A stretch of 64,000 bases of DNA from Alphaproteobacteria bacterium (lineage in GTDB: Bacteria; Pseudomonadota; Alphaproteobacteria; TMED109), in assembly GCA_022825235.1 (NCBI GenBank), contig JAJDYI010000016.1:3365-67364 (forward strand), in the 5' to 3' direction. How positions within the stretch are numbered: position 1 is the stretch's first letter; every line of letters begins with the position of its first letter. Below, in pieces: positions 1 through 64,000 of the stretch. The notes below the pieces were generated by a model that made no database searches, was not told the origin of the DNA, and saw only the letters and a list, made by a program, of their open reading frames with translations. The translations under genes were made by a program, and so were the position numbers.

Positions 1-680
1 TATCGGGTCTGCTCCTCGATCTTGAGCGGCTGAATGATCTCCCAGGGAATAAACGCGCCGTCGACGACGCCTTTCTGCAGGGCCGGCGGCAGGTCGGGCA
101 CCGGCATTGCCACCGGGATCGCGCCAAGCGCCGTGATTGACCAGGCCCCGGTGCGGGACGGGATGCGAAGCTTGACGCCGATGAGGTCAGCGGGCCGGCG
201 AACCTCCTGGTCCCGCATGTGGATGCCCATGCCGGCATGTACGTGCAGGAACATGACCTCCAGGCCCTTGTACTCCGGTGCAAGATCGCCCTCAAACATG
301 TCGTAGAGCGCAAGATTCGCGGCGGCGGGATCGTTCCTGAAGACGGTCGGCAACTCGAAGACCTCGGTCCGGGGGAACGCACCCGGCGTATAGCCGTTCA
401 CGGTCCAGACCAGATCCACGACCCCGTCGCGCGCCTGCTGGACCAGTTCGGGCGGGCGACCGCCGAGCGTCATCGCAGGAAAGATCTCGATCTTCACGCG
501 GCCGCCGGAATTCCCCTCCACGGCCCGCGCCCAAGGCTCCAGCATCTGTGTCTGGGCCGGCGCTTTCGCACCAAGGAAATGATGGAGCTTGAACGTGTAA
601 TCCTGCGCCTGGGTGGCCGGGGCCTCGGCCATGGCGATGCCTGCCGCGAGGACCATCTTCCAGAGTGCTCCGAGCTTCAT
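1..680 (-). CDS. TRAP transporter periplasmic solute receptor (DctP family), 3' end cut by the window edge
   Basis: The reverse-strand frame starts at the ATG complement at 678-680 and runs off the window start, so it has no in-window stop and is absent from the ORF track. My translation is MKLGALWKMVLAAGIAMAEAPATQAQDYTFKLHHFLGAKAPAQTQMLEPWARAVEGNSGGRVKIEIFPAMTLGGRPPELVQQARDGVVDLVWTVNGYTPGAFPRTEVFELP... This gives a signal peptide followed by a DctP-like pattern. Confidence 0.8.
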   Translation of the reverse strand, partial: MKLGALWKMVLAAGIAMAEAPATQAQDYTFKLHHFLGAKAPAQTQMLEPWARAVEGNSGGRVKIEIFPAMTLGGRPPELVQQARDGVVDLVWTVNGYTPGAFPRTEVFELPTVFRNDPAAANLALYDMFEGDLAPEYKGLEVMFLHVHAGMGIHMRDQEVRRPADLIGVKLRIPSRTGAWSITALGAIPVAMPVPDLPPALQKGVVDGAFIPWEIIQPLKIEEQTR

Positions 681-1016
681 GGGATCCTCGCGAGGCCTGC
701 GGCTGGGGCAATGATCTTATGAAAAGTTCGGGGGCAGGTGCCGGAGTGCACCAGCTTCGCTGCGCCTGGGCCGGGGGAGTCCGCGGCAGGCTTCAGGCGA
801 AGGCGGTGGCGGACGGTCGGGGCGGCGACAGTCGCCCCGACCACGTGACAGGGCCGATTGCGAATGGCCGCGCGGTGAATCCCGCGACGCACCACCCGGC
901 GAACGCGGCACGCGCCGGCTCGCCGCCGATCTGCGCCGGGCGCCCACTGACCAGCGAACAGAGGGCGGAACATGCGGGCGAACGGCTCATTCCCCGCACC
1001 GTTCCGACTGGTCCGA

Positions 1017-2315
1017 TCAGGGCTCCCGATGGTCGATCACCCGGCTGGCCTTGGCACTGAACCGTCCGAACGTCCCCGGCGGCACGACCTCGAGAACCGG
1101 TTTGAGGCCGAGTCGCTGATGGAGGCTGCCGGCGAGGTCGGGCTGGAGCCCATCGTCGTGATGCTCGTAGCGTACCTTCAGTGTCTCGCTCGTACCACGT
1201 TCCCGGCCGATCTCGATCCTCCATTCCGCGCCGGACCGCAGTCTCGCCACCAGCACGTCCTCGACCGCGCTCGGGTAGACGAGCGCGCCGCGAACCTTGA
1301 TCGCGTCATCGACTCGGCCGATGAGGGCAGTTGCCTGCGGCCAGCCCGACGCATCGCGCTCCCGGGGGAGCGAGACGGCCAAGTCGCGTGTGCGGTACCG
1401 AAGCAGCACCGAGCCTTCGCGATAGGGCGTGCTCAGCGTGATTTCGCCGATTTCGCCGGGCCCGGCCGGCTCGTCCGCGTCGGTACGCAGCAGTTCCACC
1501 ACGAAATAGTCGGTGTTGAAATTGAGCCGCCCGCCGAACGGGTCGCCCGGAGGGGCGAACGCCAGAATGGGCCCGCCGGTTTCGGTCGCCCCGTACAGTT
1601 CCTGCCAGCGGAAGCCGGGACCAAAGGCTTCGCACACACTGCGTTTCAGCGATCCGCTCGAGCCCTCGCCACCGAGAAGTCCCATGCGGAGGCCGAGGCC
1701 GGTGAGGTCATCGCCCGTTTGCGCAGCCGTCTCAGCCAGGAGGCGCATGTAGGACGGCGTGGCCGAGATGAGGGTCACGGGCAGGTCGCGCAGCCACTCC
1801 ATGACCTGAGCGGGTCCCGTCGGACCGCATGCCACGGTGCCGGCGCCGCCGGCATGCGCCAATTCGTCGAGCGACGACGCTCCGATCCAGAGGCCACCGC
1901 CGTGGGTATTGAGCAGTGCATCGGTGGTCCGAATCCCGATGCACGCCGCCACCCGGAGGTACTGATCGCGGACCGCATGCCAGTCACGCTCGGTGAAGCC
2001 CACCAGCAGGCGCGGGCCGGTCGTGCCGGAGGTTGCGCTCACGCGGTACATATCCGACAGCGGGCGTGCGCTCAGGGGCAAACGCCCGAAGCGCCCGAGG
2101 TCCGCCTTGCTGCAGCTGGGAAGCGCATGCAGATCGAGCGAAGCTGTGTTCCGGTGAAGTTCGGCGTAGAAGGGGATTTCCCGTCGGGCGCGCGCGATCG
2201 TCTCCCTGAGCGGTGCCCCGTGCCGGCCCACGTCGCCGATGGCGGGCGCGGCGGCTTCAGGCACGCCCGGGCCCCTCTTCCCGGCTGCGGCGAAGAAACG
2301 CGTCACGGTTGTCAA
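1017..2315 (-). CDS. Phenylacetate-CoA ligase-like adenylate-forming enzyme (PaaK / F390-synthetase family)
   Basis: 432-aa ORF with SATSGTTGP (AMP-binding P-loop), YGATETGG and a C-terminal KVRG motif typical of PaaK-like ligases. The start is uncertain because the ORF overlaps the upstream FAH gene by 59 nt. Confidence 0.75.
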   Translation of the reverse strand: MTTVTRFFAAAGKRGPGVPEAAAPAIGDVGRHGAPLRETIARARREIPFYAELHRNTASLDLHALPSCSKADLGRFGRLPLSARPLSDMYRVSATSGTTGPRLLVGFTERDWHAVRDQYLRVAACIGIRTTDALLNTHGGGLWIGASSLDELAHAGGAGTVACGPTGPAQVMEWLRDLPVTLISATPSYMRLLAETAAQTGDDLTGLGLRMGLLGGEGSSGSLKRSVCEAFGPGFRWQELYGATETGGPILAFAPPGDPFGGRLNFNTDYFVVELLRTDADEPAGPGEIGEITLSTPYREGSVLLRYRTRDLAVSLPRERDASGWPQATALIGRVDDAIKVRGALVYPSAVEDVLVARLRSGAEWRIEIGRERGTSETLKVRYEHHDDGLQPDLAGSLHQRLGLKPVLEVVPPGTFGRFSAKASRVIDHREP

Positions 2316-3195
2316 AGTAGTCCGCGGACTCGACCCCGTATCCCTCGTTCTTCATGCGGTGGTAATCCTTGCCGAGGGCAACCGCCCTCACCGCCTTGCT
2401 GTTCCCGGGTCGATGCCCCACGTCATGGCTCGGGACGGGCCCGTTGACCACGGTATTGACGAGGCGGCCCAGACCGTCGATCTCCACTTCCACCACATCG
2501 CCCGGCGCCATCGGACGTGAATGCCAGGGGGTCCCGGTCAGCACCACGTCACCTGGTAGCAGCGTGAGATGGCGGCTCAGGTCCGCCAGCAGGTAGTCGA
2601 TGCCCCAGACCATTTCGCTTACGGGTGCTTCCTGGACAATCGAGCCGTTGAGGTAGGTGCGAAGCGTCGCGTGCCGCGGGTCCACCCCGCACACGATGCC
2701 CGGCCCGACCGGGCAGAAGCCGTCCATGCCCTTGACCCTCAACATGGAGCCGGCGTCGGTGTCGCGAAAATCATGCGCGCCGACGTCATTGGCCGGCGCG
2801 AAACCGGCGAGATGATCCCACACCTGCTCGCGGGCAGCGTTTTTCAGCGTCCGGCCCACGATCGTTGCGATTTCACCCTCGTAGTTGAGCCAATGGCAGT
2901 CGGCGGGCCGCACGAGATTCCCGCGATGCGCGTTAAGCGCGCTCACAGGCTTCGCGAAGTAGGTCGGGGTTTCGCCCTCGAGATCGCGGCCGAATTCAAC
3001 GGCCCGCGACCGGAAATTCAAGTGCACGCAAAGGATCTTGCTGGGTTCGCACGGCGGCAAATGGACTGCTTCCGCTTCCTCGAGCCGGCGCCCGTCGGGC
3101 AGCACGAGCAGCTCACCGTCGAGCTGACACCACTGCGGCGCGCCGTCGACAAGAATGCGGCGATACTCCCGACGGGGGCCGTCGAGGACACTCAT
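2257..3195 (-). CDS. Fumarylacetoacetate hydrolase (FAH) family hydratase/decarboxylase/isomerase
   Basis: 312-aa ORF with LNYEGEIATIVG...GDVVLTGTPWHSRPMAPGDVVEVEIDGLGRLVNTV, the FAH-fold signature. It carries about 70 aa of C-terminal tail beyond the usual domain end. Confidence 0.8.
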   Translation of the reverse strand: MSVLDGPRREYRRILVDGAPQWCQLDGELLVLPDGRRLEEAEAVHLPPCEPSKILCVHLNFRSRAVEFGRDLEGETPTYFAKPVSALNAHRGNLVRPADCHWLNYEGEIATIVGRTLKNAAREQVWDHLAGFAPANDVGAHDFRDTDAGSMLRVKGMDGFCPVGPGIVCGVDPRHATLRTYLNGSIVQEAPVSEMVWGIDYLLADLSRHLTLLPGDVVLTGTPWHSRPMAPGDVVEVEIDGLGRLVNTVVNGPVPSHDVGHRPGNSKAVRAVALGKDYHRMKNEGYGVESADYFDNRDAFLRRSREEGPGRA

Positions 3196-3344
3196 CGCCC
3201 GGCCCCGGCCGGCTCAAGGGCATCGCTTCCGGTAACGCCTGCGAGCGCCAACGGTGCGGCGTGTAACGACTCAGCCGCTCGGCCGGATACCCGCGTCCAT
3301 CTGTTCAGGGCCATGCTCGCTCCCATCGGTCAACGCCCAGCGCG

Positions 3345-4220
3345 TCAGCGTTCGAGGTCGAAGACCATGTGGACCTGCCCCGTACCGATCGAGTTCTCAT
3401 ACGCCGAATAGCGCTCGCCGGCGGCTCCGCAGGCAGGGCCGCCGATGGCGCCGAGCAGCATCAGGTAGTGGGCGAAGCGTCCCTCCGGCGCAAGGCGACG
3501 ATACTCGGGATAAAAGTCGCATACGGCAGCGTGATCGCCCCGTTCCCAGCACCCGAGCACGTGAAGGTCTGCGGCCCGCGCCTCCGGCGTGATGACGTGG
3601 CTCGGGTCGTAGTCCAGATGGTCGAACAGGCTTTGCAACGGCCAGAACCGGTGCGAGAGCCCGCCGCTGCCCAGCAGGGCGACCCGTCCCGGCGTGCGCT
3701 CGATGGCGGCGGCAATCACCGCCCCGAAGGCGAGATAGTCGTCGAGTTCCGCGGTCTGACACACGCCGACGGAAAGGATTTTCTCGTCGCGTCGCATGTG
3801 GTGGACGAGATTGATGGTGGGATAGTGGTGGGGCAACGTCGGCGTGGTGGCGTTGGTCATCCGGATGCGCCGCTCCCTGGCCACGCTCCGGATCGCTTCG
3901 GCGAGCGCCGGCGCCCCCGGGTAGTCGAAGGGAAGCTCGTGCATGACCCGGGGCAGTTCCTCGGAGGTGTAGACGCCTCGATGGTGACCCGCTCCAGCGA
4001 CGACATGCTCCGTGGTGGTGAACCAGTGGGTATCGAAGATCACCCAGCAATCGACCGCCTTGGCCGCAAAGTGATCCCGAAGACGCCGGTAGCCCGCGAT
4101 CAGAGTGGTGTCCTGGCCGCTGCGGCTCTGCTTCCTTCGAGCCTCCGGCGCCAGCATGACGGTCGGCACGTGGCCCACCACCGCAGCGCTCACGATCTCA
4201 CCCACGCGGCAGCCCCTCAA
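3345..4220 (-). CDS. Class III extradiol ring-cleavage dioxygenase (LigB / HpaD-type)
   Basis: 291-aa ORF with VVGHVPTVM at the N-terminus, WVIFDTHWF, LPHHYPTINLVHH and LLGSGGLSHRFWP, matching the LigB-family pattern. An alternative GTG start lies at 4205. Confidence 0.8.
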   Translation of the reverse strand: MRGCRVGEIVSAAVVGHVPTVMLAPEARRKQSRSGQDTTLIAGYRRLRDHFAAKAVDCWVIFDTHWFTTTEHVVAGAGHHRGVYTSEELPRVMHELPFDYPGAPALAEAIRSVARERRIRMTNATTPTLPHHYPTINLVHHMRRDEKILSVGVCQTAELDDYLAFGAVIAAAIERTPGRVALLGSGGLSHRFWPLQSLFDHLDYDPSHVITPEARAADLHVLGCWERGDHAAVCDFYPEYRRLAPEGRFAHYLMLLGAIGGPACGAAGERYSAYENSIGTGQVHMVFDLER

Positions 4221-4806
4221 AGCTGCGCCTCCGAATCACCGCGTTCTTGACGTCGCAGAAGAAATCGCAGCGCGAGCCCCCGCCCTCGCGACCGACGTCA
4301 GCGATGCCGGCCCCGACGAACTGAGCGGCGAGATCGCGAATGAAGAAGCAGTTGACCCGCACGGCGCCTGCGACCGGGTTGTCCACTGCGCGCTCGACCC
4401 TGGCCTGTTCGCACGCGTACACCATGGCGGCGAGACCGCACCGGGTGGCGTAGGCAGGCGCGAGCGCCGGGGCGGCGTCGAACACGCTCCAGGTCAGCAG
4501 CGGGCCGAACACCGCCTCCTGGAAGATCTCGTGGGTCGGTTTGACGTCGGCCAGCATCGTCGGCTCGCAACACAGTTCGCCGAACGGGTGCGGCCCGCCC
4601 CTGAAGAGGGGCCAGGGCCCGTTCACGGTGACGCGCGCCACGTGGCCGCGGACACGCTCGCGCCGGCGAGATTGTAGCGGCCACGGAACACCGGTCGTGT
4701 GTCCGGACGCCCGCTGACGACCTAGCGGCGGCCGTCGTGCGACGGGACCGTCTGAACCGCCGGTGGACGGGCTCGCGAATTCCGTGTTCGTCGGCGCCCG
4801 GGTCAT
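4198..4806 (-). pseudogene. 3' remnant of an aldehyde dehydrogenase (about the last 150 codons, HpaE-like position)
   Basis: The ORF ends ...CCEPTMLADVKPTHEIFQEAVFGPLLTWSVFD...CGLAAMVYACEQARVERAV..AGAVRVNCFF...GREGG. This is colinear with the ALDH C-terminus (PTvl.dv / EEiFGPV / GLaa.v.t / G.v.vN / GREGG), but key residues have drifted. Only about 160 nt separate it from the stop of the intact ggt gene, so the roughly 350 N-terminal codons cannot be present. Confidence 0.6.
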
Positions 4807-4966
4807 ACCGGAATCGCTCCCAACGGATTCGCTCCGGGTCGTAACGCGCCGCTCCGCGCGGAGGTCGTCAGCACCGGCGTGCGGAGCCCGCGAACGACCT
4901 CGGCGGCGGCGTGTGCCCCCGGGGCCGGCGAAGCCGAGGTCTGGCCACGTCAGGCGGTGGTCCCGC

Positions 4967-6685
4967 TCACCAGCCCATCGCGCGGCTCCAGCGTCGTGGG
5001 TCGGCGGCGCCTTCGATCTCTCCGGTCACGAGGTCCTTGCGCACGGCGCACACTCCGCCCATCCAGTGCGTCCAGTTCGCCAGCCGCTCCACGCGGTGCC
5101 CGCGTGTGGCCAGCCTCTCGCACGTACCGTCGTCGATCCGCCCCTCGGCTGTCAGGAGCCCGGGATGCGCTATGTGGGGGGCGAAGGTGTCGGGGTGGCT
5201 GTGGGTGGCGATGCGGGGCGCTTCGACCGCATCCTGAATCTGCATGCCGAAGGCGAGGTGATTGAGGAGCGTTTGCAGGTTTGCCTGGATCTGGACGTCT
5301 CCGCCCGGGGTGCCGAACGGCATGATCCACCGCCCCGGAGACAGGACGAAGCAGGGGCTCGGGGTGAGACGGGGGCGTTTTCCCGGCGCCAGGCACGACG
5401 GGTGACCGCGAACCGCCCACGACTGGGCCCCCCGCGCCGACACCGCAAATCCCGTCCCAGGGACCACAGGCGTGTCCCAACTCGTGTCAGACGGGGTCGA
5501 ACAGAGACCATTCCCCTCACCGTCGATGACGCAGACGATCGAAGTATCGGGCGGGGGCTGTAACGGCGCTTCGCCCTTGCCGAACGCCGGAACGAACGGT
5601 GCATGGCCCCGGATACTGCCCGGCGGCGGCATCCCGGGGGAAGCCTGGCGGGGATCGATCGCCTTCTGCCGCCCGGCCGCGTACGCCTCGCCGATAAGCG
5701 TATCGAGAGGGACGTCCACGAAGTCCGGGTCGCCGAGATAGCCCTCGCGGTCCGCGAACGTCAGCTTGAGCGCCTCGGCAACCGTATGCAGGTAGGCATC
5801 GGAGCCGTACTCCAAGTCCGCGACGCCGGCCGCCAGCGCGATCGAAAGTGCTTCGAGCAGGAACGGGCCCTGACACCACGCGCCGCAGGTGTGGACCTCG
5901 ATCTCTTCGCCGCGCAACCGGAAACGACGCGAGACGGTGGGGACCACCTGACAACGGAACGCCTCCAGGTCCTCGGCCGCGAGAAGACCGTCGTACGACC
6001 GCTGGTGCGCGAGGATCCGGCTGGCGATGTCGCCGCGGTAGAAGGCCCGGCGGATCGCCTCGAGACCGGCCTGGCGGTCACCGCCGGCCGCGCGTTCCTC
6101 GTCGCAGAGGAACTGAAGGACGCTGCCGAGATCGGCCTGCACCAGCTGGTCGCCGGATGCCGGGACCTCGCCGCCCGGCATCCAGATTGCGACGTTGTCC
6201 GGCCAGTGGCGCATGTCGTCGGCGTACCGGCGTACGTAGTCGAGCATGACCGGATGGCGGGCGAAGCCACCGGAAGCGTAGTGCACGGCGCGCGCCGCGA
6301 CGTCCCGGAACGTCATGGTTCCCCAGCGCTCCAGCGCCTGAAGGCAGGCGTCAGGCGCGGCCGGCACCACGGTGCGGCGCACGCCCAGCGGGATGACGCC
6401 TTCGTGACGCTTGATGAACGCGTCGGGGTCGAGGGCGCGCGGCCAGCCCCCGACCCCGGCGATCGTGACCAATTCGCCGGTCTCGGCGAGGCGGATGATC
6501 ATGGGTGCCACACCGGCCACGCTCACCTGTTCGCTGTAGACCACCTGGAGGGTCAGGATTGCGGCAACGCCCGCGTCGATGGCGTTGCCGCCTTGGTCGA
6601 GCGCCTCGAAGGCGGCCAGAGCCGCGAGCTCGTGCCCGGCGCTGACGACGTGATGATGGCCACGGGTTACGGCCACGACGGACAT
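4967..6685 (-). CDS. ggt: Gamma-glutamyltransferase family protein
   Basis: The track ORF is 4967-6784. I prefer the internal ATG at 6685 (MSVVAVTRGHHHVVSAGHELAALAAFEALDQGGNAIDAGVAA) because GGAGG lies 5 nt upstream. It has PPPDTSIVCVIDGEGN (Thr nucleophile context) and GTPGGDVQIQANLQTLLNHLAFGMQIQDAVEAPR. Confidence 0.85.
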   Translation of the reverse strand: MSVVAVTRGHHHVVSAGHELAALAAFEALDQGGNAIDAGVAAILTLQVVYSEQVSVAGVAPMIIRLAETGELVTIAGVGGWPRALDPDAFIKRHEGVIPLGVRRTVVPAAPDACLQALERWGTMTFRDVAARAVHYASGGFARHPVMLDYVRRYADDMRHWPDNVAIWMPGGEVPASGDQLVQADLGSVLQFLCDEERAAGGDRQAGLEAIRRAFYRGDIASRILAHQRSYDGLLAAEDLEAFRCQVVPTVSRRFRLRGEEIEVHTCGAWCQGPFLLEALSIALAAGVADLEYGSDAYLHTVAEALKLTFADREGYLGDPDFVDVPLDTLIGEAYAAGRQKAIDPRQASPGMPPPGSIRGHAPFVPAFGKGEAPLQPPPDTSIVCVIDGEGNGLCSTPSDTSWDTPVVPGTGFAVSARGAQSWAVRGHPSCLAPGKRPRLTPSPCFVLSPGRWIMPFGTPGGDVQIQANLQTLLNHLAFGMQIQDAVEAPRIATHSHPDTFAPHIAHPGLLTAEGRIDDGTCERLATRGHRVERLANWTHWMGGVCAVRKDLVTGEIEGAADPRRWSRAMGW

Positions 6686-7197
6686 GGCGGCCTCCGGTTG
6701 GAGGTGGGAGATGCGGCGGATCCGCGCAGTGTAGCCGTCACCTGTTGCGGGCCCGAGTGCGGCGGGATGGTCCGGTCGCGGCACTCAGCGCGACGCCGGA
6801 ACCGGGGGTCGGCCTCAATACCGGAGACGCGCATGGTCGCGCCGCCGCACGCCAACCGCCCGGCAGCCGCCATCAGTCGGATCGGTTGGTGCGAGGCCCC
6901 GCTGACCGGTTTTCCGTCTTCCCGCAGGATCCGCGGGACTTCACCAAGGACAGCCAGTCACCCGGGTCAACCCGGAAGGCAGGAAAGCGTTCGCTGTCCA
7001 GCGCACCGAGTCCGGTCCGCCCGTCGATGCAGCAGCCGTCGTCTCTGATCAGGACCGCGTCGGGAACACGTCCGCGACCATCGATGGCTCGGGAATCCGT
7101 TACCTGATCGGGCCAGGCGGACAAGTCCCGGCCTTGGCCGCATTAGCGCCCAGTAGCCTCGCACTGCGCTCCGACCCCTGCCGAAACTGCGAACGGG

Positions 7198-8277
7198 CTA
7201 CCTGAGGAGCCACTGGTGGAATTGCTCGCTGAGGGATTCGCCGAAGTCAGCCCAGAAGGTGCTGCTGGCCTTCAGCCCCCTATCGATATGGGCGCTCGGC
7301 AGATTCTCCAGCACGGCCGGATCGACCATCTCCGCCGCGGATCGCCGGGTCGGTCCATAGGCGACGTCCTGCATGCCGGCCAGCGGTTCGGTGCCCGTGG
7401 CGAATTTCACGAATTCCAGTGCCTGCACCAGGTTCGGCGTACCCTTCACGACCGACCACACGTCGAGGTCGAACACGTTGCCGTTCCAGACGATGACGAA
7501 CGGACGGCCGTACTCTTCGATGGCTCCGTAGATGCGGCCGTTTGCCGACTGCACCATCACAGCCTCGCCGTCGTTCAGGAGTTGTGGCGCCTGCGACCAG
7601 GAGTCGTACCAAACGACATCCTCGCGGATGGTGTCGAGTTTCGCGAACGCGCGCGCCTGTCCCTCGTCCGTCGCCAGCACCTCGTATACCCGCCCGTGCG
7701 GGACGCCGTCGGCCATCAAGGCCCATTCCAGATTGACCTGCGGGCGTCGTCTCAGGGCCCGGGGGCCCGGGTACGCCGCAGTGTCAAAGAAGTCCCCGAT
7801 GGTGCTGGGCGCGCCGCCTCGTATCGTGTCGGTGTTGTAGGCATAGATGATGGCCCAGTAGATCACGCCGACGCCGCACTCGTTGGCGAATGCATCCTCG
7901 AAAAAGTCATCTTGGGCGGGTACACCATCGTTGCCCGGCGGCAGGATGTCGGTCGGGATGACTTCCAGCAGCCCCTCGGAGCAGGCCCGCTCCAGATCGA
8001 TCATCTCGACGTCGACCACGTCCCAGTGAATGTTCCCAGTTTCGACCTGGGCCCTGATTTCGGCGATGCCGCCGGCGTAGTCGTCAAATAGCACGCGGGA
8101 CCCGGTGGCTTCCTCGTAGGGGTGGATCATGTGCTCCTTCTGAGCGGCGCCGTACGCGCCGCCGAACGAAACAACCGTCAAGTCCCGCGCCAACGCCGGC
8201 GCGGCGCCGATCGCAAGCGCCGCCGCGAGGCCGGATAAGACCCTCAATCCTGACACGTTTCTTCCTCCCACTCGCAC
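7198..8277 (-). CDS. ABC transporter periplasmic substrate-binding protein (PotD/PotF-like, family 1)
   Basis: 359-aa ORF with a signal peptide (LSGLAAALAIGAAPALA), then DLTVVSFGGAYGAAQKEHMIHPYEEATGSRVLFDDYAGG and a polyamine-type SBP layout. No cognate permease or ATPase is adjacent. Confidence 0.75.
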   Translation of the reverse strand: MRVGGRNVSGLRVLSGLAAALAIGAAPALARDLTVVSFGGAYGAAQKEHMIHPYEEATGSRVLFDDYAGGIAEIRAQVETGNIHWDVVDVEMIDLERACSEGLLEVIPTDILPPGNDGVPAQDDFFEDAFANECGVGVIYWAIIYAYNTDTIRGGAPSTIGDFFDTAAYPGPRALRRRPQVNLEWALMADGVPHGRVYEVLATDEGQARAFAKLDTIREDVVWYDSWSQAPQLLNDGEAVMVQSANGRIYGAIEEYGRPFVIVWNGNVFDLDVWSVVKGTPNLVQALEFVKFATGTEPLAGMQDVAYGPTRRSAAEMVDPAVLENLPSAHIDRGLKASSTFWADFGESLSEQFHQWLLR

Positions 8278-8754
8278 CCTCCGTTCAGTCTGCGGAAACG
8301 CCGCAGGATATATGGTCGCCGGTCATTGCCTGCGGGAGGCATTGCGATGCGTCACGCGCCCCGGGGGGCTCGCCTGTGCACGCGCAAACGAGGCTGACGT
8401 CAGGGTAGCGGCCGGAAGGATCAGGCAGCCCAGTTCAACCGGCTTTCGCATCTCCAATCCTGAGAAGCAGGTGCGCTGCGAGGCTGACCCGGGGGCCTGG
8501 ACGCGTCGCCCGCTGCCCACCCGAACAAGCACACGGATTCCTGAATGCCCCTAGCCACAGCCACCATTACACCGTCCGATCGGCCACCGTCAGCGAGAGC
8601 TGGCCCGCTGCAGAGTGGCGGGTGTGGCCTCCTCTGCCGCCGGAAGCACCGGGGGCGGGAAGCCTTCAGAGGCCGAAATCCGCGTCCGAATCTGCGGACC
8701 GCGGGGCCACGCCCGACGTCTTCCCCTCGCCAAGCGGACCTGACGCGACACCTC

Positions 8755-9150
8755 TCAGCGGTTGGGCAGCACCGCGACGTCTCGGCACCGCAACAACCGC
8801 TCGTCCGCGGTGACCAGCGTCAGCCCGTGCACCGCAGCGGTGGCAACGATGAACCGATCCGCCGGGTCCTGATGCTCGACATCGACGGTGCGGCTGGCGA
8901 GTGCCACATCAACCGTGAGCGGAGCTTCTGCGATCGGGGCGATCGACATCGCCTTGCGCAGCCACCGGGCGGGATCGGGATCCAGCGCCACCCGACCGCG
9001 CTCGGCAAGGAGCAGCGCCTCCCACACGCTGATTGGTGAGAGCTGGAGTGCATTTTCCTGGGATTGAAGGGCGTGCATTGCCGTGCCGCCTAGTCGGTCC
9101 GGGTCCAGCAGGCTCCACAACCAGATGTGTGTGTCGAGCAGCAATCCCAC
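8755..9150 (-). CDS. vapC: PIN-domain toxin, VapC family
   Basis: 131 aa: LLLDTHIWLWSLLDP...LSPISVWEALL...DPADRFIVATAAVHGLTLVTADERL. The acidic PIN residues are in the canonical order. Confidence 0.85.
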   Translation of the reverse strand: MGLLLDTHIWLWSLLDPDRLGGTAMHALQSQENALQLSPISVWEALLLAERGRVALDPDPARWLRKAMSIAPIAEAPLTVDVALASRTVDVEHQDPADRFIVATAAVHGLTLVTADERLLRCRDVAVLPNR

Positions 9151-9414
9151 CTACTTGAGAGCTTCCCATTCCGCGGGATCCGTGACAGGGGCGACGAGGT
9201 CGTCGCAAATCTCGCCCTGTTCCTTCATCGCGCCGAGCCAGTTCCCCGCCGGACTCGGCGGCGGCAAGATCTGGGCAACCGGTTTGCCGAACCGGGTCAC
9301 GAGCAAGGGCTTGCGGGTCTTTCCCACCCGGTCAAGAACGGCCAGACAGGTGGCCTTGAATTTCGAAATCTGAATCTCTTCCACGGGATCAAACATACCA
9401 TGGTCCGAATCCAT
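9151..9414 (-). CDS. Phd/YefM-type antitoxin
   Basis: 87 aa: IQISKFKATCLAVLDRVGKTRKPLLVTRFGKPVAQILPP. It abuts vapC with no gap. The start could instead be the internal ATG at 9396. Confidence 0.75.
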   Translation of the reverse strand: MDSDHGMFDPVEEIQISKFKATCLAVLDRVGKTRKPLLVTRFGKPVAQILPPPSPAGNWLGAMKEQGEICDDLVAPVTDPAEWEALK

Positions 9415-9501
9415 GGTCTAATTGGCCCGTTCCGATCCAGCGCGGGCGGCGGTCCGCCGGGTCGGACTCTCCCAGCCAGCGTCGTCGAAGTCTGACTGCA
9501 G

Positions 9502-10488
9502 TCAGGCCGTTGCCACGAGCGCAAGCACGCTCGGCATGCCCTCGCCGCACCGTTCCCAGACGGCGTGATCGCTGACGCGCCACACCTCGCCCGTGTCCGT
9601 GCCAACCAGCACACCGCCCGGCACCCCCGGATCCACCGTCAGCCCGTGGAAGTTGGCGGCGCTCGGGGAATGTGCCTCGTCACACAGCGAACGCCACGAC
9701 TCGCCGCCATCTTCGGAACGGAACAACATGGCCTGCGCACCGTTTTCCTCGCGACAGTTCGAGAATGCCGAGGGTGCGCTCGCAACGGTCAGTCCGTACG
9801 GTGCGCGATGATCGATGCACATCGGGCGGGAGTAACGCGGCGTGATGCCCTTCCACGCGTAGGTCCAGGAGCGTCCGCCATCGCCGGAGCGAAACACCCC
9901 GGCATTTCCCTCCACGCTCTCCGCGATCCCGTCCAGACGTCCATACCCGGTGGTCGCGTACAGCCGGTCCGGCTCCACCGGGTGCGCGAACAACATGTGC
10001 AGGTCCGGATTATCGCCGGGACGGGCCACAGACCAAGTCTCGCCCGCATCCTCGGACAGGGCGATGCCGCCCACCTCCACGCCGGCCAAGATGCGCGCAC
10101 CGTCGACGACCAGGGCCCGCGCCCGCGCCGCGATCGGCGGATCCAGCGGAATGCACCATCCTCCGTCATCCGCCAATCGTGCGAGGCCCGCCACCTCCGT
10201 CCACGTAGCGCCACGATCTGCGCTTCGGAACAAACCCGTGGGCGCCGTCCCGGCGTAGAGCAAGCCGTCTCCGTTGGCACGGACCTGCCACACTTCCCTG
10301 CCTTCGAGACCCGATGGCCTCCACGTGACTCCGCGGTCGTCCGACACTTGCAAGCCGTCGTCCGTACCTGCGAACGTACGCCCGCCGATGCAGGCGAGTT
10401 CACGGACGGCGCGGCTCTGCAGGACCTGCTTCACCGCGCCCTCCGAGACGACAAAGACACCTTGGCTGGTTCCTGCACAGAGTTCCAT
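9502..10488 (-). CDS. BNR/Asp-box repeat beta-propeller protein (sialidase / Ycf48-like fold)
   Basis: Five S-x-D-x-G-x-[TS]-W boxes: SDDRGVTW, SADRGATW, SEDAGETW, SGDGGRSW, SEDGGESW. The track ORF extends to 10575. I prefer the ATG at 10488 (MELCAGTSQGVFVV) because GGGGAG lies about 9 nt upstream. Confidence 0.7.
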   Translation of the reverse strand: MELCAGTSQGVFVVSEGAVKQVLQSRAVRELACIGGRTFAGTDDGLQVSDDRGVTWRPSGLEGREVWQVRANGDGLLYAGTAPTGLFRSADRGATWTEVAGLARLADDGGWCIPLDPPIAARARALVVDGARILAGVEVGGIALSEDAGETWSVARPGDNPDLHMLFAHPVEPDRLYATTGYGRLDGIAESVEGNAGVFRSGDGGRSWTYAWKGITPRYSRPMCIDHRAPYGLTVASAPSAFSNCREENGAQAMLFRSEDGGESWRSLCDEAHSPSAANFHGLTVDPGVPGGVLVGTDTGEVWRVSDHAVWERCGEGMPSVLALVATA

Positions 10489-10671
10489 GCTGCTTCGCTC
10501 CCCGGTCGATGCCCGGTCGGTCAACACCGACCCGTCGCGGACCTTGTTGGTCGACCCGGCAATGCCGGGCCCCATGATGCCGACACCGCGGCAAGACGAG
10601 GCAAGGCCGCCCGTGACGGCAGAGCTATTCTATTGCTCGTAGGCCCTGTCCGCGTCAAAGACTGCGTGAGT

Positions 10672-10809
10672 CTATGCGGCCATCGGTTCCGCCGAAATCA
10701 CCGGGGCCGACGCACTGCCGGGCAGCACCTGGTCCGTGCGCTCGTAGTCGGCCTTGACCGGCTTGCCGGGTTCCTCGGTACCCGGCAGCCCGATGACCTC
10801 GCCCATCAT
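10672..10809 (-). CDS. Candidate 45-aa small protein (hypothetical)
   Basis: Not in the track (under 60 aa). My translation is MMGEVIGLPGTEEPGKPVKADYERTDQVLPGSASAPVISAEPMAA. 39 of 45 codons end in G/C, as in real genes here. It is on the same strand as both neighbours, and I see no clear RBS. Confidence 0.3.
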   Translation of the reverse strand: MMGEVIGLPGTEEPGKPVKADYERTDQVLPGSASAPVISAEPMAA

Positions 10810-10885
10810 GCACTCTGATGCGCCCTGGTCGGCACGCCAGGCTCGCCGTTATCCGGCATGATACCCGCCGCAGCGCCGGGGATCC

Positions 10886-11620
10886 TCACACGCGGCGGAA
10901 CACCTCGGCCGCGGTGACCCCCATCGCCAATGCCAGCACCACGGCCAGCAACCCATACTCCGCCGGGCGCTCCTGGGCGAGGTCGAACAGGAACGACTCG
11001 AAACCCACACGTTCAACCAGCAAGCGGTTGATCCTGCGGTGGGCCAGGATCCCCTCCCGAAACAGGAGCGTCTCCACCCAGTACTCACCAGGCGGAGTCT
11101 CCGCCGGCAGCGTCACCGTCGCGCGAAACAGGCGGCCGCCGATGATCTTGACCGGCTCCTGTTCCACCGCGTAGAGCCCGCGCCGCGTGAAGTTCCGGAT
11201 GAAACCCGCCCGGTGCGCGTCCGGAACGTCCGCGCGTACCTGGTACCGCACGTCGAGCTCCAGATCCTGGCGGAGATCGGCGGAGGCAATGGCGTCCAGG
11301 GGACGTGACGCCGCCACCGAATAGAACGACGGCACCGTGCCGACGCCCACACGATCGCCGTTCAGCCAGATCCCGCCGGTATTGATCTTCTGGCGCACGG
11401 CTATTTCCGTGGGCGGCCCAACCACCCTGACGACCACGTCACCCCGCCGGTCAAGGGCGCCAAAGAGCAGCAGCTCCGCCCCGGTGAACGCCGCATCGAT
11501 GTGGATGCGGTGATTCGCGAGATCCACCAACATTGGCATCTGGGCGGGAGCGCTCCCGGCGAGGACGGCGCCCGAGGCGGCCACCGCCGCTAGAGCGAAG
11601 GCCCTGCGCCACTTCCTCAC
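10886..11620 (-). CDS. Conserved alphaproteobacterial exported protein with C-terminal TM anchor (resembles TIGR02186 / Alph_Pro_TM family)
   Basis: 244 aa with a signal peptide (AFALAAVAASGAVLAGSAPA) and a C-terminal TM helix (YGLLAVVLALAMGVTAA). It overlaps the upstream TauE gene stop by 4 nt. The family name is from memory, not from a search. Confidence 0.6.
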   Translation of the reverse strand: MRKWRRAFALAAVAASGAVLAGSAPAQMPMLVDLANHRIHIDAAFTGAELLLFGALDRRGDVVVRVVGPPTEIAVRQKINTGGIWLNGDRVGVGTVPSFYSVAASRPLDAIASADLRQDLELDVRYQVRADVPDAHRAGFIRNFTRRGLYAVEQEPVKIIGGRLFRATVTLPAETPPGEYWVETLLFREGILAHRRINRLLVERVGFESFLFDLAQERPAEYGLLAVVLALAMGVTAAEVFRRV

Positions 11621-12525
11621 GGCAACCGCTCCACGAAGAACGGATCGTCGGGCGGCAGCACAAGGTTGACTCCCAGCATGATGACGACGAGCAGGACCAG
11701 GCCTGCCATCAGGAAGCGGATTTGCTCGCCCCGAAGCCGGACCATGAGCCGCGAGCCGACCTGCGCGCCGACGACGGCGCCGATCAGGAGCAGCAGCCCG
11801 AGGAGCAGGTCGACGTTCTGGTTGAAGGCCGCGTGCAGGAACGTGGCGATCGTCGTCACGACCGCGATCTGCAGCAGCGACGTTCCCACGACCACCTGCG
11901 TGGGCACCCCCAGCAGGTAGATCATGGCGGGAACCAGGATGAATCCACCGCCAACGCCCATGATGGTCGAGAGTACACCGACTACGAACCCGGTGAGCAC
12001 CGGCGGGACGATGCTCATGTACCGACCGGACCGCCGGAACGGCACCCTTAGCGGAAGGCCGCGCAAGAGAGTCTGTCGGCTGGGGCGGTACCGGATGCCG
12101 AGACGGTGCCTGCGCAGCGCCCGCAAGCTCTCCAGACCCATCAGGACGCCCACGGTACCGAGCACCACGACGTAGATCAGCGAGATCGCGTCGTCGATCT
12201 GGCCGAGGCGGCTGAGGAGTCGGAAGATCGCCAAGCCCGTTACGGCGCCCAACGTGCCGCCGGCGAGGAGCACCAGCCCCATGCGGAGATCCACGTTGCC
12301 ACGCCGGGCATGGGCGACCAGCCCGGACACCGATGAAGCCGCGATGTGACTTGCCTCTGAACCCACCGCCACCGTCGGCGGAATGCCGATCAGGATCAGG
12401 AGGGGGGTTGTGAGGAACCCTCCGCCCAGGCCGAACATCCCAGACAGAATGCCCGTGCCAAACCCGATCCCCAGCAGGAGCACGATGCTGACCGGCATGC
12501 CGGCGATCGGCAGGTAGATCTCCAC
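11617..12525 (-). CDS. Sulfite exporter TauE/SafE family (DUF81) membrane protein
   Basis: 302 aa, polytopic, with a duplicated GxGGG motif (GMFGLGGGFLTTPLL ... IMGVGGGFILVPAMIYL). Confidence 0.85.
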   Translation of the reverse strand: MEIYLPIAGMPVSIVLLLGIGFGTGILSGMFGLGGGFLTTPLLILIGIPPTVAVGSEASHIAASSVSGLVAHARRGNVDLRMGLVLLAGGTLGAVTGLAIFRLLSRLGQIDDAISLIYVVVLGTVGVLMGLESLRALRRHRLGIRYRPSRQTLLRGLPLRVPFRRSGRYMSIVPPVLTGFVVGVLSTIMGVGGGFILVPAMIYLLGVPTQVVVGTSLLQIAVVTTIATFLHAAFNQNVDLLLGLLLLIGAVVGAQVGSRLMVRLRGEQIRFLMAGLVLLVVIMLGVNLVLPPDDPFFVERLP

Positions 12526-12558
12526 GCGACGCTGCCTGCGCTGGTTCCCGGTGCAGCT

Positions 12559-13581
12559 CTACAGGAAGCCGACGATGCGCTTCACTTCGCTCACCACCGG
12601 TGCAGCGATCGCCGTCGCCCGTTCCGCGCCGGAGTCGAGGATCGCCTCCAGCTCCACCCGGTCGTCGAGGAGGTCCCGGGTCCGGTCCGCGAGCGGCGCG
12701 AGCGAGGCCACGGCGAGTTCCGAGAGATCGCTCTTGAATCGGCTGAACTCCGCGCCGGCGTACGAAGCCACGACAGCGGCAACCGGCTTGCCCGCCAAGG
12801 CGGCGAAGATCGTCAAGAGGTTCGCGGCCTCGGGCCGGTTCTCGATCAGCTCGCGGCCGAGTCCCCCGTCATCGTCCAGCGCTGATTCGTCCGGCAGGCG
12901 CTCCGGGTCGGTCCTTGCCCGGCGGATTTTCTTCGCGATCGTGTCCGCGTCATCGGTCAGCCCGATCCGGGACTGCTCGGAAGGGTCCGACTTGGACATC
13001 TTCGCACGACCATCGCGCAGGCTCATCACCCGGGTCGCCTCCCCATGGATCAGCGGCTCGATGACGGGGAAGAACTCGCGACCGTAGTCGTGGTTGAACT
13101 TCTGCGCGATATCGCGCGCGAGCTCCAGGTGCTGGCGCTGGTCGTCCCCGACCGGGACCCGGTCAGCCCGGTAGGCGAGGATGTCGGCAGCCATCAGGCA
13201 TGGGTACACGTAAAGGCCGGCCGAGGCGTTCTCCCGGTGCTTCCCGGCCTTCTCCTTGAACTGGGTCATCCGGTTCAGCCAGCCCAGCCGCGCGACACAA
13301 TTGAAGACCCAAGCCAACTCCGCGTGCTGCACGACCCGCGACTGGTTGAAGATGATGCTCCGCCGCGGATCGATGCCCGCCGCGATGAAGGTCGCCGCCA
13401 CTTCCAGGATCTGTTCGCGAAGTGCCTCCGGGTCCTGGTGCACGGTGATCGCATGGAGATCGACCACGCAGTAGATGGTCTCGTACTCGTCCTGCAGCGA
13501 GACAAAGTTCCGAATGGCGCCCAGATAGTTGCCCAGGTGCAGGTTGCCGGTGGGCTGCACTCCCGAAAACACCCTAGGCAT
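12559..13581 (-). CDS. trpS: Tryptophan--tRNA ligase
   Basis: The start is trimmed to the ATG at 13581: [21 protein letters not shown] (HIGH-type motif), plus KMSKSDP (KMSKS). Confidence 0.9.
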
Positions 13582-13678
13582 CAGGCATCTCGCGCAATTC
13601 CGAAGTGCGGCAACATAGCAAAGACTGGGCCGCGACCGGAGCCGGCGACAGGCGGGTGCCGTCGAAGACCGCGGCCGG

Positions 13679-15223
13679 TCATCGGGAGCGGGCTCGCCGG
13701 ACGGCAACCGCCAGATCCCGGCGCCGCACCACGCCGAGCACGAGCGCCAGCCCGGCGAAGACGGCGACGCCGCCGACCACCAGCAACGCGAGCGTCACCG
13801 TCGCCGCAAACGGGACCAGCTCGGCGAGCCCGGCCCGCATCGGATCGGCCAGGTACGCAAGGGCGACGAGTGGAGCGGCGGCCAGCACGACCCGGAACCC
13901 CCTGCCGACGGACGCCCGGCTGACAGCGGCATAACCCCGCCGCACGACCAACACGGTGAGCAAACCCGCGTGCGCCCAGGCCGACACCGACTGCGCCAGT
14001 GCGATCCCGACATGCGCCAGCACCGGCATCAACAGCACGATGAAGACGACATTCACCAGCATCGCCACGGCGGCCATCTTCACCGGCGTCGACGTATCGA
14101 AGCGCGCGAAGAACGAGGCGACCAGCGCCTGCGTCAGTACCATTGCCGGCACCCCCCAGGCATAGGCCTTGAGTGCCGCTGCCGTCGCGGCCGTATCCTC
14201 CGAAGTGAACGACCCCCGCTCGAACAGCACTTCGATGGCAAGCTCGGCCACCGCCCAAAGGCCGACGGCAGCCGGCACCGAGAGGCCAAGAGCGATCGCG
14301 CTCGCCTGCTGTTGCTCGCGCCGGCCCGTGGCCGCACCGGACCCGTGCAGGCGCCGCGCGAGCGCAGGCAGCAGGGCTGTCCGAACGGCGATGCCCACCA
14401 CCGCAATGGGCAGGTGGACGAGATGGTGCGCGTAGTTAAGCCAGGAGACCGCTCCCGGCACCACACTCGCGAACATCGTGCCGACCATGACGTTGAACTG
14501 GGTCACCCCCGAGCCGATCACTCCGGGGACCATCAGGCGGCCGAATTTCCGAAGGTCGGGCGTGAGCCGCGGCCGACCCGGCAGGATCGGCAGGCCGGCG
14601 CGCCAGCAATCAAGCGCGACCAGCGCCAGCTGCGCCACACCCCCGACCAGCACGCCCCAAGCGAGGGCGTGCGCCGGCGTCTCGAACCACCCGGCTGCAA
14701 ACAACAGCGCGCCGATCAGCGCCAGGTTCAGAAGAAGCGGCGCCGCGGCTGCCGCGGCAAACCGGAAGACCGCATTGAGCACGGCGGCGAAGAACGCCGT
14801 CATCGTGATCAGGGCGAGATAGGGAAACGTGACCCGGGCCAGCGACAGCGCTGCCTGGAAGCGCTCGCCGGTCTCGGGAAACCCCGGGGCCAGCACCGCC
14901 ACCACCGTCGGCATGAGCCATTCCGCCAGCAGGGTGAACGGGACCAGCACGACCAGCAGCACAGACGCGACGGCCGCGCCGAAGGCTCGGGCCGCATCGG
15001 GGCCCTCCCGCTCAAGCCGGGCGGCGAATACCGGCACGAATGCGGCCGAGAACGCGCCCTCGGCAAAGAGCGCCCGAAACAGGTTCGGGAGCCGAAGGGC
15101 GAGAAAGAACGCATCGGCGAGGGGACCGGCCCCGAGTGCAGCCGCGATCAGCAGGTCGCGAACGAGGCCCAGTGCACGGCTGGCAAGCGTCAATCCCCCG
15201 ACCGTGGCGACAGGGGCGGCCAT
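13679..15223 (-). CDS. murJ: Lipid II flippase MurJ (MviN)
   Basis: The start is trimmed to the ATG at 15223: [66 protein letters not shown]. The protein is polytopic and sits in the conserved glnD-murJ arrangement. Confidence 0.9.
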
Positions 15224-15245
15224 GTGCCGGCTGCCCGGCGTCGGC

Positions 15246-17993
15246 TCAGGCAGCCTTCGGGTCCGCGATGGCGTTCCCCGGCAGCGCGGACAGGACCCCG
15301 AGCAGGTGCTGCCGAACCCGCTCCAGCTCGGCCCCGTCGGTGATCTTGCCGCCAAATCCGTTCTGCACGTAAAACACGTCAATTGCCCGTTCGCCGTGGG
15401 TCGAAACCCTGGCACCAGACACCGACACCCCAAGCTCGAGCAGCGCCCCTGCGATGGCCAGCAGCAGCCCGGGCTGATCGCGCGCCTCGATCTCGATCAC
15501 GGTGCGGCTGGCGCTTGCCTCGTTGTCGGTACGCACGAGCGGAGCGACCCGGAACACGTCGGTCCGGCTCCGGAACCTAGGCCGCACCTCCTGGAGGATG
15601 TGGTCGACGTCGGGTTCGTCGCGCACGAACTTCTCGATCGAGGCCAGCAGCGTCTTGATCCGCCGCGGGTCGTCGAAGGCGGCGCCGCTCTGCGCCTCGA
15701 TCAGGAAGGTGTCCATCGCCATGCCGTCGCGGGACGTCATCACCTTCGCGTCGGCAACGCCTGCGTCGGCGAGCGTGATCGCGGCCACGATCCGCGCGAA
15801 CTGGCCCCGGTGATCCGGCGCGTAGACCGTGATTTCCGCCGTGCGTCCGCCGGTGCGAACGTGCCAGTCGAGGGCCAGCGGGCGCCCTGCCTGGTCGGCC
15901 GCGCGAACCGCGCGGGCGATGCGCGCGAGCGTGTCCGAATCGTGCACGGCCCAGAAGTGCGCCCGGCAGCGCTGGACGAAGGCGTCGACATCCGCCGCCG
16001 GCCAGTCCGTCATCAGGGCGCGGAAGCCCTCCATGGTCTCGTCGATGCGCGCGTCGTGGGTGTCCTTCAGGCTCGCGCCCTGCATGACGGCGAGCGCCAT
16101 GTCGAAGGCTTCCTCCAGCAAGTCGGCCTTCCACCGCGTCCAGACGCCCGGCCCGACCGCGGCGATGTCGCACGCCGTGAGCACGTAGAGGAGCCGAAGG
16201 CGCTCCGGCGACTGGATGCGGGCGACGATGTCGGCGACGGTCTGCGGATCCTGCACGTCGCGCTTGAATGCCATTCCCGACAGGTACAGGTGCTCGCGTA
16301 CCAGCCACGCGACCGTCTCGGTCTCCTCGGTATCCAGCCCCAACCGGGGGCCCAGCTCACGCGCCACCTCGGCACCCAGAAGCGAATGGTCACCACCCCT
16401 CCCCTTCGCGATGTCGTGCAGGAACACGGCGAGGTACAGGACCCGCCGCGACTGCAAGTTGCGGGCGACGCGCGTGACGCGGGCCAGGTCGTCCGGGGCC
16501 TCGCCGCGCTCAATCGCCGACAGCATGCCGACGGCGCGAATCGTGTGCTCGTCGACCGTGTACACGTGGTACATGTCGTGCTGCGTCTGGGCGACGACCC
16601 GCCCGAAGTCCGGCACGAAGCGGCCAAGCACGCCCGTCTCCGCCATCTGCCTGAGCACCGGCTCCGGGTCGTTCCGCGATGCCAGCAGGTCGAGAAACAC
16701 GCTCCCGGCGGCCACGTCGGCGCGCAGGTGATCAACGCTCCGCACCCGCGTCTGCAGTTCGCGACGCAGCGCCGGGTGCAGCAGCAGGCCGTGTTCGGCC
16801 GCGACCCGGAAGGTCTTCAGGATGTCGACCGGGGAGCGGTCGAAGACGGCGGGATCCGGCTGCACCATTTCGCCGTTCCGCACCTCGTATCCCTCGACCT
16901 TGCGGGCCGGTAGGCGCAGCCAGCCGAACATGGAACGGGCCCGGCGCTGCTCGCGCAGGTTCGACAGCACGGTTCCGGTGATCTCACCGACGCGTTTGGT
17001 CGTCAGGAAGTAGTGCTTCATGAACCGCTCGATGCGGTTGGCGCCGGGACGGTCCCGGTAGCCCATGCGCGCCGCCAGCGGCGGCTGCAGGTCGAACATC
17101 ACGCGCTCTTCCGCCCGGCCGCTCTCGAAATGGAGGTGGCAGCGCACCGAGAGCAGGAACTGCAGCGCGCGCTCGAACGCAACCCGGTCCGCCTCGGAGA
17201 ACAGTCCGCGCTCGACCGCGATGCGCATGTCGTCCCGGCCGTACAGGATCTGGACGATCCAGCGGAGCAGGTGCAGGTCCCGCAGGCCGCCCTTGCCTTC
17301 CTTCAGGTTGGGCTCGTTGACGTAGCGGGTGTCGCCCATGCGGATGTGGCGGCGATCCCGTTCCCGCACCTTGGCCTGCACGAACGCCGCACCTGACCGC
17401 CCGACGAACCTGGTCCGGAACTGTCGCTGGAACCGGCCGGCCGTGGCCTGGTTGCCGTACACGAACCGGTGGTCCAGCAGATTCGTGGCAATGGTCCAGT
17501 CCGACCGCGCCGCCCGGACGCACTCGTCGATGCTGCGCGCGGCGTGACCCACGGTGAAGTTGAGGTCCCACAGCACGTACAGGATGAACTGGATCAGCTC
17601 CTTGGTGGCCGGCCCCGGCTGCGAGCTCGTGAGGAACAGCACGTCAACGTCCGAATGCGGACAGACTTCCCGGCGCCCGTAACCACCCACCGCCAGCACC
17701 GCCATGTCGTCGACGACCGCGTCGTCGACCAGGCCGCCCCGCCGCGCGCCGTCCACCAGAAACGCCAGCACCTGATCAAGCAGGAACGCGTATTCGCGGA
17801 CGGCGGGAAGCCCCTGCGCGCTCCGCTGGAACCGGGCCTGGATTTCGTCGCGGCCGGCCGCGACTGCGCCACGCAGCAGACCGGCCAGCGCCTGTCGCCA
17901 GGCTTCGGGACCGTCCGTCCGTTCCCGCAGCACCTCCGCCTCGGCGACCAGCGCGCGCCGCGCGATGATCCTCCTCGGCTCAACGATATCCAT
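15246..17993 (-). CDS. glnD: Bifunctional [protein-PII] uridylyltransferase / uridylyl-removing enzyme
   Basis: 915 aa with a nucleotidyltransferase region (AVGGYGRREVCPHSDVDVLFL), an HD domain (LAVFLHDIAKG) and two C-terminal ACT-like segments. Confidence 0.9.
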   Translation of the reverse strand: MDIVEPRRIIARRALVAEAEVLRERTDGPEAWRQALAGLLRGAVAAGRDEIQARFQRSAQGLPAVREYAFLLDQVLAFLVDGARRGGLVDDAVVDDMAVLAVGGYGRREVCPHSDVDVLFLTSSQPGPATKELIQFILYVLWDLNFTVGHAARSIDECVRAARSDWTIATNLLDHRFVYGNQATAGRFQRQFRTRFVGRSGAAFVQAKVRERDRRHIRMGDTRYVNEPNLKEGKGGLRDLHLLRWIVQILYGRDDMRIAVERGLFSEADRVAFERALQFLLSVRCHLHFESGRAEERVMFDLQPPLAARMGYRDRPGANRIERFMKHYFLTTKRVGEITGTVLSNLREQRRARSMFGWLRLPARKVEGYEVRNGEMVQPDPAVFDRSPVDILKTFRVAAEHGLLLHPALRRELQTRVRSVDHLRADVAAGSVFLDLLASRNDPEPVLRQMAETGVLGRFVPDFGRVVAQTQHDMYHVYTVDEHTIRAVGMLSAIERGEAPDDLARVTRVARNLQSRRVLYLAVFLHDIAKGRGGDHSLLGAEVARELGPRLGLDTEETETVAWLVREHLYLSGMAFKRDVQDPQTVADIVARIQSPERLRLLYVLTACDIAAVGPGVWTRWKADLLEEAFDMALAVMQGASLKDTHDARIDETMEGFRALMTDWPAADVDAFVQRCRAHFWAVHDSDTLARIARAVRAADQAGRPLALDWHVRTGGRTAEITVYAPDHRGQFARIVAAITLADAGVADAKVMTSRDGMAMDTFLIEAQSGAAFDDPRRIKTLLASIEKFVRDEPDVDHILQEVRPRFRSRTDVFRVAPLVRTDNEASASRTVIEIEARDQPGLLLAIAGALLELGVSVSGARVSTHGERAIDVFYVQNGFGGKITDGAELERVRQHLLGVLSALPGNAIADPKAA

Positions 17994-18055
17994 GACCGAT
18001 CACCCCAGGCCCCCAACCGCGTGCCGCGCGGAGACCGAATCCCCCACGCGGGCCG

Positions 18056-20770
18056 TCAGTTACGCGGCGATGGGGCGGCGCTCGCTCCCGTGTCCGATAC
18101 GGTCTTATACCCCTTCCGCCGCAGTTCCACGAGTCGGTACACGAGCTCCAGGGCGGCGCGCGGGGCCAGCGAATCGGGTTCGAGACCGTCCAGCAGGTCA
18201 GCGACCGGATCAGGTTCCGGCTCGCGCGGCGTCGGCAGCGACGAAAGCGCGGCGCCGCGCGACGGGACCCCGTCGGCCTCAAGGCGCGCGAGAATCTCCC
18301 TGGCGCGGCCCAGGACTTCACCGGGCAGGCCCGCCAGGCGACCGACATCGATCCCGTACGCGCGGGAACTCACGCCTTCGACCATGGCGTAAAGGAACAC
18401 CACCTCGCCCTGCCATTCCCGCACGCGCAGGGTCCGGCACGCCAGACCCTCGAGGCGCTCGGCCAGCTGCGTCAGTTCGTGGTAGTGCGTCGCGAACAGC
18501 GCTCGGCACCGATTGCGCCGGTACAGGTACTCGACCGTGGCCCAGGCGATCGACAACCCGTCGAAGGTGGCGGTCCCGCGCCCCACCTCATCGAGGATCA
18601 CGAACGACCGGGGACTGGCCTGATTGAGGATGGCCGCCGTTTCGACCATTTCGACCATGAAGGTGGACCGGCCGCGGGCCAGGTCGTCGGCCGCGCCCAC
18701 GCGGCTGAACAGACGATCCACCACGCCCAGCTCCGCCGTCTCCGCCGGCACGAAACTCCCGGCCTGCGCCAGCACGACGATCAGCGCGTTCTGGCGAAGA
18801 AAGGTGCTCTTGCCCGCCATGTTCGGGCCCGTTACCAGCCAGATTCGCCCAGTCTCGTCCAGCTCGCAGTCATTCGTGACGAACGTGCCGTCAAGGGCGG
18901 CCTCCACGACCGGATGCCGGCCGCCGACCACATGAAATCGGGTATCCGGGTGCAGCGCGGGGCGCACGTAGTTCCGCTCCCGGGCGACCTCGGCGAACCC
19001 CTGCGCGACATCGATCGCCGCCAGCGCCCGGGCGATCCGCTGCACCGGCCCGCTCCGCGCCAGCACCTGTTCGGAGAGCTCGGCGAACACCTCCTCCTCG
19101 ATGGACCGAACCCGGTCGCCGGCCAGCTCAATCCGCTCGGCCAGCGAAGCCAGCTCAGGGGTCATGAAGCGGGCCGCACCGGCCAGGGTCTGGCGGTGCT
19201 GGAACCGCCCGTCCGCGTCGCCCGCCCGGAGTTTCTCGGTCTGCCCGGACGGGACCTCGAGGAAGTAACCCAGGACCCGGTTGTGGCGGACCTTGAGCGC
19301 CTGCACCCCCGTGGCCGCACGCTCCTCCGCCTGCATGGCTGCGATCAGCCGTCGCGATTCGTCCCGCAGGGCGCGCTGCTCGTCGAGGTCGCTCCGATAG
19401 CCGGGCCGCACGAAGCCGCCCTCCCGCGCGAGGCGGGGCGCGTCGGGTTCGATGGCCAGGTCGACCCGCGCCGCCAGCTCCGCCTCGCCGTCAAGCGCCT
19501 CGGCCACGGCCTGGAGACTCGCGGGCAGCGGACGGTCGCTCGCGGTCAGCCGCGCCCGCACCGCGGCGGCGGCCGCCAGTCCGTCGGCAATGTGCCTGAG
19601 ATCGCGGGGACCGCCGCGCCCGAACGCGATCCGCGCCAGCGCCCGGGCGCAGTCCGGGGCGCGCCGCAATTCCGCGCGCACCTGCGCGCGGACATCCTCC
19701 TCGGCGACCAGCCACTCGACCCGGTCGTGGCGGGCGCCAATCCGGGCACAATCGGTCAGCGGACGGGCAAGTTCCCCGGCCACACGTCGGGCGCCCGCTG
19801 CGGTCACCGTGCGATCGACAGCCGCCAGCAGCGAGCCGCCGACAGTGCCGGCGAGCGAGCGGGTCAGTTCGAGGTTGCGGTGCGTGGCGGCGTCGATCCC
19901 GAGATATCCGTCGGGCTCCACCCGTCTCGGCGGGAGGAAGGTGGGCAGGCTCTCCCGCTGGGTGAGCTCCGCATAGTCGAACACGGCGCCGAGCGCGGTC
20001 ACCTCGGCCACGGTAAACGCGCCGAAGGCATCCAGCGCCAGCACCTGGTAGTGCTCCCGGACCCGGCGCTCCGCGGACTCGAACGCGAAGCGCGCCGCCG
20101 GCAGTTCCGTGACAACGGCGCCGTGCCCCTCGAGCACCGCTTCGAACCCGGGCTGGCGGGCAAGCGCATCGGACACGATGATCTCGCGGGTGCCGTCCCG
20201 CGCCAGGGCGGCTTCCAGCGCGTCCGGCGACACCGACTCGACTTCGACCTCGCCCGTCGAGATGTCGACGAACGCCACCGCAACCTCGGCCCCGACCCGC
20301 GCCAGGCCCGCAAGGAAACTGTTCTCGCGTGCCTCCAGCAGGTGCTCGTCAACGACGGTCCCCGGCGTCACCACCTGGACCACTTCGCGCCTGAGGACGG
20401 AGCGGTTCCCGCGGCGGCGGGCCTCTTCGGGACGTTCCACCTGCTCGCACACGGCGACCCGGAACCCCTTGCGGGTGAGCCGGGCCAGATAGGTCTCGCT
20501 CGCATGCACCGGGATGCCGCACATCGGGACGGGCTCGCCCTCGCTCACGCCGCGGCTGGTCAGGACGATGTCGAGCTCCGCGGCCGCCTTCTCCGCGTCC
20601 TCGAAGAACAGCTCGTAGAAGTCTCCCATCCGGAAGAACAGCAGGCAGTCGGGGTGTTGCTCCTTGACCGCGAAGTATTGCCGGAACATCGGCGTGCGGC
20701 CCTTCCCGCGGCCTTCGCGGGAGGGCGTCTCGGAAGCCGCCTCAAAAGCCGGAAGCGTCAGCTGGGTCAC
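18056..20770 (-). CDS. mutS: DNA mismatch repair protein MutS
   Basis: 904 aa: TPMFRQYFAVKEQHPDCLLFFRMGDFYELFFEDA (mismatch-binding F-x-E), GPNMAGKSTFLRQ (Walker A), FVILDEVGRGT and THYHELT. Confidence 0.95.
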   Translation of the reverse strand: MTQLTLPAFEAASETPSREGRGKGRTPMFRQYFAVKEQHPDCLLFFRMGDFYELFFEDAEKAAAELDIVLTSRGVSEGEPVPMCGIPVHASETYLARLTRKGFRVAVCEQVERPEEARRRGNRSVLRREVVQVVTPGTVVDEHLLEARENSFLAGLARVGAEVAVAFVDISTGEVEVESVSPDALEAALARDGTREIIVSDALARQPGFEAVLEGHGAVVTELPAARFAFESAERRVREHYQVLALDAFGAFTVAEVTALGAVFDYAELTQRESLPTFLPPRRVEPDGYLGIDAATHRNLELTRSLAGTVGGSLLAAVDRTVTAAGARRVAGELARPLTDCARIGARHDRVEWLVAEEDVRAQVRAELRRAPDCARALARIAFGRGGPRDLRHIADGLAAAAAVRARLTASDRPLPASLQAVAEALDGEAELAARVDLAIEPDAPRLAREGGFVRPGYRSDLDEQRALRDESRRLIAAMQAEERAATGVQALKVRHNRVLGYFLEVPSGQTEKLRAGDADGRFQHRQTLAGAARFMTPELASLAERIELAGDRVRSIEEEVFAELSEQVLARSGPVQRIARALAAIDVAQGFAEVARERNYVRPALHPDTRFHVVGGRHPVVEAALDGTFVTNDCELDETGRIWLVTGPNMAGKSTFLRQNALIVVLAQAGSFVPAETAELGVVDRLFSRVGAADDLARGRSTFMVEMVETAAILNQASPRSFVILDEVGRGTATFDGLSIAWATVEYLYRRNRCRALFATHYHELTQLAERLEGLACRTLRVREWQGEVVFLYAMVEGVSSRAYGIDVGRLAGLPGEVLGRAREILARLEADGVPSRGAALSSLPTPREPEPDPVADLLDGLEPDSLAPRAALELVYRLVELRRKGYKTVSDTGASAAPSPRN

Positions 20771-20923
20771 CCGAAAAACCTAGCACGCCACGGGCCGGTC
20801 GGGTGCCGCACCCGCGGCGCGGGGCAGGCTCGCTCCCGTCGCTGGCGGTCAGGGGGGACAGGGCGGCAACGGTCCGGTCCCCGCCCCCCGGATCGCCGGG
20901 AGAACGGTGCCCGGGTCACGGGA

Positions 20924-21931
20924 TCAGGAGGGGTCCAGCAACGGCGCGTCGAGCTCCACGACGTTCGTGGCGGGGCCGACGATGAGGGGGTCCGGACCCT
21001 GTACGACGTCGTGGTTCTTGTCCGGGTAGGGAAGCGACGAGAGGAAGTGCTGCATGCAGGCGATCCGGGCCCGCTTCTTGTCGTCCGACTTCACGACCGT
21101 CCACGGTGCATCGGCGGTATCCGTGTAGAAGAACATCTCCTCCTTGGCGGTCGTGTAGGACGCCCACTTGTCCATCGAGGCGGTGTCGATCGGCGAGAGC
21201 TTCCACTGCTTGAGCGGATCCATCTTGCGCGACTCGAAACGCCGCCGCTGCTCGGCCTGCGTGATCGAGAACCAGTACTTGAAGTACCGGATGCCGCTGT
21301 TGACCAGCATGCGTTCGATCTGCGGGCACTGCCGCAGGAATTCGAGATACTCGCGCCCGGTGCAGAAGCCCATGACCCGCTCGACGCCGGCGCGGTTGTA
21401 CCAGGAGCGGTCGAACAGGACGATCTCGCCGACCGTCGGCAGGTGCTGGATGTATCGCTGGAAGTACCACTCTCCGCGCTCACGATCGCTGGGCTTCTCC
21501 AGCGCGATGACCCGGGCCCCGCGCGGATTGAGATGCTCCATGAAGCGCTTGATCGTGCCCCCCTTCCCGGCAGCATCGCGCCCTTCGAACACCACCACGA
21601 TCTTCTCGCCGGCTTCCTTGACCCAGTTCTGCACCTTCAGCAGTTCGACCTGCAGCTTCTGCTTTTGCTTCTCATAGGTCGAGGTCTCGAGCTTGCGCTT
21701 GTACGGATAGACGCCCTCCCGGAAGATCCGCGCTCGCGCGGTCGGATCCAGCCGCAACGCCGCCAGCTCGCGGTCGGGATCGGCTCCGGGCGGACTCGCG
21801 GGCTCCCGGGCCTCGGGGCCGCGCTGCTCCGCCACCGCCTCGCCGCGCGACTGCGCCACCGCGCCGGCGATTTCCGCCAGCGCGCGCTCCTGCGGGTCCG
21901 CCCTCTGGTGCTCTGCCGTCATGGCCGGCAT
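20924..21931 (-). CDS. ppk2: Polyphosphate kinase 2
   Basis: FEGRDAAGKGGTIKR (Walker A), YFQRYIQHLP and FDRSWYNRAGVERVMGF. The start is set to the ATG at 21931 (or 21922), since the N-terminal 68 codons of the track ORF look non-coding. Confidence 0.85.
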   Translation of the reverse strand: MPAMTAEHQRADPQERALAEIAGAVAQSRGEAVAEQRGPEAREPASPPGADPDRELAALRLDPTARARIFREGVYPYKRKLETSTYEKQKQKLQVELLKVQNWVKEAGEKIVVVFEGRDAAGKGGTIKRFMEHLNPRGARVIALEKPSDRERGEWYFQRYIQHLPTVGEIVLFDRSWYNRAGVERVMGFCTGREYLEFLRQCPQIERMLVNSGIRYFKYWFSITQAEQRRRFESRKMDPLKQWKLSPIDTASMDKWASYTTAKEEMFFYTDTADAPWTVVKSDDKKRARIACMQHFLSSLPYPDKNHDVVQGPDPLIVGPATNVVELDAPLLDPS

Positions 21932-22088
21932 CACCCCGCCACTGTTTCCGGAGATGAGTATAAATGAACGGGATCCGCGTCCCGGTCGGGCACCGGGCCG
22001 GACACCCGGGTCGCCTCGCCCGGCCGCTACCCGGACCGGGGACGCCGCTGTACGGTTCCGAGTTCCGACTGCCTTCCTGGAGATCCAC

Positions 22089-22418
22089 ATGCTGCTTGAC
22101 GTCCGCACGTACACCTGCCGACCCGGCACCATCAAGAAACACCTCGAGCTCTACGAGCGGATGGGCAAGGCGCCGCAGACCCGGCATCTCGGAGCTCCGC
22201 TCGCCTACCTCGTCACCGAGACTCCCAACCCGAATCAGTATGTCCACATCTGGGTTTACGAGAACGCGGGCGACCGTGAAGCGAAGCGGGCAGCCATGTG
22301 GAAGGATCCCGACTGGCAGGCCTATGTCGGCGAGAGCGCGAAGCTCGGGGCGATGGTCGCGCAGGACAATCGCCTCATGACTCCGGTCACGTTCTTTCCC
22401 GAACCGAGCCGTGGCTGA
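22089..22418 (+). CDS. NIPSNAP family protein
   Basis: 109 aa from the internal ATG at 22089, with GGAGA 6 nt upstream: MLLDVRTYTCRPGTIKKHLELYERMG...VHIWVYENAGDREAKRAAMWKDPDWQAY. Confidence 0.7.
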   Translation: MLLDVRTYTCRPGTIKKHLELYERMGKAPQTRHLGAPLAYLVTETPNPNQYVHIWVYENAGDREAKRAAMWKDPDWQAYVGESAKLGAMVAQDNRLMTPVTFFPEPSRG

Positions 22419-22481
22419 CGGCGCGCGGCTGGCAGTTTCGGCTGGCAGTCGGGGCACGGCATAGGCCGGGACGGTCGGCGA

Positions 22482-23081
22482 ATGGCCGCGACGGGCCGAC
22501 GTCCCGACGGCCGCCCGACCATGGTCGGGCGGTTACAGATCACCTGGGAGATCGCGGCGGGGACGCGCGCGGGCCGCGGACGCGGTCAGACTCTCGATTT
22601 CGGCTGGTTCAATTCCCCGTTCGGAGACATGCTCGTGCTGGGCGACGCCCGGGACATCGTTGGCCTCGCCTTCCGCGGCGACGGCCGGTGCGACGATGTC
22701 CTACGATCGATGCAGGACCACTGGCCGCAGGCGACGTTCCGCCCCCACCAGGGAGCCCTCTCGGCCCGCGTCGAAGCGCTGTGCCGGACGGGTGCCGCGC
22801 GCATCCGTCTGGCCGGAACCGAACGGCAGCTGCAGGTGTGGGCCGAGCTGCTCGCCATTCCGAAGGGTGAGACCCGGAGCTACCTGGATCTGGCCCGCAA
22901 TCTTGGCACTCCGCGCGGCGCGCAGTGGGTCGGCCAGGCGAACGGAGCCAACCCGATCGCCTGGCTGGTTCCGTGTCACCGAGTGATCGGCAGCGACGGA
23001 GGGATCGCCGGCTACGCCTGGGGGACGGCGCTCAAACGAGCCATGCTGGAGTCGGAGGGAGTGCAACTGGCGTCCGGATGA
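22482..23081 (+). CDS. ogt: Methylated-DNA--protein-cysteine methyltransferase
   Basis: Active-site PCHRVIG, preceded by RSYLDLARNLGTPRGAQWVGQANGANPIAWLV. The start could instead be the ATG at 22521. Confidence 0.85.
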   Translation: MAATGRRPDGRPTMVGRLQITWEIAAGTRAGRGRGQTLDFGWFNSPFGDMLVLGDARDIVGLAFRGDGRCDDVLRSMQDHWPQATFRPHQGALSARVEALCRTGAARIRLAGTERQLQVWAELLAIPKGETRSYLDLARNLGTPRGAQWVGQANGANPIAWLVPCHRVIGSDGGIAGYAWGTALKRAMLESEGVQLASG

Positions 23082-23905
23082 CGGCGCGCGCGCGTGGCAA
23101 GCCCCGGCGACACCGGGGGCGTCCGGTCACCGGTTCGCGCAGTCGGCACCCTGCCCCGTCCACGGTCTGGCTGTACGGCCGTCACGCCGTGCGGGCGGCC
23201 CTGCAGAATCCGAAACGCGACATCCGCCGGGTCCTGGTCGCCCGCGAAGCGGGGTCAGGCCTCGCCGAATCACTGGCCCGAATCCTGCGAAGGCGCGGGT
23301 CCGCGCGGTCCCCGGAGCAACGTGCGCGGGAAGATCTCGATCGATTGGTCGGGGCCGGCGCGGCCCACCAGGGCGTGGCGCTCGAGGCGGACCGACTGCC
23401 CGAGCCGGACCTCGAGCAGCTGTGTCAGGCAGCCGGACCCGGCACCGTCGCGGTCGGGCTCGACCGGGTCACCGATCCACAGAACATCGGCGCGATCCTG
23501 CGTTCGGCCGCCGCCTTCGATGTCGCGTTCCTCCTGATGCCCGACCGCCATGCGCCCGGCGAAACTGCCGCGCTGGCCAAGGCGGCGTCCGGCGCGCTGG
23601 AATCCGTTCCGGTGGTCCGCGCGCGCCGCTTCGCACACACCCTGGGCAGGCTCGGCGGCGCCGGGTTCGTTCGCCTCGGCCTCGAGCCCGGGGCCGGCGA
23701 CTCGCTCGCGTCGGCCATGGCGCGCGTGGACGCCGGCTGCCCCATCGCCATCGTGCTCGGTGCCGAGGGAAGCGGGCTTCGACCCCGGACCCGGGCGAAC
23801 TGCGACGCCCTCATCTCCATCCCCATGCGGAACGACCTGGGCAGCCTCAACGTGTCCGCTGCCGCAGCCGTCGCGCTGTACGAAGTACGGCGCGAAGGCG
23901 CGTAG
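23078..23905 (+). CDS. TrmH/SpoU-family RNA 2'-O-methyltransferase (RlmB-like)
   Basis: The ATG at 23078 overlaps the ogt stop (ATGA). Motifs are VWLYGRHAVRAAL, DPQNIGAILRSAAAF and IPMRNDLGSLNVSAAAAVALYE. Confidence 0.8.
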   Translation: MTARARGKPRRHRGRPVTGSRSRHPAPSTVWLYGRHAVRAALQNPKRDIRRVLVAREAGSGLAESLARILRRRGSARSPEQRAREDLDRLVGAGAAHQGVALEADRLPEPDLEQLCQAAGPGTVAVGLDRVTDPQNIGAILRSAAAFDVAFLLMPDRHAPGETAALAKAASGALESVPVVRARRFAHTLGRLGGAGFVRLGLEPGAGDSLASAMARVDAGCPIAIVLGAEGSGLRPRTRANCDALISIPMRNDLGSLNVSAAAAVALYEVRREGA

Positions 23906-24130
23906 TACCGACCCCGCCACGTCACGCTGCCCTATTTCCGGCAGTGCGGGCCCTCGGGACGCGTCGGATGACGTGGGCGGGGGTGGACGCGAGCAAGGCA
24001 GGGTGCATGCGGCTCCGGTGTGCCGGGAACACCCATGCCGCGCACGGCCATTTACAATGGACAGCGTCAGCGACGGCGACGATTCAGGGCCGCCGAGGTT
24101 CTGCTGGGCCGGTCGCGCGTGAGGCACTCG

Positions 24131-24991
24131 ATGGCACGTGACCACGACAACGGGGCTGCAGAGGGCAGACCGTCCCGTTTCACGGTACGGCCGCTCCCGG
24201 GGGCGCTGGGAGCGGAAATCCGGGGCGTGGACCTCTCGGCGCCGCTGGCTCCGGCAACCGTGCTGGCGATCCGGGAAACCTGGCTGAAGTACCTGGTCGT
24301 CTTCTTTCGGAATCAGACGCTAGGCGCCAGGGAGCTCGCGGCGTTTGCGCGCCTGTTCGGCACGCCGATGCCCTATCCGATGGTGAAGGGCCTCCCGGAT
24401 GAGCCCCACGTCATCGAAGTTCTCAAACGCGAGGACGAAACCGTCAATTTCGGCGGTCTCTGGCACACGGACACCGCCTATCTCGAACGTCCACCCATGG
24501 CGAGTCTCCTGTATGCGCTGGAGGTCCCGGAGACCGGCGGAGATACGCTGTTCGCCAACGGCTATCTCGCGTTCGACACGCTGTCCCCCGGCATGCAGGC
24601 GATGCTGGAGCCGTTGCGGGCGGTCAACCGCTCCGACGGAGCCGCGGTCTCGGCCACCCGTGCACCGCGCTCGGGAGCACTGCAGGAGACAACGTTTCAA
24701 GCAGTGCACCCGGTGGTGCGGACCCATCCCGAAACTGGCCGCAAGTCGCTCTACGTCAACGGCGCCCACTCGGTCCGCTTCGACGGCATGACAGAAGGCG
24801 AAAGCCAGCCGCTTCTGCAGTGGCTGTTTTCCCACCAGTCGCAGGCTGCCTTCACGGCCCGCTTCCAGTGGGCGATCGGTTCACTGGCGTTCTGGGACAA
24901 CCGGGCGGCGCTGCACTATCCGCTGAACGACTATCACGGCCACCGGCGGCGCATGCTTCGCATCCAGATCGAGGGCGATCGGCCCTCCTGA
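24131..24991 (+). CDS. TauD/TfdA-family Fe(II)/2-oxoglutarate dioxygenase
   Basis: From the ATG at 24131: FTVRPLPGALGAEIRGVDLS..., WHTDTAY (H-x-D), GGDTLFAN, and FQWAIGSLAFWDNRAALH with C-terminal HRRRMLR. Confidence 0.85.
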   Translation: MARDHDNGAAEGRPSRFTVRPLPGALGAEIRGVDLSAPLAPATVLAIRETWLKYLVVFFRNQTLGARELAAFARLFGTPMPYPMVKGLPDEPHVIEVLKREDETVNFGGLWHTDTAYLERPPMASLLYALEVPETGGDTLFANGYLAFDTLSPGMQAMLEPLRAVNRSDGAAVSATRAPRSGALQETTFQAVHPVVRTHPETGRKSLYVNGAHSVRFDGMTEGESQPLLQWLFSHQSQAAFTARFQWAIGSLAFWDNRAALHYPLNDYHGHRRRMLRIQIEGDRPS

Positions 24992-25198
24992 CGGATCTCG
25001 GCGAGAAGAAGCAATGCCGCAGGCCACCTTCACCTATGCTTGGCAACGGCCGGCGCTTCAGGCGTCACGTCCGAACGTCAAGGCGCCGGCGGGATGCGCA
25101 CGCGCTGGCGGCTCCGCCAGGCCACCCCGTGGGCACGTGGCCACCATTCAGCAACCGCGATCCGGACATTGGCGGGTGGCCAGGGAGATCGGAACGCC

Positions 25199-26113
25199 AT
25201 GACGCCCGAAACGGTACTTTCCCACCCGGCACGCGTGCTCAGCCAGCGCCAGCGGGAATCGTATTTCAGCGACGGCTACGTCGTCGTCGAGTCCCTGCTT
25301 GGGCCCGCTGAGCTGGCCGACATCCTGACGGTGGTGGATCACTTCCTTGCGCTGAGCAGGCGTGAAACCCGATCGGGGGAGGTCTTTGACCTTGCGCCGG
25401 GACATTCCGCCGATGCGCCCCGGTTGCGCCGCCTGCGCCGACCGCATCAGCATCACCCCCTGTTCTGGGAAATCGCCACCGGCGTACTGGCCGACGTGGC
25501 GGCGGATCTGGTCGGCCCGGACGTCGTGTTCCATCACTCAAAGCTCAACTTCAAGTGGAATGACGGTCATGACCAGGTGGACTGGCATCAGGACATCCAG
25601 TTCTACCCGCACACCAACTACAGCCCGTTGACGGTTGGCCTCCTGCTGCGCGACATGACCCTTGCCAACGGGGCGCTCGGCTTTGTCCCGGGCAGCCACG
25701 CCGGCGAGCTCTTCGACCAGTACGACAAGCAGGGCCACTGGAAGGGATGCCTGAATACACGCGACGTCGAAAGGCTTGACGTAACGAAGGCCGCCTACAT
25801 CGAGGCTGGGGCGGGTGCCATTACCGTCCACAATTGCCGCACCGTGCACGGTTCACCCCCGAGCCGGAACGCCGATGGGCGGCCGTTGCTGTTGAACGCG
25901 TACGCGTCAGCCGACGCATTTCCGTACACGCCGCACCCGGAGCCCGCTCCGCACGTCGGGGAGGTCATTCGGGGCCAACCCGCCAAGTGGGCACATCACG
26001 ACCCGCGCCCGTGCCCGATACCGCCAGACTGGTCGAGCGGCTACACGTCGATCTTCGCCGCCCAGGCTGGCGAGGATGATCCTGACGGGGAACGGGACCT
26101 GCGTTCCGCTTGA
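25199..26113 (+). CDS. Phytanoyl-CoA dioxygenase (PhyH) family protein
   Basis: From the ATG at 25199: LSQRQRESYFSDGYVVVESLL, VDWHQDIQFYPH (H-x-D), GALGFVPGSH and ITVHNCRTVHGS. Confidence 0.8.
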   Translation: MTPETVLSHPARVLSQRQRESYFSDGYVVVESLLGPAELADILTVVDHFLALSRRETRSGEVFDLAPGHSADAPRLRRLRRPHQHHPLFWEIATGVLADVAADLVGPDVVFHHSKLNFKWNDGHDQVDWHQDIQFYPHTNYSPLTVGLLLRDMTLANGALGFVPGSHAGELFDQYDKQGHWKGCLNTRDVERLDVTKAAYIEAGAGAITVHNCRTVHGSPPSRNADGRPLLLNAYASADAFPYTPHPEPAPHVGEVIRGQPAKWAHHDPRPCPIPPDWSSGYTSIFAAQAGEDDPDGERDLRSA

Positions 26114-26308
26114 CGCGCTCCACCTGAACGGCACCTGCCAACCGTCGGGTCGGCGGGCTGAACTTGCGTTCAAACGGTACCTGGGCGAACTCCGTGCCAG
26201 GGTCAGGCCGATCGACCGCTGCCGCGGGTGCGGGCGTGACAGCATCCCGCGTGGCTAACCTTGAACTCGGTTGAGCGGATTGCGGGAATTGCTACGCTGA
26301 TCCGTCCC

Positions 26309-26398
26309 GGAGGGGTGGCCGAGTGGTCGAAGGCGCACGCTTGGAGTGCGTGTATGCGGGAAACCGTATCGAGGGTTCGAATCCCTCTCCCTCCGCCA
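26309..26398 (+). tRNA. tRNA-Ser, anticodon GGA, CCA encoded
   Basis: GGAGGGGTGGCCGAGTGGTCGAAGGCGCACGCTTGGAGTGCGTGTATGCGGGAAACCGTATCGAGGGTTCGAATCCCTCTCCCTCCGCCA. It folds with a 7-bp acceptor stem, anticodon stem CACGC/GCGTG with loop TTGGAGT (GGA at positions 34-36), a long variable arm and a GGTTCGAATCC T-loop. Confidence 0.9.
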
Positions 26399-26435
26399 TA
26401 ACCGTTCTTCAGATTTGTGGCAATAGTGCCGCGAG

Positions 26436-27608
26436 TCAGATCGCCAAGTCTTTGGTGTTGTAGTCGCGGATGACCCGCTCGACAGTCTCGCGGTTGTAGC
26501 GGAAGCGCTCTTCCAGCCCCGAGAAGGGCAGGTAACTGTAAGGCATCTCGTCGGGGAAGCGTTGCCGCCGCGCGTCGATCGCGACCTGAATCACGGCCGA
26601 CCGTTCGAAGATGCGCTGCTCGTCATACACCTGGTCGGCGCCCATGTTGAGCTTGCCCCGCTGGCCGATCACCGACCGGCGGCGATGAAAGCCCATGGTG
26701 ATCGAGATGCGGATGTCGGGTGAGCTGTTGGCGAAGGAGGCGTGCAGCATCTGACGGTTGACGGCCGTAACGTCGCCCGGACGGCAGATCAGCGGGACCG
26801 CATCGGGCAGCTTCTCGTCTCCGCCGTTCTCGGCAACGCGCCGCGGGATGTCGATCCGACCCTGCTTGTGGGTGCCTGGCACGACCCAGAGGCAGTTGGC
26901 GGGGGTGGTCGGGTAGAGCTGCACCTGGAAATTAAACCCGTGGATGCCCTCGTCCCACTCGGGCGAATCCCAGTGGGTGACGCCGTCCTGGTGCCAGGCG
27001 ACGGAGCCGCCGACGCCGGCCTGCTTGACGAAGATGGCGTCGTTATAGGGGACGAAGTCTGGGCCGTTGATCGCCTCCGCCACCGCCAGCAGTTGCGGAT
27101 GGCCATAGACCCGGAGCGCCGCCGGCATGGCCTCGCACATGCCGTACATCAGGAAGACCACGTGTTCGGGCGCATCGGCGTCCGCCCGGGGTTGAACCAT
27201 CCGATGCGGATGGCGGCCGTTGAGCTTGTCGGTGCCGCCCCACAGGTCGGAGAGCGGCTTCACCATCGTGTAGGGCTCGCGCGCGTAATCCCGCCCGAGC
27301 GCCGGCCGGCCGTGCCTGTCCACATCCGCTCCCGGACGGACCGGCGCGCGCTCGATCATCATGTCGGCGTCGGCGCGAAGTTCCTGCAGTTCCGCCTCTC
27401 CGACCACGCCCTCAAACACGTAGAAGCCGTGCTCCCAGTAGGATTCCAGAATGTCGGGGTGCAGCCGGCCGTCGGCACCGAACCGGATCGGACCGCGATT
27501 CGCGAGCCGGCGGGCGCGTTCCTCGCCGGCGTGGAGATAGGCGGCTGTGCGCTCGGCGTGCTCGGCCCTGGTCGGTGCCGCTGCCGGGGGCGAAACTTGG
27601 TCCATCAC
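26436..27608 (-). CDS. Phytanoyl-CoA dioxygenase (PhyH) family protein, second copy
   Basis: 390 aa: [29 protein letters not shown] (H-x-D), [11 protein letters not shown] and [13 protein letters not shown]. Confidence 0.75.
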
Positions 27609-27822
27609 GCGTCTCCAGTAATCAGCCCGGTTCGACTGTGCCCCATGTCATGCTAGTGCGCGGCGGGTGCCGCTGCCAACCATCTCCCGGACCAACGTCC
27701 GGATCGGACGCGGTTCACTCCGGCAACTTGGCGTACGCCGCCGCTCGAGCAACACCCGATCGTCGAGCGCGTCCCGACCGGCCGGATAGACGTCCCCGGC
27801 GGTCAACGACCGGAAGTTCGGG

Positions 27823-28422
27823 TCAGGACCAGGTCAGCGCCCGCTCGACGAAGTCCATCCGATCCTTGCCCCAGAAGATCTCGTCACCGATCACCATGGT
27901 AGGCGCACCGAACACCCCGCGGGCAAGAGCCCCGTCGGTCGCCTCGATCAGCGCAGCGCGGGATTCATCGCTCTCGGCAGCCGCCTCGAAGTCGTCCGGA
28001 TCGACGCCGAGCGCTTCGGCGATCCCGCGCAGACCGGCATAATGCTGGATGGAGGCGTCGTCGCGCTCCCAGTAGGCGGCGAAGATGGCGTCGATGAAAG
28101 CCTCCTCCCTGCCCCAGTTCCGCATGGCGATAGCGCCGCGCTGGGCCCGGCTGGTCTTGATGGGGAACATCGTCGGGAGGCGGAAGGGCAGGTCGTAATG
28201 CTCTGCCCAGCGCTCCAGATCGCGGATGCGGTTGGCGATCTTGGCTGCAGGTTCCTCCATCAGCACGTAGTTGTGGTGGCGGAAGACATGGCCCAGGTTG
28301 ATCGGGATATAGCGGATCGCCGCCCCGTGGCGTTCGGCGATCGGCCGGAGCAGATGCAGCGCGAAATAACTGTTCGTGCTGCCGACCTCCCAATAGAAAT
28401 CGATGGTCCGGGCATTCTCCAT
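27823..28422 (-). CDS. 2-hydroxychromene-2-carboxylate isomerase / DsbA-like thioredoxin-fold protein
   Basis: 199 aa: IDFYWEVGSTNSYFAL at the N-terminus and ARGVFGAPTMVIGDEIFWGKDRMDFVE at the C-terminus, the HCCA-isomerase family pattern. Confidence 0.8.
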   Translation of the reverse strand: MENARTIDFYWEVGSTNSYFALHLLRPIAERHGAAIRYIPINLGHVFRHHNYVLMEEPAAKIANRIRDLERWAEHYDLPFRLPTMFPIKTSRAQRGAIAMRNWGREEAFIDAIFAAYWERDDASIQHYAGLRGIAEALGVDPDDFEAAAESDESRAALIEATDGALARGVFGAPTMVIGDEIFWGKDRMDFVERALTWS

Positions 28423-29034
28423 AGCAATTCCCTGATTGAAACGCGCCAGAAATAAATTCGGCCAATAACTATCAAATCGTGAGCGTTAAACGATTATCAT
28501 CCAGTTTCTTGAGCTGGATCTAGTCGGGATCCTGGCGTTGACGAAACGGGCGCATGCGATGCAGTCGTGTTCAAGGTATCAGCGGCGGGTACGAGCTGGT
28601 CTCACCGGCGGTTCGGTTTTGTCAAGCCGCGGCGCATTGCCGTCGCGCGACGTGGGACGCGAGCCAGGGCTAACGACACGCCGGCCCGGTGCTGACGTAG
28701 TGCAAGCCCGATACCGGGCTGTCTGGGTCGACGTAAGAGACGATCCGACGTCCGCCGAAGAGAACCTGGCGTCGGCATTCCGATACTCGAGAGCGCAGTT
28801 GACGACCAAGACCGATGCACCGGGCAGCCAAGTGCTAGTGCACATCGCCATTCGGAGCGCTCACCATGCTCCATGACGGTTGGCAACGCTGCGCGCTCCG
28901 CACCACCTGCCGCCAGTGCGAGGATGGCGTCATCCAGCCCGATGGACCGGACACGGCTTGACGACGTTACGCGCCTACGTGCGTCCGACACGGAGGACCG
29001 TCCGCACCACCATGAACGAACTGGGGAAACCACG

Positions 29035-31512
29035 ATGAACAAAGCCCTCGCAGCGCTCGCCGCAACCGCCATGCTCGCAGCGGGGCACGTCCACGCCGAC
29101 GCGCTGGCGCCAGCCCCGCAAATCGTCGCCGAGTACGACCGCGGCTTCATCGAGCGCTCCGGTGCCCAGACGTTTGGCGAGATGCTCGACACGGGCATCA
29201 TCCGCTACTTCTTCACCGGGGGGCGCGACCTGCTCATCCTGGTCAACGGGCGGCCCTACGCCACGACTGCGGCCAATCTGGACACCCTCCCGCTCTCCGC
29301 GGTCGAACGCATCGAGGTGCTGCGGGCGGAGAGCCTAGGGATCCACGGCGGCCACGCCGCGGTACGTGGCGCATTCAACCTCGTGCTGCGGAAAGATCTG
29401 GATGGCTTCGACGTGCGGACCGTCGCCCGGATGCCGAGCCGCGACGGCGGCGATGCGCGCCAGGGCAGCGTCGTATGGGGCGGCGCGGTCGGCGCCGGCG
29501 GATACTTGACCATCGGTGTCGACATCCTCGACCGTCAGGAGATTGTCGGCAGCACCCGCGAGCACAGCCGCTCGGAGTGGACGGAAGGCGGAAGCTTCGC
29601 CGACGCAAAAAACGTGAGCATCGGCGGCAACACCGTCTACATCTTCGACACAAGCACGAAGGACCTGAGAGCCGTCCCGCTCGGCGAGTGTGACCCGAAC
29701 CTGGGCTACACCGGCCCGCTCAGCAACCCGCCGGGGATCGATTCAGGCGACAAGGGCTGCGGGTTCGCCTACGGCGACTTCTGGTGGGACAGCCCGAGCT
29801 ACGACCAGAGGAACGCGATCCTGAACCTCAGCCACCCGATTGGAGAGCGCGCCGAACTCCACGTGGACGCCAACGTCACGCACGGACGCGCCGCGTTCCG
29901 TTATGCCCCATCGATCAGTGTTTTCTCCGTCACCCCAGGCGAGAAGCTGCTCGACGCGATCAATGAGGCGGCACGCGAGGCTGACCCGGCGTTCGAGGCG
30001 ACCAGCGAGAACATCTTCTCGGTCGGGCACCGTTTCATCGGCCATGGCAACCGAGACTGGAACTGGAGCACCGAAGAGTACGACGCCTCGGCAAGCATCC
30101 GGGGCCGGATCACTGAACGCCTCGGCTACGACGCCCGCGTCGAAGCCTATCGATTCGACGGCTCGGTGTCGGGCGATACCTTCGTGGACGCCGAAACCAT
30201 CAGGCACGAGATCGCGACCGGAAGGTACGACCTCGCGGATCCGCTTTCGATGGATCAGGACCATCAGGCAGCGATCGAGAGGAGCAGCCTGCGCGAGGAG
30301 GAGGATCTAGGCTCGAGGTATCTGGGCGCGCGTCTCGCGCTCGAGGGCGCGGGGCCCGGCATCGGCGGGCGCACCATGGCATGGATTGCGGGGATCGAAC
30401 TCGGCAGCGCGGAGGCCCACCGACAGCTGGCGTTCCGGGCCGGCGACGGCCGGACGCGCGACGTCGACGGGGTGCTTGGCTCGGGCGGCACCAGCTACGC
30501 CGGCGAGCGCGATGCGGCGGGAGCCTTCGCCGAGGTTTCCCTGCCCCTCGCCGACACCGTGGACGTGAGGGCCGCAGCACGGGCCGACGAGTTTGATGAC
30601 GTCGGCGGGCTACGCGCGTGGCGCCTCGGGGCCGAGTACCGGCCCAACGACATCGTCACCCTGCGCGGCTCCTGGAGCGCGGGCGACGGCCCGCCGTCCA
30701 TGCACCACCTCCACAGCACCGCGGCGCAGGACCACCCCTATGTCCGTTGCGTCCCGGAGAGCGGGCCGCCGCCGCGCACGTGCGACGCGGCGAACTACCG
30801 GCAGGTGACGCGGCGCACGAGCGGCAACCCCGAACTCAATCCGTCGGGATCGGAGAGGCACTCCATCGGCGCCGAGGCCCGCAAGGGGCCGTTCTACCTC
30901 GTCGTCGACTGGTACCGGCTCACGACCTCGGATCTGCCGGGGCTGCACGATCCCACCTGGGCGATGCTGAACCACCCCGAGTGCCCGCCGGGCGGCGGCA
31001 GCAGCTGCATCGAGCGCGCGGCCGGAGACATCACCATCCACGAGAGTTTCGCGAACATCGTCGAGAACGAGATCTCCGGGGTCAACACCCGGTTCGGGGC
31101 GCGCATGGAGACTGGTTGGGGTTTCGTCGCAATGCGCGGGTTCTGGCGCTACGTCACCAGCAGCGATGAGCGCATCGCCGGCGACGAGCAGCCGTACCCG
31201 CTCCCGCGCAACGCCGTGCGCATCGTGACCTCGGCCGGGCGCGGCGACCTCACTGCGTTCTGGGCCCTGAACTACCGCGACGCGATCGAGAACCGGTGGG
31301 ACGACGGACAGTTCAGTTCCTGGACCGGCCACGACTTGACACTTGACTGGAGAGGGCCATTGGGGCTCGAAAACATGCGGGTCACCGCGGGCGTGTACAA
31401 CGTTACGGACGCGAAGCTCTCCACGAATACCGCGGATCCCTCCGCAACCGACGGACCGCGCGCGGCCGGCTGGGGACGCACCTTCTTCGCAACCCTCAAC
31501 ATGCAGTTCTGA
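29035..31512 (+). CDS. TonB-dependent outer-membrane receptor
   Basis: From the ATG at 29035: signal peptide MNKALAALAATAMLAAGHVHA, a plug-like segment (LILVNGRPY...LPLSAVERIEVLRAESLGIHGGHAAVRGAFNLVLRKD), a long barrel and a terminal ...FFATLNMQF. I did not recognise a TonB box. Confidence 0.75.
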   Translation: MNKALAALAATAMLAAGHVHADALAPAPQIVAEYDRGFIERSGAQTFGEMLDTGIIRYFFTGGRDLLILVNGRPYATTAANLDTLPLSAVERIEVLRAESLGIHGGHAAVRGAFNLVLRKDLDGFDVRTVARMPSRDGGDARQGSVVWGGAVGAGGYLTIGVDILDRQEIVGSTREHSRSEWTEGGSFADAKNVSIGGNTVYIFDTSTKDLRAVPLGECDPNLGYTGPLSNPPGIDSGDKGCGFAYGDFWWDSPSYDQRNAILNLSHPIGERAELHVDANVTHGRAAFRYAPSISVFSVTPGEKLLDAINEAAREADPAFEATSENIFSVGHRFIGHGNRDWNWSTEEYDASASIRGRITERLGYDARVEAYRFDGSVSGDTFVDAETIRHEIATGRYDLADPLSMDQDHQAAIERSSLREEEDLGSRYLGARLALEGAGPGIGGRTMAWIAGIELGSAEAHRQLAFRAGDGRTRDVDGVLGSGGTSYAGERDAAGAFAEVSLPLADTVDVRAAARADEFDDVGGLRAWRLGAEYRPNDIVTLRGSWSAGDGPPSMHHLHSTAAQDHPYVRCVPESGPPPRTCDAANYRQVTRRTSGNPELNPSGSERHSIGAEARKGPFYLVVDWYRLTTSDLPGLHDPTWAMLNHPECPPGGGSSCIERAAGDITIHESFANIVENEISGVNTRFGARMETGWGFVAMRGFWRYVTSSDERIAGDEQPYPLPRNAVRIVTSAGRGDLTAFWALNYRDAIENRWDDGQFSSWTGHDLTLDWRGPLGLENMRVTAGVYNVTDAKLSTNTADPSATDGPRAAGWGRTFFATLNMQF

Positions 31513-31951
31513 GGTACCAACCGAAGGGGGAAAGCGCGGCGTGCTTCGGCCGGGGAGACCTCGGTGTTCACGCCGCCGCCGCGTGAAGCCCTGACGCGTC
31601 GCGGCTGGAGACGGGCACGATGAACGGGGCGGGCCCCGCCTCCGGTTCGTCAATCGCTGCCCCGGCGCTATCGACCGGCAGCCTCTCCAGCCCGTCACAC
31701 CAACGGCCAGAAACGCGGCCACTTCGACGCGCAGCGCACTCCCGATGCAAGCGTCCGCCGCACGCTCGTCGTTGGCAGCGTCCCGCCACGTTTCCATCTC
31801 GGTCCATGCCCCGCGTACGACGGGGGGCATGTAATCAACAGCGCTCACGCCCAAGCTTCCCGCCCGGCGGACACCGATCTCCCCGGCAGCGTTTCGAGTA
31901 AGATTCTGCCGTCCGGATTGCCCCGGTGGCGACCGCGCGAGAGCCTCTGCC

Positions 31952-33334
31952 ATGAAGTACGCCGAGACCGTCCTCGATCTCATCGGAGACACCCCGCTGG
32001 TCAAGCTGAACCGCATGACCGATGCCCGCATGGCGACCGTGCTCGTGAAGCTCGAGAACTACAATCCCGCGGGCTCCGTCAAGGACCGGATGGCCTGGAA
32101 CATGGTCCGGAGAGCAGAGGAAGCGGGGATCCTCAGCCCCGGCGCCACGCTCGTCGAGAGCACGTCGGGCAACACCGGGCTCGGACTGGCCATGACCGCG
32201 GCGGTGCGCGGATACCGCTGCGTCTGCACCATGCCGGACAAGATGAGCAAGGAAAAGGTCGACATGCTCAAGGCATACGGCGCGGAGGTCGTCATCACCC
32301 GCACCGACCTGCCCCACGATCATCCGGAGAGCTACGTGGAGGTCGCGAAGCGCATCGCGGCCGACACCCCCGGCGGCTTCTATACCGACCAGTACTTCAA
32401 CATGCACAATCCCGAGGCCCACTACCTGACCACCGGCCCCGAAATCTGGGAGCAGACAGACGGACAACTCGACGCCCTGGTGGGAGGGATCGGCACCGGG
32501 GGCACGGTCTCGGGAGCGGCGAAGTACCTCAAGGAGCAGGCGGCCGAGGGCGGCCGGACCATATTCGTCTCGTGCCCGGACCCTGTCGGCAGCATGTACT
32601 ACGACGCCTTCAACCAGCGCGAGATCCGCGAGCCCGGCATCTATCGGGTCGAAGGCATCGGCCACGACTTCATGGTGGGGACGCTGGACTTCTCGGTCAT
32701 CGACGAGGTGATGGAAGTCTCGGACCGGGACTCGTTCCTCGCTGCCCGGGAACTCGCCCGCCGAGAGGGCATCTTCTCCGGCGGCTCCGCCGGCACCGCG
32801 CTCCACGGCGCGCTCGACGTCGCCCGCCGCCTCGGCCCCGGCAAGGTCGTCGTCGTGATCATCCCCGATTCGGGCGACCGCTATCTCAGCAAGTGCTATG
32901 ACGACGAGTGGATGCGGGACATGGGCTTTCTCGGCCCCGAACAGCGCCTTGGCACTGTGCGCGAGTTGCTGGAGTTCAAGCCCAGCCAGGTCGAGTTCGC
33001 CCGCGGGGACGAGACCGTGGCTTCGGTCGCCAAGCGCATGGCGGACCTCGGCATCTCCCAGATGCCCATCGATCCGGGCGGGAGGGCGGAGCCCCTGTTG
33101 ATCATCCACGAGGTCGACCTGCTGCAGAGCATCATCAGGGGCGAGTGCACGGCCGACGGCGAGGTCATGCGGGCGGCGAAACCGATGCACGGCATCGTGC
33201 GGCTGGATGACTCGCTGGCGAAGGTGCAGGCGGTCTTCGACGACGAGAATGTCGCGATGGTGGTCGAGGACTGCCACGTCGTCGGTGTGATCTCCAAGAT
33301 CGACATGGTCGAATTTCTCGCCGCCCGCAGTTGA
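31952..33334 (+). CDS. Cystathionine beta-synthase (PLP fold-II domain + CBS pair)
   Basis: 460 aa: LIGDTPLVKLN, NPAGSVKDR (PLP lysine) and ESTSGNTGLGLA, followed by a C-terminal tandem CBS region (VASVAKRMADLGISQMPI ... VVGVISKIDMVEFL). Confidence 0.85.
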   Translation: MKYAETVLDLIGDTPLVKLNRMTDARMATVLVKLENYNPAGSVKDRMAWNMVRRAEEAGILSPGATLVESTSGNTGLGLAMTAAVRGYRCVCTMPDKMSKEKVDMLKAYGAEVVITRTDLPHDHPESYVEVAKRIAADTPGGFYTDQYFNMHNPEAHYLTTGPEIWEQTDGQLDALVGGIGTGGTVSGAAKYLKEQAAEGGRTIFVSCPDPVGSMYYDAFNQREIREPGIYRVEGIGHDFMVGTLDFSVIDEVMEVSDRDSFLAARELARREGIFSGGSAGTALHGALDVARRLGPGKVVVVIIPDSGDRYLSKCYDDEWMRDMGFLGPEQRLGTVRELLEFKPSQVEFARGDETVASVAKRMADLGISQMPIDPGGRAEPLLIIHEVDLLQSIIRGECTADGEVMRAAKPMHGIVRLDDSLAKVQAVFDDENVAMVVEDCHVVGVISKIDMVEFLAARS

Positions 33335-33886
33335 GGTTGCCCGGAGCCCCGGAGTTGGGGCAGGTCCCGCTGCAGCGGAGGATGGTGCACCGGGACACAG
33401 TCACCGCTTCCATGCCGCCCGTCATTTGCGGCCCGTCCCCCTGTTCTGCCCACCTGCCGTGTCCGGACGCTCGATCTCCAGGCACCAGGCATCCACCCCC
33501 GTCGCGCCACCTCCGCCATGAACGACGTGGAGTGCATCGCGCCCGCCGGCCATTCGCTGAGCGCACCTTCCCAGCGCCGTTCCGGGCCACGATCGCCAGG
33601 TTCGCGCACGAGAGCAGGGGCAGCGTGGCATCACCCAACAGCGTCGATCCGCCAGCCGTGTGTCGGCCCGGCCCATGGAGATCAATCGCAGTTAAACCGT
33701 TGATCTTGCGGCACAGTCGGGTCACACAGGTCGCTGCTGGCGCCAACTGCTACATTGTTGCATTATCGCATCGGCCATGGCTGGCCAGTCGTATGTTGAA
33801 TGGACTTGCGACCGCGTCGCGTCGAAACAAGGGTTAGTCCAACTCTCGATATCGCCCGAGCGTGCCGCTGAAATACCGAACCCACG

Positions 33887-34939
33887 ATGCAGAGATTTAT
33901 CCCTGAAACTGCCCGTGCCAAGTTCCCTGCAGTCGTGGTTTGCGGGGTCAATGCCCGCGCAAGGACCGAAGTTATCGAGCACTTGCTTGGAAAGGGCGGT
34001 GCCCGCTGGGCGGTGATCAGCAACGAAGTCGATGGTCCGGCGTTTCCCGCCGCTTCGATCGAACGCATTGGCGGGCAGATGGTGCCGCATGCCATCGGGT
34101 GTCTGTGCTGTGTCACGCGCTCGGGGCTGGTCAGCAGCCTGCGCCAGCTCTTCGCCCAACGTACGCAGGGTGAAATCGAATTCGACCATGTGCTGATCGA
34201 AACCCTGGCCGACGCAGATCCGGCGCCGATCATGCAGACCCTGCTGAACAATGCCCTGGTCACCGAGTACTTTCGCCTTGACAGTGTCGTTACGGTCATG
34301 CCCGGCGGCGAAAGTTTGAACGCGCTGGCGCAATCGCAGCACGGCTTCAAACAGCTCGCCGTAGCGGACCGCGTCGTGCTGGATGCCGCATCGCTTGCCG
34401 TGCCGGAAATCCGTGCACAGGTGCAGTGCTTGAATCCGGTTGCCGATCTAGTGCCGTCCGATCGGCCTCTCCTGGCAGAAGCACTGATCGGGGCGGGCCT
34501 GGAAACACGATTGCTGGACGGTGACTTGGGCGGTTGGCTGGCATCGCCGCACTACGCCAGCAGTGATCTGCTCGAGAACGGACTGCATGGGTTCGCAATC
34601 GAGGTTCCGCGAGCGCTTGAATGGGACGCGCTGCACGGCTGGCTCAACGCGGGCACGGACACGAACGGCGATGTCATGTACCGGACGAAGGGCGCGGTCA
34701 AGATCAAGGGCGTCGATGGACCGGTAGTCATCAACGGCGTCCAGCATGTCTACCAGCCTCCGCAACGGCTGCCTGAGGTCGAGGTCGATCACTCCCGGCT
34801 GCTGTTTATCACCTCCAATCTCGACCGCGCCGCAATTGAGGACAGCCTGCGCGTCGATTTGCCCCACTTTCAGCGCCTGAGCGAAGAACGGGCGGCCCGG
34901 CAAGCCCGCGCGGTCATGGATCCATCGCTACCGGTCTAG
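33887..34939 (+). CDS. COG0523 (CobW/ZigA/YjiA) family paralog with degenerate GTPase motifs (predicted pseudo-GTPase)
   Basis: 350 aa, colinear with the canonical COG0523 at 37638-38981. [11 protein letters not shown] becomes [17 protein letters not shown] becomes [14 protein letters not shown] becomes ETLADADP, and NKID becomes LDAA. The CxCC motif is retained (GCLCCV), as is the CobW_C-like C-terminus (YRTKGAVKIKG...SRLLFITSNLD). Confidence 0.75.
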   Translation: MQRFIPETARAKFPAVVVCGVNARARTEVIEHLLGKGGARWAVISNEVDGPAFPAASIERIGGQMVPHAIGCLCCVTRSGLVSSLRQLFAQRTQGEIEFDHVLIETLADADPAPIMQTLLNNALVTEYFRLDSVVTVMPGGESLNALAQSQHGFKQLAVADRVVLDAASLAVPEIRAQVQCLNPVADLVPSDRPLLAEALIGAGLETRLLDGDLGGWLASPHYASSDLLENGLHGFAIEVPRALEWDALHGWLNAGTDTNGDVMYRTKGAVKIKGVDGPVVINGVQHVYQPPQRLPEVEVDHSRLLFITSNLDRAAIEDSLRVDLPHFQRLSEERAARQARAVMDPSLPV

Positions 34940-35064
34940 TCGAAAACGATCTTCATTATTGCCGCATGCAGCCGCCACGAAGGCGGCCGATCCTTCATCG
35001 TGTTTCGTTGCGAAATGATCGCTTTCCGCCCTGATTGCCCGCGATCAATTTCGGCGGCACGGCA

Positions 35065-35102
35065 TTGACAATCCTCAAGAATGAAATGTTATAATGAAAC
35101 AT
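35065..35102 (+). promoter_or_regulatory. Consensus sigma70-type promoter overlapped by a candidate Zur box
   Basis: TTGACA lies at 35065-35070 and TATAAT at 35090-35095, with a 19-nt spacer. The inverted repeat ATGTT-N7-AACAT (ATGTTATAATGAAACAT, 35086-35102) covers the -10 element. This is an AT-rich island in GC-rich DNA, 40 nt upstream of the cyclase ATG. Confidence 0.5.
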
Positions 35103-35142
35103 CCCACGGCATTGCAGCTGACCACGTTCTGGAGGATCTACG

Positions 35143-36309
35143 ATGACCGACGAAATCCGTGCAGACAAATCCGTTGACCAACAAGCGGTCACGGAGGAGT
35201 CTCAGGACGGCGAAGGAATGACGTCACAGTCACGCCGCACATTTATCAAGACGGCCACGGTCGCCACCGGCGCAGCAGCGGTCGGAGCCATCGGTGGTGG
35301 GGTGATGCACGAGCTGGATCTCGTCAGACCCGCGCACGCTGCCGAAGGCGGTATCGAGGGCACGCCTATCGCCGGGAAATGGTGGCCGTCTCGCTGGGGC
35401 GAGGGCGACCAAACCGGCTCGACCAACCACATGACGCCGGAAGTAGCGCTGGACGCGGCAAGCCTGATCAAGAAGGGCAAGGTGTACAGCCTGGGCCGGG
35501 TCTACGAATACGGCATGCCGTTGTTCGGTCAGCGGGTGTTCGCCCTGCGGATTCCGGGTGCTCCAACTGGGGGCGCGTTCGGCAAGAACCAGATCATCTG
35601 GCATGACGAGATCCTGACCACCGAAATCGGTCAGGTCGGCACGCAGTTCGATGGGCTCGCCCACATCGGCGCCCGAGTCGGCGAGGCGGGTGATCTGGAC
35701 CAAGAGGTGTTCTACAACGGTTTCACCACGAAGGACTTGCACAACAACGACGCCGACATGGGGTCCACTGCCGGCGCCTACGGGCTGCAAGCGCTCGGTA
35801 TGGAGCACGTCAAGCCGTTCTTCTGCCGCGGGATATTGTTCGACGTCATGAGCCTGAAGGGCCGCATGCTGGACAAGGGTGAGGAGATCACCGTCGCCGA
35901 CCTGCAGGCCTGCCTGGAACGTCAGGGCATGAGCGAAGCCGACATCACTGAAGGTAGCGCGTGCATGTGGCGCACGGGTTGGGGCGAAGAGCTTTGGATG
36001 AAGGACAACGCCCGATTCAATTCCGGCGAGCCCGGAATTGGCGTGGGTGCGGCGGAGTGGCTCGCAGCCAAGGGGATTTCCGTGGGTGCAGCCGACGTCT
36101 GGGCGATCGAGTGCGTGCCCAATCCGGATCCAAACCTGGCATTCCCCGTGCACCAGATCTTCCTGCCGAAGAACGGTATCCACATCCTGGAGAACGTACG
36201 GCTCGACCATCTGGCGAATGACGACGTCTACAAGTTCGCCTTCATTTTCTCGACGCTGCCAATCAAGGGTGCCACGGGATCACCGGGCAACCCGATTGCG
36301 GTCGTCTAG
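35143..36309 (+). CDS. Cyclase-family (kynurenine formamidase-like, PF04199-type) protein with twin-arginine signal
   Basis: 388 aa with GGAGG 7 nt upstream of the ATG. It has the Tat motif SRRTFIKTATVATGAAAVGA, then GDQTGSTNHMTPEVALDAASLIKKGKVYSLG, QVGTQFDGLAH where the family has HxGTHxDxPxH, and C-terminal FPVHQIFLPKNGIHILENVRLDHL...PIKGATGSPGNPIAVV. Confidence 0.75.
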   Translation: MTDEIRADKSVDQQAVTEESQDGEGMTSQSRRTFIKTATVATGAAAVGAIGGGVMHELDLVRPAHAAEGGIEGTPIAGKWWPSRWGEGDQTGSTNHMTPEVALDAASLIKKGKVYSLGRVYEYGMPLFGQRVFALRIPGAPTGGAFGKNQIIWHDEILTTEIGQVGTQFDGLAHIGARVGEAGDLDQEVFYNGFTTKDLHNNDADMGSTAGAYGLQALGMEHVKPFFCRGILFDVMSLKGRMLDKGEEITVADLQACLERQGMSEADITEGSACMWRTGWGEELWMKDNARFNSGEPGIGVGAAEWLAAKGISVGAADVWAIECVPNPDPNLAFPVHQIFLPKNGIHILENVRLDHLANDDVYKFAFIFSTLPIKGATGSPGNPIAVV

Positions 36310-36316
36310 CAAGACC

Positions 36317-37360
36317 TCAAGCTGGGCGGGCCAGACGGGCGAGTGTTGCGGTATCGAAACGATATCCGAACAATCGCCCGTCGGAGTCCCCGCCCAGCAA
36401 GTGGCCCCCATTCGGGGACCACGCAAGTCCCGTGACGGGACTGCTTGACGCGGTCACCAGGCTGTGCCGCTGTGGCCGCGTCGCCAAGCTCACCAACTCG
36501 AGACCGCCATCGTTGTAACCAGCGGCTGCCAGGGCGAAGCTTGGATTCGCGCAAACATTGCCGATCAACTGTTCGCTGTAGCGTCCCAGCATGCGTGGTG
36601 CCGCCGCCGGCAGGCGGCCGTCCGAGAACGGCCAACCGCTCACCGTGTCGGCCCCGGAGGCGAGCAGCCACGCGCCGTCAGCGCTCCAGCTGAGAGCCTT
36701 CACCTTGTTGAAGCATGGCCCGAGACTGGCGTCTCGTCCAGCAACGAGGTCCCAGGCGTGCACTGTTTTTTCCTGGGTCGCCGTCACCACGAACCGTCCA
36801 TCACGGCTCCAGCTAAGATTGAGGTGCGAGCCCCGGTGAAACAGACGTTGCGGCTCGCCAAATCGCCCGTCCAGCGTCCACACGCTGACCCCGTTGTAGT
36901 GCGAGACGGCCAGACGCCGGCCGCTGCCGTCAAAGGCCATGCCGGCGACGGTGCTCGGATGCTCTCCAAGGACGCCAGCCGGCCGGCCTTCGGCATCCAG
37001 CAGCCGGACTTCCGGACCGTCGGAGACCGCCCTCAGACCGCACGGGTGGGCAGCGAGTTGATCAGGCCAGGAACGGGTCAGCTGCATCAACTCCCGGGGC
37101 TTGTCCTCGGCGTGCACCTGGTAGACGGCACCGTCATCAGCCCCGCACAGGAAGCCAAGCTCCCGGCAATCGGCAGTCAGTGCCAGAACCGCGCCTTTGT
37201 TCAGCGCCCGGACCGAGAGAGACGGTTCCTGGTCGAGAAGGGCGACCATGCGGACGCAACCATCCCCTCCTGAGAAAGCCGCAAACCGCCCGCTGCGCTC
37301 AACACAAACGCCGGTCAGCGGCGCGTCCACCGTCCAGCGTTCGAGCGCATAGTCGATCAT
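36317..37360 (-). CDS. WD40-type beta-propeller protein, no signal peptide
   Basis: 347 aa with repeated strand patterns ending in W/D-type dipeptides (VSVWTLDG, TVHAWDLVAG, LSWSADGAWLLASGADTVSGW, LAWSPNGGHLLGGDSDGRLFGY). The N-terminus MIDYALERW is not hydrophobic. Confidence 0.75.
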   Translation of the reverse strand: MIDYALERWTVDAPLTGVCVERSGRFAAFSGGDGCVRMVALLDQEPSLSVRALNKGAVLALTADCRELGFLCGADDGAVYQVHAEDKPRELMQLTRSWPDQLAAHPCGLRAVSDGPEVRLLDAEGRPAGVLGEHPSTVAGMAFDGSGRRLAVSHYNGVSVWTLDGRFGEPQRLFHRGSHLNLSWSRDGRFVVTATQEKTVHAWDLVAGRDASLGPCFNKVKALSWSADGAWLLASGADTVSGWPFSDGRLPAAAPRMLGRYSEQLIGNVCANPSFALAAAGYNDGGLELVSLATRPQRHSLVTASSSPVTGLAWSPNGGHLLGGDSDGRLFGYRFDTATLARLARPA

Positions 37361-37637
37361 CGCCTGATGCCAGACCGCCCGCTGAAGGGTATTCGCCGGC
37401 CGCAGTGCGCAGGCCTCCTCGGACAGGCAAGCAAAACCCTTGAGCCACCGAAAAACGGGAACATGCGACAGCTACTGGATGTGCCGGCTTATCGCTGGGA
37501 AGACAACCTTCGCCATGCCCTAGCGCAGGGTATCCCGCCGGCGCGCAACGTGCCCACTCGATGACCGGGCCACCCTTTCCAACCGCCGGCCAGCGGGATT
37601 CGGTTCGGCTCGGCCGGTCGTGCAAAAGCAGCCACGC

Positions 37638-38981
37638 TCATCGCACCCTGCAATCGCGCAACCCCTGTTCCAGCCCAGCTTCATCCAGATTGCGGCCGAT
37701 AAAGACCAACCGGCTGGTGCGGGGTTGGTCGCCCCAGGCGTCGCCTGGCTGGCCATCGAACAGCATGTGCACGCCCTGAAACACGAACCGCAGGTCTTCA
37801 CCCGCGATCGCCACGATGCCCTTCATGCGGAAGATATCGGGGCCCTGGGTCTGCAAGAGCCGGCTCAGCCAGGCGTTGAGTGCTGCACGGTCGATCTCGC
37901 CGTCGAGTTCCAGCGCGACCGAACCGACCGTGTCGTCGTGCGTGTGCTCCGGGTTGAAGACGTGCTCCGCAGCGATGTCCATCTCCGCGCCGGCGGCATC
38001 GAAGAACCCGGCGTTGAACTCCTCCGGCATGTGCTCGGTAAACAGTGCGTACAGACCCGGCTGATCGACTGCCAGCGTGTACTCATAGTGATCGGCATCC
38101 GTGAGCGCGAGCGTCCAGAGGGTTTCGCCCGGGGACATCGCAGCGCCGGGCTGCAGCAACTCACCGGATGCGGAGAAGCGCGTGTAAACGCGTTCCGCGG
38201 TCTCCATCAGGACCTCGGACGTGGCCGCATCGACGGGCTCCAGCACCGCCGACATGACAGGGTCCGGGCCGTTCTGAAGCTTGAACGTTGCCTCGCTGCC
38301 GAGATGCAGCACGCCGCCCCACTCGAACGGGTACTCGGGTTCAAGGAAACCCGGTTTGAGTTCGAGGGCGCGGTCGAGATCGAAGCCGCCGACATCGAGC
38401 ACTTGCTCCATAGGGGCGTCGGCCATCTGAACCCGCTCAATCCGGGCCATGGCATTCATCGACCTGAGCCGCCGCTCAAGCGCATCGAGTGCCTCGGCTT
38501 CGACCAGATCGATTTTGTTGATCAGGATCACGTCAGCGAAAGCGATTTGCGACGTGGCTTCCTCGCTGTCGTCGAGATGCAACTCGGCATGTTTCGCATC
38601 GACCAGCGTGATGACGCCGTCCAGGTCAAAGGATTCGCGGGTATCGTCATCGACGAAGAACGTCTGTGCCACCGGGCCCGGGTCTGCTAGGCCGGTGGTC
38701 TCCACCAGGATCCGGTCGAACTTGTCGCGCCGCTTGACAAGGTTGCCCAGGATCCGGATCAGGTCGCCCCGCACGGTGCAGCAGATGCAGCCGTTGTTCA
38801 TCTCGAAGATTTCTTCGTCGGCATTGATCACCATGTCCTGATCGACGCCGATTTCGCCGAATTCGTTCTCGATCACAGCGATCCGCTGACCGTGGTTTTC
38901 AGTCAGAATACGGTTAAGCAACGTGGTTTTGCCGCTACCGAGAAACCCGGTCAGCACGGTTACGGGGATATGCTGGGTCAT
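37638..38981 (-). CDS. COG0523 family G3E GTPase (ZigA/YeiR/CobW-like zinc metallochaperone candidate) with a long internal insertion
   Basis: 447 aa: [17 protein letters not shown] (Walker A), ENEFGE, GCICCT (CxCC), [15 protein letters not shown] (NKxD), a short His cluster EHTHDD, and a CobW_C end ([11 protein letters not shown]...[11 protein letters not shown]). About 125 extra residues (aa 216-340) separate the G domain from the C domain. Confidence 0.9.
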
Positions 38982-38995
38982 CTCGCAATCCTGTT

Positions 38996-39013
38996 TGTTA
39001 CAATATTACACAT
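38996..39013 (-). promoter_or_regulatory. Candidate Zur box upstream of the COG0523 GTPase
   Basis: TGTTACAATATTACACAT lies 15-32 nt upstream of the ATG at 38981. It is AT-rich and partly palindromic and resembles the boxes at 35086 and 42363, but the symmetry is imperfect. Confidence 0.35.
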
Positions 39014-39578
39014 TAGCGCGAACCCCGGCGAAATTCGACAATTTTCCAATGCGCGGGAGCGGCGCCCCATCGGAGGGCGGGGACCTTTGGCCGTGGTCTC
39101 TGTCGGCCCCGGCAAGGATGAATGCCCGCGCGCTACCAATGGGCCGGCACTGATCGCAGCGGAACGATAACGCTTCAACGACACACAGCGGACTCGGGTG
39201 CGATCGATCCGAACAGCACGCTCATGCGCACCAGAGGTCAACTCTGTTGACGACAAGAGCACCCTCGTCCGCTATCTCGAGCGTCTCAACCCTTTCGAGC
39301 GCACAAGGCGTTGTCTCAAGTGCATGCAGCTCAGCACTCGGATTTGAAGCTGCCGGGGCATCAAAGTTGAGAGGGATCGATCTCATCGATCCCGCCCCGA
39401 ATTCGTGCGGCAGGCTCATGACGCCAGATCGCTGCAGGGTGTCCGGACGACAAATGGGCCCTTGCCCCTCGGACATACCTGCGACCATGACACCGGTGAC
39501 TTGGGACGACAAACTCTCGCAAACGGAATGCATGCCTCCGCGTCGTTCCTCGCCGCGAAGCGTCCACCTGCCGACCGG

Positions 39579-40496
39579 TCAGGTCGAAAGCGCCCGCGCA
39601 AGTGTCAAGGCGTTGTAGCGCATCATGTCCAGATAGGTAGACGCCGGGCCGTCCGGTTCGGACAGCGAATCGGAGTAAAGCGTCCCGCCGATGGAGGCGC
39701 CGGTTTCGTTGGCGATCTGTTCGAGCAGGCGCGAGTCCGTGATGGACTCGACAAAGATGGCCTTGATCCCCTCTTCGCGAATCTGCCGGATCAGGGCAGC
39801 GACGTCCGCAGCGGACGGCTCACTTTCAGTGCTCACGCCATGTGGCGCCACAAAATGCAAACCGTAGGTCTCGGAAAAATACCCAAAGGCGTCGTGGGAG
39901 GTAACGACAGTGCGCCCATCCTCGGGCAACCCCGCGACAATCTCGCGGATCTCGGCATCCAGCGCCTTGATCTCGGCCACATAGGCCGCTCGGTTCCGGT
40001 AGTACGAGGATGCGTTCGCAGGATCGACCGCGGCCAGCACCGCGGTGATGTTATCCACGTAAACCACTGCATTGGCAAGGCTTTGCCACGCATGCGGGTC
40101 GTAAGCGGCATGATCGTCGTTACCCTCAAACGCGATCGGCGCGATCCCTTCGGACGCCACCACGCGGATGCCGTCAAAGTTCGATGCCTCGACCAGCCGG
40201 TGCAGCCAGCCTTCGAATGCGAGGCCGTTGAACACGAGGATGTCAGCCTGGCTCACGGCACGTGCATCTGCCGGGACCGGTTGGTAGACATGCGCGTCGC
40301 CATCGGCTCCCACGAGCGTCGTGACGGCAACGTGATCACCGCCGATGCGCTCGACCATGTCTCCCAGTATCGAGAAGGTGGCAACCACTGGGACGGGGGT
40401 GTCGGACCAGGTCGACGTCGGGGCGGCCAACGACAGGCCTACGAGGGCGGTTGCGAATTTCAGCAGGCTTCTGCGGCTGGGCATCAGATCGTCCAT
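39579..40496 (-). CDS. znuA: Metal (Zn/Mn-type, cluster A-I) ABC transporter substrate-binding protein
   Basis: 305 aa with an N-terminal SRRSLLKFATALVGLSLAAP. It has DAHVYQP, YDPHAWQS, TSHDAFGYF and a ZnuA/TroA-like layout. The inter-lobe loop is short (EGNDDHAAYDPHAW), so there is no long His-rich loop. It forms an operon with the permease and ATPase. Confidence 0.8.
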   Translation of the reverse strand: MDDLMPSRRSLLKFATALVGLSLAAPTSTWSDTPVPVVATFSILGDMVERIGGDHVAVTTLVGADGDAHVYQPVPADARAVSQADILVFNGLAFEGWLHRLVEASNFDGIRVVASEGIAPIAFEGNDDHAAYDPHAWQSLANAVVYVDNITAVLAAVDPANASSYYRNRAAYVAEIKALDAEIREIVAGLPEDGRTVVTSHDAFGYFSETYGLHFVAPHGVSTESEPSAADVAALIRQIREEGIKAIFVESITDSRLLEQIANETGASIGGTLYSDSLSEPDGPASTYLDMMRYNALTLARALST

Positions 40497-41363
40497 TTAG
40501 GCTTCGACGTTACGACGCGGCAAGACTGGCGCAGCAAGACTGCCCACGGGCCCCAGGGTCAGCGACAGCCCGTAGGCGAGGCCCGCTGCGAGAATAATCG
40601 CCGGCCCGGACGGCAGTCCGAAATGGTAGGAGACGAGGAGACCGCAGCCGCTCGCGACGATGGCGATCGCGACCGCGACAAGGATCAGCCCGCCAATGCT
40701 GACGGCCCAGAAGCGCGCGGCGGCGGCCGGAACGATCATGATGCCGACCGCCATCAGCGTGCCGAGCGCATGAAAGCCGCTGACGAGGTTTATGACGACG
40801 AGCGCAAGGAAGGTGAAATGAGTCACAGCGCTCAGCCCGCTCACCGTGCGCAGGAACTGCGGGTCTGCACACTCTAGAACCAACGGGCGGAAGAGAAGTG
40901 CGAGCGCGATCAGCGTAAGGCTCGTGATGCTGCACAGTAGGATCAGCGCCGAGTCGTCGAGCGCGAGCACGGTGCCAAAGAGCACGTGCATCAAATCGAT
41001 ATTGCTCCCGCGGGTGGAGACGATCAGCACGCCAAGCGACAGCGATATCAGGTAGAAGGCGGCAAGGCTCGCATCCTCGCGCAAAGCCGTAACGCGGGTC
41101 ACGAAGCCCGAAAGCAGCGCCACGGCCATGCCGGCGACCAGACCGCCGACCGTCATGGCCCCGAGTGAGAGCCCCGCGACGAGATAGCCGACGGCAGCGC
41201 CGGGCAGAATTGCGTGCGCCATTGCATCGCCTGTCAGGCTCATCCGGCGCAACATCAGAAAGACGCCGACCGGCGTCGCGCCCGCCGAGATCGCGATGCA
41301 ACCCAGCATGGCGCGGCGCATGAAGCCAAATTCAGCAAATGGCTGAATCAAAGCTTCCCACAT
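40497..41363 (-). CDS. znuB: Metal ABC transporter permease (ABC-3 family)
   Basis: I prefer the ATG at 41363 (MWEALIQPFAEFGFMRRAMLG), which overlaps the znuC stop by 1 nt (TAATG). The protein is polytopic, and its stop abuts the znuA start. Confidence 0.85.
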   Translation of the reverse strand: MWEALIQPFAEFGFMRRAMLGCIAISAGATPVGVFLMLRRMSLTGDAMAHAILPGAAVGYLVAGLSLGAMTVGGLVAGMAVALLSGFVTRVTALREDASLAAFYLISLSLGVLIVSTRGSNIDLMHVLFGTVLALDDSALILLCSITSLTLIALALLFRPLVLECADPQFLRTVSGLSAVTHFTFLALVVINLVSGFHALGTLMAVGIMIVPAAAARFWAVSIGGLILVAVAIAIVASGCGLLVSYHFGLPSGPAIILAAGLAYGLSLTLGPVGSLAAPVLPRRNVEA

Positions 41364-42106
41364 TACAAGGCGTCTCTCCCGCAATCGTGGGGTGGGCCAA
41401 CACAGGCCTCACACATCTGGCGGGCGCGGAACTGGTTCGCGGCCGTCAACACTTCTGCCGTGGGTCCATGCGCCACGAGATCACGAGCCAGTATCAGGGT
41501 CTCGGGGAAATACGCCCGAACAGTCTCCACATCGTGCAGAACGGTGATCACGGTGCGCCCCTCTCCATGCCATCGCCGCACCACCCCCAGGAGATCGATC
41601 ATCGTCTTGGCATCGATGGCCAAGAACGGCTCGTCAAGCAGCACGAGCCGCGCGTCCTGAAGCAGGAGGCGCGCGAAGAGCGCCCGCTGGATCTGCCCGC
41701 CAGACAACGAGCCGATGGGTCGGGACTCAAACCCGGTGAGACCGACGGCTGAAATGGCATCGTCGACCTGCGCGCGATGCGCGGCGCGCAGCCCGAAAAA
41801 CCCGCCGATCTCGCTCCAGAGGCCCACCGCCACGAGATCGACCACCGTGATCGGAAACGATCGGTCGATGTCCGACTGCTGCGGCAGGTAGGCGATCTCG
41901 TTCCTCGTGCAGGTTCCGAAGTCGACGTGCCCTGCGAGTGGACGCAGGTCACCCGTCACCCCCCTTAGCAGCGTCGACTTACCCGCGCCGTTGGGCCCCA
42001 CGATGGCGGTCAAACTGCCGTCGGCTACCTCGCCATCAACGCGACGCACAGCCGGATGCCGGTCATAGCCGAGGGTCAGCTCCCGGAATGCAACGGCGTA
42101 GGTCAT
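41363..42106 (-). CDS. znuC: Metal ABC transporter ATP-binding protein
   Basis: From the ATG at 42106: MTYAVAFRELTLGYDRHP..., GPNGAGKSTLL (Walker A), LSGGQIQRALFARLL (signature) and LVLLDEPF (Walker B). Confidence 0.85.
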   Translation of the reverse strand: MTYAVAFRELTLGYDRHPAVRRVDGEVADGSLTAIVGPNGAGKSTLLRGVTGDLRPLAGHVDFGTCTRNEIAYLPQQSDIDRSFPITVVDLVAVGLWSEIGGFFGLRAAHRAQVDDAISAVGLTGFESRPIGSLSGGQIQRALFARLLLQDARLVLLDEPFLAIDAKTMIDLLGVVRRWHGEGRTVITVLHDVETVRAYFPETLILARDLVAHGPTAEVLTAANQFRARQMCEACVGPPHDCGRDAL

Positions 42107-42237
42107 AGGCCCCCCGGTGTGGACGTCGCCCAGAAGAATCCGGCCCACAGCGCCATTACGATCAGTATCGCACCGGCCAGCCGCGGACCGACGCCGATGA
42201 GAAGCATCCGGCGCGCGGTGTGGCGCCAGACTCTCAT
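42103..42237 (-). CDS. Candidate 44-aa single-pass membrane protein, translationally coupled to znuC
   Basis: This is an internal ATG of the 77-aa track ORF: MRVWRHTARRMLLIGVGPRLAGAILIVMALWAGFFWATSTPGGL. GGAGG lies 7 nt upstream, 35 of 44 codons end in G/C, and the stop overlaps the znuC start as ATGA. Confidence 0.45.
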   Translation of the reverse strand: MRVWRHTARRMLLIGVGPRLAGAILIVMALWAGFFWATSTPGGL

Positions 42238-42362
42238 GCCGGAGCCTCCGCCGAGTGCGCGGGCGTCACCTCGCCGCACTGCCATATGATGGCAAGCGGC
42301 CCTACCCGCACGTTCTCGCCACACTTCTTCACGCAACCCTCATACTCTTCCCTCGAGCCAGA

Positions 42363-42379
42363 ACGTTATATTATATCAT
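42363..42379. promoter_or_regulatory. Candidate Zur box in the divergent znuC / DUF2796 control region
   Basis: ACGTTATATTATATCAT (reverse complement ATGATATAATATAACGT) is a near-palindrome sitting in the only AT-rich stretch of the 575-bp intergenic region. Confidence 0.5.
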
Positions 42380-42680
42380 ATTATGACTCAAGGGCCTGAT
42401 CGAGCTTGCGTCCAACCCCGCGCGACTGCCACCCGAGGGCGTCACTGACTTGCTGCCGCACCATGATCACCTTTCCCCCGGCATTTTGTCGGGCGCTGAT
42501 CCTGAGAGCAGCACATCACGCGATCCGCACCCGTGCCTGGAATTCCTGAGGTTTCCTGACGGCCGCCGCGCACTCGTGCCCATCGGAAACTGCTGCATCG
42601 GGTACCGTCGCCGTAAGGTGATGCTATATCATTTGTTCTCGCGCTGAAGTCGGATCAGCGAGCCTCCTGGAGGACACGAA

Positions 42681-43301
42681 GTGACATCTGTTCGGAAATG
42701 GCACCCCCCGTACCGGATGCTGCCGGCGGTGGCTTTGGTTCCCGCCTTCCTTGCTTCGTCCGCGTTGGCAGCGAATCACGAGCACCGCGAGCATGACGCC
42801 CATGCGCATGGCCATGGAACCCTCGACATCGTGGTGGAAGGCGAGCTGGCAATGCTCGAGCTCCGCATGCCTGGCGTGAACGTCGTCGGTTTTGAGCATG
42901 CTCCGAAGGACGACGCCGAGCACGAGGCAGTGCGGCGGGCACTGGAACCTCTTCAAGACGGGGCCTCTGTCTTCGTGCTCACACCGGAGGCCGACTGCGT
43001 GATGGAGCACTCCGCAGCCGAGATCACCGCTGTAGCGGACGACGAGCATCATGACGATGGGCATCACGACGCCGATGAACACGGCGAGCACGAGGCCGAT
43101 GCCGGTGAAGAAGAGCATTCCGAACTGCGCGCGACGTATCAATTTCGTTGTGGTGCGCCGGAACGGCTTGACCGGATCGAGACGCATGTGCTCGAGCATC
43201 TGCACGACGTCGAGGAAATCGAGGTGCGGGCAGTTACGCTGACGGAGCAACTGGCAACGGAACTACACGAGGGGTCGACGGTCGTGGACCTCACGCCCTG
43301 A
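42681..43301 (+). CDS. DUF2796-like His-rich periplasmic metal-binding protein (ZrgA / PA4063-like)
   Basis: GTG start with GGAGG 7 nt upstream. It has a signal peptide (LPAVALVPAFLASSALA), then NHEHREHDAHAHGHG and DDEHHDDGHHDADEHGEHEADAGEEEH. The family name is from memory. Confidence 0.7.
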   Translation: MTSVRKWHPPYRMLPAVALVPAFLASSALAANHEHREHDAHAHGHGTLDIVVEGELAMLELRMPGVNVVGFEHAPKDDAEHEAVRRALEPLQDGASVFVLTPEADCVMEHSAAEITAVADDEHHDDGHHDADEHGEHEADAGEEEHSELRATYQFRCGAPERLDRIETHVLEHLHDVEEIEVRAVTLTEQLATELHEGSTVVDLTP

Positions 43302-43568
43302 CACCGAGCTTCAAGAACGCGCATATTCGATCTTGCAGTAACCTAGAGTGTCCCGTCCTCATCGACGATCGTTGTCCATCGAGTTGCGTCGGGACGAGCG
43401 GCAGTCCCAGGGCGGTCGACGTATTGCCTGCAGACCCAGGATGGTGCTGGCCGCGAGGAAAACGATCATGATCGAGCGCGGGCACCGACGCGCAGGAAGC
43501 CCGGCAGGAAAGCCGTTTCAGTCGCTCAGTCCCGTCGCGCCGGGGAGGGCTTGAGAGCAGAGCTTGGG

Positions 43569-44291
43569 ATGATCGTCGAAATTGACCACGTCCGATTTGC
43601 TTGGAAACCCGGTCAACGCGACATCCTCGACATCGCTTGTCTGCAGATCGCTGCCGGGGAAAGAGTATTCATCGAAGGGCCGAGCGGCAGCGGCAAGAGC
43701 ACACTGTTCAGCCTGCTCGGCGGCGTGGTAAGCCCGCAACAGGGAACGGTGCGGGTTCTTCAGGCGGAAATCTCGCGGATGCCCGCGTCCAAGCGCGACC
43801 AGTTTCGCGCCGATCACATCGGCTTCGTGTTCCAGATGTTCAATCTCGTGCCTTACCTGTCGATGATTGACAACGTCGTTCTGCCTTGCCGCTTCTCGCA
43901 GCGGCGGCTGGCGCGGGCGGCAACTAGGTCAGGCTCACCCGAAGCAGAAGCGCGTCGCCTACTCGTCCGCCTGGGGCTGGAACCGGCCGAACTGCAGGCC
44001 CGGGTGGCGACCGAACTCAGCATCGGTCAGCAACAGCGCGTGGCCATCGCGCGAGCACTGATCGGGGCGCCGGAGTTGATCATGGCGGACGAGCCGACTT
44101 CGGCCCTGGACGAGGGCTCGCGTCAGCGCTTCCTCGAAGTCTTGTCCGAACAATGCAATGAAGCCGGTGTGTCTCTCCTGTTCGCGAGCCATGATGCGCG
44201 CCTGGGCACCTCGTTCGACCGCAGGATTGCAATCGCGGAGTTGACCCCTGAAGGCTCCATGAACGCGATCAGGCCATCTGAAGGGGCGTAG
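43569..44291 (+). CDS. ABC transporter ATP-binding protein (MacB/LolD-type)
   Basis: GPSGSGKSTLFS (Walker A), LSIGQQQRVAIARAL (signature) and LIMADEPTSALD (Walker B). The start is either the ATG at 43569 or the TTG at 43551 used by the track. Confidence 0.85.
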   Translation: MIVEIDHVRFAWKPGQRDILDIACLQIAAGERVFIEGPSGSGKSTLFSLLGGVVSPQQGTVRVLQAEISRMPASKRDQFRADHIGFVFQMFNLVPYLSMIDNVVLPCRFSQRRLARAATRSGSPEAEARRLLVRLGLEPAELQARVATELSIGQQQRVAIARALIGAPELIMADEPTSALDEGSRQRFLEVLSEQCNEAGVSLLFASHDARLGTSFDRRIAIAELTPEGSMNAIRPSEGA

Positions 44292-44600
44292 TGCGCTGCC
44301 ATCGTCCGACCAGCGGTGAAGCGGGGAGCCGACCGTCCCGGGACAGAAAAGCGTCCGCCGTCGTGCAATCCGCATATGCTCGAAGGGTCGCCCTTGGGCA
44401 GCAGAACTGGAGGACTGCACAGACGCGCATGGACAGGAACGTTGTCGACCGGGAACGAACTGGGCCAATGAGAAGCTTGCCCATTCCTATGGACGCGCCA
44501 TCCGGGCTGAACCGACAGCCGCTCTGCGCGGTGCCGAGCGCCGACGCCGAACCGTTGTGTGCGGTCGTGAACCGATGAATTCACCGGGATAGCGCGACCA

Positions 44601-45860
44601 ATGGCGATGGTCCGACTTGCGCTGCTCAGCGTATTGAGCCGTCGGGTTACGGCTGGACTAACCCTTCTTGCGATCGCGATCAGCGTGGCAATGCTGCTGG
44701 GAGTGGAAAAGGTTCGCCGCGACGCCCGTGGCGCCTTCGCCAATACCATATCCGGCACCGATCTTGTCGTCGGGGCCCGCAGCGGCGCGATTCAGTTGCT
44801 TCTCTACTCGGTATTCAGGATCGGAAACGCCACGAACAACATATCCTGGGAAACCTACCAGGACATCGGAAGCTTGCCCCGGGTCCGATGGACTGTGCCG
44901 ATTTCTCTCGGGGACTCCCATCGCGGCTTCCGGGTCATGGGAACCTCAACGGACTACTTCACGCACTATCGATACGCCCGGCACGAAACGCTGCGGTTCG
45001 CCGCCGGCAGGCCGTTCGTGGACGTCTTCGATGCAGTGCTCGGGGCGGAGGTCGTCAGGCAGCTCGGCTATGCGCTCGGTGACGAGATCATCGTCTCGCA
45101 CGGTGCCGGCGAAGTGAGCTTTCTGGAACACGACGACAAACCCTTCCGTGTGGCCGGGATCCTTGCTCCCACCGGCACGCCGGTCGATCGCACCGTGCAT
45201 GTGAGCGTCGAGGGCTTCACCGCCATGCATATCGACTGGAGCGCCGGGGCGCCGATTCCAGGCCTGACGGTGACGGGCGATCAAGCCCGCAGCATGGATC
45301 TCACGCCAAAGACCATCACCGCCTTCCTGGTGGGTCTGGACAGCAAGATCGCCATCTTCGACGTCCAGAGGCGGATCAACGACTACCGCGAGGAACCGGT
45401 CCTCGCGATTATTCCCGGCGTTGCCCTGCAGGAGCTGTGGGACATGATGAGCGTCGCCGAGAACCTGCTTCGCTTCGTATCCGCCATGGTGGTGGCGACC
45501 GGGTTACTGGGGATGCTGACCGTCATCCTCTCGAGTCTTGAGGCCAGACGCCGGGAAATGGCGGTGCTCCGCTCTGTGGGAGCGAGGCCCCTGCACGTGT
45601 TCGCATTATTCATGAGTGAGGCGACGGTGTTTGCGCTGGTCGGGGCGGCAACCGGAGTGGCCCTGCTTTACGTCGCGCTGCTGATCGGCCAACCGATGGT
45701 GGCGCGCGAATTTGGCCTGCATCTGCCGATCGCAATTCTCGGGCCGTCGGACTGGTGGATCATCCTGGCGGTGGTCGTGGCAGGGACCGCAGCCGGTGCC
45801 ATTCCTGCAATCCGGGCCTACCGACTGTCGCTCGCCGACGGTCTATCGATTAGGATTTGA
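44601..45860 (+). CDS. FtsX/MacB-type ABC transporter permease
   Basis: 419 aa with an N-terminal TM helix (LTLLAIAISVAMLLG), a large extracytoplasmic domain and three C-terminal TM helices with an FtsX-like pattern (REMAVLRSVGARPLHVF). Confidence 0.85.
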   Translation: MAMVRLALLSVLSRRVTAGLTLLAIAISVAMLLGVEKVRRDARGAFANTISGTDLVVGARSGAIQLLLYSVFRIGNATNNISWETYQDIGSLPRVRWTVPISLGDSHRGFRVMGTSTDYFTHYRYARHETLRFAAGRPFVDVFDAVLGAEVVRQLGYALGDEIIVSHGAGEVSFLEHDDKPFRVAGILAPTGTPVDRTVHVSVEGFTAMHIDWSAGAPIPGLTVTGDQARSMDLTPKTITAFLVGLDSKIAIFDVQRRINDYREEPVLAIIPGVALQELWDMMSVAENLLRFVSAMVVATGLLGMLTVILSSLEARRREMAVLRSVGARPLHVFALFMSEATVFALVGAATGVALLYVALLIGQPMVAREFGLHLPIAILGPSDWWIILAVVVAGTAAGAIPAIRAYRLSLADGLSIRI

Positions 45861-45862
45861 CA

Positions 45863-46426
45863 ATGTCGACACTACGACCACGGGATATCGGTACCTTGGC
45901 AGTGACGCTGGCCACGATCGCGCTGCTCGCGGCGCCGGCACCCGGTGGGCCCGCTCAGGCAGCGCAGGATGAGGCGCGGGAACTCGGGTGGGATGATCTC
46001 GCGCCCGCTGACTGGGATCCGCTCGCCGGGCTCGAGGCCCTGGGCGGAGAAGACCTGCAAGGCCTGACCGACGACAGCGATCGGGCTGGGGAGATGCTCG
46101 AGGCCTATCGTGAAGCAGCCCGCTCGGCCCCGGTCGTGGGCGAGCTCGACGGCCAGCGGATCCGGATTCCCGGATACATCGTCCCGCTGGAATTCGACCA
46201 CCTAGTGGTCTCTGAGTTCCTGCTCGTACCGTACTTCGGTGCCTGCATCCACGTACCCCCGCCGCCCGCGAACCAGATCGTCTACGTGACAACGGAAACT
46301 TCATTTCCGACGACGAAGGTCTTCAAACCGGTCTGGGTAACCGGTGTGATCAGGACGCAGGCGTACCTCAACGAGGTCGGCGACGCCGGATACCGGATGC
46401 ACGCGATGAACATCGAGCTCTACTGA
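45863..46426 (+). CDS. DUF3299-like exported protein (ZrgD / PA4066-like)
   Basis: It has a signal peptide (LAVTLATIALLAAPAPGGPAQA) and the hallmark LLVPYFGACIHVPPPPANQIVYV. It starts 2 nt after the permease stop. Confidence 0.75.
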   Translation: MSTLRPRDIGTLAVTLATIALLAAPAPGGPAQAAQDEARELGWDDLAPADWDPLAGLEALGGEDLQGLTDDSDRAGEMLEAYREAARSAPVVGELDGQRIRIPGYIVPLEFDHLVVSEFLLVPYFGACIHVPPPPANQIVYVTTETSFPTTKVFKPVWVTGVIRTQAYLNEVGDAGYRMHAMNIELY

Positions 46427-46548
46427 TCCGGTCCGCCACCTGTGGAAATAGACAGCGGCGCCCGGGCCCTCAGAGGCGGGGGCTGCCGACACGGATATAC
46501 GCTGCCACGTGAGCGTTAGTTGACGGCGGCGCGACGCGGGGCGTCACC

Positions 46549-47043
46549 TCAGGCGTCAGTGACCTCAACGCAAACCGGACACCGGCCCATCACTTCCAGC
46601 ACGTGGGCGCGGAGTTCGAAGTCGGACTCGGCAGCCAGTTCCTGCACCGTGCGACTCAGACTGTCCACGCTCGGTTCGGCAACGATCCCGCACTCCTCGC
46701 ATACCAGCAACACCGTGCCGTGCCCCTCTCCCTGGCTGCTGCAGGCGACATAGGCGTTTCGGCTCGCGATGCGGTGCACCAGACCCATGGTCTCGAGGAA
46801 CGCAAGCGCACGGTAGATCTGGGCCGGGGCCGGTTTTCGGCCCTTCCAGTCGAACCGCTCAAGGATTTCGTAGGCGCCGGCAAGCCGGTGTTCTGCAAGC
46901 AAGAGCTCCAGCACTTGCCGACGGTTGTCGGTCAACCGCTCCTGCTGGCCCCGACATACTTTCTCGGCCCGGGCAAGGCCGGCCGCAATGCACCTGCCGT
47001 GGTCATGATGAGACGACGGGAACAGAGACGATTGGCCTGCCAT
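46549..47043 (-). CDS. zur: Fur-family zinc uptake regulator
   Basis: 164 aa with a winged-helix segment (RRQVLELLLAEHRLAGAYEILERF...IYRALAFLETMGLVHRI), CEECG and a C-terminal CPVC metal site. The genomic context is zinc uptake genes. Confidence 0.85.
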   Translation of the reverse strand: MAGQSSLFPSSHHDHGRCIAAGLARAEKVCRGQQERLTDNRRQVLELLLAEHRLAGAYEILERFDWKGRKPAPAQIYRALAFLETMGLVHRIASRNAYVACSSQGEGHGTVLLVCEECGIVAEPSVDSLSRTVQELAAESDFELRAHVLEVMGRCPVCVEVTDA

Positions 47044-47576
47044 TGTCCTTCCTAGTTCAATGTCTTGCTGGCTTCACCAAGCTTCCAGCTAAGGTGCGCA
47101 CGATACCACGAGTCGAGCCTGTACAACGCGCGGCTCCATATCGTTGCTTCGACCGCCTAAATTCGACCGACAAGCAAGCCGTCGACTTCCCCGCGCTTAG
47201 CTCCGCGTGGCCGGATTGTTCGCGGTGAGGCATCGGGCGACCCGGACCGCACCGCTGGCGTGGCGGTGCACGGAGTTCCGGTCCCGTCGCCACAACGGGA
47301 CGAATGCCGAGAGCGGCGCCCGGGGTGGCCGCGGTTTCTGTCTCGAGCAGGACGGCCACCTTCCAGCACACTTGGGTCAGTGCGAGATGGAGACTCATTT
47401 CTGTAAACTCGTCGGCAGTCTGGATTTCGGTCATGGCATGGACCGGCACCGCCCGCCTTCCTCCGTCCTGACAAGAGCGCTATCAACGTGTTAGGCATTT
47501 GTATCCGTGACAATTGGCGTGGTGAGCCTTACACCTTCTCCACGGATGTTGGCCATCTCTAGCTGGTTAGTGGCCG

Positions 47577-48521
47577 TTGACTGACTCGGGACCCATTGTC
47601 ACGATTTTCGGGGCCGCCGGATTTGTTGGCCGCGCGGTCGTCCGGCACTTCGCCCGGGCCGGGTGGCGTGTGCGTGCCGGCACCCGAAGACCTCAGCAAG
47701 CAGGGTTCCTCCGGACGCTCGGCGACCTCGGCCAGGTCGTGCCCGTCACTGCCGATGTCCGCCTGCCCTCGACGCTCTTGCCAGTTGTGCAAGATGCCCA
47801 GGCGGTCGTGAATCTCGCGGGAATCCTGTCACCCGCCGGGCAGCAGACGTTCGAGGCCGTGCACGTCGAGGGGGCCGCCAATGCGGCCGGTGCCGCCGCC
47901 GCAGGTGGCGCGACGCACTTCATCCACGTGTCCGCCATCGGGGCTGATCCGTCGGCCCGATCGCGGTACGCGCGCACCAAGGGACTGGCCGAGCACCGGG
48001 CCCAGGAGCGGTTCGCCGGCGCTACGGTGTTGCGGTCGAGCATAGTGTTCGGGCCGGAAGACCAGTTCTTCAACCGGTTTGCGGCTGTCATGCGCATCGC
48101 GCCGGCCATGCCGGTACCCGGCGGAGGCCTTGTCCATCTGCAGCCAGTCTACGTGGACGACGTGGCCGCGGCCGTGTTCCGGGCGGCCGCGACGCACGAT
48201 GCGGTCGGACACATGTACGAATTGGGCGGTCCGAGAACACGCTCGCTGATGGATATCCTCCGCTGGACACGCGAACAGGTGAATCGTCGCTGTCTGCTGG
48301 TTCCGGTTCCCATGGCGTTGCTGTGGCCGCAAGCCCTGCTGATGGAATGTCTGCCAAGCCCGCCGCTCACCCGTGATCAGCTCCGTCTCCTGATGACCGA
48401 CAACGTGGTATCCGGAGACGTGGGCACGCTGTCCGACCTCGACATCGAACCAACAGCGTACGAAGGGATCGCCCCAGCGTACCTCGAGCGCTTCCGGCCC
48501 GGCGGCGCAGCGCCGGGTTAG
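47577..48521 (+). CDS. NAD(P)-binding SDR, complex I NDUFA9-like / NmrA-like
   Basis: 314 aa with a TTG start per the track. It has a Rossmann motif IFGAAGFVGRAVVRHF and YARTKGLAE (YxxxK). Confidence 0.75.
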   Translation: MTDSGPIVTIFGAAGFVGRAVVRHFARAGWRVRAGTRRPQQAGFLRTLGDLGQVVPVTADVRLPSTLLPVVQDAQAVVNLAGILSPAGQQTFEAVHVEGAANAAGAAAAGGATHFIHVSAIGADPSARSRYARTKGLAEHRAQERFAGATVLRSSIVFGPEDQFFNRFAAVMRIAPAMPVPGGGLVHLQPVYVDDVAAAVFRAAATHDAVGHMYELGGPRTRSLMDILRWTREQVNRRCLLVPVPMALLWPQALLMECLPSPPLTRDQLRLLMTDNVVSGDVGTLSDLDIEPTAYEGIAPAYLERFRPGGAAPG

Positions 48522-48645
48522 CCGCACCCTGGCGCAGGATCGCGCCGGACGTCGTCGGCGAGCCAGAGCAACCCGCTGGCCGGACACGGCGCCTGGGCAC
48601 TAGAGTGGCCGCTCGACGCGGCGTCAGATCCCGGCGGGGCCTTCC

Positions 48646-49356
48646 GTGTGCAACCTGTACTCCAATACGCTGCCGCAGGAGGCGATGCGCCGCCTCTTCA
48701 GCGCCATCGACCGGTTGGGCAACCTGCCGCCGCTGGCAGCCGTCTTTCCCGATGCCGACGTCCCCATCGTCCGCCTCGGACGGGACGGTCGGCGCGAACT
48801 CGTCTCGGCGCGGTGGGGATGGGCACGCACGGCCCGCGGCTGGGTGACCAACGCACGGAACCTGGAACGAAGCTGGGGCGTCCTGCGGAACGTCGAGCAG
48901 CGTTGCCTGGTTCCGGCGACCGCATTCGCCGAGTACCACCCAACCGCTACCATCCCGGGTGCACGCGGGAGGCCGATCAAGGCCGCAACCTGGTTCCGCC
49001 TGACAGGTGCGACGAATCGCCCCCCGTTTGCATTCCCGGGTTTCTGGCGCCCATGGGACTGGCGCGCCGACGGTCTGCGTACCGCCGCCGACCGCGACCT
49101 CGCCGCCGGCGGCGCGAAGACCCGGGCCATGGTGTTCCTGACCTGCCCCGCCAACGGAGTGGTCCGGCCGATTCATCCGAAGGCAATGCCGGTCGTCCTC
49201 CACACGGAGGAACAGTACGAGACGTGGCTAACCGGCGGTGCCGCCGAAGCGGCGGCACTGCAGCGACCGTTGCCGGATTCCGAGCTGGAAATTGCCTTCA
49301 TCGGTGCCAAGTCGGACGAGCCCGGCGACCCTGCACCTCCAGGGCCCCTCTTCTGA
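48646..49356 (+). CDS. SOS response-associated peptidase (SRAP / YedK-like abasic-site processing protein)
   Basis: It starts MCNLYS, giving the catalytic Cys2. Further motifs are ARWGW, NARNLE, RCLVPATAFAEY and IHPKAMPVVL. Confidence 0.85.
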   Translation: MCNLYSNTLPQEAMRRLFSAIDRLGNLPPLAAVFPDADVPIVRLGRDGRRELVSARWGWARTARGWVTNARNLERSWGVLRNVEQRCLVPATAFAEYHPTATIPGARGRPIKAATWFRLTGATNRPPFAFPGFWRPWDWRADGLRTAADRDLAAGGAKTRAMVFLTCPANGVVRPIHPKAMPVVLHTEEQYETWLTGGAAEAAALQRPLPDSELEIAFIGAKSDEPGDPAPPGPLF

Positions 49357-49459
49357 CAACCTGACGAGTCCATTCAGACACAGGCCCGCGTCGGGACTGC
49401 CCGGGACGGCCCGCCCGATCGCGGCCGGCCGTCGGGCCGGGGCTCGCCTCCATAGCGGT

Positions 49460-50302
49460 TCAGTCGCGCAGGAGTTCGTTCACGGAGGTCTTCGCCCGGG
49501 TCTGGGCGTCAACTCGCTTGACGATCACGGCGCAGGCAAGGGCGGGGCCCGGCTTCCCGTCCCGAAGGGGGTTGCCGGGCAGGGTGCCCGGCACCACCAC
49601 GGCACCGGCCGGAACGCGGCCGCGGACAAATTCGCCGGTGGCGCGGTCCACGACCTTGGTGGACTGCCCGATGAACACCCCCATGGACAGCACCGCCCCT
49701 TCCTCGACGATCACGCCCTCAGCCACCTCGGACCGGGCGCCGATGAAGCAATTGTCCTCAATGATCACCGGCTTGGCCTGAACGGGCTCGAGCACCCCGC
49801 CGATCCCGACGCCGCCCGAGATGTGGCAGTTCCGTCCGATCTGGGCACAGCTTCCGACCGTGGCCCAGGTGTCGATCATGGTCCCGCCGCCCACGTACGC
49901 GCCCACGTTCACAAAGCAGGGCATCAGGACCGCGGCGGGCGACACGTAGGCGGAATGCCGCACGACGCAGCCCGGCACCGCGCGAAAGCCGGCCTGCTCG
50001 AACCGCTCGGCGGTCCAGCCTGCGAACTTCGAATCAACCTTGTCCCACCAGCGCGCGCCGCCGGGCGCACCGGATATGGTCACGGTGGGCGAGAGTCGGA
50101 AGGACAGTAGCACGGCCTTCTTGGCCCATTCGTTAACCTGCCAAGCGCCGGCACGTTTTTCGGCCACCCGCAGTTCCCCTGCGTCAAGCTGCGCCAGCAC
50201 CGCCGTCACCGCCTCGCGGAGCGGCCCCTGCGTGCTGGCGTCGACCTTCTCGCGAAGCTCCCAACCTGCCTCGATCGCTGCTTCCAGTGTGCTGGCGGTC
50301 AT
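49460..50302 (-). CDS. dapD: 2,3,4,5-tetrahydropyridine-2,6-dicarboxylate N-succinyltransferase
   Basis: The ATG at 50302 overlaps the upstream HAD stop (ATGA). The protein has [11 protein letters not shown] and hexapeptide repeats ([40 protein letters not shown]). Confidence 0.9.
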
Positions 50303-50991
50303 GTGCTGGCTCCCCATTGGCGTTCAGCGGCCATTCGTGCCAAGAACCCGACGAGATCGTCAACGACGAAATCGAAGTCGCGCTCGGTCAGGCCGTCCAT
50401 CAGATGCTCCGGCATGTCTCCGCGAATCCAGGCAGTGCGCATACCGAGGTCGGAGGCAGGACGCAGATTGCGCGGGATGTCCTCGAACATCACCGCCCGG
50501 TCAGGCGCCACCCCGTGCGTTTCGACCAAGCGGCGGTATGCGGCGGGCGCGGGCTTGGCCTCGAATTCCGCGTCCCGGATCGAGAAGATCGCGTCGATCT
50601 GCGCCCTGCAGTCGAGCCTGTCCAACACGCGCTCGGCATGCTCGGTCGGCGAGTTGGTGAAGACCATCCTCCGCCCCGGCAGCACGGCCAGCGCGGTTGC
50701 CAGGTCCGGAGACGGCGCAATGGCGGAAAGGTCTAGGTCGTACACGTGGTCGAAGTAGTCCTGTACGTCCACACCGTGGTGGCGGATCAGACCGACCAGG
50801 GTCAGGCCGTAGTCCCGGAAGTACCGGTGTTGCAGCGTCCGTGCCTCGTCGTCGTCAGTGATCGCCAGGCGGTCCTTGAGAAAGTTCCGCATGCGCAGCC
50901 CGCTCTGGCGGGTAATGCCTGCCTTTGTCGGATAGAGCGTGTTGTCGAGATCGAAGATCCAGTACCGCGTGTCGGCCAGCAGCGTACTCAC
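50299..50991 (-). CDS. HAD-superfamily pyrimidine 5'-nucleotidase-like hydrolase
   Basis: The GTG at 50991 overlaps the argB stop (GTGA). The protein has [10 protein letters not shown] (DxDxT), VFTNS and FEDIPRNL. Confidence 0.7.
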
Positions 50992-51908
50992 TGGTCGCCG
51001 GCTCGTACCATGGTGCCGCCCCCCGCCTCGGTGAACACCTCGACGAGCAGCGTGTGCGCCGTGGTGCCATCCAGAATCGTCGCAGCCCCGACCCCCGCCT
51101 TGACCACGTGCATGCACATTCGCACTTTAGGGATCATGCCGCCGGTAACGATCCCGTTCTCGATCAGGCGCTGCGCTTCGGCCGCGGTGACGGCCGGCAG
51201 CAGCCGGCCGTCGACGCCGCGCACGCCGGGGACATCCGTCAGGACGTAGAGCCGGGCCGCCTGGACGGCGACCGCGATCGCACCGGCAACCGTGTCGGCA
51301 TTGATGTTGAACGTCTCGCCGTCCCGCGACCCTCCCACCGGCGCGATGACCGGCACGACGTCGGATTGACCGAAGAGATCGAGGATCGAACCGTCCACGT
51401 CCACCGGACTGCCGACAAAGCCGTAGTCGAGCGCGCGTTCAATGGTGGACTCGGGATCGCGATCGGCCTTTCGACCCAGCGGTTCCGCGTGAAACAGTCC
51501 GGCGTCCTTGCCCGACAGTCCAACCGCGCGGCCGCCCGCCTGGTTGATGTCGGACACGATCTGCTTGTTGATGCGGCCCGACAGCACCATCTCGACCACC
51601 TCGGCCGTCTGGCGGTCGGTCACGCGGAGGCCATCCACGAACGTGGACTTGATCTTCAGCCGCTCCAGCATCGCGCCGATCTGCGGGCCGCCCCCGTGGA
51701 CCACCACCGGATGAATGCCCACCTGCTTCAGAAGGACGATGTCGCGGGCGAACGCGGACCGGAGGGCCGGATCCCCCATCGCCGCCCCGCCGTACTTGAT
51801 GACGAAGGTGTGGCCGGCATGGCGGCGGGCGTACGGCAACGCCTCCGCCAACGTGGCGGCAACCCGACGCACATCATCGGTGGTGGCAGGCGGTGATCCG
51901 TCGGACAT
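50988..51908 (-). CDS. argB: Acetylglutamate kinase
   Basis: 306 aa: FVIKYGGAAM, VVVHGGGPQIG and the amino-acid kinase fold pattern throughout. Confidence 0.9.
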   Translation of the reverse strand: MSDGSPPATTDDVRRVAATLAEALPYARRHAGHTFVIKYGGAAMGDPALRSAFARDIVLLKQVGIHPVVVHGGGPQIGAMLERLKIKSTFVDGLRVTDRQTAEVVEMVLSGRINKQIVSDINQAGGRAVGLSGKDAGLFHAEPLGRKADRDPESTIERALDYGFVGSPVDVDGSILDLFGQSDVVPVIAPVGGSRDGETFNINADTVAGAIAVAVQAARLYVLTDVPGVRGVDGRLLPAVTAAEAQRLIENGIVTGGMIPKVRMCMHVVKAGVGAATILDGTTAHTLLVEVFTEAGGGTMVRAGDQ

Positions 51909-51917
51909 GCGCGCACC

Positions 51918-52526
51918 CTATTCCGTAACGGCCAAGTCCGCGAGGACCGCGCGCATGGCGTCGATCCCGAGACCCGTCGTGGCCGACGTTACCAGCAGCT
52001 CGGGGAACGCCGCCGGGTGGGAGGCTAGCTCGGCCTCGGTGTCGCGCTGGCGCAGGATGAGCTCAGGGTCCTTCAGCTCGTCGATCTTGGTCAAAACCAC
52101 CTGATAGGCCACCGCGGCGGCGTCGAGGTCCCGCATCACGTCCCGGTCGCGGGCACCAAGCCCCCGCCGTGAATCCACGAGCAGGAACATGCGCCGCAGG
52201 TTCGCGCGCCCACGCAGGTAATCGCGCACCAGTCGGGTCCACTGCCCCACCTTCGACCGTGACGCCCGGGCATAGCCGTAGCCCGGAAGGTCCACCAGCA
52301 TGAGCGCGTCGCCCAGTGCGTAGAAGTGGAGCAGCTGGGTGCGGCCCGGCGTCGAGCTTGTCCGCGCCAGCTGGCGCCGCCCGAGCACCGCGTTGAGCAA
52401 CGTCGACTTGCCTACGTTGGATCGCCCCCCGAAACACACCTCCGGTGCCGCCATCGGCGGCAGGCCGGCGAGATCGGCCACCGCTGCATGGTGTCGCGCG
52501 GCCATCCGCCACAGGTCCGCAGCCAT
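51918..52526 (-). CDS. engB: Ribosome biogenesis GTP-binding protein YihA/EngB
   Basis: PEVCFGGRSNVGKSTLLN (G1), DLPGYGYA (G3) and TKIDE (G4). The ATG at 52526 avoids overlap with yidC, whereas the track ORF starts at 52571. Confidence 0.85.
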   Translation of the reverse strand: MAADLWRMAARHHAAVADLAGLPPMAAPEVCFGGRSNVGKSTLLNAVLGRRQLARTSSTPGRTQLLHFYALGDALMLVDLPGYGYARASRSKVGQWTRLVRDYLRGRANLRRMFLLVDSRRGLGARDRDVMRDLDAAAVAYQVVLTKIDELKDPELILRQRDTEAELASHPAAFPELLVTSATTGLGIDAMRAVLADLAVTE

Positions 52527-52534
52527 GCGACGGA

Positions 52535-54235
52535 TCAGGTCTTGGCGTCCATACGGCGCATGATGACCCACTGCTGGGCAATCGACAGCAGATTGTTCCA
52601 GGCCCAGTACAGCACGAGACCGGCGGGGAACGGCGCGAAGATGAAGACGAAGACGAACGGCAGCGCCATCATGATTCTCGCCTGCATCGGGTCCGGCGGC
52701 GTCGGGTTGAGTTTCTGCTGGAGATACATGGTGGCTCCCATGATCAGCGGCAGCGCACCCACCATGAGAAAGCCGGGCGGCGTGAACGGCAGCAGCCCGA
52801 ACAGGTTGAAGATCGTCGTCGGATCCTGCGCGGACAGGTCGCGGATCCAGAGATAGAACGGCTCATGCCGCGTTTCCAGGGTGACGAACAGCACCTTGTA
52901 GAGGGCGAAGAAAATCGGAATCTGCAGCAGGATCGGCAGGCATCCCGACAGTGGGTTCGCCTTCTCGCGCCGATAGAGCTCCATGACTTCCTGCTGCATC
53001 TTCTGCTTGTCGTCCTTGTACCGGTCGCGAATCTCCATCATCTTCGGCTGCACTTTCTTCATCCTGCTCATGGCCGCGTAGCTGCGGTTGGCGAGCGGGA
53101 AGAGCGCAATCCGCACGCAGACCGTCAGGGCCAGGATTGCGAGACCGACGTTGCCGAGCAGGCTGGAGAACCAGTGGAGCACGTAGAACAGCGGCTTGGT
53201 AATGGGGTAGAACCAACCGAAATCGACGGCCCGGTCGAACAGCGGTATCTCCAGTTCGTCCCGGTATCCGTCGAGGAGGTCAACCTCCTTGGCGCCCGCG
53301 AAGAAATGCGTCGCGTAAGTGGCCTCGCCACCCGCCGGCACCGCCATGGCCGGTCCGAGGAAATCGACCTGGTAGCGTTCGCCGCCATCGGGCCGGGCCG
53401 GCGCGGAAAAGCGCGACCGAAAGCTGGTCGTCCGGTCGGGCACGAGGGCCGTGAGCCAGTACTTGTCGGTGATGCCGATCCAGCCGCCGGTGCTCTCGAA
53501 GGTCTGGGGCGGTTCATCGAGTAGATCGTCGTAGTCGACTTCCTCCAGGGTCTCGTTGAAGACGCCGAGCGGCCCCTCGTGGAGGATGTAGAAGCCGACG
53601 AGGTCCGGCAGCTCATCGCGCCGGACGAAGCCGAACGGGTGAAACGCGAGCTCCTCGGCAGTCGGGTTGGCGATGGAGAGAGTCACCCGGAAGAGATAGT
53701 TCTCATCCAGCTCCAGGGTCTGCCGGAACACGACCCCGGCGTCGTTGGCCCAGCGGAACGTGACCGGTTCCCCGGCATCCAGTTGCCGGCCGTCCTCCGC
53801 CACCCACAACGAATCGGGCCCCGGCACCTCGGTGACGCCGCCGGCGGCGTTGACCCAGCCGAACTCGGCGAAGTACGGCATCGGCCCGCCAGCGGGCGAG
53901 AGCAGGACGATCTCCTCGCTCCCACCCACCTCCTGGCGGTAGCCAAGCAGCGTCAGATCGTCGAGCCGGAGGCCCTGCAGCGCGATCGATCCGGCCACTC
54001 GGCCGCGGTCGCCGTCCGGATTGACCGGGAAGCGCGCCGATTCCGCCAGCGCTTCGGATCGGTCAGCCGGCACCTGGAGCACCGGCACCGGGACGGCGTC
54101 CGGACCGGGGCGTCCGTCCGCGTCGGTCGCGGGGGGTGGCGGTGGCGGTGGCTCGTTGGGAAACAGCGCCTGGAACACGAACAGCACGACAATCGACAGG
54201 ACGATCGCCAGCAACAGGTTCTTCTGGTCGGTCAT
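52535..54235 (-). CDS. yidC: Membrane protein insertase YidC
   Basis: 566 aa with an N-terminal TM helix (LLLAIVLSIVVLFVF), a large periplasmic domain and the conserved C-terminal core (NVGLAILALTVCVRIALFPL ... GCLPILLQIPIFFALY). Confidence 0.9.
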   Translation of the reverse strand: MTDQKNLLLAIVLSIVVLFVFQALFPNEPPPPPPPATDADGRPGPDAVPVPVLQVPADRSEALAESARFPVNPDGDRGRVAGSIALQGLRLDDLTLLGYRQEVGGSEEIVLLSPAGGPMPYFAEFGWVNAAGGVTEVPGPDSLWVAEDGRQLDAGEPVTFRWANDAGVVFRQTLELDENYLFRVTLSIANPTAEELAFHPFGFVRRDELPDLVGFYILHEGPLGVFNETLEEVDYDDLLDEPPQTFESTGGWIGITDKYWLTALVPDRTTSFRSRFSAPARPDGGERYQVDFLGPAMAVPAGGEATYATHFFAGAKEVDLLDGYRDELEIPLFDRAVDFGWFYPITKPLFYVLHWFSSLLGNVGLAILALTVCVRIALFPLANRSYAAMSRMKKVQPKMMEIRDRYKDDKQKMQQEVMELYRREKANPLSGCLPILLQIPIFFALYKVLFVTLETRHEPFYLWIRDLSAQDPTTIFNLFGLLPFTPPGFLMVGALPLIMGATMYLQQKLNPTPPDPMQARIMMALPFVFVFIFAPFPAGLVLYWAWNNLLSIAQQWVIMRRMDAKT

Positions 54236-54480
54236 GGCCGGCGGGGCTCAGCCTCGGGAACCGGGTCGAAGCCGCCGTCGGCCCAGGGATGGCAGCGGAG
54301 GATACGCCGCAGCGCGAGGCCGGAACCGCGCAAGGCGCCGTGGCGGCGCAGCGCCTCGAGGGCATAGCCGGAGCACGTCGGTGCGTAGCGGCACGCGGGT
54401 GCGAGCACCGGGGAGACGAGGAGCCGATAGGCCGAAATCAACACGCAGAGCGCCCGCACCGGAACACTCGGTTTGCTCAC
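54232..54480 (-). CDS. yidD: Membrane protein insertion efficiency factor YidD
   Basis: The GTG at 54480 overlaps the rnpA stop (GTGA): LISAYRLLVSPVLAPACRYAPTCSGYALEAL..HG...G..L...RILRCHPW. The stop overlaps the yidC ATG. Confidence 0.85.
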   Translation of the reverse strand: MSKPSVPVRALCVLISAYRLLVSPVLAPACRYAPTCSGYALEALRRHGALRGSGLALRRILRCHPWADGGFDPVPEAEPRRP

Positions 54481-54833
54481 GATCGGTTCCCTCCCCTGCC
54501 GTGAACTCTCGCCAGCACGTCGGCCAGATCCTCGCGAAGCTGATCCCACGGGCGGTCGCCAGTCTCCCGACGGGCGATAAGCACGTAGTCGCGACCGGGG
54601 ATCGCGAGCTGCGGAAGCAGGCTGTCTGCCAAGGCGACGAGGCGACGCCGCGCCCGGTTCCGCTTCACCGCATTCCCCACCTTGCGACTCGCCGTAAACC
54701 CCACGCGCACCACCGAGCCCAGTCCGTTCGGGGCGGTCTGCAACACGAGCCCCGGTGCGGCGCCGCTCCGGCCCCGGCGGCGCAGCCGCAGGAAGTCCTT
54801 CCGATACCGAAGCCTCGGAAGCGGACGTTCCAC
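54477..54833 (-). CDS. rnpA: Ribonuclease P protein component
   Basis: 118 aa, basic, with a GTG start: RVGFTASRKVGNAVKRNRARRRL (RNR motif). Confidence 0.85.
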   Translation of the reverse strand: MERPLPRLRYRKDFLRLRRRGRSGAAPGLVLQTAPNGLGSVVRVGFTASRKVGNAVKRNRARRRLVALADSLLPQLAIPGRDYVLIARRETGDRPWDQLREDLADVLARVHGRGGNRS

Positions 54834-54837
54834 CCGG

Positions 54838-54972
54838 TTATGCGGTCAGCTTCTTGCGGCCCCTGGCGCGTCGGTTGGCCAGCACCCGGCGGCCTGCCTT
54901 GGTCGCCATGCGGGCGCGAAACCCGTGCCGTCTCTTGCGCACAAGCCGACTCGGTTGGTACGTGCGTTTCAT
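54838..54972 (-). CDS. rpmH: 50S ribosomal protein L34
   Basis: Not in the track (44 aa). My translation is [49 protein letters not shown] lies upstream of the ATG at 54972. Confidence 0.9.
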
Positions 54973-55134
54973 GAACTGTCTCCGGAGCTTCACCCGAGCC
55001 CGGTCCGCCGTGGCTCAACCGCATCAAGGGCGACGCAAGCCGTATAGAACGGTGCTCCCGCCCGAGTCAAACGCGCGGGTCCGGCGGACGGGCCGCACAT
55101 CGTGGCTGGCAAGCCGTCCCACCCGGGGGCATCG

Positions 55135-58100
55135 TCACGGCCGGAACTGCAGCGGGCGGGGCGCGAGCCGGGCGGGGTGCTTGAGCACCCGCCACACGGT
55201 CTCCAGCCACTCGCACACCAACTGCCGCGTGTCCCGCGGGTCGATCATTTCCTCCATCTGGAACTTCGACAACGGCCCTACGGGGCCGCGCACACTCTCG
55301 ATCCGGGCTGCCAGCTCCTCGCGAAAGGCGGCCGGATCGGCGGCCTCCGCCAACTGGCGCTTGTAGGCTGCCTCGATCCCGCCCTCCGGAGGAATGCCGC
55401 CGACGTCCGCCGCCGGCCAGGCCACGCGGACGGACGGGTGGACGTTGGGGGTCGCATAGTTGTTGCCCGCTACTCCGAAGCTGCGCCGCATGATCACCGT
55501 GAAGATCGGCACCTGTACCTGCGCGAAGGCCACCATCCACTCACCGCCACGCCGGATCGCGCCCTTGATCTCATGCTCGAGGCCGACGGCAAAGCCGGGA
55601 TTGTCCACGAGATTCAGGACCGGCAGGTGGAAGAGGTCGCAGAGGTCCAGATGGCGGCGCAGCTTGCTGCACCCGTCGGCCGTCAGCGCGCCGCCGTTGG
55701 CGTGCTGGCTGTCCGAGCCGATCACTCCCATCGGATACCCGTTGAAGCGCACGAAGCCGGTGACCTGATCGGTCCCCCACAGGGGCCCGATCTCGAAGAA
55801 GGACCGCTTGTCCGCCAGCAGCCGGATCGCCTGCCGCAGGTCGAACATCGCCGTGCGCTTGCGCGGGACGATCGTGAAGAGCTCCTCCTCGCGGCGGTCG
55901 GGCGGATCCCGGGGATCCGGAGCCTGCACCGGCGGCGGCTCGAACACGCTGGAAGGAAGATAGGACAGGAACCGCCGCGTCAGCGCGGCGGCTTCCTCCT
56001 CGGTCTCGGCCAGATTGTCGACGGACCCGTTCCGGCAATGGATATGCCAGCCACCCAAATCCTCCTTGGTGATGTCGTACCCCATCGCGTGCCGCACGAC
56101 CGGCGGCCCGGCGACGAACAGCTGCGCAAGGTCGCGCACCATCACGGAGAAATGGCCGAGCACGGCCTTGGCAGCGCCGATGCCAACCACACTGCCCAGC
56201 AGCATGTTGACCACGGGCACCGTCGCCAGCTGCTCCGTGTACAGCGAGCTGCCGAGATGGCCGGGCAGGTACGAGCCGCCGCCGCCCGCCACCCGGGGCT
56301 GTCCGGCCTGGATGGCGCCGCTGCTCTCCTGCGCGCTGCTTTCGCCGGCCTGCTGCTGCGCCGGCACCATGGCGGCCACGCTGCCGCCCCCGGAGGACCC
56401 GTCCAGCAGGCGGACCGACGGAACCCGCAGCTGCAGCGACAGCTTGTCGAGGTGGTGGCTCTTGGCGGCAATGGCGCCGTCGGCGTGGCCGCCACGCGAG
56501 GTGAAGTCGTCCGCACACACCACCGCGGAACGATTCCCGATCTTGCCCCACCCGCCGACGTGGCTGGCCGGCGTAAAGGCGGCGACGGACCCGTCGTCGC
56601 CATATGACGGAAAGCCTGCCACGCTGCCGATTTCCCGGAACGTACCGTCGTCCAGCAGCAGATCGATGCGTTCGCGGCAGGTCAACTTGCCGCGTGCCCG
56701 CTGGCGCACGACCCCGGGATCCTCCGATCCCGGGGCCAGCCGGCGCATCGCCAGATCCTTCATGGCGGCCACCTCGCGCAGCTGCGGCCCCCAGGTGTTC
56801 GCGTCGGCCAGGCCGACCGGCCGCGCTGCGTCGTCGCCGTCGACCGGCGTGATGACGGCAACCACCTCCCCGGTCCCGACGTGATCCCCCGGCTGCAGGG
56901 CCCGCACCGCTGCGACAATCCCGGCACACGGGGCACTGACCTGCGCTTCCATCTTCATCGCACTCACGATCAGCAACGCCTCCCCGACCGCGACGCGGTC
57001 GCCCTCACGGACTCGCAACTCCGTGACCGAACCGGCCATCGCGCACGTAACAGGCCGCTGGCCGGCGCCGACCGGCAGGGCCGGCACCGCAGGTTCCCGC
57101 GCCGATCCTGCGGTGCCGGCCGGCGACAGGCCGGCCAGGGTCGCCTGCTGGCGCAGCAAGTCCAGGATCCCGCCGTTCCCGCCGGAGACCGCCGGGGCCA
57201 GCAGTGCCGGCGCTTCTTCCAGCAGCGTGGTCCTGGCATCGCCGGCGCGCACCGCCGGGTGGGCCAGGATCGCCTGCAGTTGCGGCAGATTGGTGGCCAG
57301 GCCGCCGACATGGAATTCGTCCAGCGCCTGGCGCGTCCGGTCGAGCGCGGCCTGGAACGACGCGGCGGCAGCATGTCCTGCCGGCCGGCGGGCGGCGGTG
57401 CCGATGACCTTGGCCAGCAGTGGATCGAATTGCGGGGGCGGCGCGTATCCCAGGTAGCCGCATGCATCGACCCGCACGCCCGGTCCGGCGGGTTCCTTGT
57501 AGGCGCTGATGGCACCGGTCCCCCGGGCGACCACCCGCGCTTGCACGGCATACCCGCGCGGTAGCCCGACCGCGGACTGGCCGTCCAGCCCGAGCGCGGC
57601 AAGCGTGGCGCCGCCGGCAATCGCGAACTGGGCCTCCACCAGATCCACGCCCGTCACCTGCTCGGTAATCGTGTGCTCAACCTGGAGGCGCGGATTGCAT
57701 TCGATGAAGTAGTGGTCCCCGGTGTCCGGGGACACGAGGAACTCGACGGTACCGGCATTGACGAAGTCCGCCGCGCGTGCGAGGGCAACCGCGTCGGCGA
57801 ACAGCCGCTCCCGCACGGCCGGGTCGAGGCCGGGCGCCGGGGCGCATTCCACGACCTTCTGATGGCGCAGCTGGATCGAGCAGTCGCGCTCGTGCAGGTG
57901 GATGACCGCCCCGTGGGCGTCGGCGAGGATCTGCACCTCGATGTGCCGCGGCCGGTCGACCAGCTTCTCGAGGAACAGGGCACCGGCGCCGAAGGCCGCC
58001 GCTGCCTCGCCCCGGCATCGCTCGAACGCCTCGGCCATGCCGTCCGGCGTCCGCACGGCGCGCATGCCGCGCCCCCCGCCCCCGAAGGCGGCCTTGAGCA

Positions 58101-58575
58101 TGACCGGGTAGCCCAAGTCGGCGGCGACCGCGAGGGCGTCGTCTTCCGATGCGACCTCGGTACCGGCACCCGGGACGACGCGAATGCCAAGCGATTCAGC
58201 GAGGGTACGGGCCCGGACCTTGTCGCCAAACAGTGCCAGCACGGGCGGCGGTGGGCCGAGGAAGGCCAGCCCCGCGTCGGCGCAGGCCCGGGCGAACTCC
58301 GCGTTCTCCGCCAGAAAGCCGTAGCCGGGATGGATGCAGTCGCAGCCGGTCTCGCGAGCTGTGCGGATGATCGCATCGGCATCCAGGTAGGCGCGCACCG
58401 GATCGGCGGCCGTGCCGATCTCCCGGGCCTCGGACACCGCGCGGGTGTGGAGGGACAACGCATCGGCCGGCGCGTACACACCGACGGATTCGATGCCGAG
58501 CGCCGACGCCGCCTTGGCGATGCGCACGGCGATCTCGCCGCGGTTGCTCACGAGCACCCGCTGAAACTGATGCAT
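55135..58575 (-). CDS. Single-chain multi-domain biotin-dependent acyl-CoA carboxylase (BC - BCCP - CT fusion, LCC-like)
   Basis: From the ATG at 58575: MHQFQRVLVSNRGEIAVRIAKAA (biotin carboxylase), an ATP-grasp region, the biotinyl site EALLIVSAMKMEAQV, and then a roughly 530-aa carboxyltransferase region (GGHADGAIAAKSHHLDKL..., LNLVDNPGF). In total about 1146 aa. Confidence 0.8.
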   Translation of the reverse strand: MHQFQRVLVSNRGEIAVRIAKAASALGIESVGVYAPADALSLHTRAVSEAREIGTAADPVRAYLDADAIIRTARETGCDCIHPGYGFLAENAEFARACADAGLAFLGPPPPVLALFGDKVRARTLAESLGIRVVPGAGTEVASEDDALAVAADLGYPVMLKAAFGGGGRGMRAVRTPDGMAEAFERCRGEAAAAFGAGALFLEKLVDRPRHIEVQILADAHGAVIHLHERDCSIQLRHQKVVECAPAPGLDPAVRERLFADAVALARAADFVNAGTVEFLVSPDTGDHYFIECNPRLQVEHTITEQVTGVDLVEAQFAIAGGATLAALGLDGQSAVGLPRGYAVQARVVARGTGAISAYKEPAGPGVRVDACGYLGYAPPPQFDPLLAKVIGTAARRPAGHAAAASFQAALDRTRQALDEFHVGGLATNLPQLQAILAHPAVRAGDARTTLLEEAPALLAPAVSGGNGGILDLLRQQATLAGLSPAGTAGSAREPAVPALPVGAGQRPVTCAMAGSVTELRVREGDRVAVGEALLIVSAMKMEAQVSAPCAGIVAAVRALQPGDHVGTGEVVAVITPVDGDDAARPVGLADANTWGPQLREVAAMKDLAMRRLAPGSEDPGVVRQRARGKLTCRERIDLLLDDGTFREIGSVAGFPSYGDDGSVAAFTPASHVGGWGKIGNRSAVVCADDFTSRGGHADGAIAAKSHHLDKLSLQLRVPSVRLLDGSSGGGSVAAMVPAQQQAGESSAQESSGAIQAGQPRVAGGGGSYLPGHLGSSLYTEQLATVPVVNMLLGSVVGIGAAKAVLGHFSVMVRDLAQLFVAGPPVVRHAMGYDITKEDLGGWHIHCRNGSVDNLAETEEEAAALTRRFLSYLPSSVFEPPPVQAPDPRDPPDRREEELFTIVPRKRTAMFDLRQAIRLLADKRSFFEIGPLWGTDQVTGFVRFNGYPMGVIGSDSQHANGGALTADGCSKLRRHLDLCDLFHLPVLNLVDNPGFAVGLEHEIKGAIRRGGEWMVAFAQVQVPIFTVIMRRSFGVAGNNYATPNVHPSVRVAWPAADVGGIPPEGGIEAAYKRQLAEAADPAAFREELAARIESVRGPVGPLSKFQMEEMIDPRDTRQLVCEWLETVWRVLKHPARLAPRPLQFRP

Positions 58576-58843
58576 GGCGAATCCGCTGCCCGCGGCAGCG
58601 TCCTTGACCTCTACGGAGCACACCACCATGTCAAGGCCAGGAAACGACACACAAAGCCGGCTCAGGCGCGATGGTGACAGGCCCACAGGCTAACCTAAAG
58701 GAAACCGCACACTCCACGGGCTGGCCGGACCGCCAATCCGCCTGGCCACGAACGGGTGCGTGCGCGTTCGAAAGCGCCCGGCCCGTTTGTTAGCCTGCGT
58801 GCCGATTCTCGCCCGACGCCCGGTGCCTGCCCGCTCCCTGCCC

Positions 58844-59704
58844 ATGCCGTCCGTTCCCGCACGTCGCGCCGCTGCCGTCGCACTGCTCGCCCTGGCCGCC
58901 TTGCACGTGCCCGCGGGAGCCGCCGTGGCGGCGCCCAGCGCCGATCCCTGGCCCCGTTGGGAGGCACACGCGGCCGGATCGGAGCTGGCCGTGGACCACG
59001 ACCCGTGGGATGCGATTCTTGCCGAGGTCGTCCGCCTAGGTGACGACGGTGTAGCCCGCGTGGATTACCCGGCCCTGACCGAGGACCCGCTCCGCGGCCG
59101 GCTGGACGCGTATCTCGCGCGGCTCGCCGCCACCCCCGTCTCCCGGCTCGATCGCCCCGAGCAGCAGGCGTTCTGGATCAATCTCTACAATGCGCTCACC
59201 CTGCAGGTCATTCGGGATCACTACCCGGTCGAGAGCATCCAGGACGTCGATATTTCCCCCGGCCTGTTCTCCAACGGGCCATGGGGAGCCGAACTGATCA
59301 TGGTCGAGAACGAGGACCTGACACTCGACGACGTCGAACATCGAATCCTGCGCCCGCTATGGATGGATCCCCGCATTCACTATGCGCTCAACTGTGCATC
59401 GATCGGGTGCCCGAACCTGCAGGGCAGGGCCTGGCGCGCGGCGACGCTCGACGCCGATCTCGACGCGGCCGCCACCGCCTACGTGAACCATGCCAGGGGC
59501 TTCACCACCGAGGGCAGCGACGTGATCGTGTCGAGCATCTACGACTGGTTCATCGCCGACTTCGGCGGCGACGACGATGGCGTGCTCCACCACCTCGCCC
59601 GGTACGCCGACCCGGAACGACAGGCGCTTCTCCGGGCCGCCAACGGGATCGACGACCACCAGTACGACTGGGCCCTGAACGACTTGGCGGGGACTGCGCC
59701 GTGA
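58844..59704 (+). CDS. DUF547 domain-containing exported protein
   Basis: From the ATG at 58844 with a signal peptide (AAAVALLALAALHVPAGAAVA): FWINLYNALTLQVIRDHYP, HYALNCASIGCPNL and YDWFIADFGG. Confidence 0.75.
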   Translation: MPSVPARRAAAVALLALAALHVPAGAAVAAPSADPWPRWEAHAAGSELAVDHDPWDAILAEVVRLGDDGVARVDYPALTEDPLRGRLDAYLARLAATPVSRLDRPEQQAFWINLYNALTLQVIRDHYPVESIQDVDISPGLFSNGPWGAELIMVENEDLTLDDVEHRILRPLWMDPRIHYALNCASIGCPNLQGRAWRAATLDADLDAAATAYVNHARGFTTEGSDVIVSSIYDWFIADFGGDDDGVLHHLARYADPERQALLRAANGIDDHQYDWALNDLAGTAP

Positions 59705-60441
59705 CCGGCAAACCCGCCGCACGCCGGGCTGGCGTACGGCGCTGGCTGCCCCTGGCCGCCATCGTCGTGCTCATCATCGCGGCCTTTGCCTCTGGCGCTC
59801 ATGAACACGTCACGCTGACCGCGCTGCGCGAAAACCGCGATTGGCTCGAAACGCAGGTCGCCGCGAGTCTCGGCCTCGCAGCTGCCGCCTACATCGTGCT
59901 CTACGCGGTCGCCACTGCCGCCTCCCTACCGACCGGCACCGTGCTGACCCTCACGGGCGGCTTCCTGTTCGGGCCATGGATCGGCGCGGTCCTGACCGTG
60001 ACCGGCGCCACCATCGGCGCCATCGGCATCTTCCTCGCCGCTAGCACCGCGCTCGGCAATACGCTGAAGGCCAGGCTCGAACAGTCAGGCGGGGCGCTGG
60101 CGGCGATGGAGAAGGGCTTCCGGGAGGATGCCCTGTTCTATCTCCTGTTCCTCCGGCTGACTCCGATCTTCCCGTTCTTCGTGGTCAATCTCGCGCCGGC
60201 GTTCCTCGGGGTGCGCTTGCCGCTCTACGCCTGGACCACCTTCGTCGGCATCTTTCCCGGGACCCTGGTGTACACATTCATCGGGGCCGGGCTTGGCAAG
60301 GCTCTTGAAGGGACGGCAGAGCCGTCGCTGGAGAACCTGGTGTCGACAGAAATCCTGCTCGGCCTCGGCGGCCTCGGCGCCATGTCGCTGCTCGCCGTCG
60401 TCGTCCGCCGCGTCATGCGCCGACGCTCCGGAGGAGCGTGA
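59701..60441 (+). CDS. TVP38/TMEM64 (DedA-related, SNARE-associated) family membrane protein
   Basis: The GTG at 59701 overlaps the DUF547 stop (GTGA): LTLTGGFLFGPWIGAVLTVTGATIGAIGIFL and FLRLTPIFPFFVVNLAPAFLGV. Confidence 0.8.
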   Translation: MTGKPAARRAGVRRWLPLAAIVVLIIAAFASGAHEHVTLTALRENRDWLETQVAASLGLAAAAYIVLYAVATAASLPTGTVLTLTGGFLFGPWIGAVLTVTGATIGAIGIFLAASTALGNTLKARLEQSGGALAAMEKGFREDALFYLLFLRLTPIFPFFVVNLAPAFLGVRLPLYAWTTFVGIFPGTLVYTFIGAGLGKALEGTAEPSLENLVSTEILLGLGGLGAMSLLAVVVRRVMRRRSGGA

Positions 60442-61205
60442 CAGCCGCGCCGGCGGCCGTCGAAGCCCGGGACCTCAGCAAGGAGTTCGACGGGCGCACG
60501 GTCGTTGACCGCATCACCTTCGCCGTACCGCGCGGTACCACCTTCGGCCTGCTCGGCGCCAACGGCGCCGGCAAGACCACCACGATCCTCATGCTGCTCG
60601 GGCTGCTGCGTCCCGACCGCGGGGAGGCGCAGGTGTTGGGTCATGATATGGAGCGCGACCGCTTCCGGGCCCTGCAGCGCGCCAACTTCTCCTCACCGTA
60701 CGTCAGCCTGCCGCACCGGCTGACGGCGAGACAGAATCTGACCGTGTACGGTCGCCTCTACGGCGTCTCCGAAGTGCGCCGCCGCATCGAGGACATCGCC
60801 CGGGAACTGCGGATCGAGGATCTGCTCGACCGCCCGGTGGGCAAGATGAGCGCCGGGCAGAAGACGCGGGTCGGAATCGGCAAGGTCCTTCTCAACGATC
60901 CCGAGGTGCTGTTCCTCGACGAGCCGACAGCGTCGCTGTCACCCGAATCCGCCGCCTGGCTTCGCTCGTTTCTCGGTGCCTACCGGGACCGCACCCGCGC
61001 CACGATCGTCCTCGCCTCGCACAACATGCCGGAGGTGGAGGCGATGTGCGACAGCGTGGCGTTCCTGCAGCAGGGTCGCCTGCTGGAGCAGGGAGCGCCG
61101 CGCGACCTGATCCGCCGGCACGGCAAGCAAACGCTCGAGGAGGTCTTTCTCGAGGTCGCGGAGGGGGACACCGGCCGGCAGCAAGGTCCGGGAGATCTCG
61201 CGTGA
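60438..61205 (+). CDS. ABC-2 type exporter ATP-binding protein
   Basis: The GTG at 60438 overlaps the upstream stop (GTGA): GANGAGKTTTI, MSAGQKTRVGIGKVL and LFLDEPTASL. Confidence 0.85.
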   Translation: MTAAPAAVEARDLSKEFDGRTVVDRITFAVPRGTTFGLLGANGAGKTTTILMLLGLLRPDRGEAQVLGHDMERDRFRALQRANFSSPYVSLPHRLTARQNLTVYGRLYGVSEVRRRIEDIARELRIEDLLDRPVGKMSAGQKTRVGIGKVLLNDPEVLFLDEPTASLSPESAAWLRSFLGAYRDRTRATIVLASHNMPEVEAMCDSVAFLQQGRLLEQGAPRDLIRRHGKQTLEEVFLEVAEGDTGRQQGPGDLA

Positions 61206-61999
61206 AGGCCTCCCTCGGTCGCATCGGGGCCATGATGACCCGGTACATGTACCTCTACCAGGTATCGCCCATCCGCATTCTCGAGCTCGTCTACTGGCCG
61301 ACGTTCAACATGCTGATCTGGGGCTTCATGCAGGAATACCTCCGCTCGGCCACGCATCCGGCCGTATTCGCCGCCAGCTACCTGATCGCAGCGGTGCTGC
61401 TGTGGGACGTCCTGTTCCGCAGCCAGCTGGGCCTGACGTTGGGATTCGTCGAGGAGATGTGGGCACGCAATCTCGGGCACCTCGCGGTCAGTCCGCTGCG
61501 TCCCCTGGAATTCGTGGGCGCCCTGATCGCGACGAGCCTGATCCGGACGCTCGTCGCGGTCGGCGGGGCGGGTTTCCTGGCCACGCTGTTCTTCGGCTTC
61601 AACGCGCTGGAACTCGGTTTCGGTCTGGCCCTGTTCTTTCTCAACCTGGTCATCATGGGATGGGGGGTGGGACTGGCCGTGTGCGCCATCCTGCTCCGCT
61701 ACGGCCTGGCGGCGGAAGCACTCGCCTGGGGGGCGCTCTTCGTGCTGCAGCCCCTCTGCGGGGTCTTCTATCCGGTGAGCGTCCTGCCCGACTGGCTGGA
61801 GCCTGTCGCGCGGGCCCTCCCGGCCACCCACGTGTTCGAGGGCATGCGCACGGTCGTTCAGGACGGCCGGCTCGACATCGATCTCCTGGCGCAGGCATTT
61901 CTGCTCAACATCCCGTACGCTCTCGCCGGACTTGCCGCCTTCCTCGGGGCCTATGCTGTGGCCCGCCGCCGAGGCCTCCTTATGGGTACGGGTGAATGA
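61202..61999 (+). CDS. ABC-2 type exporter permease
   Basis: The GTG at 61202 overlaps the ATPase stop (GTGA). The protein has six predicted TM segments (YWPTFNMLIWGF, LIAAVLLWDVLF, LVAVGGAGFLATLFF, and others). Confidence 0.8.
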   Translation: MKASLGRIGAMMTRYMYLYQVSPIRILELVYWPTFNMLIWGFMQEYLRSATHPAVFAASYLIAAVLLWDVLFRSQLGLTLGFVEEMWARNLGHLAVSPLRPLEFVGALIATSLIRTLVAVGGAGFLATLFFGFNALELGFGLALFFLNLVIMGWGVGLAVCAILLRYGLAAEALAWGALFVLQPLCGVFYPVSVLPDWLEPVARALPATHVFEGMRTVVQDGRLDIDLLAQAFLLNIPYALAGLAAFLGAYAVARRRGLLMGTGE

Positions 62000-62640
62000 C
62001 CGAGACCACGACATTCTGGTGGGTGCGGCACGCCCCGGTGGTCGGCTTCGACGGCCGCCGGTACGGGGCGCTCGACGTCGACTGCGACACGTCCGACACG
62101 CTGGCCTTCCAGGCCCTCGCCGCCCTGCTCCCGGCCCGCGCCGTCCTCGTCACGAGCGCCCTCCGCCGGGCCGTCCGGACGGCTTCGGCGCTGGAGCGCG
62201 CAGGCTTCCAACCGGTCGAGCGGCATGAGGATGCCGCCCTCGGGGAGCAGAGTTTCGGCGAATGGCAGGGACAGCCGACCGACGCCGTCGCCCGGGCCGC
62301 CGCGACCGCCGGCGCCGGCCACCGTCACTGGATCGTGGACCCCGAGTACACGCCCCCGGGCGGCGAGAGCTTTCGGGCGCTGGAAGCCCGCGTGATGCGC
62401 TCCGTCCGAGACCTGCTGCGACGATTTCGCGGCCAGGCGCTGGTGGTGGTGTCCCATGGCGGTCCCATCCGGGCCGCCTGCATGCACGGCGAGGGCTGGA
62501 GCCTGGATCGGGCACTCTCCCTCACCATCCGCAACCTGTCGGTCACCCGGATCGATGGCCGCGTCGAAACGCCTGACCGGGAGGTCTGGCAGGTGCGCTG
62601 GACCGGCCGCCTCGGGACGGACCATGGCCAGGTCGCCTGA
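61996..62640 (+). CDS. Histidine phosphatase (phosphoglycerate mutase-like) family protein
   Basis: The ATG overlaps the permease stop (ATGA). It has WWVRHAP (RHG-type catalytic His), ALRRAVRTA and VVVSHGGPIRA. Confidence 0.75.
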   Translation: MTETTTFWWVRHAPVVGFDGRRYGALDVDCDTSDTLAFQALAALLPARAVLVTSALRRAVRTASALERAGFQPVERHEDAALGEQSFGEWQGQPTDAVARAAATAGAGHRHWIVDPEYTPPGGESFRALEARVMRSVRDLLRRFRGQALVVVSHGGPIRAACMHGEGWSLDRALSLTIRNLSVTRIDGRVETPDREVWQVRWTGRLGTDHGQVA

Positions 62641-63265
62641 CGCTCCCCGACGCTGGCCGGTGCGCCGCCGGGTCGCCGCGGCGGGCCTGCTGGCGGCACT
62701 GGTGGTGCTGGGGGCGACCGCGGCCATGCTGCTGGCCGACCGCGGTGACCGGACGGCCGGGACAGCGGCGACGGGGACGGCCGCCATCGGCGGACCCTTC
62801 GCCCTGGCCGCCGCCGACGGCCGGACGGTGACCGACCAGGACCTGCTCGGCCGACCGTTCCTGATCTTCTTCGGTTTCGCCTCGTGTCCGGACGTGTGTC
62901 CCGCCACCCTCGCGACGGTGGGAACGGCGCTCGAGGCGCTGACGGGTCATGAGCGGATCGAGGCACTGTTCGTGACGCTCGACCCCGAACGCGACACGCC
63001 GGAAACGGCCGGGCAGTACGCCGCCGCCTTCCATCCGGACATCATCGGGCTCGGCGGCACCCGGGCCCAGATTGACGATGCCGCCAGCGCGTACCGCGTG
63101 TACTCGGCGCGCGTGCCGCTGGAGGACTCGGCGCTCGGCTACACGATCGACCACTCGGCCTTCGTCTACCTGATGGGGGCCGACGGGACCTACCGGCAGC
63201 ACTTCTCGCACGCCGCGGCCGCATCGGAGATCACGCAGGCGGTGCTGGCGGAACTCGAACGCTGA
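62624..63265 (+). CDS. SCO1/SenC-family copper chaperone / thiol-disulfide oxidoreductase
   Basis: From the ATG at 62624 with a TM anchor: FLIFFGFASCPDVCPATL (CxxxC) and DHSAFVYLMGADG (conserved His). Confidence 0.85.
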   Translation: MARSPDAPRRWPVRRRVAAAGLLAALVVLGATAAMLLADRGDRTAGTAATGTAAIGGPFALAAADGRTVTDQDLLGRPFLIFFGFASCPDVCPATLATVGTALEALTGHERIEALFVTLDPERDTPETAGQYAAAFHPDIIGLGGTRAQIDDAASAYRVYSARVPLEDSALGYTIDHSAFVYLMGADGTYRQHFSHAAAASEITQAVLAELER

Positions 63266-63353
63266 TCGACCCGTCCCGATGCCTCCGCCGGGCCGGTGCC
63301 TGTCCGGCGGCCGTGATCCGGGCCGGCGAGCCGGCTCCAAGCCGCGTGTCCGC

Positions 63354-63929
63354 ATGATTCGTCCGGGGTGGCGGTGGCTGCCGGTGGCCGGACTGGCGCT
63401 CATGCTCCAGGCGGGGGCGGCCGGAGCCCAGAACGCCACCCCTGACGGACTGTCCCATCCCACCGTGTACGAGGCCCGTTCGCTCGGGATTCACCTCGGG
63501 GAATTCTGGGTCCGCGAGCCCGCCACCGGTGCCAGCGTTACTGCCGGCTACTTCCATCTCGAGAACCGATCGGACGCGACGATTCGCCTGACCGGCATCG
63601 ATTCGCCGGTGGCCGAGGCCGTGGAACTTCACGACCTTGTCGCGGACGCCGGCGGGGTCATGCGGATGCGCCCGCTGACGTCCGGGCTGATCATCCCGCC
63701 GGGCGGCGCGGAGGTACTCGAGCCCGGCGGCCGGCATGTCATGCTGATCGGCCTCCGCCAGGCGCTGACAACCGATTCGGTCGTGCCGTTGACGCTGCAT
63801 TTCGCCGACGGGCTCGCCGTCGAAGTGAAGGCGCCGGTGCACCCGGCCAGCCGCGCCCAACCCTCCCAGGGAGCCGGCAGCGCGCGCGAACACTCCCATG
63901 ACTACCCTGACGAGGAACACCACGAATGA
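63354..63929 (+). CDS. Periplasmic copper chaperone PCu(A)C (DUF461)
   Basis: From the ATG at 63354 with a signal peptide: AGYFHLENRSD, AVELHDLV, GVMRMRPL (H(M)x10Mx21HxM-type context) and GGRHVMLIGL. Confidence 0.85.
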   Translation: MIRPGWRWLPVAGLALMLQAGAAGAQNATPDGLSHPTVYEARSLGIHLGEFWVREPATGASVTAGYFHLENRSDATIRLTGIDSPVAEAVELHDLVADAGGVMRMRPLTSGLIIPPGGAEVLEPGGRHVMLIGLRQALTTDSVVPLTLHFADGLAVEVKAPVHPASRAQPSQGAGSAREHSHDYPDEEHHE

Positions 63930-64000
63930 AGGCTACCGCTCTCAAGGGGGACGAAGCGCCCGCCCACGTGAAACCGGCCGCGCCGCAGCCGCCGGCCGAC
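63926..64000 (+). CDS. Start of an unidentified ORF, translationally coupled to PCu(A)C, cut by the window end
   Basis: The ATG at 63926 overlaps the PCu(A)C stop (ATGA): MKATALKGDEAPAHVKPAAPQPPAD... This is too short to assign. Confidence 0.3.
   Translation, partial: MKATALKGDEAPAHVKPAAPQPPAD

Follow-up and report, generated by a model that had tools for sequence, protein, structure and literature searches.

A Zur-type zinc-limitation gene island with a conserved core of two COG0523 proteins, a WD40 propeller and a Tat-exported hydrolase

Zur operons in which znuCBA is followed by genes for a COG0523 protein of subfamily 5 and a WD40 protein (znuCBA-COG0523-5-WD40) have been predicted in Bradyrhizobium, Nitrobacter and Rhodopseudomonas (Haas et al. 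2009, BMC Genomics 10:470; PMC2770081, supplementary file 5). COG0523-5-WD40 operons have been predicted in cyanobacteria in the same study (PMC2770081). The eukaryotic member of subfamily 5, ZNG1, delivers zinc to METAP1 under zinc limitation. ZigA/MigC of Acinetobacter baumannii is a self-gapping COG0523 protein, the linker of which gates zinc-stimulated GTP hydrolysis. According to a 2026 preprint, RxKG is an arginine finger and the C-terminal domain is able to act in trans. MGS0169 (PDB 5IBZ), a metagenomic protein of the cyclase-like family, is a metal-dependent carboxylesterase with the metal preference Mn > Mg > Co > Ni. The Q/Q/D residues of its motif are essential for activity, as established by mutagenesis. 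Its subfamily, which has both esterase and lactamase chemistry, lacks two of the His ligands of the zinc-dependent KynB.

The locus described here is a 13-kb stretch within a 64-kb window, the whole stretch of DNA that was analysed, and is a Zur-type zinc-limitation gene island (Table 1). Profile searches against Pfam and NCBIfam confirmed all the gene families that an earlier note had named in it, each at the coordinates given there. Its already known content is two zinc importers (one AztABC-like, the other MacB-type and ZrgABCD-like), a Fur-family repressor and one COG0523-WD40 gene pair. The new part is a conserved four-gene core consisting of a long COG0523 protein that carries an additional domain, the WD40 protein paired with it, a second COG0523 protein (COG0523-X) and a Tat-exported MGS0169-type hydrolase, called the esterase below. 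As in the operons of Haas et al., which come from the same bacterial class, the importer is followed by COG0523 and then by WD40 on one strand, and the Zur boxes agree in type (GTAATGTTATAATATAAC...). Those operons, a comparative-genomic prediction, differ in having no esterase and no nucleotide-dead paralogue, and no inserted domain is mentioned for them. The combination had been put forward as undescribed; this does not hold for the importer-COG0523-WD40 part, but does for the four-gene set with the esterase and COG0523-X.

Table 1. Genes, the inserted domain and predicted Zur boxes of the island (window coordinates)
Feature	Coordinates	Strand	Evidence
Marginal Zur-box-like site	33744..33766		11.4 bits (highest in shuffles, 15.6); ~120 bp 5' of the COG0523-X gene
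COG0523-X, COG0523 paralogue with dead nucleotide site	33887..34939	+	Pfam cobW 63 bits, CobW_C 56 bits
Strong predicted Zur box	35083..35105		27.4 bits; 38 bp 5' of the start codon for the esterase
Tat-exported hydrolase (esterase), cyclase family PF04199, MGS0169-type	35143..36309	+	Pfam Cyclase 65 bits, Tat signal
Cytoplasmic WD40 beta-propeller	36317..37360	-	Pfam WD40
Canonical COG0523 GTPase (long COG0523), 447 aa, with inserted domain	37638..38981	-	Pfam cobW 208 bits, CobW_C 94 bits
Insert domain of long COG0523 (residues 205-352)	37926..38369	-	Uncatalogued beta-sandwich, about 135 aa
Strong predicted Zur box	38992..39014		24.7 bits; 11 bp 5' of the start codon for the long COG0523
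AztC-like zinc-binding protein, ABC importer	39579..40496	-	Pfam ZnuA 307 bits
ABC-3 family permease, AztB-like	40497..41384	-	Pfam ABC-3 159 bits
ABC ATPase, AztA-like	41363..42106	-	Pfam ABC_tran; likely start ATG at 42106
Micro-ORF, 44 aa, one predicted transmembrane segment	42103..42237	-	Conserved in related loci
Strongest predicted Zur box	42360..42382		29.1 bits; precedes the micro-ORF and the azt-like operon
Marginal Zur-box-like site	42613..42635		15.0 bits, about the shuffle maximum; 46 bp 5' of zrgA
ZrgA-family (DUF2796) periplasmic zinc protein	42681..43301	+	Pfam ZrgA 151 bits; NCBIfam ZrgA 143 bits (cut-off 185)
ABC ATPase, Zrg-like MacB-type transporter	43551..44291	+	Pfam ABC_tran 103 bits
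MacB/FtsX-type permease	44601..45860	+	Pfam MacB_PCD, FtsX
DUF3299 protein, ZrgD-like	45857..46426	+	Pfam DUF3299 154 bits
Fur-family regulator	46549..47043	-	Pfam FUR; top NCBIfam model Zur 102 bits (cut-off 167)

A matrix derived from published proteobacterial Zur sites was scanned over the window, and the 13 top-scoring matches all fall within the island; the highest score in 50 shuffles was 15.6 bits. This confinement of Zur-type boxes bears out the reading of the stretch as a zinc-starvation island. The AT-rich pattern on which the earlier note had based four equal boxes has eight matches where 0.95 are expected, and the low-GC patches coincide with the intergenic regions that hold the predicted boxes. 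The boxes themselves are present, three of them solid, but they are not equal, since the two others are marginal and do not exceed the shuffle maximum. In 17 related loci, matrix sites lie at the corresponding positions. The box in front of the esterase gene, the core of which (ATGTTATAATGAAACAT) matches the AT-rich pattern exactly, has the same position in L001-L005, L007, L011-L013 and L017, and that in front of the long COG0523 gene is kept in L001, L002, L004-L006, L009, L011 and L013. Predicted boxes precede the homologous azt-like operon in all related loci, where the COG0523-X gene lies behind or beside strong ones.

The long COG0523 protein has all five motifs of the family, that is, the G-motifs, CxCC and RxKG. 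NCBIfam ZigA scores only 185 bits against a cut-off of 600. [quoted passage not shown] The insertion noticed at first reading is borne out by the alignment with E. coli YjiA (E = 4.5e-59), in which residues ~213-349 have no counterpart. This insert is a discrete, uncatalogued beta-sandwich domain, without a sequence match in Pfam, NCBIfam or PDB. Its AF2 model has a pLDDT of 91.8, and a fold search with it returned no match (best E = 0.039, TM at most 0.38). There are 159 library matches at E <= 1e-3, and their alignment displays the motifs YPFEWxG, GPDPxM and FTEHxPxEF with the invariant residues E16, W17, G19, H113, E117 and F118 (insert numbering). The domain is also found fused to ZnuA, CDF, ZIP, CusB/HlyD-like, CbtA and TPR proteins and free-standing in His-rich lipoproteins, and it is probably metal-binding.

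The WD40 protein was correctly described as signal-less: no signal peptide was found, and the beta-strands of the AF2 model (pLDDT 93.3) begin at residue 4. The best PDB matches of this model are generic propellers (ODA16, TM 0.83), and no NCBIfam model matches the protein. Its gene lies directly 3' of COG0523 in nearly all of 80 genome loci. Among metagenome loci, 37 of the 59 with enough flank have it downstream of the insert-bearing COG0523.

In COG0523-X the nucleotide site is degenerate, as had been claimed. A regular-expression search of the protein finds no Walker A (GxxGxGK[ST]), ExxG or NKxD, and the alignment agrees. Retained are the CxCC metal motif (CLCC, residue 72) and RxKG (RTKG, residue 266), and the protein has a family-specific C-terminal tail that terminates in DPSLP. 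The same losses and retentions are seen family-wide, with R266 invariant in both COG0523-X and ordinary COG0523 proteins, and some members of the clade keep the Lys of the P-loop and may still bind nucleotide. ZigA/MigC differs in that no such second paralogue, with the arginine finger kept and its own nucleotide site lost, accompanies it.

The esterase matches MGS0169 across the whole catalytic domain (E = 4e-30) and shares its motif, here Q164-x3-Q168-x-D170-x3-H174, together with the His/Glu pair H337 and E350. The "altered ligands" of the earlier note are thus not a sign of decay, being the conserved motif of the MGS0169 subfamily that is required for activity. The module clade differs from MGS0169, for which the original paper reports no link to zinc or Zur, in a clade-specific insertion of 10 residues and an invariant Tat signal; all 18 of the homologues keep RR-x-F and the active-site residues unchanged.

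The four non-transporter genes occur together in at least 21 loci of Alpha-, Beta- (Rhodocyclaceae) and Gammaproteobacterial MAGs, as labelled. The co-occurrence expected of a module is therefore seen in both related and distant genomes. The set is present in this window, in L001-L013 and in L017. In the distant loci (L081, one 27-kb contig, L083, L085 and L172), in which COG0523-X is only 40-43% or the esterase 70% identical, the order is COG0523X-Fur-esterase-WD40-COG0523(449-460 aa)-NicO. L014 and L015 have no long COG0523 gene within 10 kb; a hydantoinase takes its place in L014. A COG0523 with the insert is also found outside the set: all 80 metagenome loci examined contain such a protein and none contains the esterase, which is also missing from sixty-odd Acetobacteraceae-type loci. 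The COG0523-WD40 pair is found without the esterase, so it must have another, more general role.

Based on these comparisons, we tentatively propose that the cytoplasmic proteins load metal into the esterase before its export, a serious possibility if short of a probable one. When zinc is scarce, Zur would dissociate from the boxes that precede the importer operon and the genes of the esterase and the long COG0523 protein. The long COG0523 protein would bind metal at CxCC, and probably also at the domain inserted in place of the gating linker, and would hand it on at the cost of GTP hydrolysis, with the WD40 propeller serving as its docking platform. COG0523-X, which would hydrolyse no GTP while keeping the metal site and the arginine finger, might be an esterase-specific adaptor or a trans-acting GTPase activator; the invariant R266 and the ability of a C-terminal domain to act in trans speak for such a regulator. 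The esterase precursor would receive its catalytic metal in the cytoplasm and then be exported in the folded state by Tat. HypB/HypA offers a parallel, in which a G3E GTPase inserts nickel in the cytoplasm before the Tat export of folded [NiFe] hydrogenase; it is an analogy only, as the GTPase subfamily, the metal and the client differ and neither a WD40 protein nor a pseudo-GTPase is involved. G3E GTPases are usually encoded beside the enzyme that they metallate, as with UreG, HypB, MeaB and the nitrile hydratase activator (Haas et al. 2009, PMC2770081).

To judge from its sequence, the esterase is a plausible client. It is the most conserved of the four proteins (93% identity to L001, versus 79% for the WD40 protein), has the invariant twin-arginine motif and has a metal-dependent relative of solved structure. 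MGS0169 prefers Mn, so the cargo may not be zinc. Other points that speak against the proposal are the occurrence of the COG0523-WD40 pair in loci that have no esterase, the absence of the long COG0523 gene in L014 and L015, the rarity of a COG0523 neighbour among broader relatives of the esterase, and the merely marginal box of the COG0523-X gene in this window. The arrangement would resemble ZNG1-METAP1 in joining a COG0523 GTPase with CxCC, here only a candidate member of subfamily 5, to a candidate hydrolase client. It would differ in that the client is a Tat-exported PF04199 hydrolase, that the WD40 protein and the pseudo-GTPase are additional, and that the N-terminal CPxLxP motif by which ZNG1 docks is absent from the bacterial homologues. 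The four-gene set and the insert domain could help to reveal the metal recipients of bacterial zinc chaperones.

It is also conceivable, but rather unlikely, that the genes share nothing except Zur control, which would account for their clustering. The esterase would then use Mn or Mg instead of zinc and take the place of a periplasmic hydrolase that depends on zinc, with the COG0523/WD40 pair and COG0523-X serving unrelated cytoplasmic clients. Zur regulons do typically hold low-zinc paralogues, the metal preference and the missing KynB ligands of the MGS0169 subfamily would suit such a role, the COG0523-WD40 pair is common in loci that have no esterase, and the esterase has its own predicted Zur box and a separate transcription unit. 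Against this, no zinc-dependent counterpart for it to replace was identified, and wherever the contig allowed this to be seen, COG0523-X is accompanied by the esterase clade, over about 40% sequence divergence and in different gene orders. The esterase clade of at least 70% identity, moreover, always adjoins genes of the set, whereas broader relatives do not (at 50-60% identity, COG0523 is nearby in only one of five contexts).

A role in zinc acquisition is improbable. The exported esterase would act in the periplasm on a ligand that carries zinc, either a zincophore or a chelator of a host. By hydrolysing its ester, lactone or amide bond it would free zinc for AztC or ZrgA, by analogy with the periplasmic siderophore esterases IroE and PfeE. 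The periplasmic location predicted from the Tat motif, the chemistry of the subfamily and the position of the gene beside two zinc importers under Zur boxes are consistent with it. However, the island showed no genes for making a zincophore, the matrix scan gave no Zur box for the nearby TonB-dependent receptor, the companions of the module in Beta-type loci are NicO and Fur and not an importer with a binding protein, and this reading does not account for why two cytoplasmic COG0523 proteins are so closely linked to the enzyme. Least of all can COG0523-X be taken for a functionless, decaying duplicate in a cluster that is an accident of descent in one lineage: its lost nucleotide motifs and the origin of most loci from related, uncultured MAGs would fit, but its reading frame is intact in about 70 protein clusters of 39-95% identity with CxCC, RxKG, WDALHGWLNAG and the C-terminal tail conserved, relatives with an intact Walker A occur within the same gene set, and gene order changes between lineages while gene content is retained.

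The two transporters resemble AztABCD of Paracoccus denitrificans and ZrgABCDE/PA4063-PA4066 at the family level. The operon first read as ZnuCBA does encode a zinc ABC importer, but not a strict ZnuABC: the binding protein scores 319 bits with NCBIfam AztC (cut-off 350) versus 62 bits with ZnuA, and it aligns with AztC 5KZJ at E = 1.5e-88. In contrast to AztABCD, no AztD was found; the WD40 protein of the island is cytoplasmic. The Fur-family regulator, with its CEEC and CPVC pairs, is most likely Zur. A further difference from AztABCD is the micro-ORF that precedes the ATPase gene. It abuts that gene in 13 related loci, with the ending LLIGVGPRLAxAxLIxMxLWAxFFWATSTPGxL*, and its stop codon overlaps the ATPase start as ATGA, an arrangement from which translational coupling of the two is predicted.

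The island at 33887-47043 is, taken as a whole, a recognisable Zur regulon cluster, in which the transporters, the regulator and the COG0523-WD40 pair are of known kinds. New are a putative pseudo-GTPase and a predicted exported esterase as conserved additions to it, an uncatalogued domain within the GTPase, and a conserved membrane micro-ORF of 44 residues, coupled to the gene of the importer ATPase. The gene list of the earlier note was confirmed by the ORF listing and the profile searches. The G+C content of the island is 63.0%, compared with 67.4% and 68.5% in its flanks, and its low-GC patches are its intergenic regions.

Genes of the island and Zur-matrix sites, ordered by position
Feature	Positions	Strand	Basis or score	Placement
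Marginal Zur-box-like site	33744-33766		11.4 bits	before COG0523-X gene
COG0523 paralogue with weak G-domain score (COG0523-X)	33887-34939	+	ORF listing, profile search	
Zur box	35083-35105		27.4 bits	38 bp before esterase gene
PF04199 "cyclase" protein with twin-arginine signal (esterase)	35143-36309	+	ORF listing, profile search	
WD40 protein	36317-37360	-	ORF listing, profile search	
447-aa COG0523 (long COG0523)	37638-38981	-	ORF listing, profile search	
Zur box	38992-39014		24.7 bits	11 bp before long COG0523 gene
ZnuA-family binding protein, ABC-3 permease, ATPase	39579-42106	-	ORF listing, profile search	
Zur box	42360-42382		29.1 bits	upstream of importer operon
Marginal Zur-box-like site	42613-42635		15.0 bits	before zrgA
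ZrgA, ABC ATPase, MacB/FtsX permease, DUF3299	42681-46426	+	ORF listing, profile search	
Fur-family protein, best match Zur, two CxxC pairs	46549-47043	-	ORF listing, profile search	

The four genes at the left end of the island, encoding the two COG0523 proteins, the WD40 protein and the esterase, are kept together in related genomes. A scan with a WD40 alignment, limited to one genome per species, confirmed 541 loci, the best 80 of which were fetched. Nearly all of these best 80 of 541 loci have a COG0523 gene immediately upstream of the WD40 gene, and the pairing extends to Acetobacteraceae-type loci in which the WD40 protein is only 33-38% identical. The long COG0523, the WD40 protein, the esterase, COG0523-X and the Azt-like operon are all present in fourteen related loci (L001-L013 and L017). 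Distant homologues were looked up as well (40-43% identity for COG0523-X and 70% for the esterase), and the order COG0523X-Fur-esterase-WD40-COG0523(449-460 aa)-NicO was found in L081, a 27-kb contig, L083, L085 (a Rhodocyclaceae MAG) and L172. The order and orientation of the four genes in these distant loci differ from those of the window. Because the full set occurs in close relatives as well as in such rearranged distant loci, the four genes travel together in Alpha-, Beta- and Gammaproteobacterial MAGs, and the co-occurrence that the earlier note had proposed to check is thus borne out. A metagenome scan for the insert domain of the long COG0523, with a six-sequence subset (A6) of the full domain alignment (A4) as the query, gave 80 loci, all with a COG0523 bearing this domain. 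A WD40 gene is directly downstream of it in 37 of the 59 loci with enough downstream flank, and the esterase is present in 0 of the 80. A strict tie of the insert-bearing COG0523 to the esterase, which held in the WD40-selected genome set, is refuted by this last count; the relationship within the gene set is nested.

The COG0523-WD40 pair has been described before. Haas et al. (2009) found that the prokaryotic genes of COG0523 subfamily 5, to which the eukaryotic ZNG1/CBWD proteins belong as well, cluster with WD40 genes and znuABC. Their predicted Zur operons are "znuCBA-COG0523-5-WD40(-sapB)" for Bradyrhizobium, Nitrobacter and Rhodopseudomonas, and "COG0523-5-WD40" for many cyanobacteria. 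The minus-strand importer-COG0523-WD40 order of the window, with its Zur boxes, is the same arrangement. The long COG0523 (Pfam cobW 208 bits, CobW_C 94 bits) retains Walker A GxxGxGK[ST], CxCC, ExxG, NKxD and RMKG, and is, by its gene context, a candidate member of subfamily 5. The literature searched demonstrates no function for the pair, and the later reviews and papers among it omit the WD40 partner. The AF2 model of the WD40 protein has a pLDDT of 93.3; its best PDB fold match is ODA16 (TM 0.83), presumably eight-bladed, and the others are generic WD40 proteins. Beyond the conserved pairing with COG0523, nothing in the WD40 protein marks a specific function. Its invariant histidines were rejected as evidence of metal binding, since they belong to ordinary GH/WD repeat signatures (SHY, GSH, HAWD).

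The pattern of the AT-rich near-palindromes that had been noticed in front of transcription units has 8 matches against 0.95 expected. A symmetrised Zur matrix was built from 22 published alpha- and gammaproteobacterial sites (Haas 2009, supplementary file 5), and its 13 best matches in the entire 64-kb window all fall in the island. The sites before zrgA and before the COG0523-X gene are marginal, as the best score among shuffles was 15.6 bits. In 17 related loci, Zur boxes stand at homologous positions before the esterase gene, the long COG0523 gene and the importer operon, and the COG0523-X gene lies inside a boxed operon or divergent from one. As the best matrix matches are confined to the island and the boxes recur in related loci, the sequence gives good support to Zur control of the island; for the COG0523-X gene of this window, such control is a weak prediction. 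The Fur-family protein itself has a Pfam FUR match, the pairs CEEC and CPVC, and boxes before zinc genes. Its NCBIfam Zur score of 102 bits is under the cut-off of 167, so that it is the context which marks it as Zur and not as some other Fur paralogue. A second, divergent Fur-family gene, 35-40% identical to the Zur of the window, is found in L004, L005, L008-L010 and L012 (and L001/L002), directly upstream of the Azt-like operon and behind a strong Zur box; it is absent from the window, L003, L007 and L017. The distant loci have one or two Fur-family genes within the four-gene set.

The importer does belong to the ABC zinc-importer family, as proposed, but the label ZnuCBA probably has to be replaced. 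The binding protein (39579-40496) scores 319 bits with NCBIfam AztC (cut-off 350) and only 62 bits with ZnuA, and its top PDB matches (E = 1.5e-88) are 5KZJ and 5W56/5W57, which we take to be AztC structures. The importer therefore appears to be AztABC-like. The periplasmic beta-propeller chaperone AztD was not found in the island; its sole propeller, the WD40 protein, was rejected as AztD because it lacks a signal peptide, matches no NCBIfam model and resembles only generic WD40 folds. The Zrg-like module contains all four Pfam families of the ZrgABCDE / PA4063-4066 type in the order ZrgA (DUF2796), ABC ATPase, FtsX/MacB permease and DUF3299, with ZrgA itself scoring 143 bits in NCBIfam (cut-off 185). 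In the Beta-type module (L081, L083, L085, L172), a membrane protein of the NicO family (PF03824) always follows the long COG0523 gene and occupies the place of the Azt and Zrg transporters of the window. The 44-residue ORF (42103-42237, minus strand; MRVWRHTARRMLLIGVGPRLAGAILIVMALWAGFFWATSTPGGL) has one hydrophobic segment and overlaps the start codon of the importer ATPase in an ATGA arrangement. In 13 related loci this ORF again stands before the ATPase gene, its C-terminal half being near-identical. Its unannotated product is probably either a small membrane subunit of the Azt-like transporter or a regulator of it.

The insert domain of the long COG0523 takes up residues about 213-349, to which nothing in YjiA corresponds. 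A search of 1.8 billion representative proteins with residues 205-352 gave 159 matches at E <= 1e-3. In a Pfam scan of 146 matches, 67 also had CobW_C; the domain is otherwise fused to ZnuA-family binding proteins (4), CusB/HlyD membrane-fusion proteins (4), and one each of a CDF exporter, a ZIP transporter, a CbtA protein and a TPR protein. In one of the ZnuA-family fusions (P0350) it lies between ZnuA profile positions roughly 72 and 121, presumably where the His-rich loop of ZnuA would be expected. It also occurs alone, in small proteins (P0372, P0433, P0388) with lipoprotein or Tat signals and His-rich tails. Its invariant residues are E16, W17, G19, H113, E117 and F118 (insert numbering), in the motifs YPFEWxG, GPDPxM and FTEHxPxEF. 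Pfam-A gave no match at E <= 0.05 in 20 members and none at all for the insert of the window; NCBIfam gave no match, and the best profile match among PDB sequences had E = 0.15. The AF2 model (pLDDT 91.8, pTM 0.85) is a beta-sandwich with one long helix, for which Foldseek found no significant match among PDB folds (best E = 0.039, TM <= 0.38). Kinship with ZrgA or DUF3299 was rejected (hhalign probability < 1%), as was identity with ZepA, whose zinc motif H-x(2-9)-H-F/Y-H is absent. The fusion partners and the positions of the domain argue for a putative role in metal binding. Its location at the linker is suggestive of a mechanistic meaning, since the COG0523 linker of ZigA acts as a gate for zinc-stimulated GTP hydrolysis (PMC13001444). 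In P0318, a protein of 226 residues, a WD40 segment (phmmer against the WD40 protein of the window, E = 3e-50) is joined to the C-terminal part of the domain; this is either a genuine fusion of COG0523 with WD40 or the result of a gene-calling error on a short contig.

COG0523-X represents a distinct family of about 70 protein clusters, with the motifs VPHAxGCLCCVxRSGLV, ADPAPVMQTLLNNALVT and WDALHGWLNAG and a C-terminal tail ending in DPSLP. Distant members keep GxGKT and have lost NKxD. In the clade of the window, Walker A (P-loop CGVNARART) and ExxG are lost as well, and VLDAAS stands at the NKxD position. The fold is still COG0523-like by Pfam; the protein is predicted to be without GTPase activity. 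CLCC at residue 72 and RTKG at residue 266 are retained, C72, C74, C75 and R266 being invariant in alignment A2. According to a 2026 preprint (PMC13001444), the RxKG motif in the C-terminal domain of COG0523 proteins serves as an arginine finger ("self-gapping"), and a cognate C-terminal domain can act in trans. With the metal site and the arginine finger kept and its own nucleotide site lost, COG0523-X is plausibly a regulator or adaptor. That it is a decaying duplicate is most improbable, given the conservation of the family.

The closest solved relative of the esterase is PDB 5IBZ (E = 4e-30), the metagenomic carboxylesterase MGS0169, which is stimulated by Mn > Mg > Co > Ni and requires its modified motif Gln127-Gln131-Asp133-His137 for activity, as found by mutagenesis (PMC5341072). 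The esterase appears to be of the same type, with Q-x3-Q-x-D-x3-H and a conserved His/Glu pair; Q164, Q168, D170, H174, H337 and E350 are invariant in 18 homologues. A KynB-like or classical PF04199 enzyme was rejected, as the two-zinc motif H-x-G-T-H-x-D-x-P-x-H is replaced by Q-V-G-T-Q-F-D-G-L-A-H, which does not vary among the 18 homologues. The "altered ligands" of the first reading are thus not decay, and instead constitute the MGS0169-subfamily signature. A literature search revealed no link between Zur regulons and kynurenine formamidase. The signal sequence (SRRTFIK...AHA/AE) matches Pfam TAT_signal and TIGR01409, and RR-x-F is invariant across the 18 homologues; with a twin-arginine motif of the S/T-R-R-x-F-L-K type, a hydrophobic region and an AxA cleavage site, the esterase is a predicted Tat substrate. 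A general link of its relatives to COG0523 was ruled out, as relatives with 50-60% identity sit in unrelated contexts, only one of five of which has a COG0523 gene nearby. In L014 (5988-9981, plus strand), the usual place of the long COG0523 immediately upstream of the WD40 gene is taken by a hydantoinase/oxoprolinase B gene, preceded by a likely hydantoinase A-subunit ORF; in L086 and L170, a fused hydantoinase A/B gene is directly upstream of broader-clade esterase genes. These adjoining genes hint that these esterases are tied to cyclic-amide metabolism.

The best reading of the four genes, held tentatively and at somewhat less than even chances, is that chaperones metallate the esterase precursor before its Tat export. 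Zur would derepress the island; the long COG0523 would metallate the precursor in the cytoplasm, with the WD40 protein as a platform and COG0523-X as an adaptor or activator, and the folded, metallated esterase would then be exported by Tat. Nickel loading of a Tat-exported hydrogenase by HypB, a G3E GTPase, is a formal precedent. The main rival, in which the genes cluster solely because they are regulated together and the esterase serves as a substitute enzyme independent of zinc, appears unlikely. Release of zinc from a ligand in the periplasm by the esterase is a third reading, and a distinctly improbable one. Metallation before export is also part of a wider reading, possible though doubtful, in which the insert would be an uncatalogued mobile metal-binding domain, COG0523-X a natural pseudo-GTPase that acts in trans on the long COG0523 as a partner supplying the arginine finger or holding metal, and the esterase the first defined bacterial COG0523 client metallated prior to export. 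The insert, with its invariant E-W...H...E-F signature, would sit where flexible His-rich metal-capturing segments are usual, namely the COG0523 linker, the ZnuA loop, the CDF tail and the N-termini of ZIP and CusB-like proteins, as well as alone in secreted His-rich lipoproteins.

The central question for bacterial COG0523 metallochaperones is which clients they serve and how delivery is controlled. The locus offers a specific and testable candidate client, an exported metal-dependent esterase with relatives assayable by a simple colour reaction. COG0523-X is a natural dissection of the GTPase cycle and bears directly on the recent "self-gapping" model. Metal-handling proteins of at least six kinds, located on both sides of the membrane, carry the insert domain, and none of the domain and structure databases searched contains it. 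Should the domain bind zinc, it would be a new building block of metal homeostasis, and its annotation would alter the reading of hundreds of transporters and chaperones.

Three unusually long gaps interrupt otherwise compact operon-like runs, 38982-39578 (597 bp), 43302-43550 (249 bp) and 44292-44600 (309 bp). They contain no Rfam family and no ORF or DNA conserved in related loci, and their sole repeat is one weak 12-nt inverted pair in 38982-39578. The 277-bp COG0523/WD40 spacer has no conserved element, its length and sequence varying among loci. Sigma-70 promoter and terminator matches were no commoner than in shuffles. A TonB-dependent receptor gene (28873-31512, plus strand), 2.4 kb left of the island, has no Zur-box match and probably lies outside the zinc regulon. 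In L003, the entire 13-kb gene order is kept, yet the flanking genes of the window are unmatched within the fetched DNA; together with the lower G+C content of the island, this suggests that the island moves or becomes rearranged as a unit.

Follow-up and report, generated by a model that had tools for sequence, protein, structure and literature searches.

The canonical COG0523 GTPases include E. coli YjiA and YeiR, A. baumannii ZigA and MigC, B. subtilis ZagA, and eukaryotic ZNG1, and the Glu of the G3 motif ExxG gives the G3E family its name. In canonical COG0523 proteins, the RxKG motif of the CobW_C domain is an arginine finger (PMC13001444), and the clients and mechanisms of the bacterial chaperones are largely unknown (PMC11672702). 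Haas et al. (2009) described a COG0523 subfamily 5, whose prokaryotic members are clustered with genes for WD40 proteins and znuABC (PMC2770081). The mycobacterial Mpy recruitment factor Mrf (MSMEG_6069/Rv0106) is a Zur-regulated, COG0523-like protein that lacks a canonical Walker A motif and functions as an adaptor, not as an enzyme (PMC2770081, PMC6094098). Likewise, CobW3 of Cupriavidus metallidurans belongs to the Zur regulon and is reportedly without GTPase activity (PMC11340326). Because COG0523-like proteins without GTPase function are known from these two cases, the protein described here is not of a new kind, and there are precedents of which a first-pass annotation, aware of no characterised bacterial pseudo-GTPase within COG0523, did not take account.

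We analysed a stretch of 64,000 nucleotides from an alphaproteobacterial assembly (GCA_022825235.1; the window), which encodes a degenerate COG0523 paralog of 350 aa near a canonical paralog of 447 aa (Table 1). The 350-aa product scores 63.1 bits against Pfam cobW (PF02492; cut-off 20.7), compared to 207.7 bits for the 447-aa paralog, and 55.9 bits against CobW_C (PF07683; cut-off 22). Its AF2 model (pLDDT 90, pTM 0.90) contains two domains and has YjiA as its nearest structure (4ixm; TM 0.65/0.71). Scores fell far below the cut-offs of the NCBIfam models for YjiA-type GTPases (NF008578; 82.9 versus 361), CobW (TIGR02475; 54.7 versus 332.1), and ZigA (NF038288; 35.4 versus 600). The protein shares with the canonical COG0523 proteins the cobW and CobW_C domains, the YjiA-like fold, the CxCC and RxKG motifs, a Zur-regulon context, and a znuABC neighbourhood. 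By contrast, it lacks G1, the Gly of G3, G4, and the His-rich linker, and it has a conserved His near CxCC and, at the C-terminus, a helix of 37 aa that terminates in DPS[LI]P. The similarity to Mrf, which is also COG0523-like, Zur-linked, and without Walker A, does not extend to identity: no match to NF047431 was found at E<=0.01, Mrf carries CxSC in place of CxCC, and Mrf is encoded in a C- ribosomal protein operon, whereas the 350-aa protein is encoded with cyclase, WD40, and COG0523 genes and has no ribosomal paralogs among its neighbours.

Table 1. Features of the window around the 350-aa gene (positions are those of the window; amino acids are numbered in the 350-aa protein).
Feature	Position	Strand	Evidence
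Weak Zur-box-like sequence, 125-139 nt upstream of the 350-aa start codon	33748..33762		3 mismatches to TGTWATATTGTWACA
Degenerate COG0523 paralog CDS, 350 aa	33887..34939	+	ORF, ATG start; Pfam, AF2, dN/dS
G1/Walker A remnant GVNARART (canonical GFLGSGKT), aa 20-27	33944..33967	+	Alignments
G2/switch I remnant SNEVDG (canonical ENEFGE); N46 and E47 kept	34019..34036	+	Alignments, entropy
Metal-site block PHAIGCLCC: C72, C74, C75, with P67 and H68	34085..34111	+	Entropy, dN/dS
G3/Walker B-switch II remnant ETLADADP (canonical ETTGLADP); E105 kept, Gly of ExxG lost	34199..34222	+	Alignments, entropy
Lost G4 guanine-specificity motif, DAAS for [NT]KxD (NKID in the canonical paralog), aa 166-169	34382..34393	+	Alignments
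RxKG (RTKG) of CobW_C, aa 266-269, kept	34682..34693	+	Alignments, entropy, PMC13001444
C-terminal extension: long Arg-rich helix (aa 314-344) to DPSLPV end	34826..34936	+	Alignments, entropy, AF2
Zur-box-like palindrome before cyclase-family gene	35087..35101		Box scan
Tat-signal cyclase-family (PF04199) protein, constant neighbour	35143..36309	+	Pfam Cyclase and TAT_signal
Cytoplasmic WD40 beta-propeller, constant neighbour	36317..37360	-	Pfam WD40
Canonical COG0523 GTPase, 447 aa, all G motifs; insert of ~125-150 aa before CobW_C	37638..38981	-	Pfam, NCBIfam, alignment
Zur-box-like palindrome, 0 mismatches, directly upstream of canonical COG0523 gene	38996..39010		Box scan
znuCBA zinc ABC importer operon	39579..42148	-	Pfam ZnuA, ORFs; orthologs adjoin in most loci
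Zur-box-like site between znuC and divergent zrgA-like module	42364..42378		Box scan
Fur-family regulator gene, probable zur	46549..47043	-	Pfam FUR

The product is a member of a small COG0523 clade, which we call the DPS[LI]P-tail clade and which is monophyletic in the tree (100/100). Among ~185,000 species genomes, 37 clade loci were found, and all carriers are metagenome-assembled genomes (MAGs) of uncultured organisms. The stem branches are long (0.81 and 0.71) and are followed by short internal branches. Damaged copies also occur, namely a frameshifted second copy in genome G009 and a C-terminal remnant in genome G007.

The motif register that had been read by eye was the same in alignments by BLASTP to the 447-aa paralog, by phmmer to E. 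coli YjiA, and by MAFFT with canonical COG0523 proteins. These alignments confirmed that Walker A, ExxG, and NKxD are replaced by GVNARART, ETLADADP, and DAAS, respectively. G1 retains its first Gly and its Thr, whereas the glycines of GSG are replaced by Ala and the Lys by Arg. The G-K-[ST] core is missing in 44/44 full-length close orthologs (58-95% identity), which implies that its loss is not due to chance and that the degenerate state is common to the whole lineage. Every one of the 44 sequences in the marine alpha/gammaproteobacterial subclade to which the protein belongs has degenerate G1, G3, and G4 motifs. In this subclade, the Gly preceding the Walker Lys is substituted in every sequence, the Lys position is occupied by R, K, G, or V, and the entropy of the G1 columns is 0.5-2.0 bits, which is the background level, compared to 0 in canonical relatives. 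G3 reads ETLA or ETLP and is followed by an invariant helix, DPAPxMQTLLNNALVT. In G2, SNEVDG stands in place of ENEFGE, with its Asn and Glu retained. The CobW_C domain is preserved, as had been proposed, and within its RxKG motif R266 is invariant and K268 is nearly invariant in the subclade.

Because Thr27, N46, E47, E105, and RxKG are conserved and Lys occupies the Walker position in seven subclade orthologs, the 350-aa protein may still bind phosphate or nucleotide to some degree. An alternative reading goes further and takes the protein as an NTPase or NTP-binding switch with a non-canonical P-loop (GxxxxA[RK]T), an RxKG finger, and E105, in which base specificity is perhaps lost and ATP or another nucleotide is used. 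The same conserved residues and the seven lysines would fit this reading, as would the conservation of G20 and the retention of GxxGxGK[ST] in clade members outside the subclade that lack G4. However, such a switch is unlikely given that the Gly before the Lys is substituted throughout the subclade, that the Lys position itself varies, that the G1 positions evolve at or above the average rate of the gene, that the Gly of G3 and all of G4 are gone, and that the activity of ZigA and MigC needs an intact G-loop (E99A in MigC; PMC12208494).

The 350-aa gene is under purifying selection and is not decaying. Its pairwise dN/dS of 0.13-0.22 is similar to the values for the WD40 and znuA genes of the same genomes, and its whole-gene dN/dS across 25 species is 0.22. 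In the same 25 species, dN/dS is 0.02-0.03 in the CxCC block and 0.06 in aa 105-132, compared to 0.30-0.39 at the former G-motif positions. Thus, selection kept the metal-binding cysteines while the GTP-binding site decayed. A decaying paralog or a young pseudogene whose frame is still open would account for the lost GTPase motifs and for the broken and truncated copies in G009 and G007, but it is scarcely credible and is refuted by the selection analysis: dN/dS is ~0.2, constraint on the CxCC block is 10-fold stronger, orthologs of 39-95% identity in three proteobacterial classes have intact frames, and clade-specific invariant residues have been gained. This result agrees with the first-pass view that the gene is not an obvious pseudogene. 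The 350-aa protein combines a G-domain fold, degenerate G motifs, and purifying selection, as in a pseudo-GTPase. Given that the motifs are truly lost, that selection on the gene is purifying, and that the degenerate state is lineage-wide, we conclude that the protein is rightly read as a conserved pseudo-GTPase with a preserved metal site.

GCLCC (aa 71-75), whose CxCC had been noted as preserved, is invariant in the clade, and aa 65-82 have zero entropy in the subclade. Invariance throughout the clade extends to P67 and H68, which canonical relatives lack and which belong to a set of invariant residues of the clade's own that also includes G80, N121, T126, Y128, H250, A255, and G256. The C-terminal extension is likewise missing from canonical relatives; AF2 models its helix with pLDDT 91-94, and the tail residues D324, P326, R335, R338, R341, D345, P346, S347, and P349 vary little or not at all within the clade.

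The Zur link of the gene and the conserved CxCC block would also be consistent with a role in storing or buffering zinc in the cytoplasm, as for CobW2 and CobW3 of C. metallidurans; in that case the protein would take up Zn under starvation and give it off again, with no specific client. COG0523 proteins for storage or buffering have been reported, one of them without GTPase activity (PMC11340326). The 350-aa protein resembles CobW2 and CobW3 in COG0523 membership, in its Zur link, and in non-catalytic zinc handling, which we propose for it. However, CobW2 and CobW3 bind 6-8 Zn via His-rich stretches, whereas the His-rich linker present in the canonical sister group has been lost from the clade, which leaves ~1 site per 350 aa. 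The 350-aa protein is in this respect the opposite of CobW3, which has no internal CxCC and holds up to eight Zn via its His-rich C-terminus: CxCC is kept, no His-rich region is present, and the G motifs are lost. Moreover, the 350-aa protein has new surfaces that are strictly conserved, a tail, and fixed gene partners, all of which point to contacts with specific proteins. A buffer, one of the roles first suggested for this protein, is therefore quite improbable.

The P-loop was lost twice in the clade, at the stem of the marine alpha/gammaproteobacterial subclade and once elsewhere. No clade member has G4, not even those whose P-loop is intact, and the Gly of ExxG is missing in most members. 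In most of the P-loop-bearing members the Lys of RxK is changed to Arg, whereas RxKG is kept in the P-loop-less subclade. The comparison of these sequences indicates that the loss was stepwise, with G4 lost first, then the Gly of G3 and the Lys of RxK, and finally, on both occasions, the P-loop.

The clade gene is almost always found with genes for a cyclase-family protein, a WD40 protein, a canonical 447-aa COG0523 protein, Zur, and either ZnuABC or NicO. In MAGs of Alpha-, Gamma-, and Betaproteobacteria, the cyclase gene is present in 36/37 clade loci, the WD40 gene in 33/37, with the misses falling at contig ends, and the canonical COG0523 gene in 31/37; a Fur-family gene adjoins the clade gene in many loci besides that of the window. 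Within the genus of the window, the clade gene, the cyclase ortholog, and the WD40 gene are present together in the same 7 of 12 genomes and absent together from the others. No cyclase or WD40 gene was found near three canonical relatives (P0074, P0083, and P0108), and a sister-group canonical COG0523 gene in G035 lies beside an ortholog of the same Tat-cyclase; the contexts of the three relatives imply that the association is specific to the clade and at least one sister-group member. Mirror-tree partial correlations, which are confounded by shared history, singled out no partner. The cyclase was also considered as a zinc-sparing paralog with Gln for His only in the Zur-linked copy, and this idea was rejected, as the same QxxTQxD occurs in a Sec-signal paralog elsewhere in the genome and in the PDB relative 5IBZ. 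By its context of WD40, znuABC, and a Zur box, the 447-aa paralog fits subfamily 5, whereas the 350-aa protein does not; PMC2770081 makes no mention of a cyclase-family neighbour or of a P-loop-less, CxCC-bearing partner, and our literature searches found no paper joining COG0523 with pseudo-GTPase terms or with a cyclase/WD40 module.

The first-pass annotation had argued from dimer formation in G3E GTPases, a premise that is weakened by a 2024 review, according to which COG0523 proteins may act as monomers and the C-terminal domain of YjiA would block a UreG/HypB-like dimer (PMC11672702). The 350-aa protein may pair with the neighbouring canonical GTPase. In one version, the 350-aa protein would regulate the 447-aa protein in trans, as a heterodimer or by lending its RxKG arginine finger as a GAP-like element. 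The adjacency of the two genes in most loci, the retention of RxKG in the P-loop-less subclade when most P-loop-bearing members have Arg for Lys, and the finding that an isolated cognate C-terminal domain, supplied in trans, can restore the GTPase activity of ZigA and MigC (PMC13001444) would favour such a role. Yet rescue in trans was cognate-specific and was observed only with RxK-mutant enzymes (PMC13001444), the canonical paralog has an RxKG of its own (FRMKG), dimerisation in COG0523 is doubtful, and two Thiotrichales-type MAGs carry the canonical gene at an unlinked site while the clade gene, cyclase, and WD40 genes stay together. We regard regulation in trans as improbable.

In the window, Zur-box-like palindromes gave 6 matches at 4 sites, compared to 0.09 expected. 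The box upstream of the 350-aa gene is the weak one: it departs from the local consensus at three positions and from the classical palindrome at ~6, and it lies inside the longest block of the upstream spacer that is perfectly conserved between the window and locus L067. Orthologs in other species have better boxes than that of the window, located 120-450 nt upstream in 22/34 loci, or the gene lies behind a box and znuCBA on the same strand. A scan for sigma-70 promoters in the 550-bp upstream spacer found none. Co-transcription with the cyclase gene is not required, because the latter has its own promoter and box.

Taken together, we favour, with a probability of roughly 60%, the interpretation that the gene product is a functional pseudo-GTPase, derived from a COG0523 metallochaperone but independent of nucleotides, that serves as a metal-holding adaptor or relay in a Zur-controlled module. 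Mrf provides a precedent for such an adaptor. The protein would be made under zinc limitation within the Zur-controlled island and would hold one metal ion, most likely Zn(II), with the CxCC cysteines, and the clade-specific His68, four residues upstream of CxCC, could be a fourth ligand. With nucleotide binding presumably lost, the site would be uncoupled from GTP binding or hydrolysis, and because of this lack of coupling the protein would act as a passive adaptor or relay in a fixed module. The Tat-exported cyclase-family protein is the likely client, which would have to fold and be loaded in the cytoplasm before export, with the WD40 protein as a putative scaffold and the canonical COG0523 GTPase as the likely energy-using partner. 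Contacts with these partners could be made by the new conserved surfaces, which are the QTLLNNALVT helix, HGWLNAG, and the Arg-rich C-terminal helix ending in DPSLP. Both the choice of partners and the direction in which metal would move are inferred in this scheme.

A more tentative and speculative extension is that the four genes form a dedicated cytoplasmic machine for metallation and quality control of a Tat-exported enzyme under zinc starvation, in which the pseudo-GTPase would be the metal-holding or client-binding subunit, its DPS[LI]P tail would dock on the WD40 protein, and the canonical paralog would carry out GTP-driven transfer. If true, it would be the first COG0523 system in bacteria whose client is defined and in which an active and a dead paralog divide the work between them. 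The fixed partnership with a Tat-exported protein, a WD40 protein, and a canonical paralog provides concrete candidates for client and scaffold, which are rare in COG0523. The stepwise loss of motifs documents the origin of a pseudo-GTPase in bacteria. Moreover, in this clade evolution has carried out a natural experiment: the GTPase was removed, selection on CxCC became tighter, and the RxKG finger stayed. The clade can therefore reveal the functions that the metal site and the C-terminal domain have when they are not coupled to a nucleotide.

The 350-aa degenerate COG0523 ORF is real, and its product scores above the Pfam gathering cut-offs for cobW (63.1 bits) and CobW_C (55.9 bits), compared to 207.7 bits on cobW for the canonical paralog. 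It falls below every NCBIfam equivalog cut-off (YjiA-type, 82.9 vs 361; CobW, 54.7 vs 332; ZigA, 35.4 vs 600). The first-pass annotation had aligned the motifs by eye, and this register was borne out by BLASTP against the neighbor, phmmer against E. coli YjiA, and a MAFFT alignment with canonical relatives. In these alignments, GVNARART, SNEVDG, ETLADADP, and DAAS occupy the G1, G2, G3, and G4 positions, where canonical proteins read GFLGSGKT, ENEFGE, ETTGLADP, and NKID, respectively. The GCLCC (CxCC) motif is intact, as is the CobW_C RxKG motif (RTKG, aa 266-269), which was absent from that annotation. RxKG comprises the arginine finger and catalytic Lys by which ZigA and MigC "self-gap" (2026 preprint, PMC13001444). 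An AlphaFold2 model from 32 clade sequences was confident (pLDDT 90.2; pTM 0.90), and its top solved-structure match was Zn-bound YjiA (4ixm; TM 0.65/0.71).

Coordinates of features in the window and in related genomes (G) and loci (L)
Feature	Location	Coordinates	Remark
Spacer	window	33335-33886	550 bp, GC-rich; between PALP+CBS gene and degenerate COG0523
Zur-box-like palindrome	window	33748	in front of degenerate COG0523; weak
Degenerate COG0523	window	33887-34939 (+)	350 aa
Zur-box-like palindrome	window	35087	in front of cyclase gene
Tat-signal cyclase-family gene	window	35143-36309	QVGTQFDGLAH
Canonical COG0523	window	37638-38981	447 aa
Zur-box-like palindrome	window	38996	in front of canonical COG0523
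44-aa ORF	window	42103-42237	at znuC head
Zur-box-like palindrome	window	42364	znuC/zrgA divergent region
ZrgA/ABC ATPase/FtsX-MacB permease/DUF3299 module	window	42681-46426	adjoins znuCBA
44-aa ORF	L067	17225-17359	called as gene
PIN-domain + DUF6364 gene pair	L001	9039-9989	directly behind degenerate COG0523
Degenerate COG0523 remnant	G007 (L022)	8998-9606	C-terminal only (aa 145-349); cyclase and WD40 orthologs absent
Second module copy	G009 contig 86 (L024/L057)	3214-4418	degenerate COG0523 frameshifted; ~155 extra nt, aa 113-130 duplicated
WD40 ortholog	G004:C49	2352-2960	in-frame TGA; two matches
Sec-signal cyclase-family paralog	L072, G000:C47	421-1551	~48% identity; same genome

Homolog searches returned full-length orthologs in a smooth series from 95% to 39% identity, separated by a gap from canonical COG0523 proteins (~30-35%). 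When 1.84 billion 50%-identity representatives were searched with a profile, scores above 300 bits were confined to five full-length clusters and two fragments, and the next match (246 bits) lacked the C-terminal 30 residues. A scan covering 185,579 species, each represented by one genome, found 37 loci, every one in a MAG; the scan was pattern-based, so divergent members may escape it. These loci lie in Alphaproteobacteria (Thalassobaculaceae, Rhodospirillales, and Geminicoccaceae; 73-90% identity), Gammaproteobacteria and Thiotrichales (68-72%), and Burkholderiales and Rhodocyclaceae (39-45%). This clade is monophyletic in a maximum-likelihood tree (100/100), and its sister is a small canonical COG0523 group (97/87). 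Judged from the alignments, the clade is marked by gained features and not by losses alone. P67 and H68, directly N-terminal to CxCC (VPHAxGCLCC), and the helix DPAPxxQTLLNNALVT are invariant; G80 replaces an Asp that is invariant in canonical proteins; HGWLNAG is conserved in the CTD; and an Arg-rich C-terminal helix of 37 residues terminates in DPS[LI]P. The His-rich linker of canonical sister sequences is absent.

Loss of the GTPase motifs is graded across the clade. [NT]KxD is absent in all members and the ExxG glycine in most, and Burkholderiales-type members keep GxxGxGK[ST] but carry RxR[AG] in place of RxKG. The P-loop was lost on the long stem branch (0.71) of the 42-row marine subclade containing the window gene, and once more, independently, in the sequence P0122. 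Within the subclade, the former P-loop is variable (e.g., GVNARART, GVDGCAGT, GIGTQSKT, and GVDGRAVT), with R, K, G, or V at the Lys position and column entropies of 0.5-2.0 bits, compared to zero in canonical relatives. Together, the clade-wide G4 loss, the loss of the ExxG glycine in most members, the subclade P-loop loss, and this variability imply that the nucleotide site decays stepwise, with the window gene as the end state. Residual nucleotide binding by the window protein is a rival reading at this site.

Gene decay is contradicted by selection on the window gene, whose pairwise NG86 dN/dS (0.13-0.22) rules out a pseudogene; values for the same genome pairs were 0.13-0.19 (WD40), 0.14-0.21 (znuA), and 0.05-0.15 (canonical paralog). 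In a set of 25 species (192 pairs whose dS lay within 0.15-1.0), dN/dS, computed as the median regional dN/dS and as regional dN over whole-gene dS, was ≈0.22 over the full gene. By region, the CxCC block (aa 63-82) stood at 0.02-0.03, aa 105-132 at 0.06, and former G-motif positions at 0.30-0.39. This regional pattern implies that constraint has left the nucleotide site and now falls on the metal site and the helix after it. Genomes without the module hold only wrecks, namely a C-terminal remnant (G007, a genome of the genus) and a frameshifted second copy (G009).

In all contexts examined, the clade gene has four companions: a Tat-signal cyclase-family protein (PF04199), a signal-less WD40 propeller, a canonical COG0523 (~447-460 aa), and a Fur-family gene with ZnuABC or NicO. 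Over the 37 species loci, which share kinship and are not independent counts, the cyclase is present at 36, WD40 at 33, and the canonical paralog at 31. Missing neighbors reflect contig ends, except in two Thiotrichales-type genomes, where the canonical gene is elsewhere and the other three remain together. Of 12 genomes of the window's genus, the same 7 contain the clade gene and the orthologous cyclase and WD40 genes, implying that the module was gained and lost as one unit. Gammaproteobacterial MAGs carry the module together with a P-loop-less subclade gene that is 68-72% identical to alphaproteobacterial copies, which suggests that the island moved laterally between the classes. The cyclase link may predate motif loss, since a canonical sister-group member in G035 adjoins an ortholog of the same Tat-cyclase.

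The MAG names of several of these Gammaproteobacteria and Thiotrichales loci (L051-L054) suggest marine or sponge-associated sources. The canonical neighbor carries a ~125-150-aa insert between its G domain and CobW_C (aa ~205-350), conserved in 447-460-aa orthologs at all module loci; its relatives have a short His-rich linker there. In L001, a probable toxin-antitoxin pair splits the degenerate COG0523 from the remaining module, which is inverted. The in-frame TGA in the WD40 ortholog of one MAG of the genus may reflect either gene breakage or an error in sequencing. The first-pass annotation had also listed the 44-aa ORF, which is called as a gene in L067. The cyclase neighbor has its Q..Q variant at the HxGTHxDxPxH position of kynurenine formamidase. 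A zinc-sparing change specific to the Zur-linked copy was ruled out; the variant recurs in the Sec-signal paralog and in uncharacterised PDB entry 5IBZ, and thus is a subfamily trait. The two paralogs differ in export signal.

A 15-bp palindrome, TGTWATATTGTWACA, gave six strand-matches at four sites in the window, compared to 0.09 expected. These AT-rich TGTWATATTGTWACA-like palindromes all lie upstream of island genes and are probably Zur operators. The 15-bp palindrome resembles the known Zur-box core TGTTATAWTATAACA. In 22 of 34 other loci, the ortholog has the classical palindrome (≤3 mismatches) 120-450 nt upstream, and in three loci a box precedes znuCBA and the clade gene comes after it on the same strand. 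The window gene's own box is poor, yet lies within the best-conserved part of the spacer. This spacer, which contains no convincing gene or sigma-70-like promoter, is 93% identical to its counterpart in the related metagenome contig L067; zur or znuA occupies its position in other species.

The earlier claim that no COG0523 pseudo-GTPase had been characterised was inaccurate. Zur-regulated Rv0106 was already noted to lack GTPase motifs (Haas et al., 2009; PMC2770081), its orthologue Mrf later proved to be a recruitment factor that binds the ribosome (PMC6094098), and CobW3 of C. metallidurans was reported to lack GTPase activity (PMC11340326). The clade is distinct from both. It retains both CxCC and RxKG, lacks any His-rich region, occupies a different, very constant gene neighborhood, and does not match the Mrf model. 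In the literature searched, no paper connected pseudo-GTPase terms, or a cyclase/WD40 module, with COG0523. Interest is limited by its occurrence only in uncultured bacteria.

We propose that the window protein would act as a nucleotide-independent metal-binding adaptor or relay. One metal would be bound at Cys72/74/75, and the S3(N/O) site of MigC (PMC12208494) suggests, by analogy, His68 as a candidate for the fourth ligand. Alternatively, the protein could buffer zinc, or could regulate the canonical paralog in trans or act as its GAP. As an adaptor or relay, it would contact module partners through its tail and the newly conserved surfaces. A GTP-driven step could come from the canonical paralog, and WD40 could be a scaffold; all these contacts are putative, and mirror-tree statistics were uninformative. 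Because a Tat signal means folding, and presumably loading, in the cytoplasm before export, the cyclase-family protein is the most concrete candidate client. The Sec-signal paralog, encoded elsewhere in the genome, shares the QxGTQxD motif; speculatively, this would fit a switch to cytoplasmic loading under zinc scarcity.
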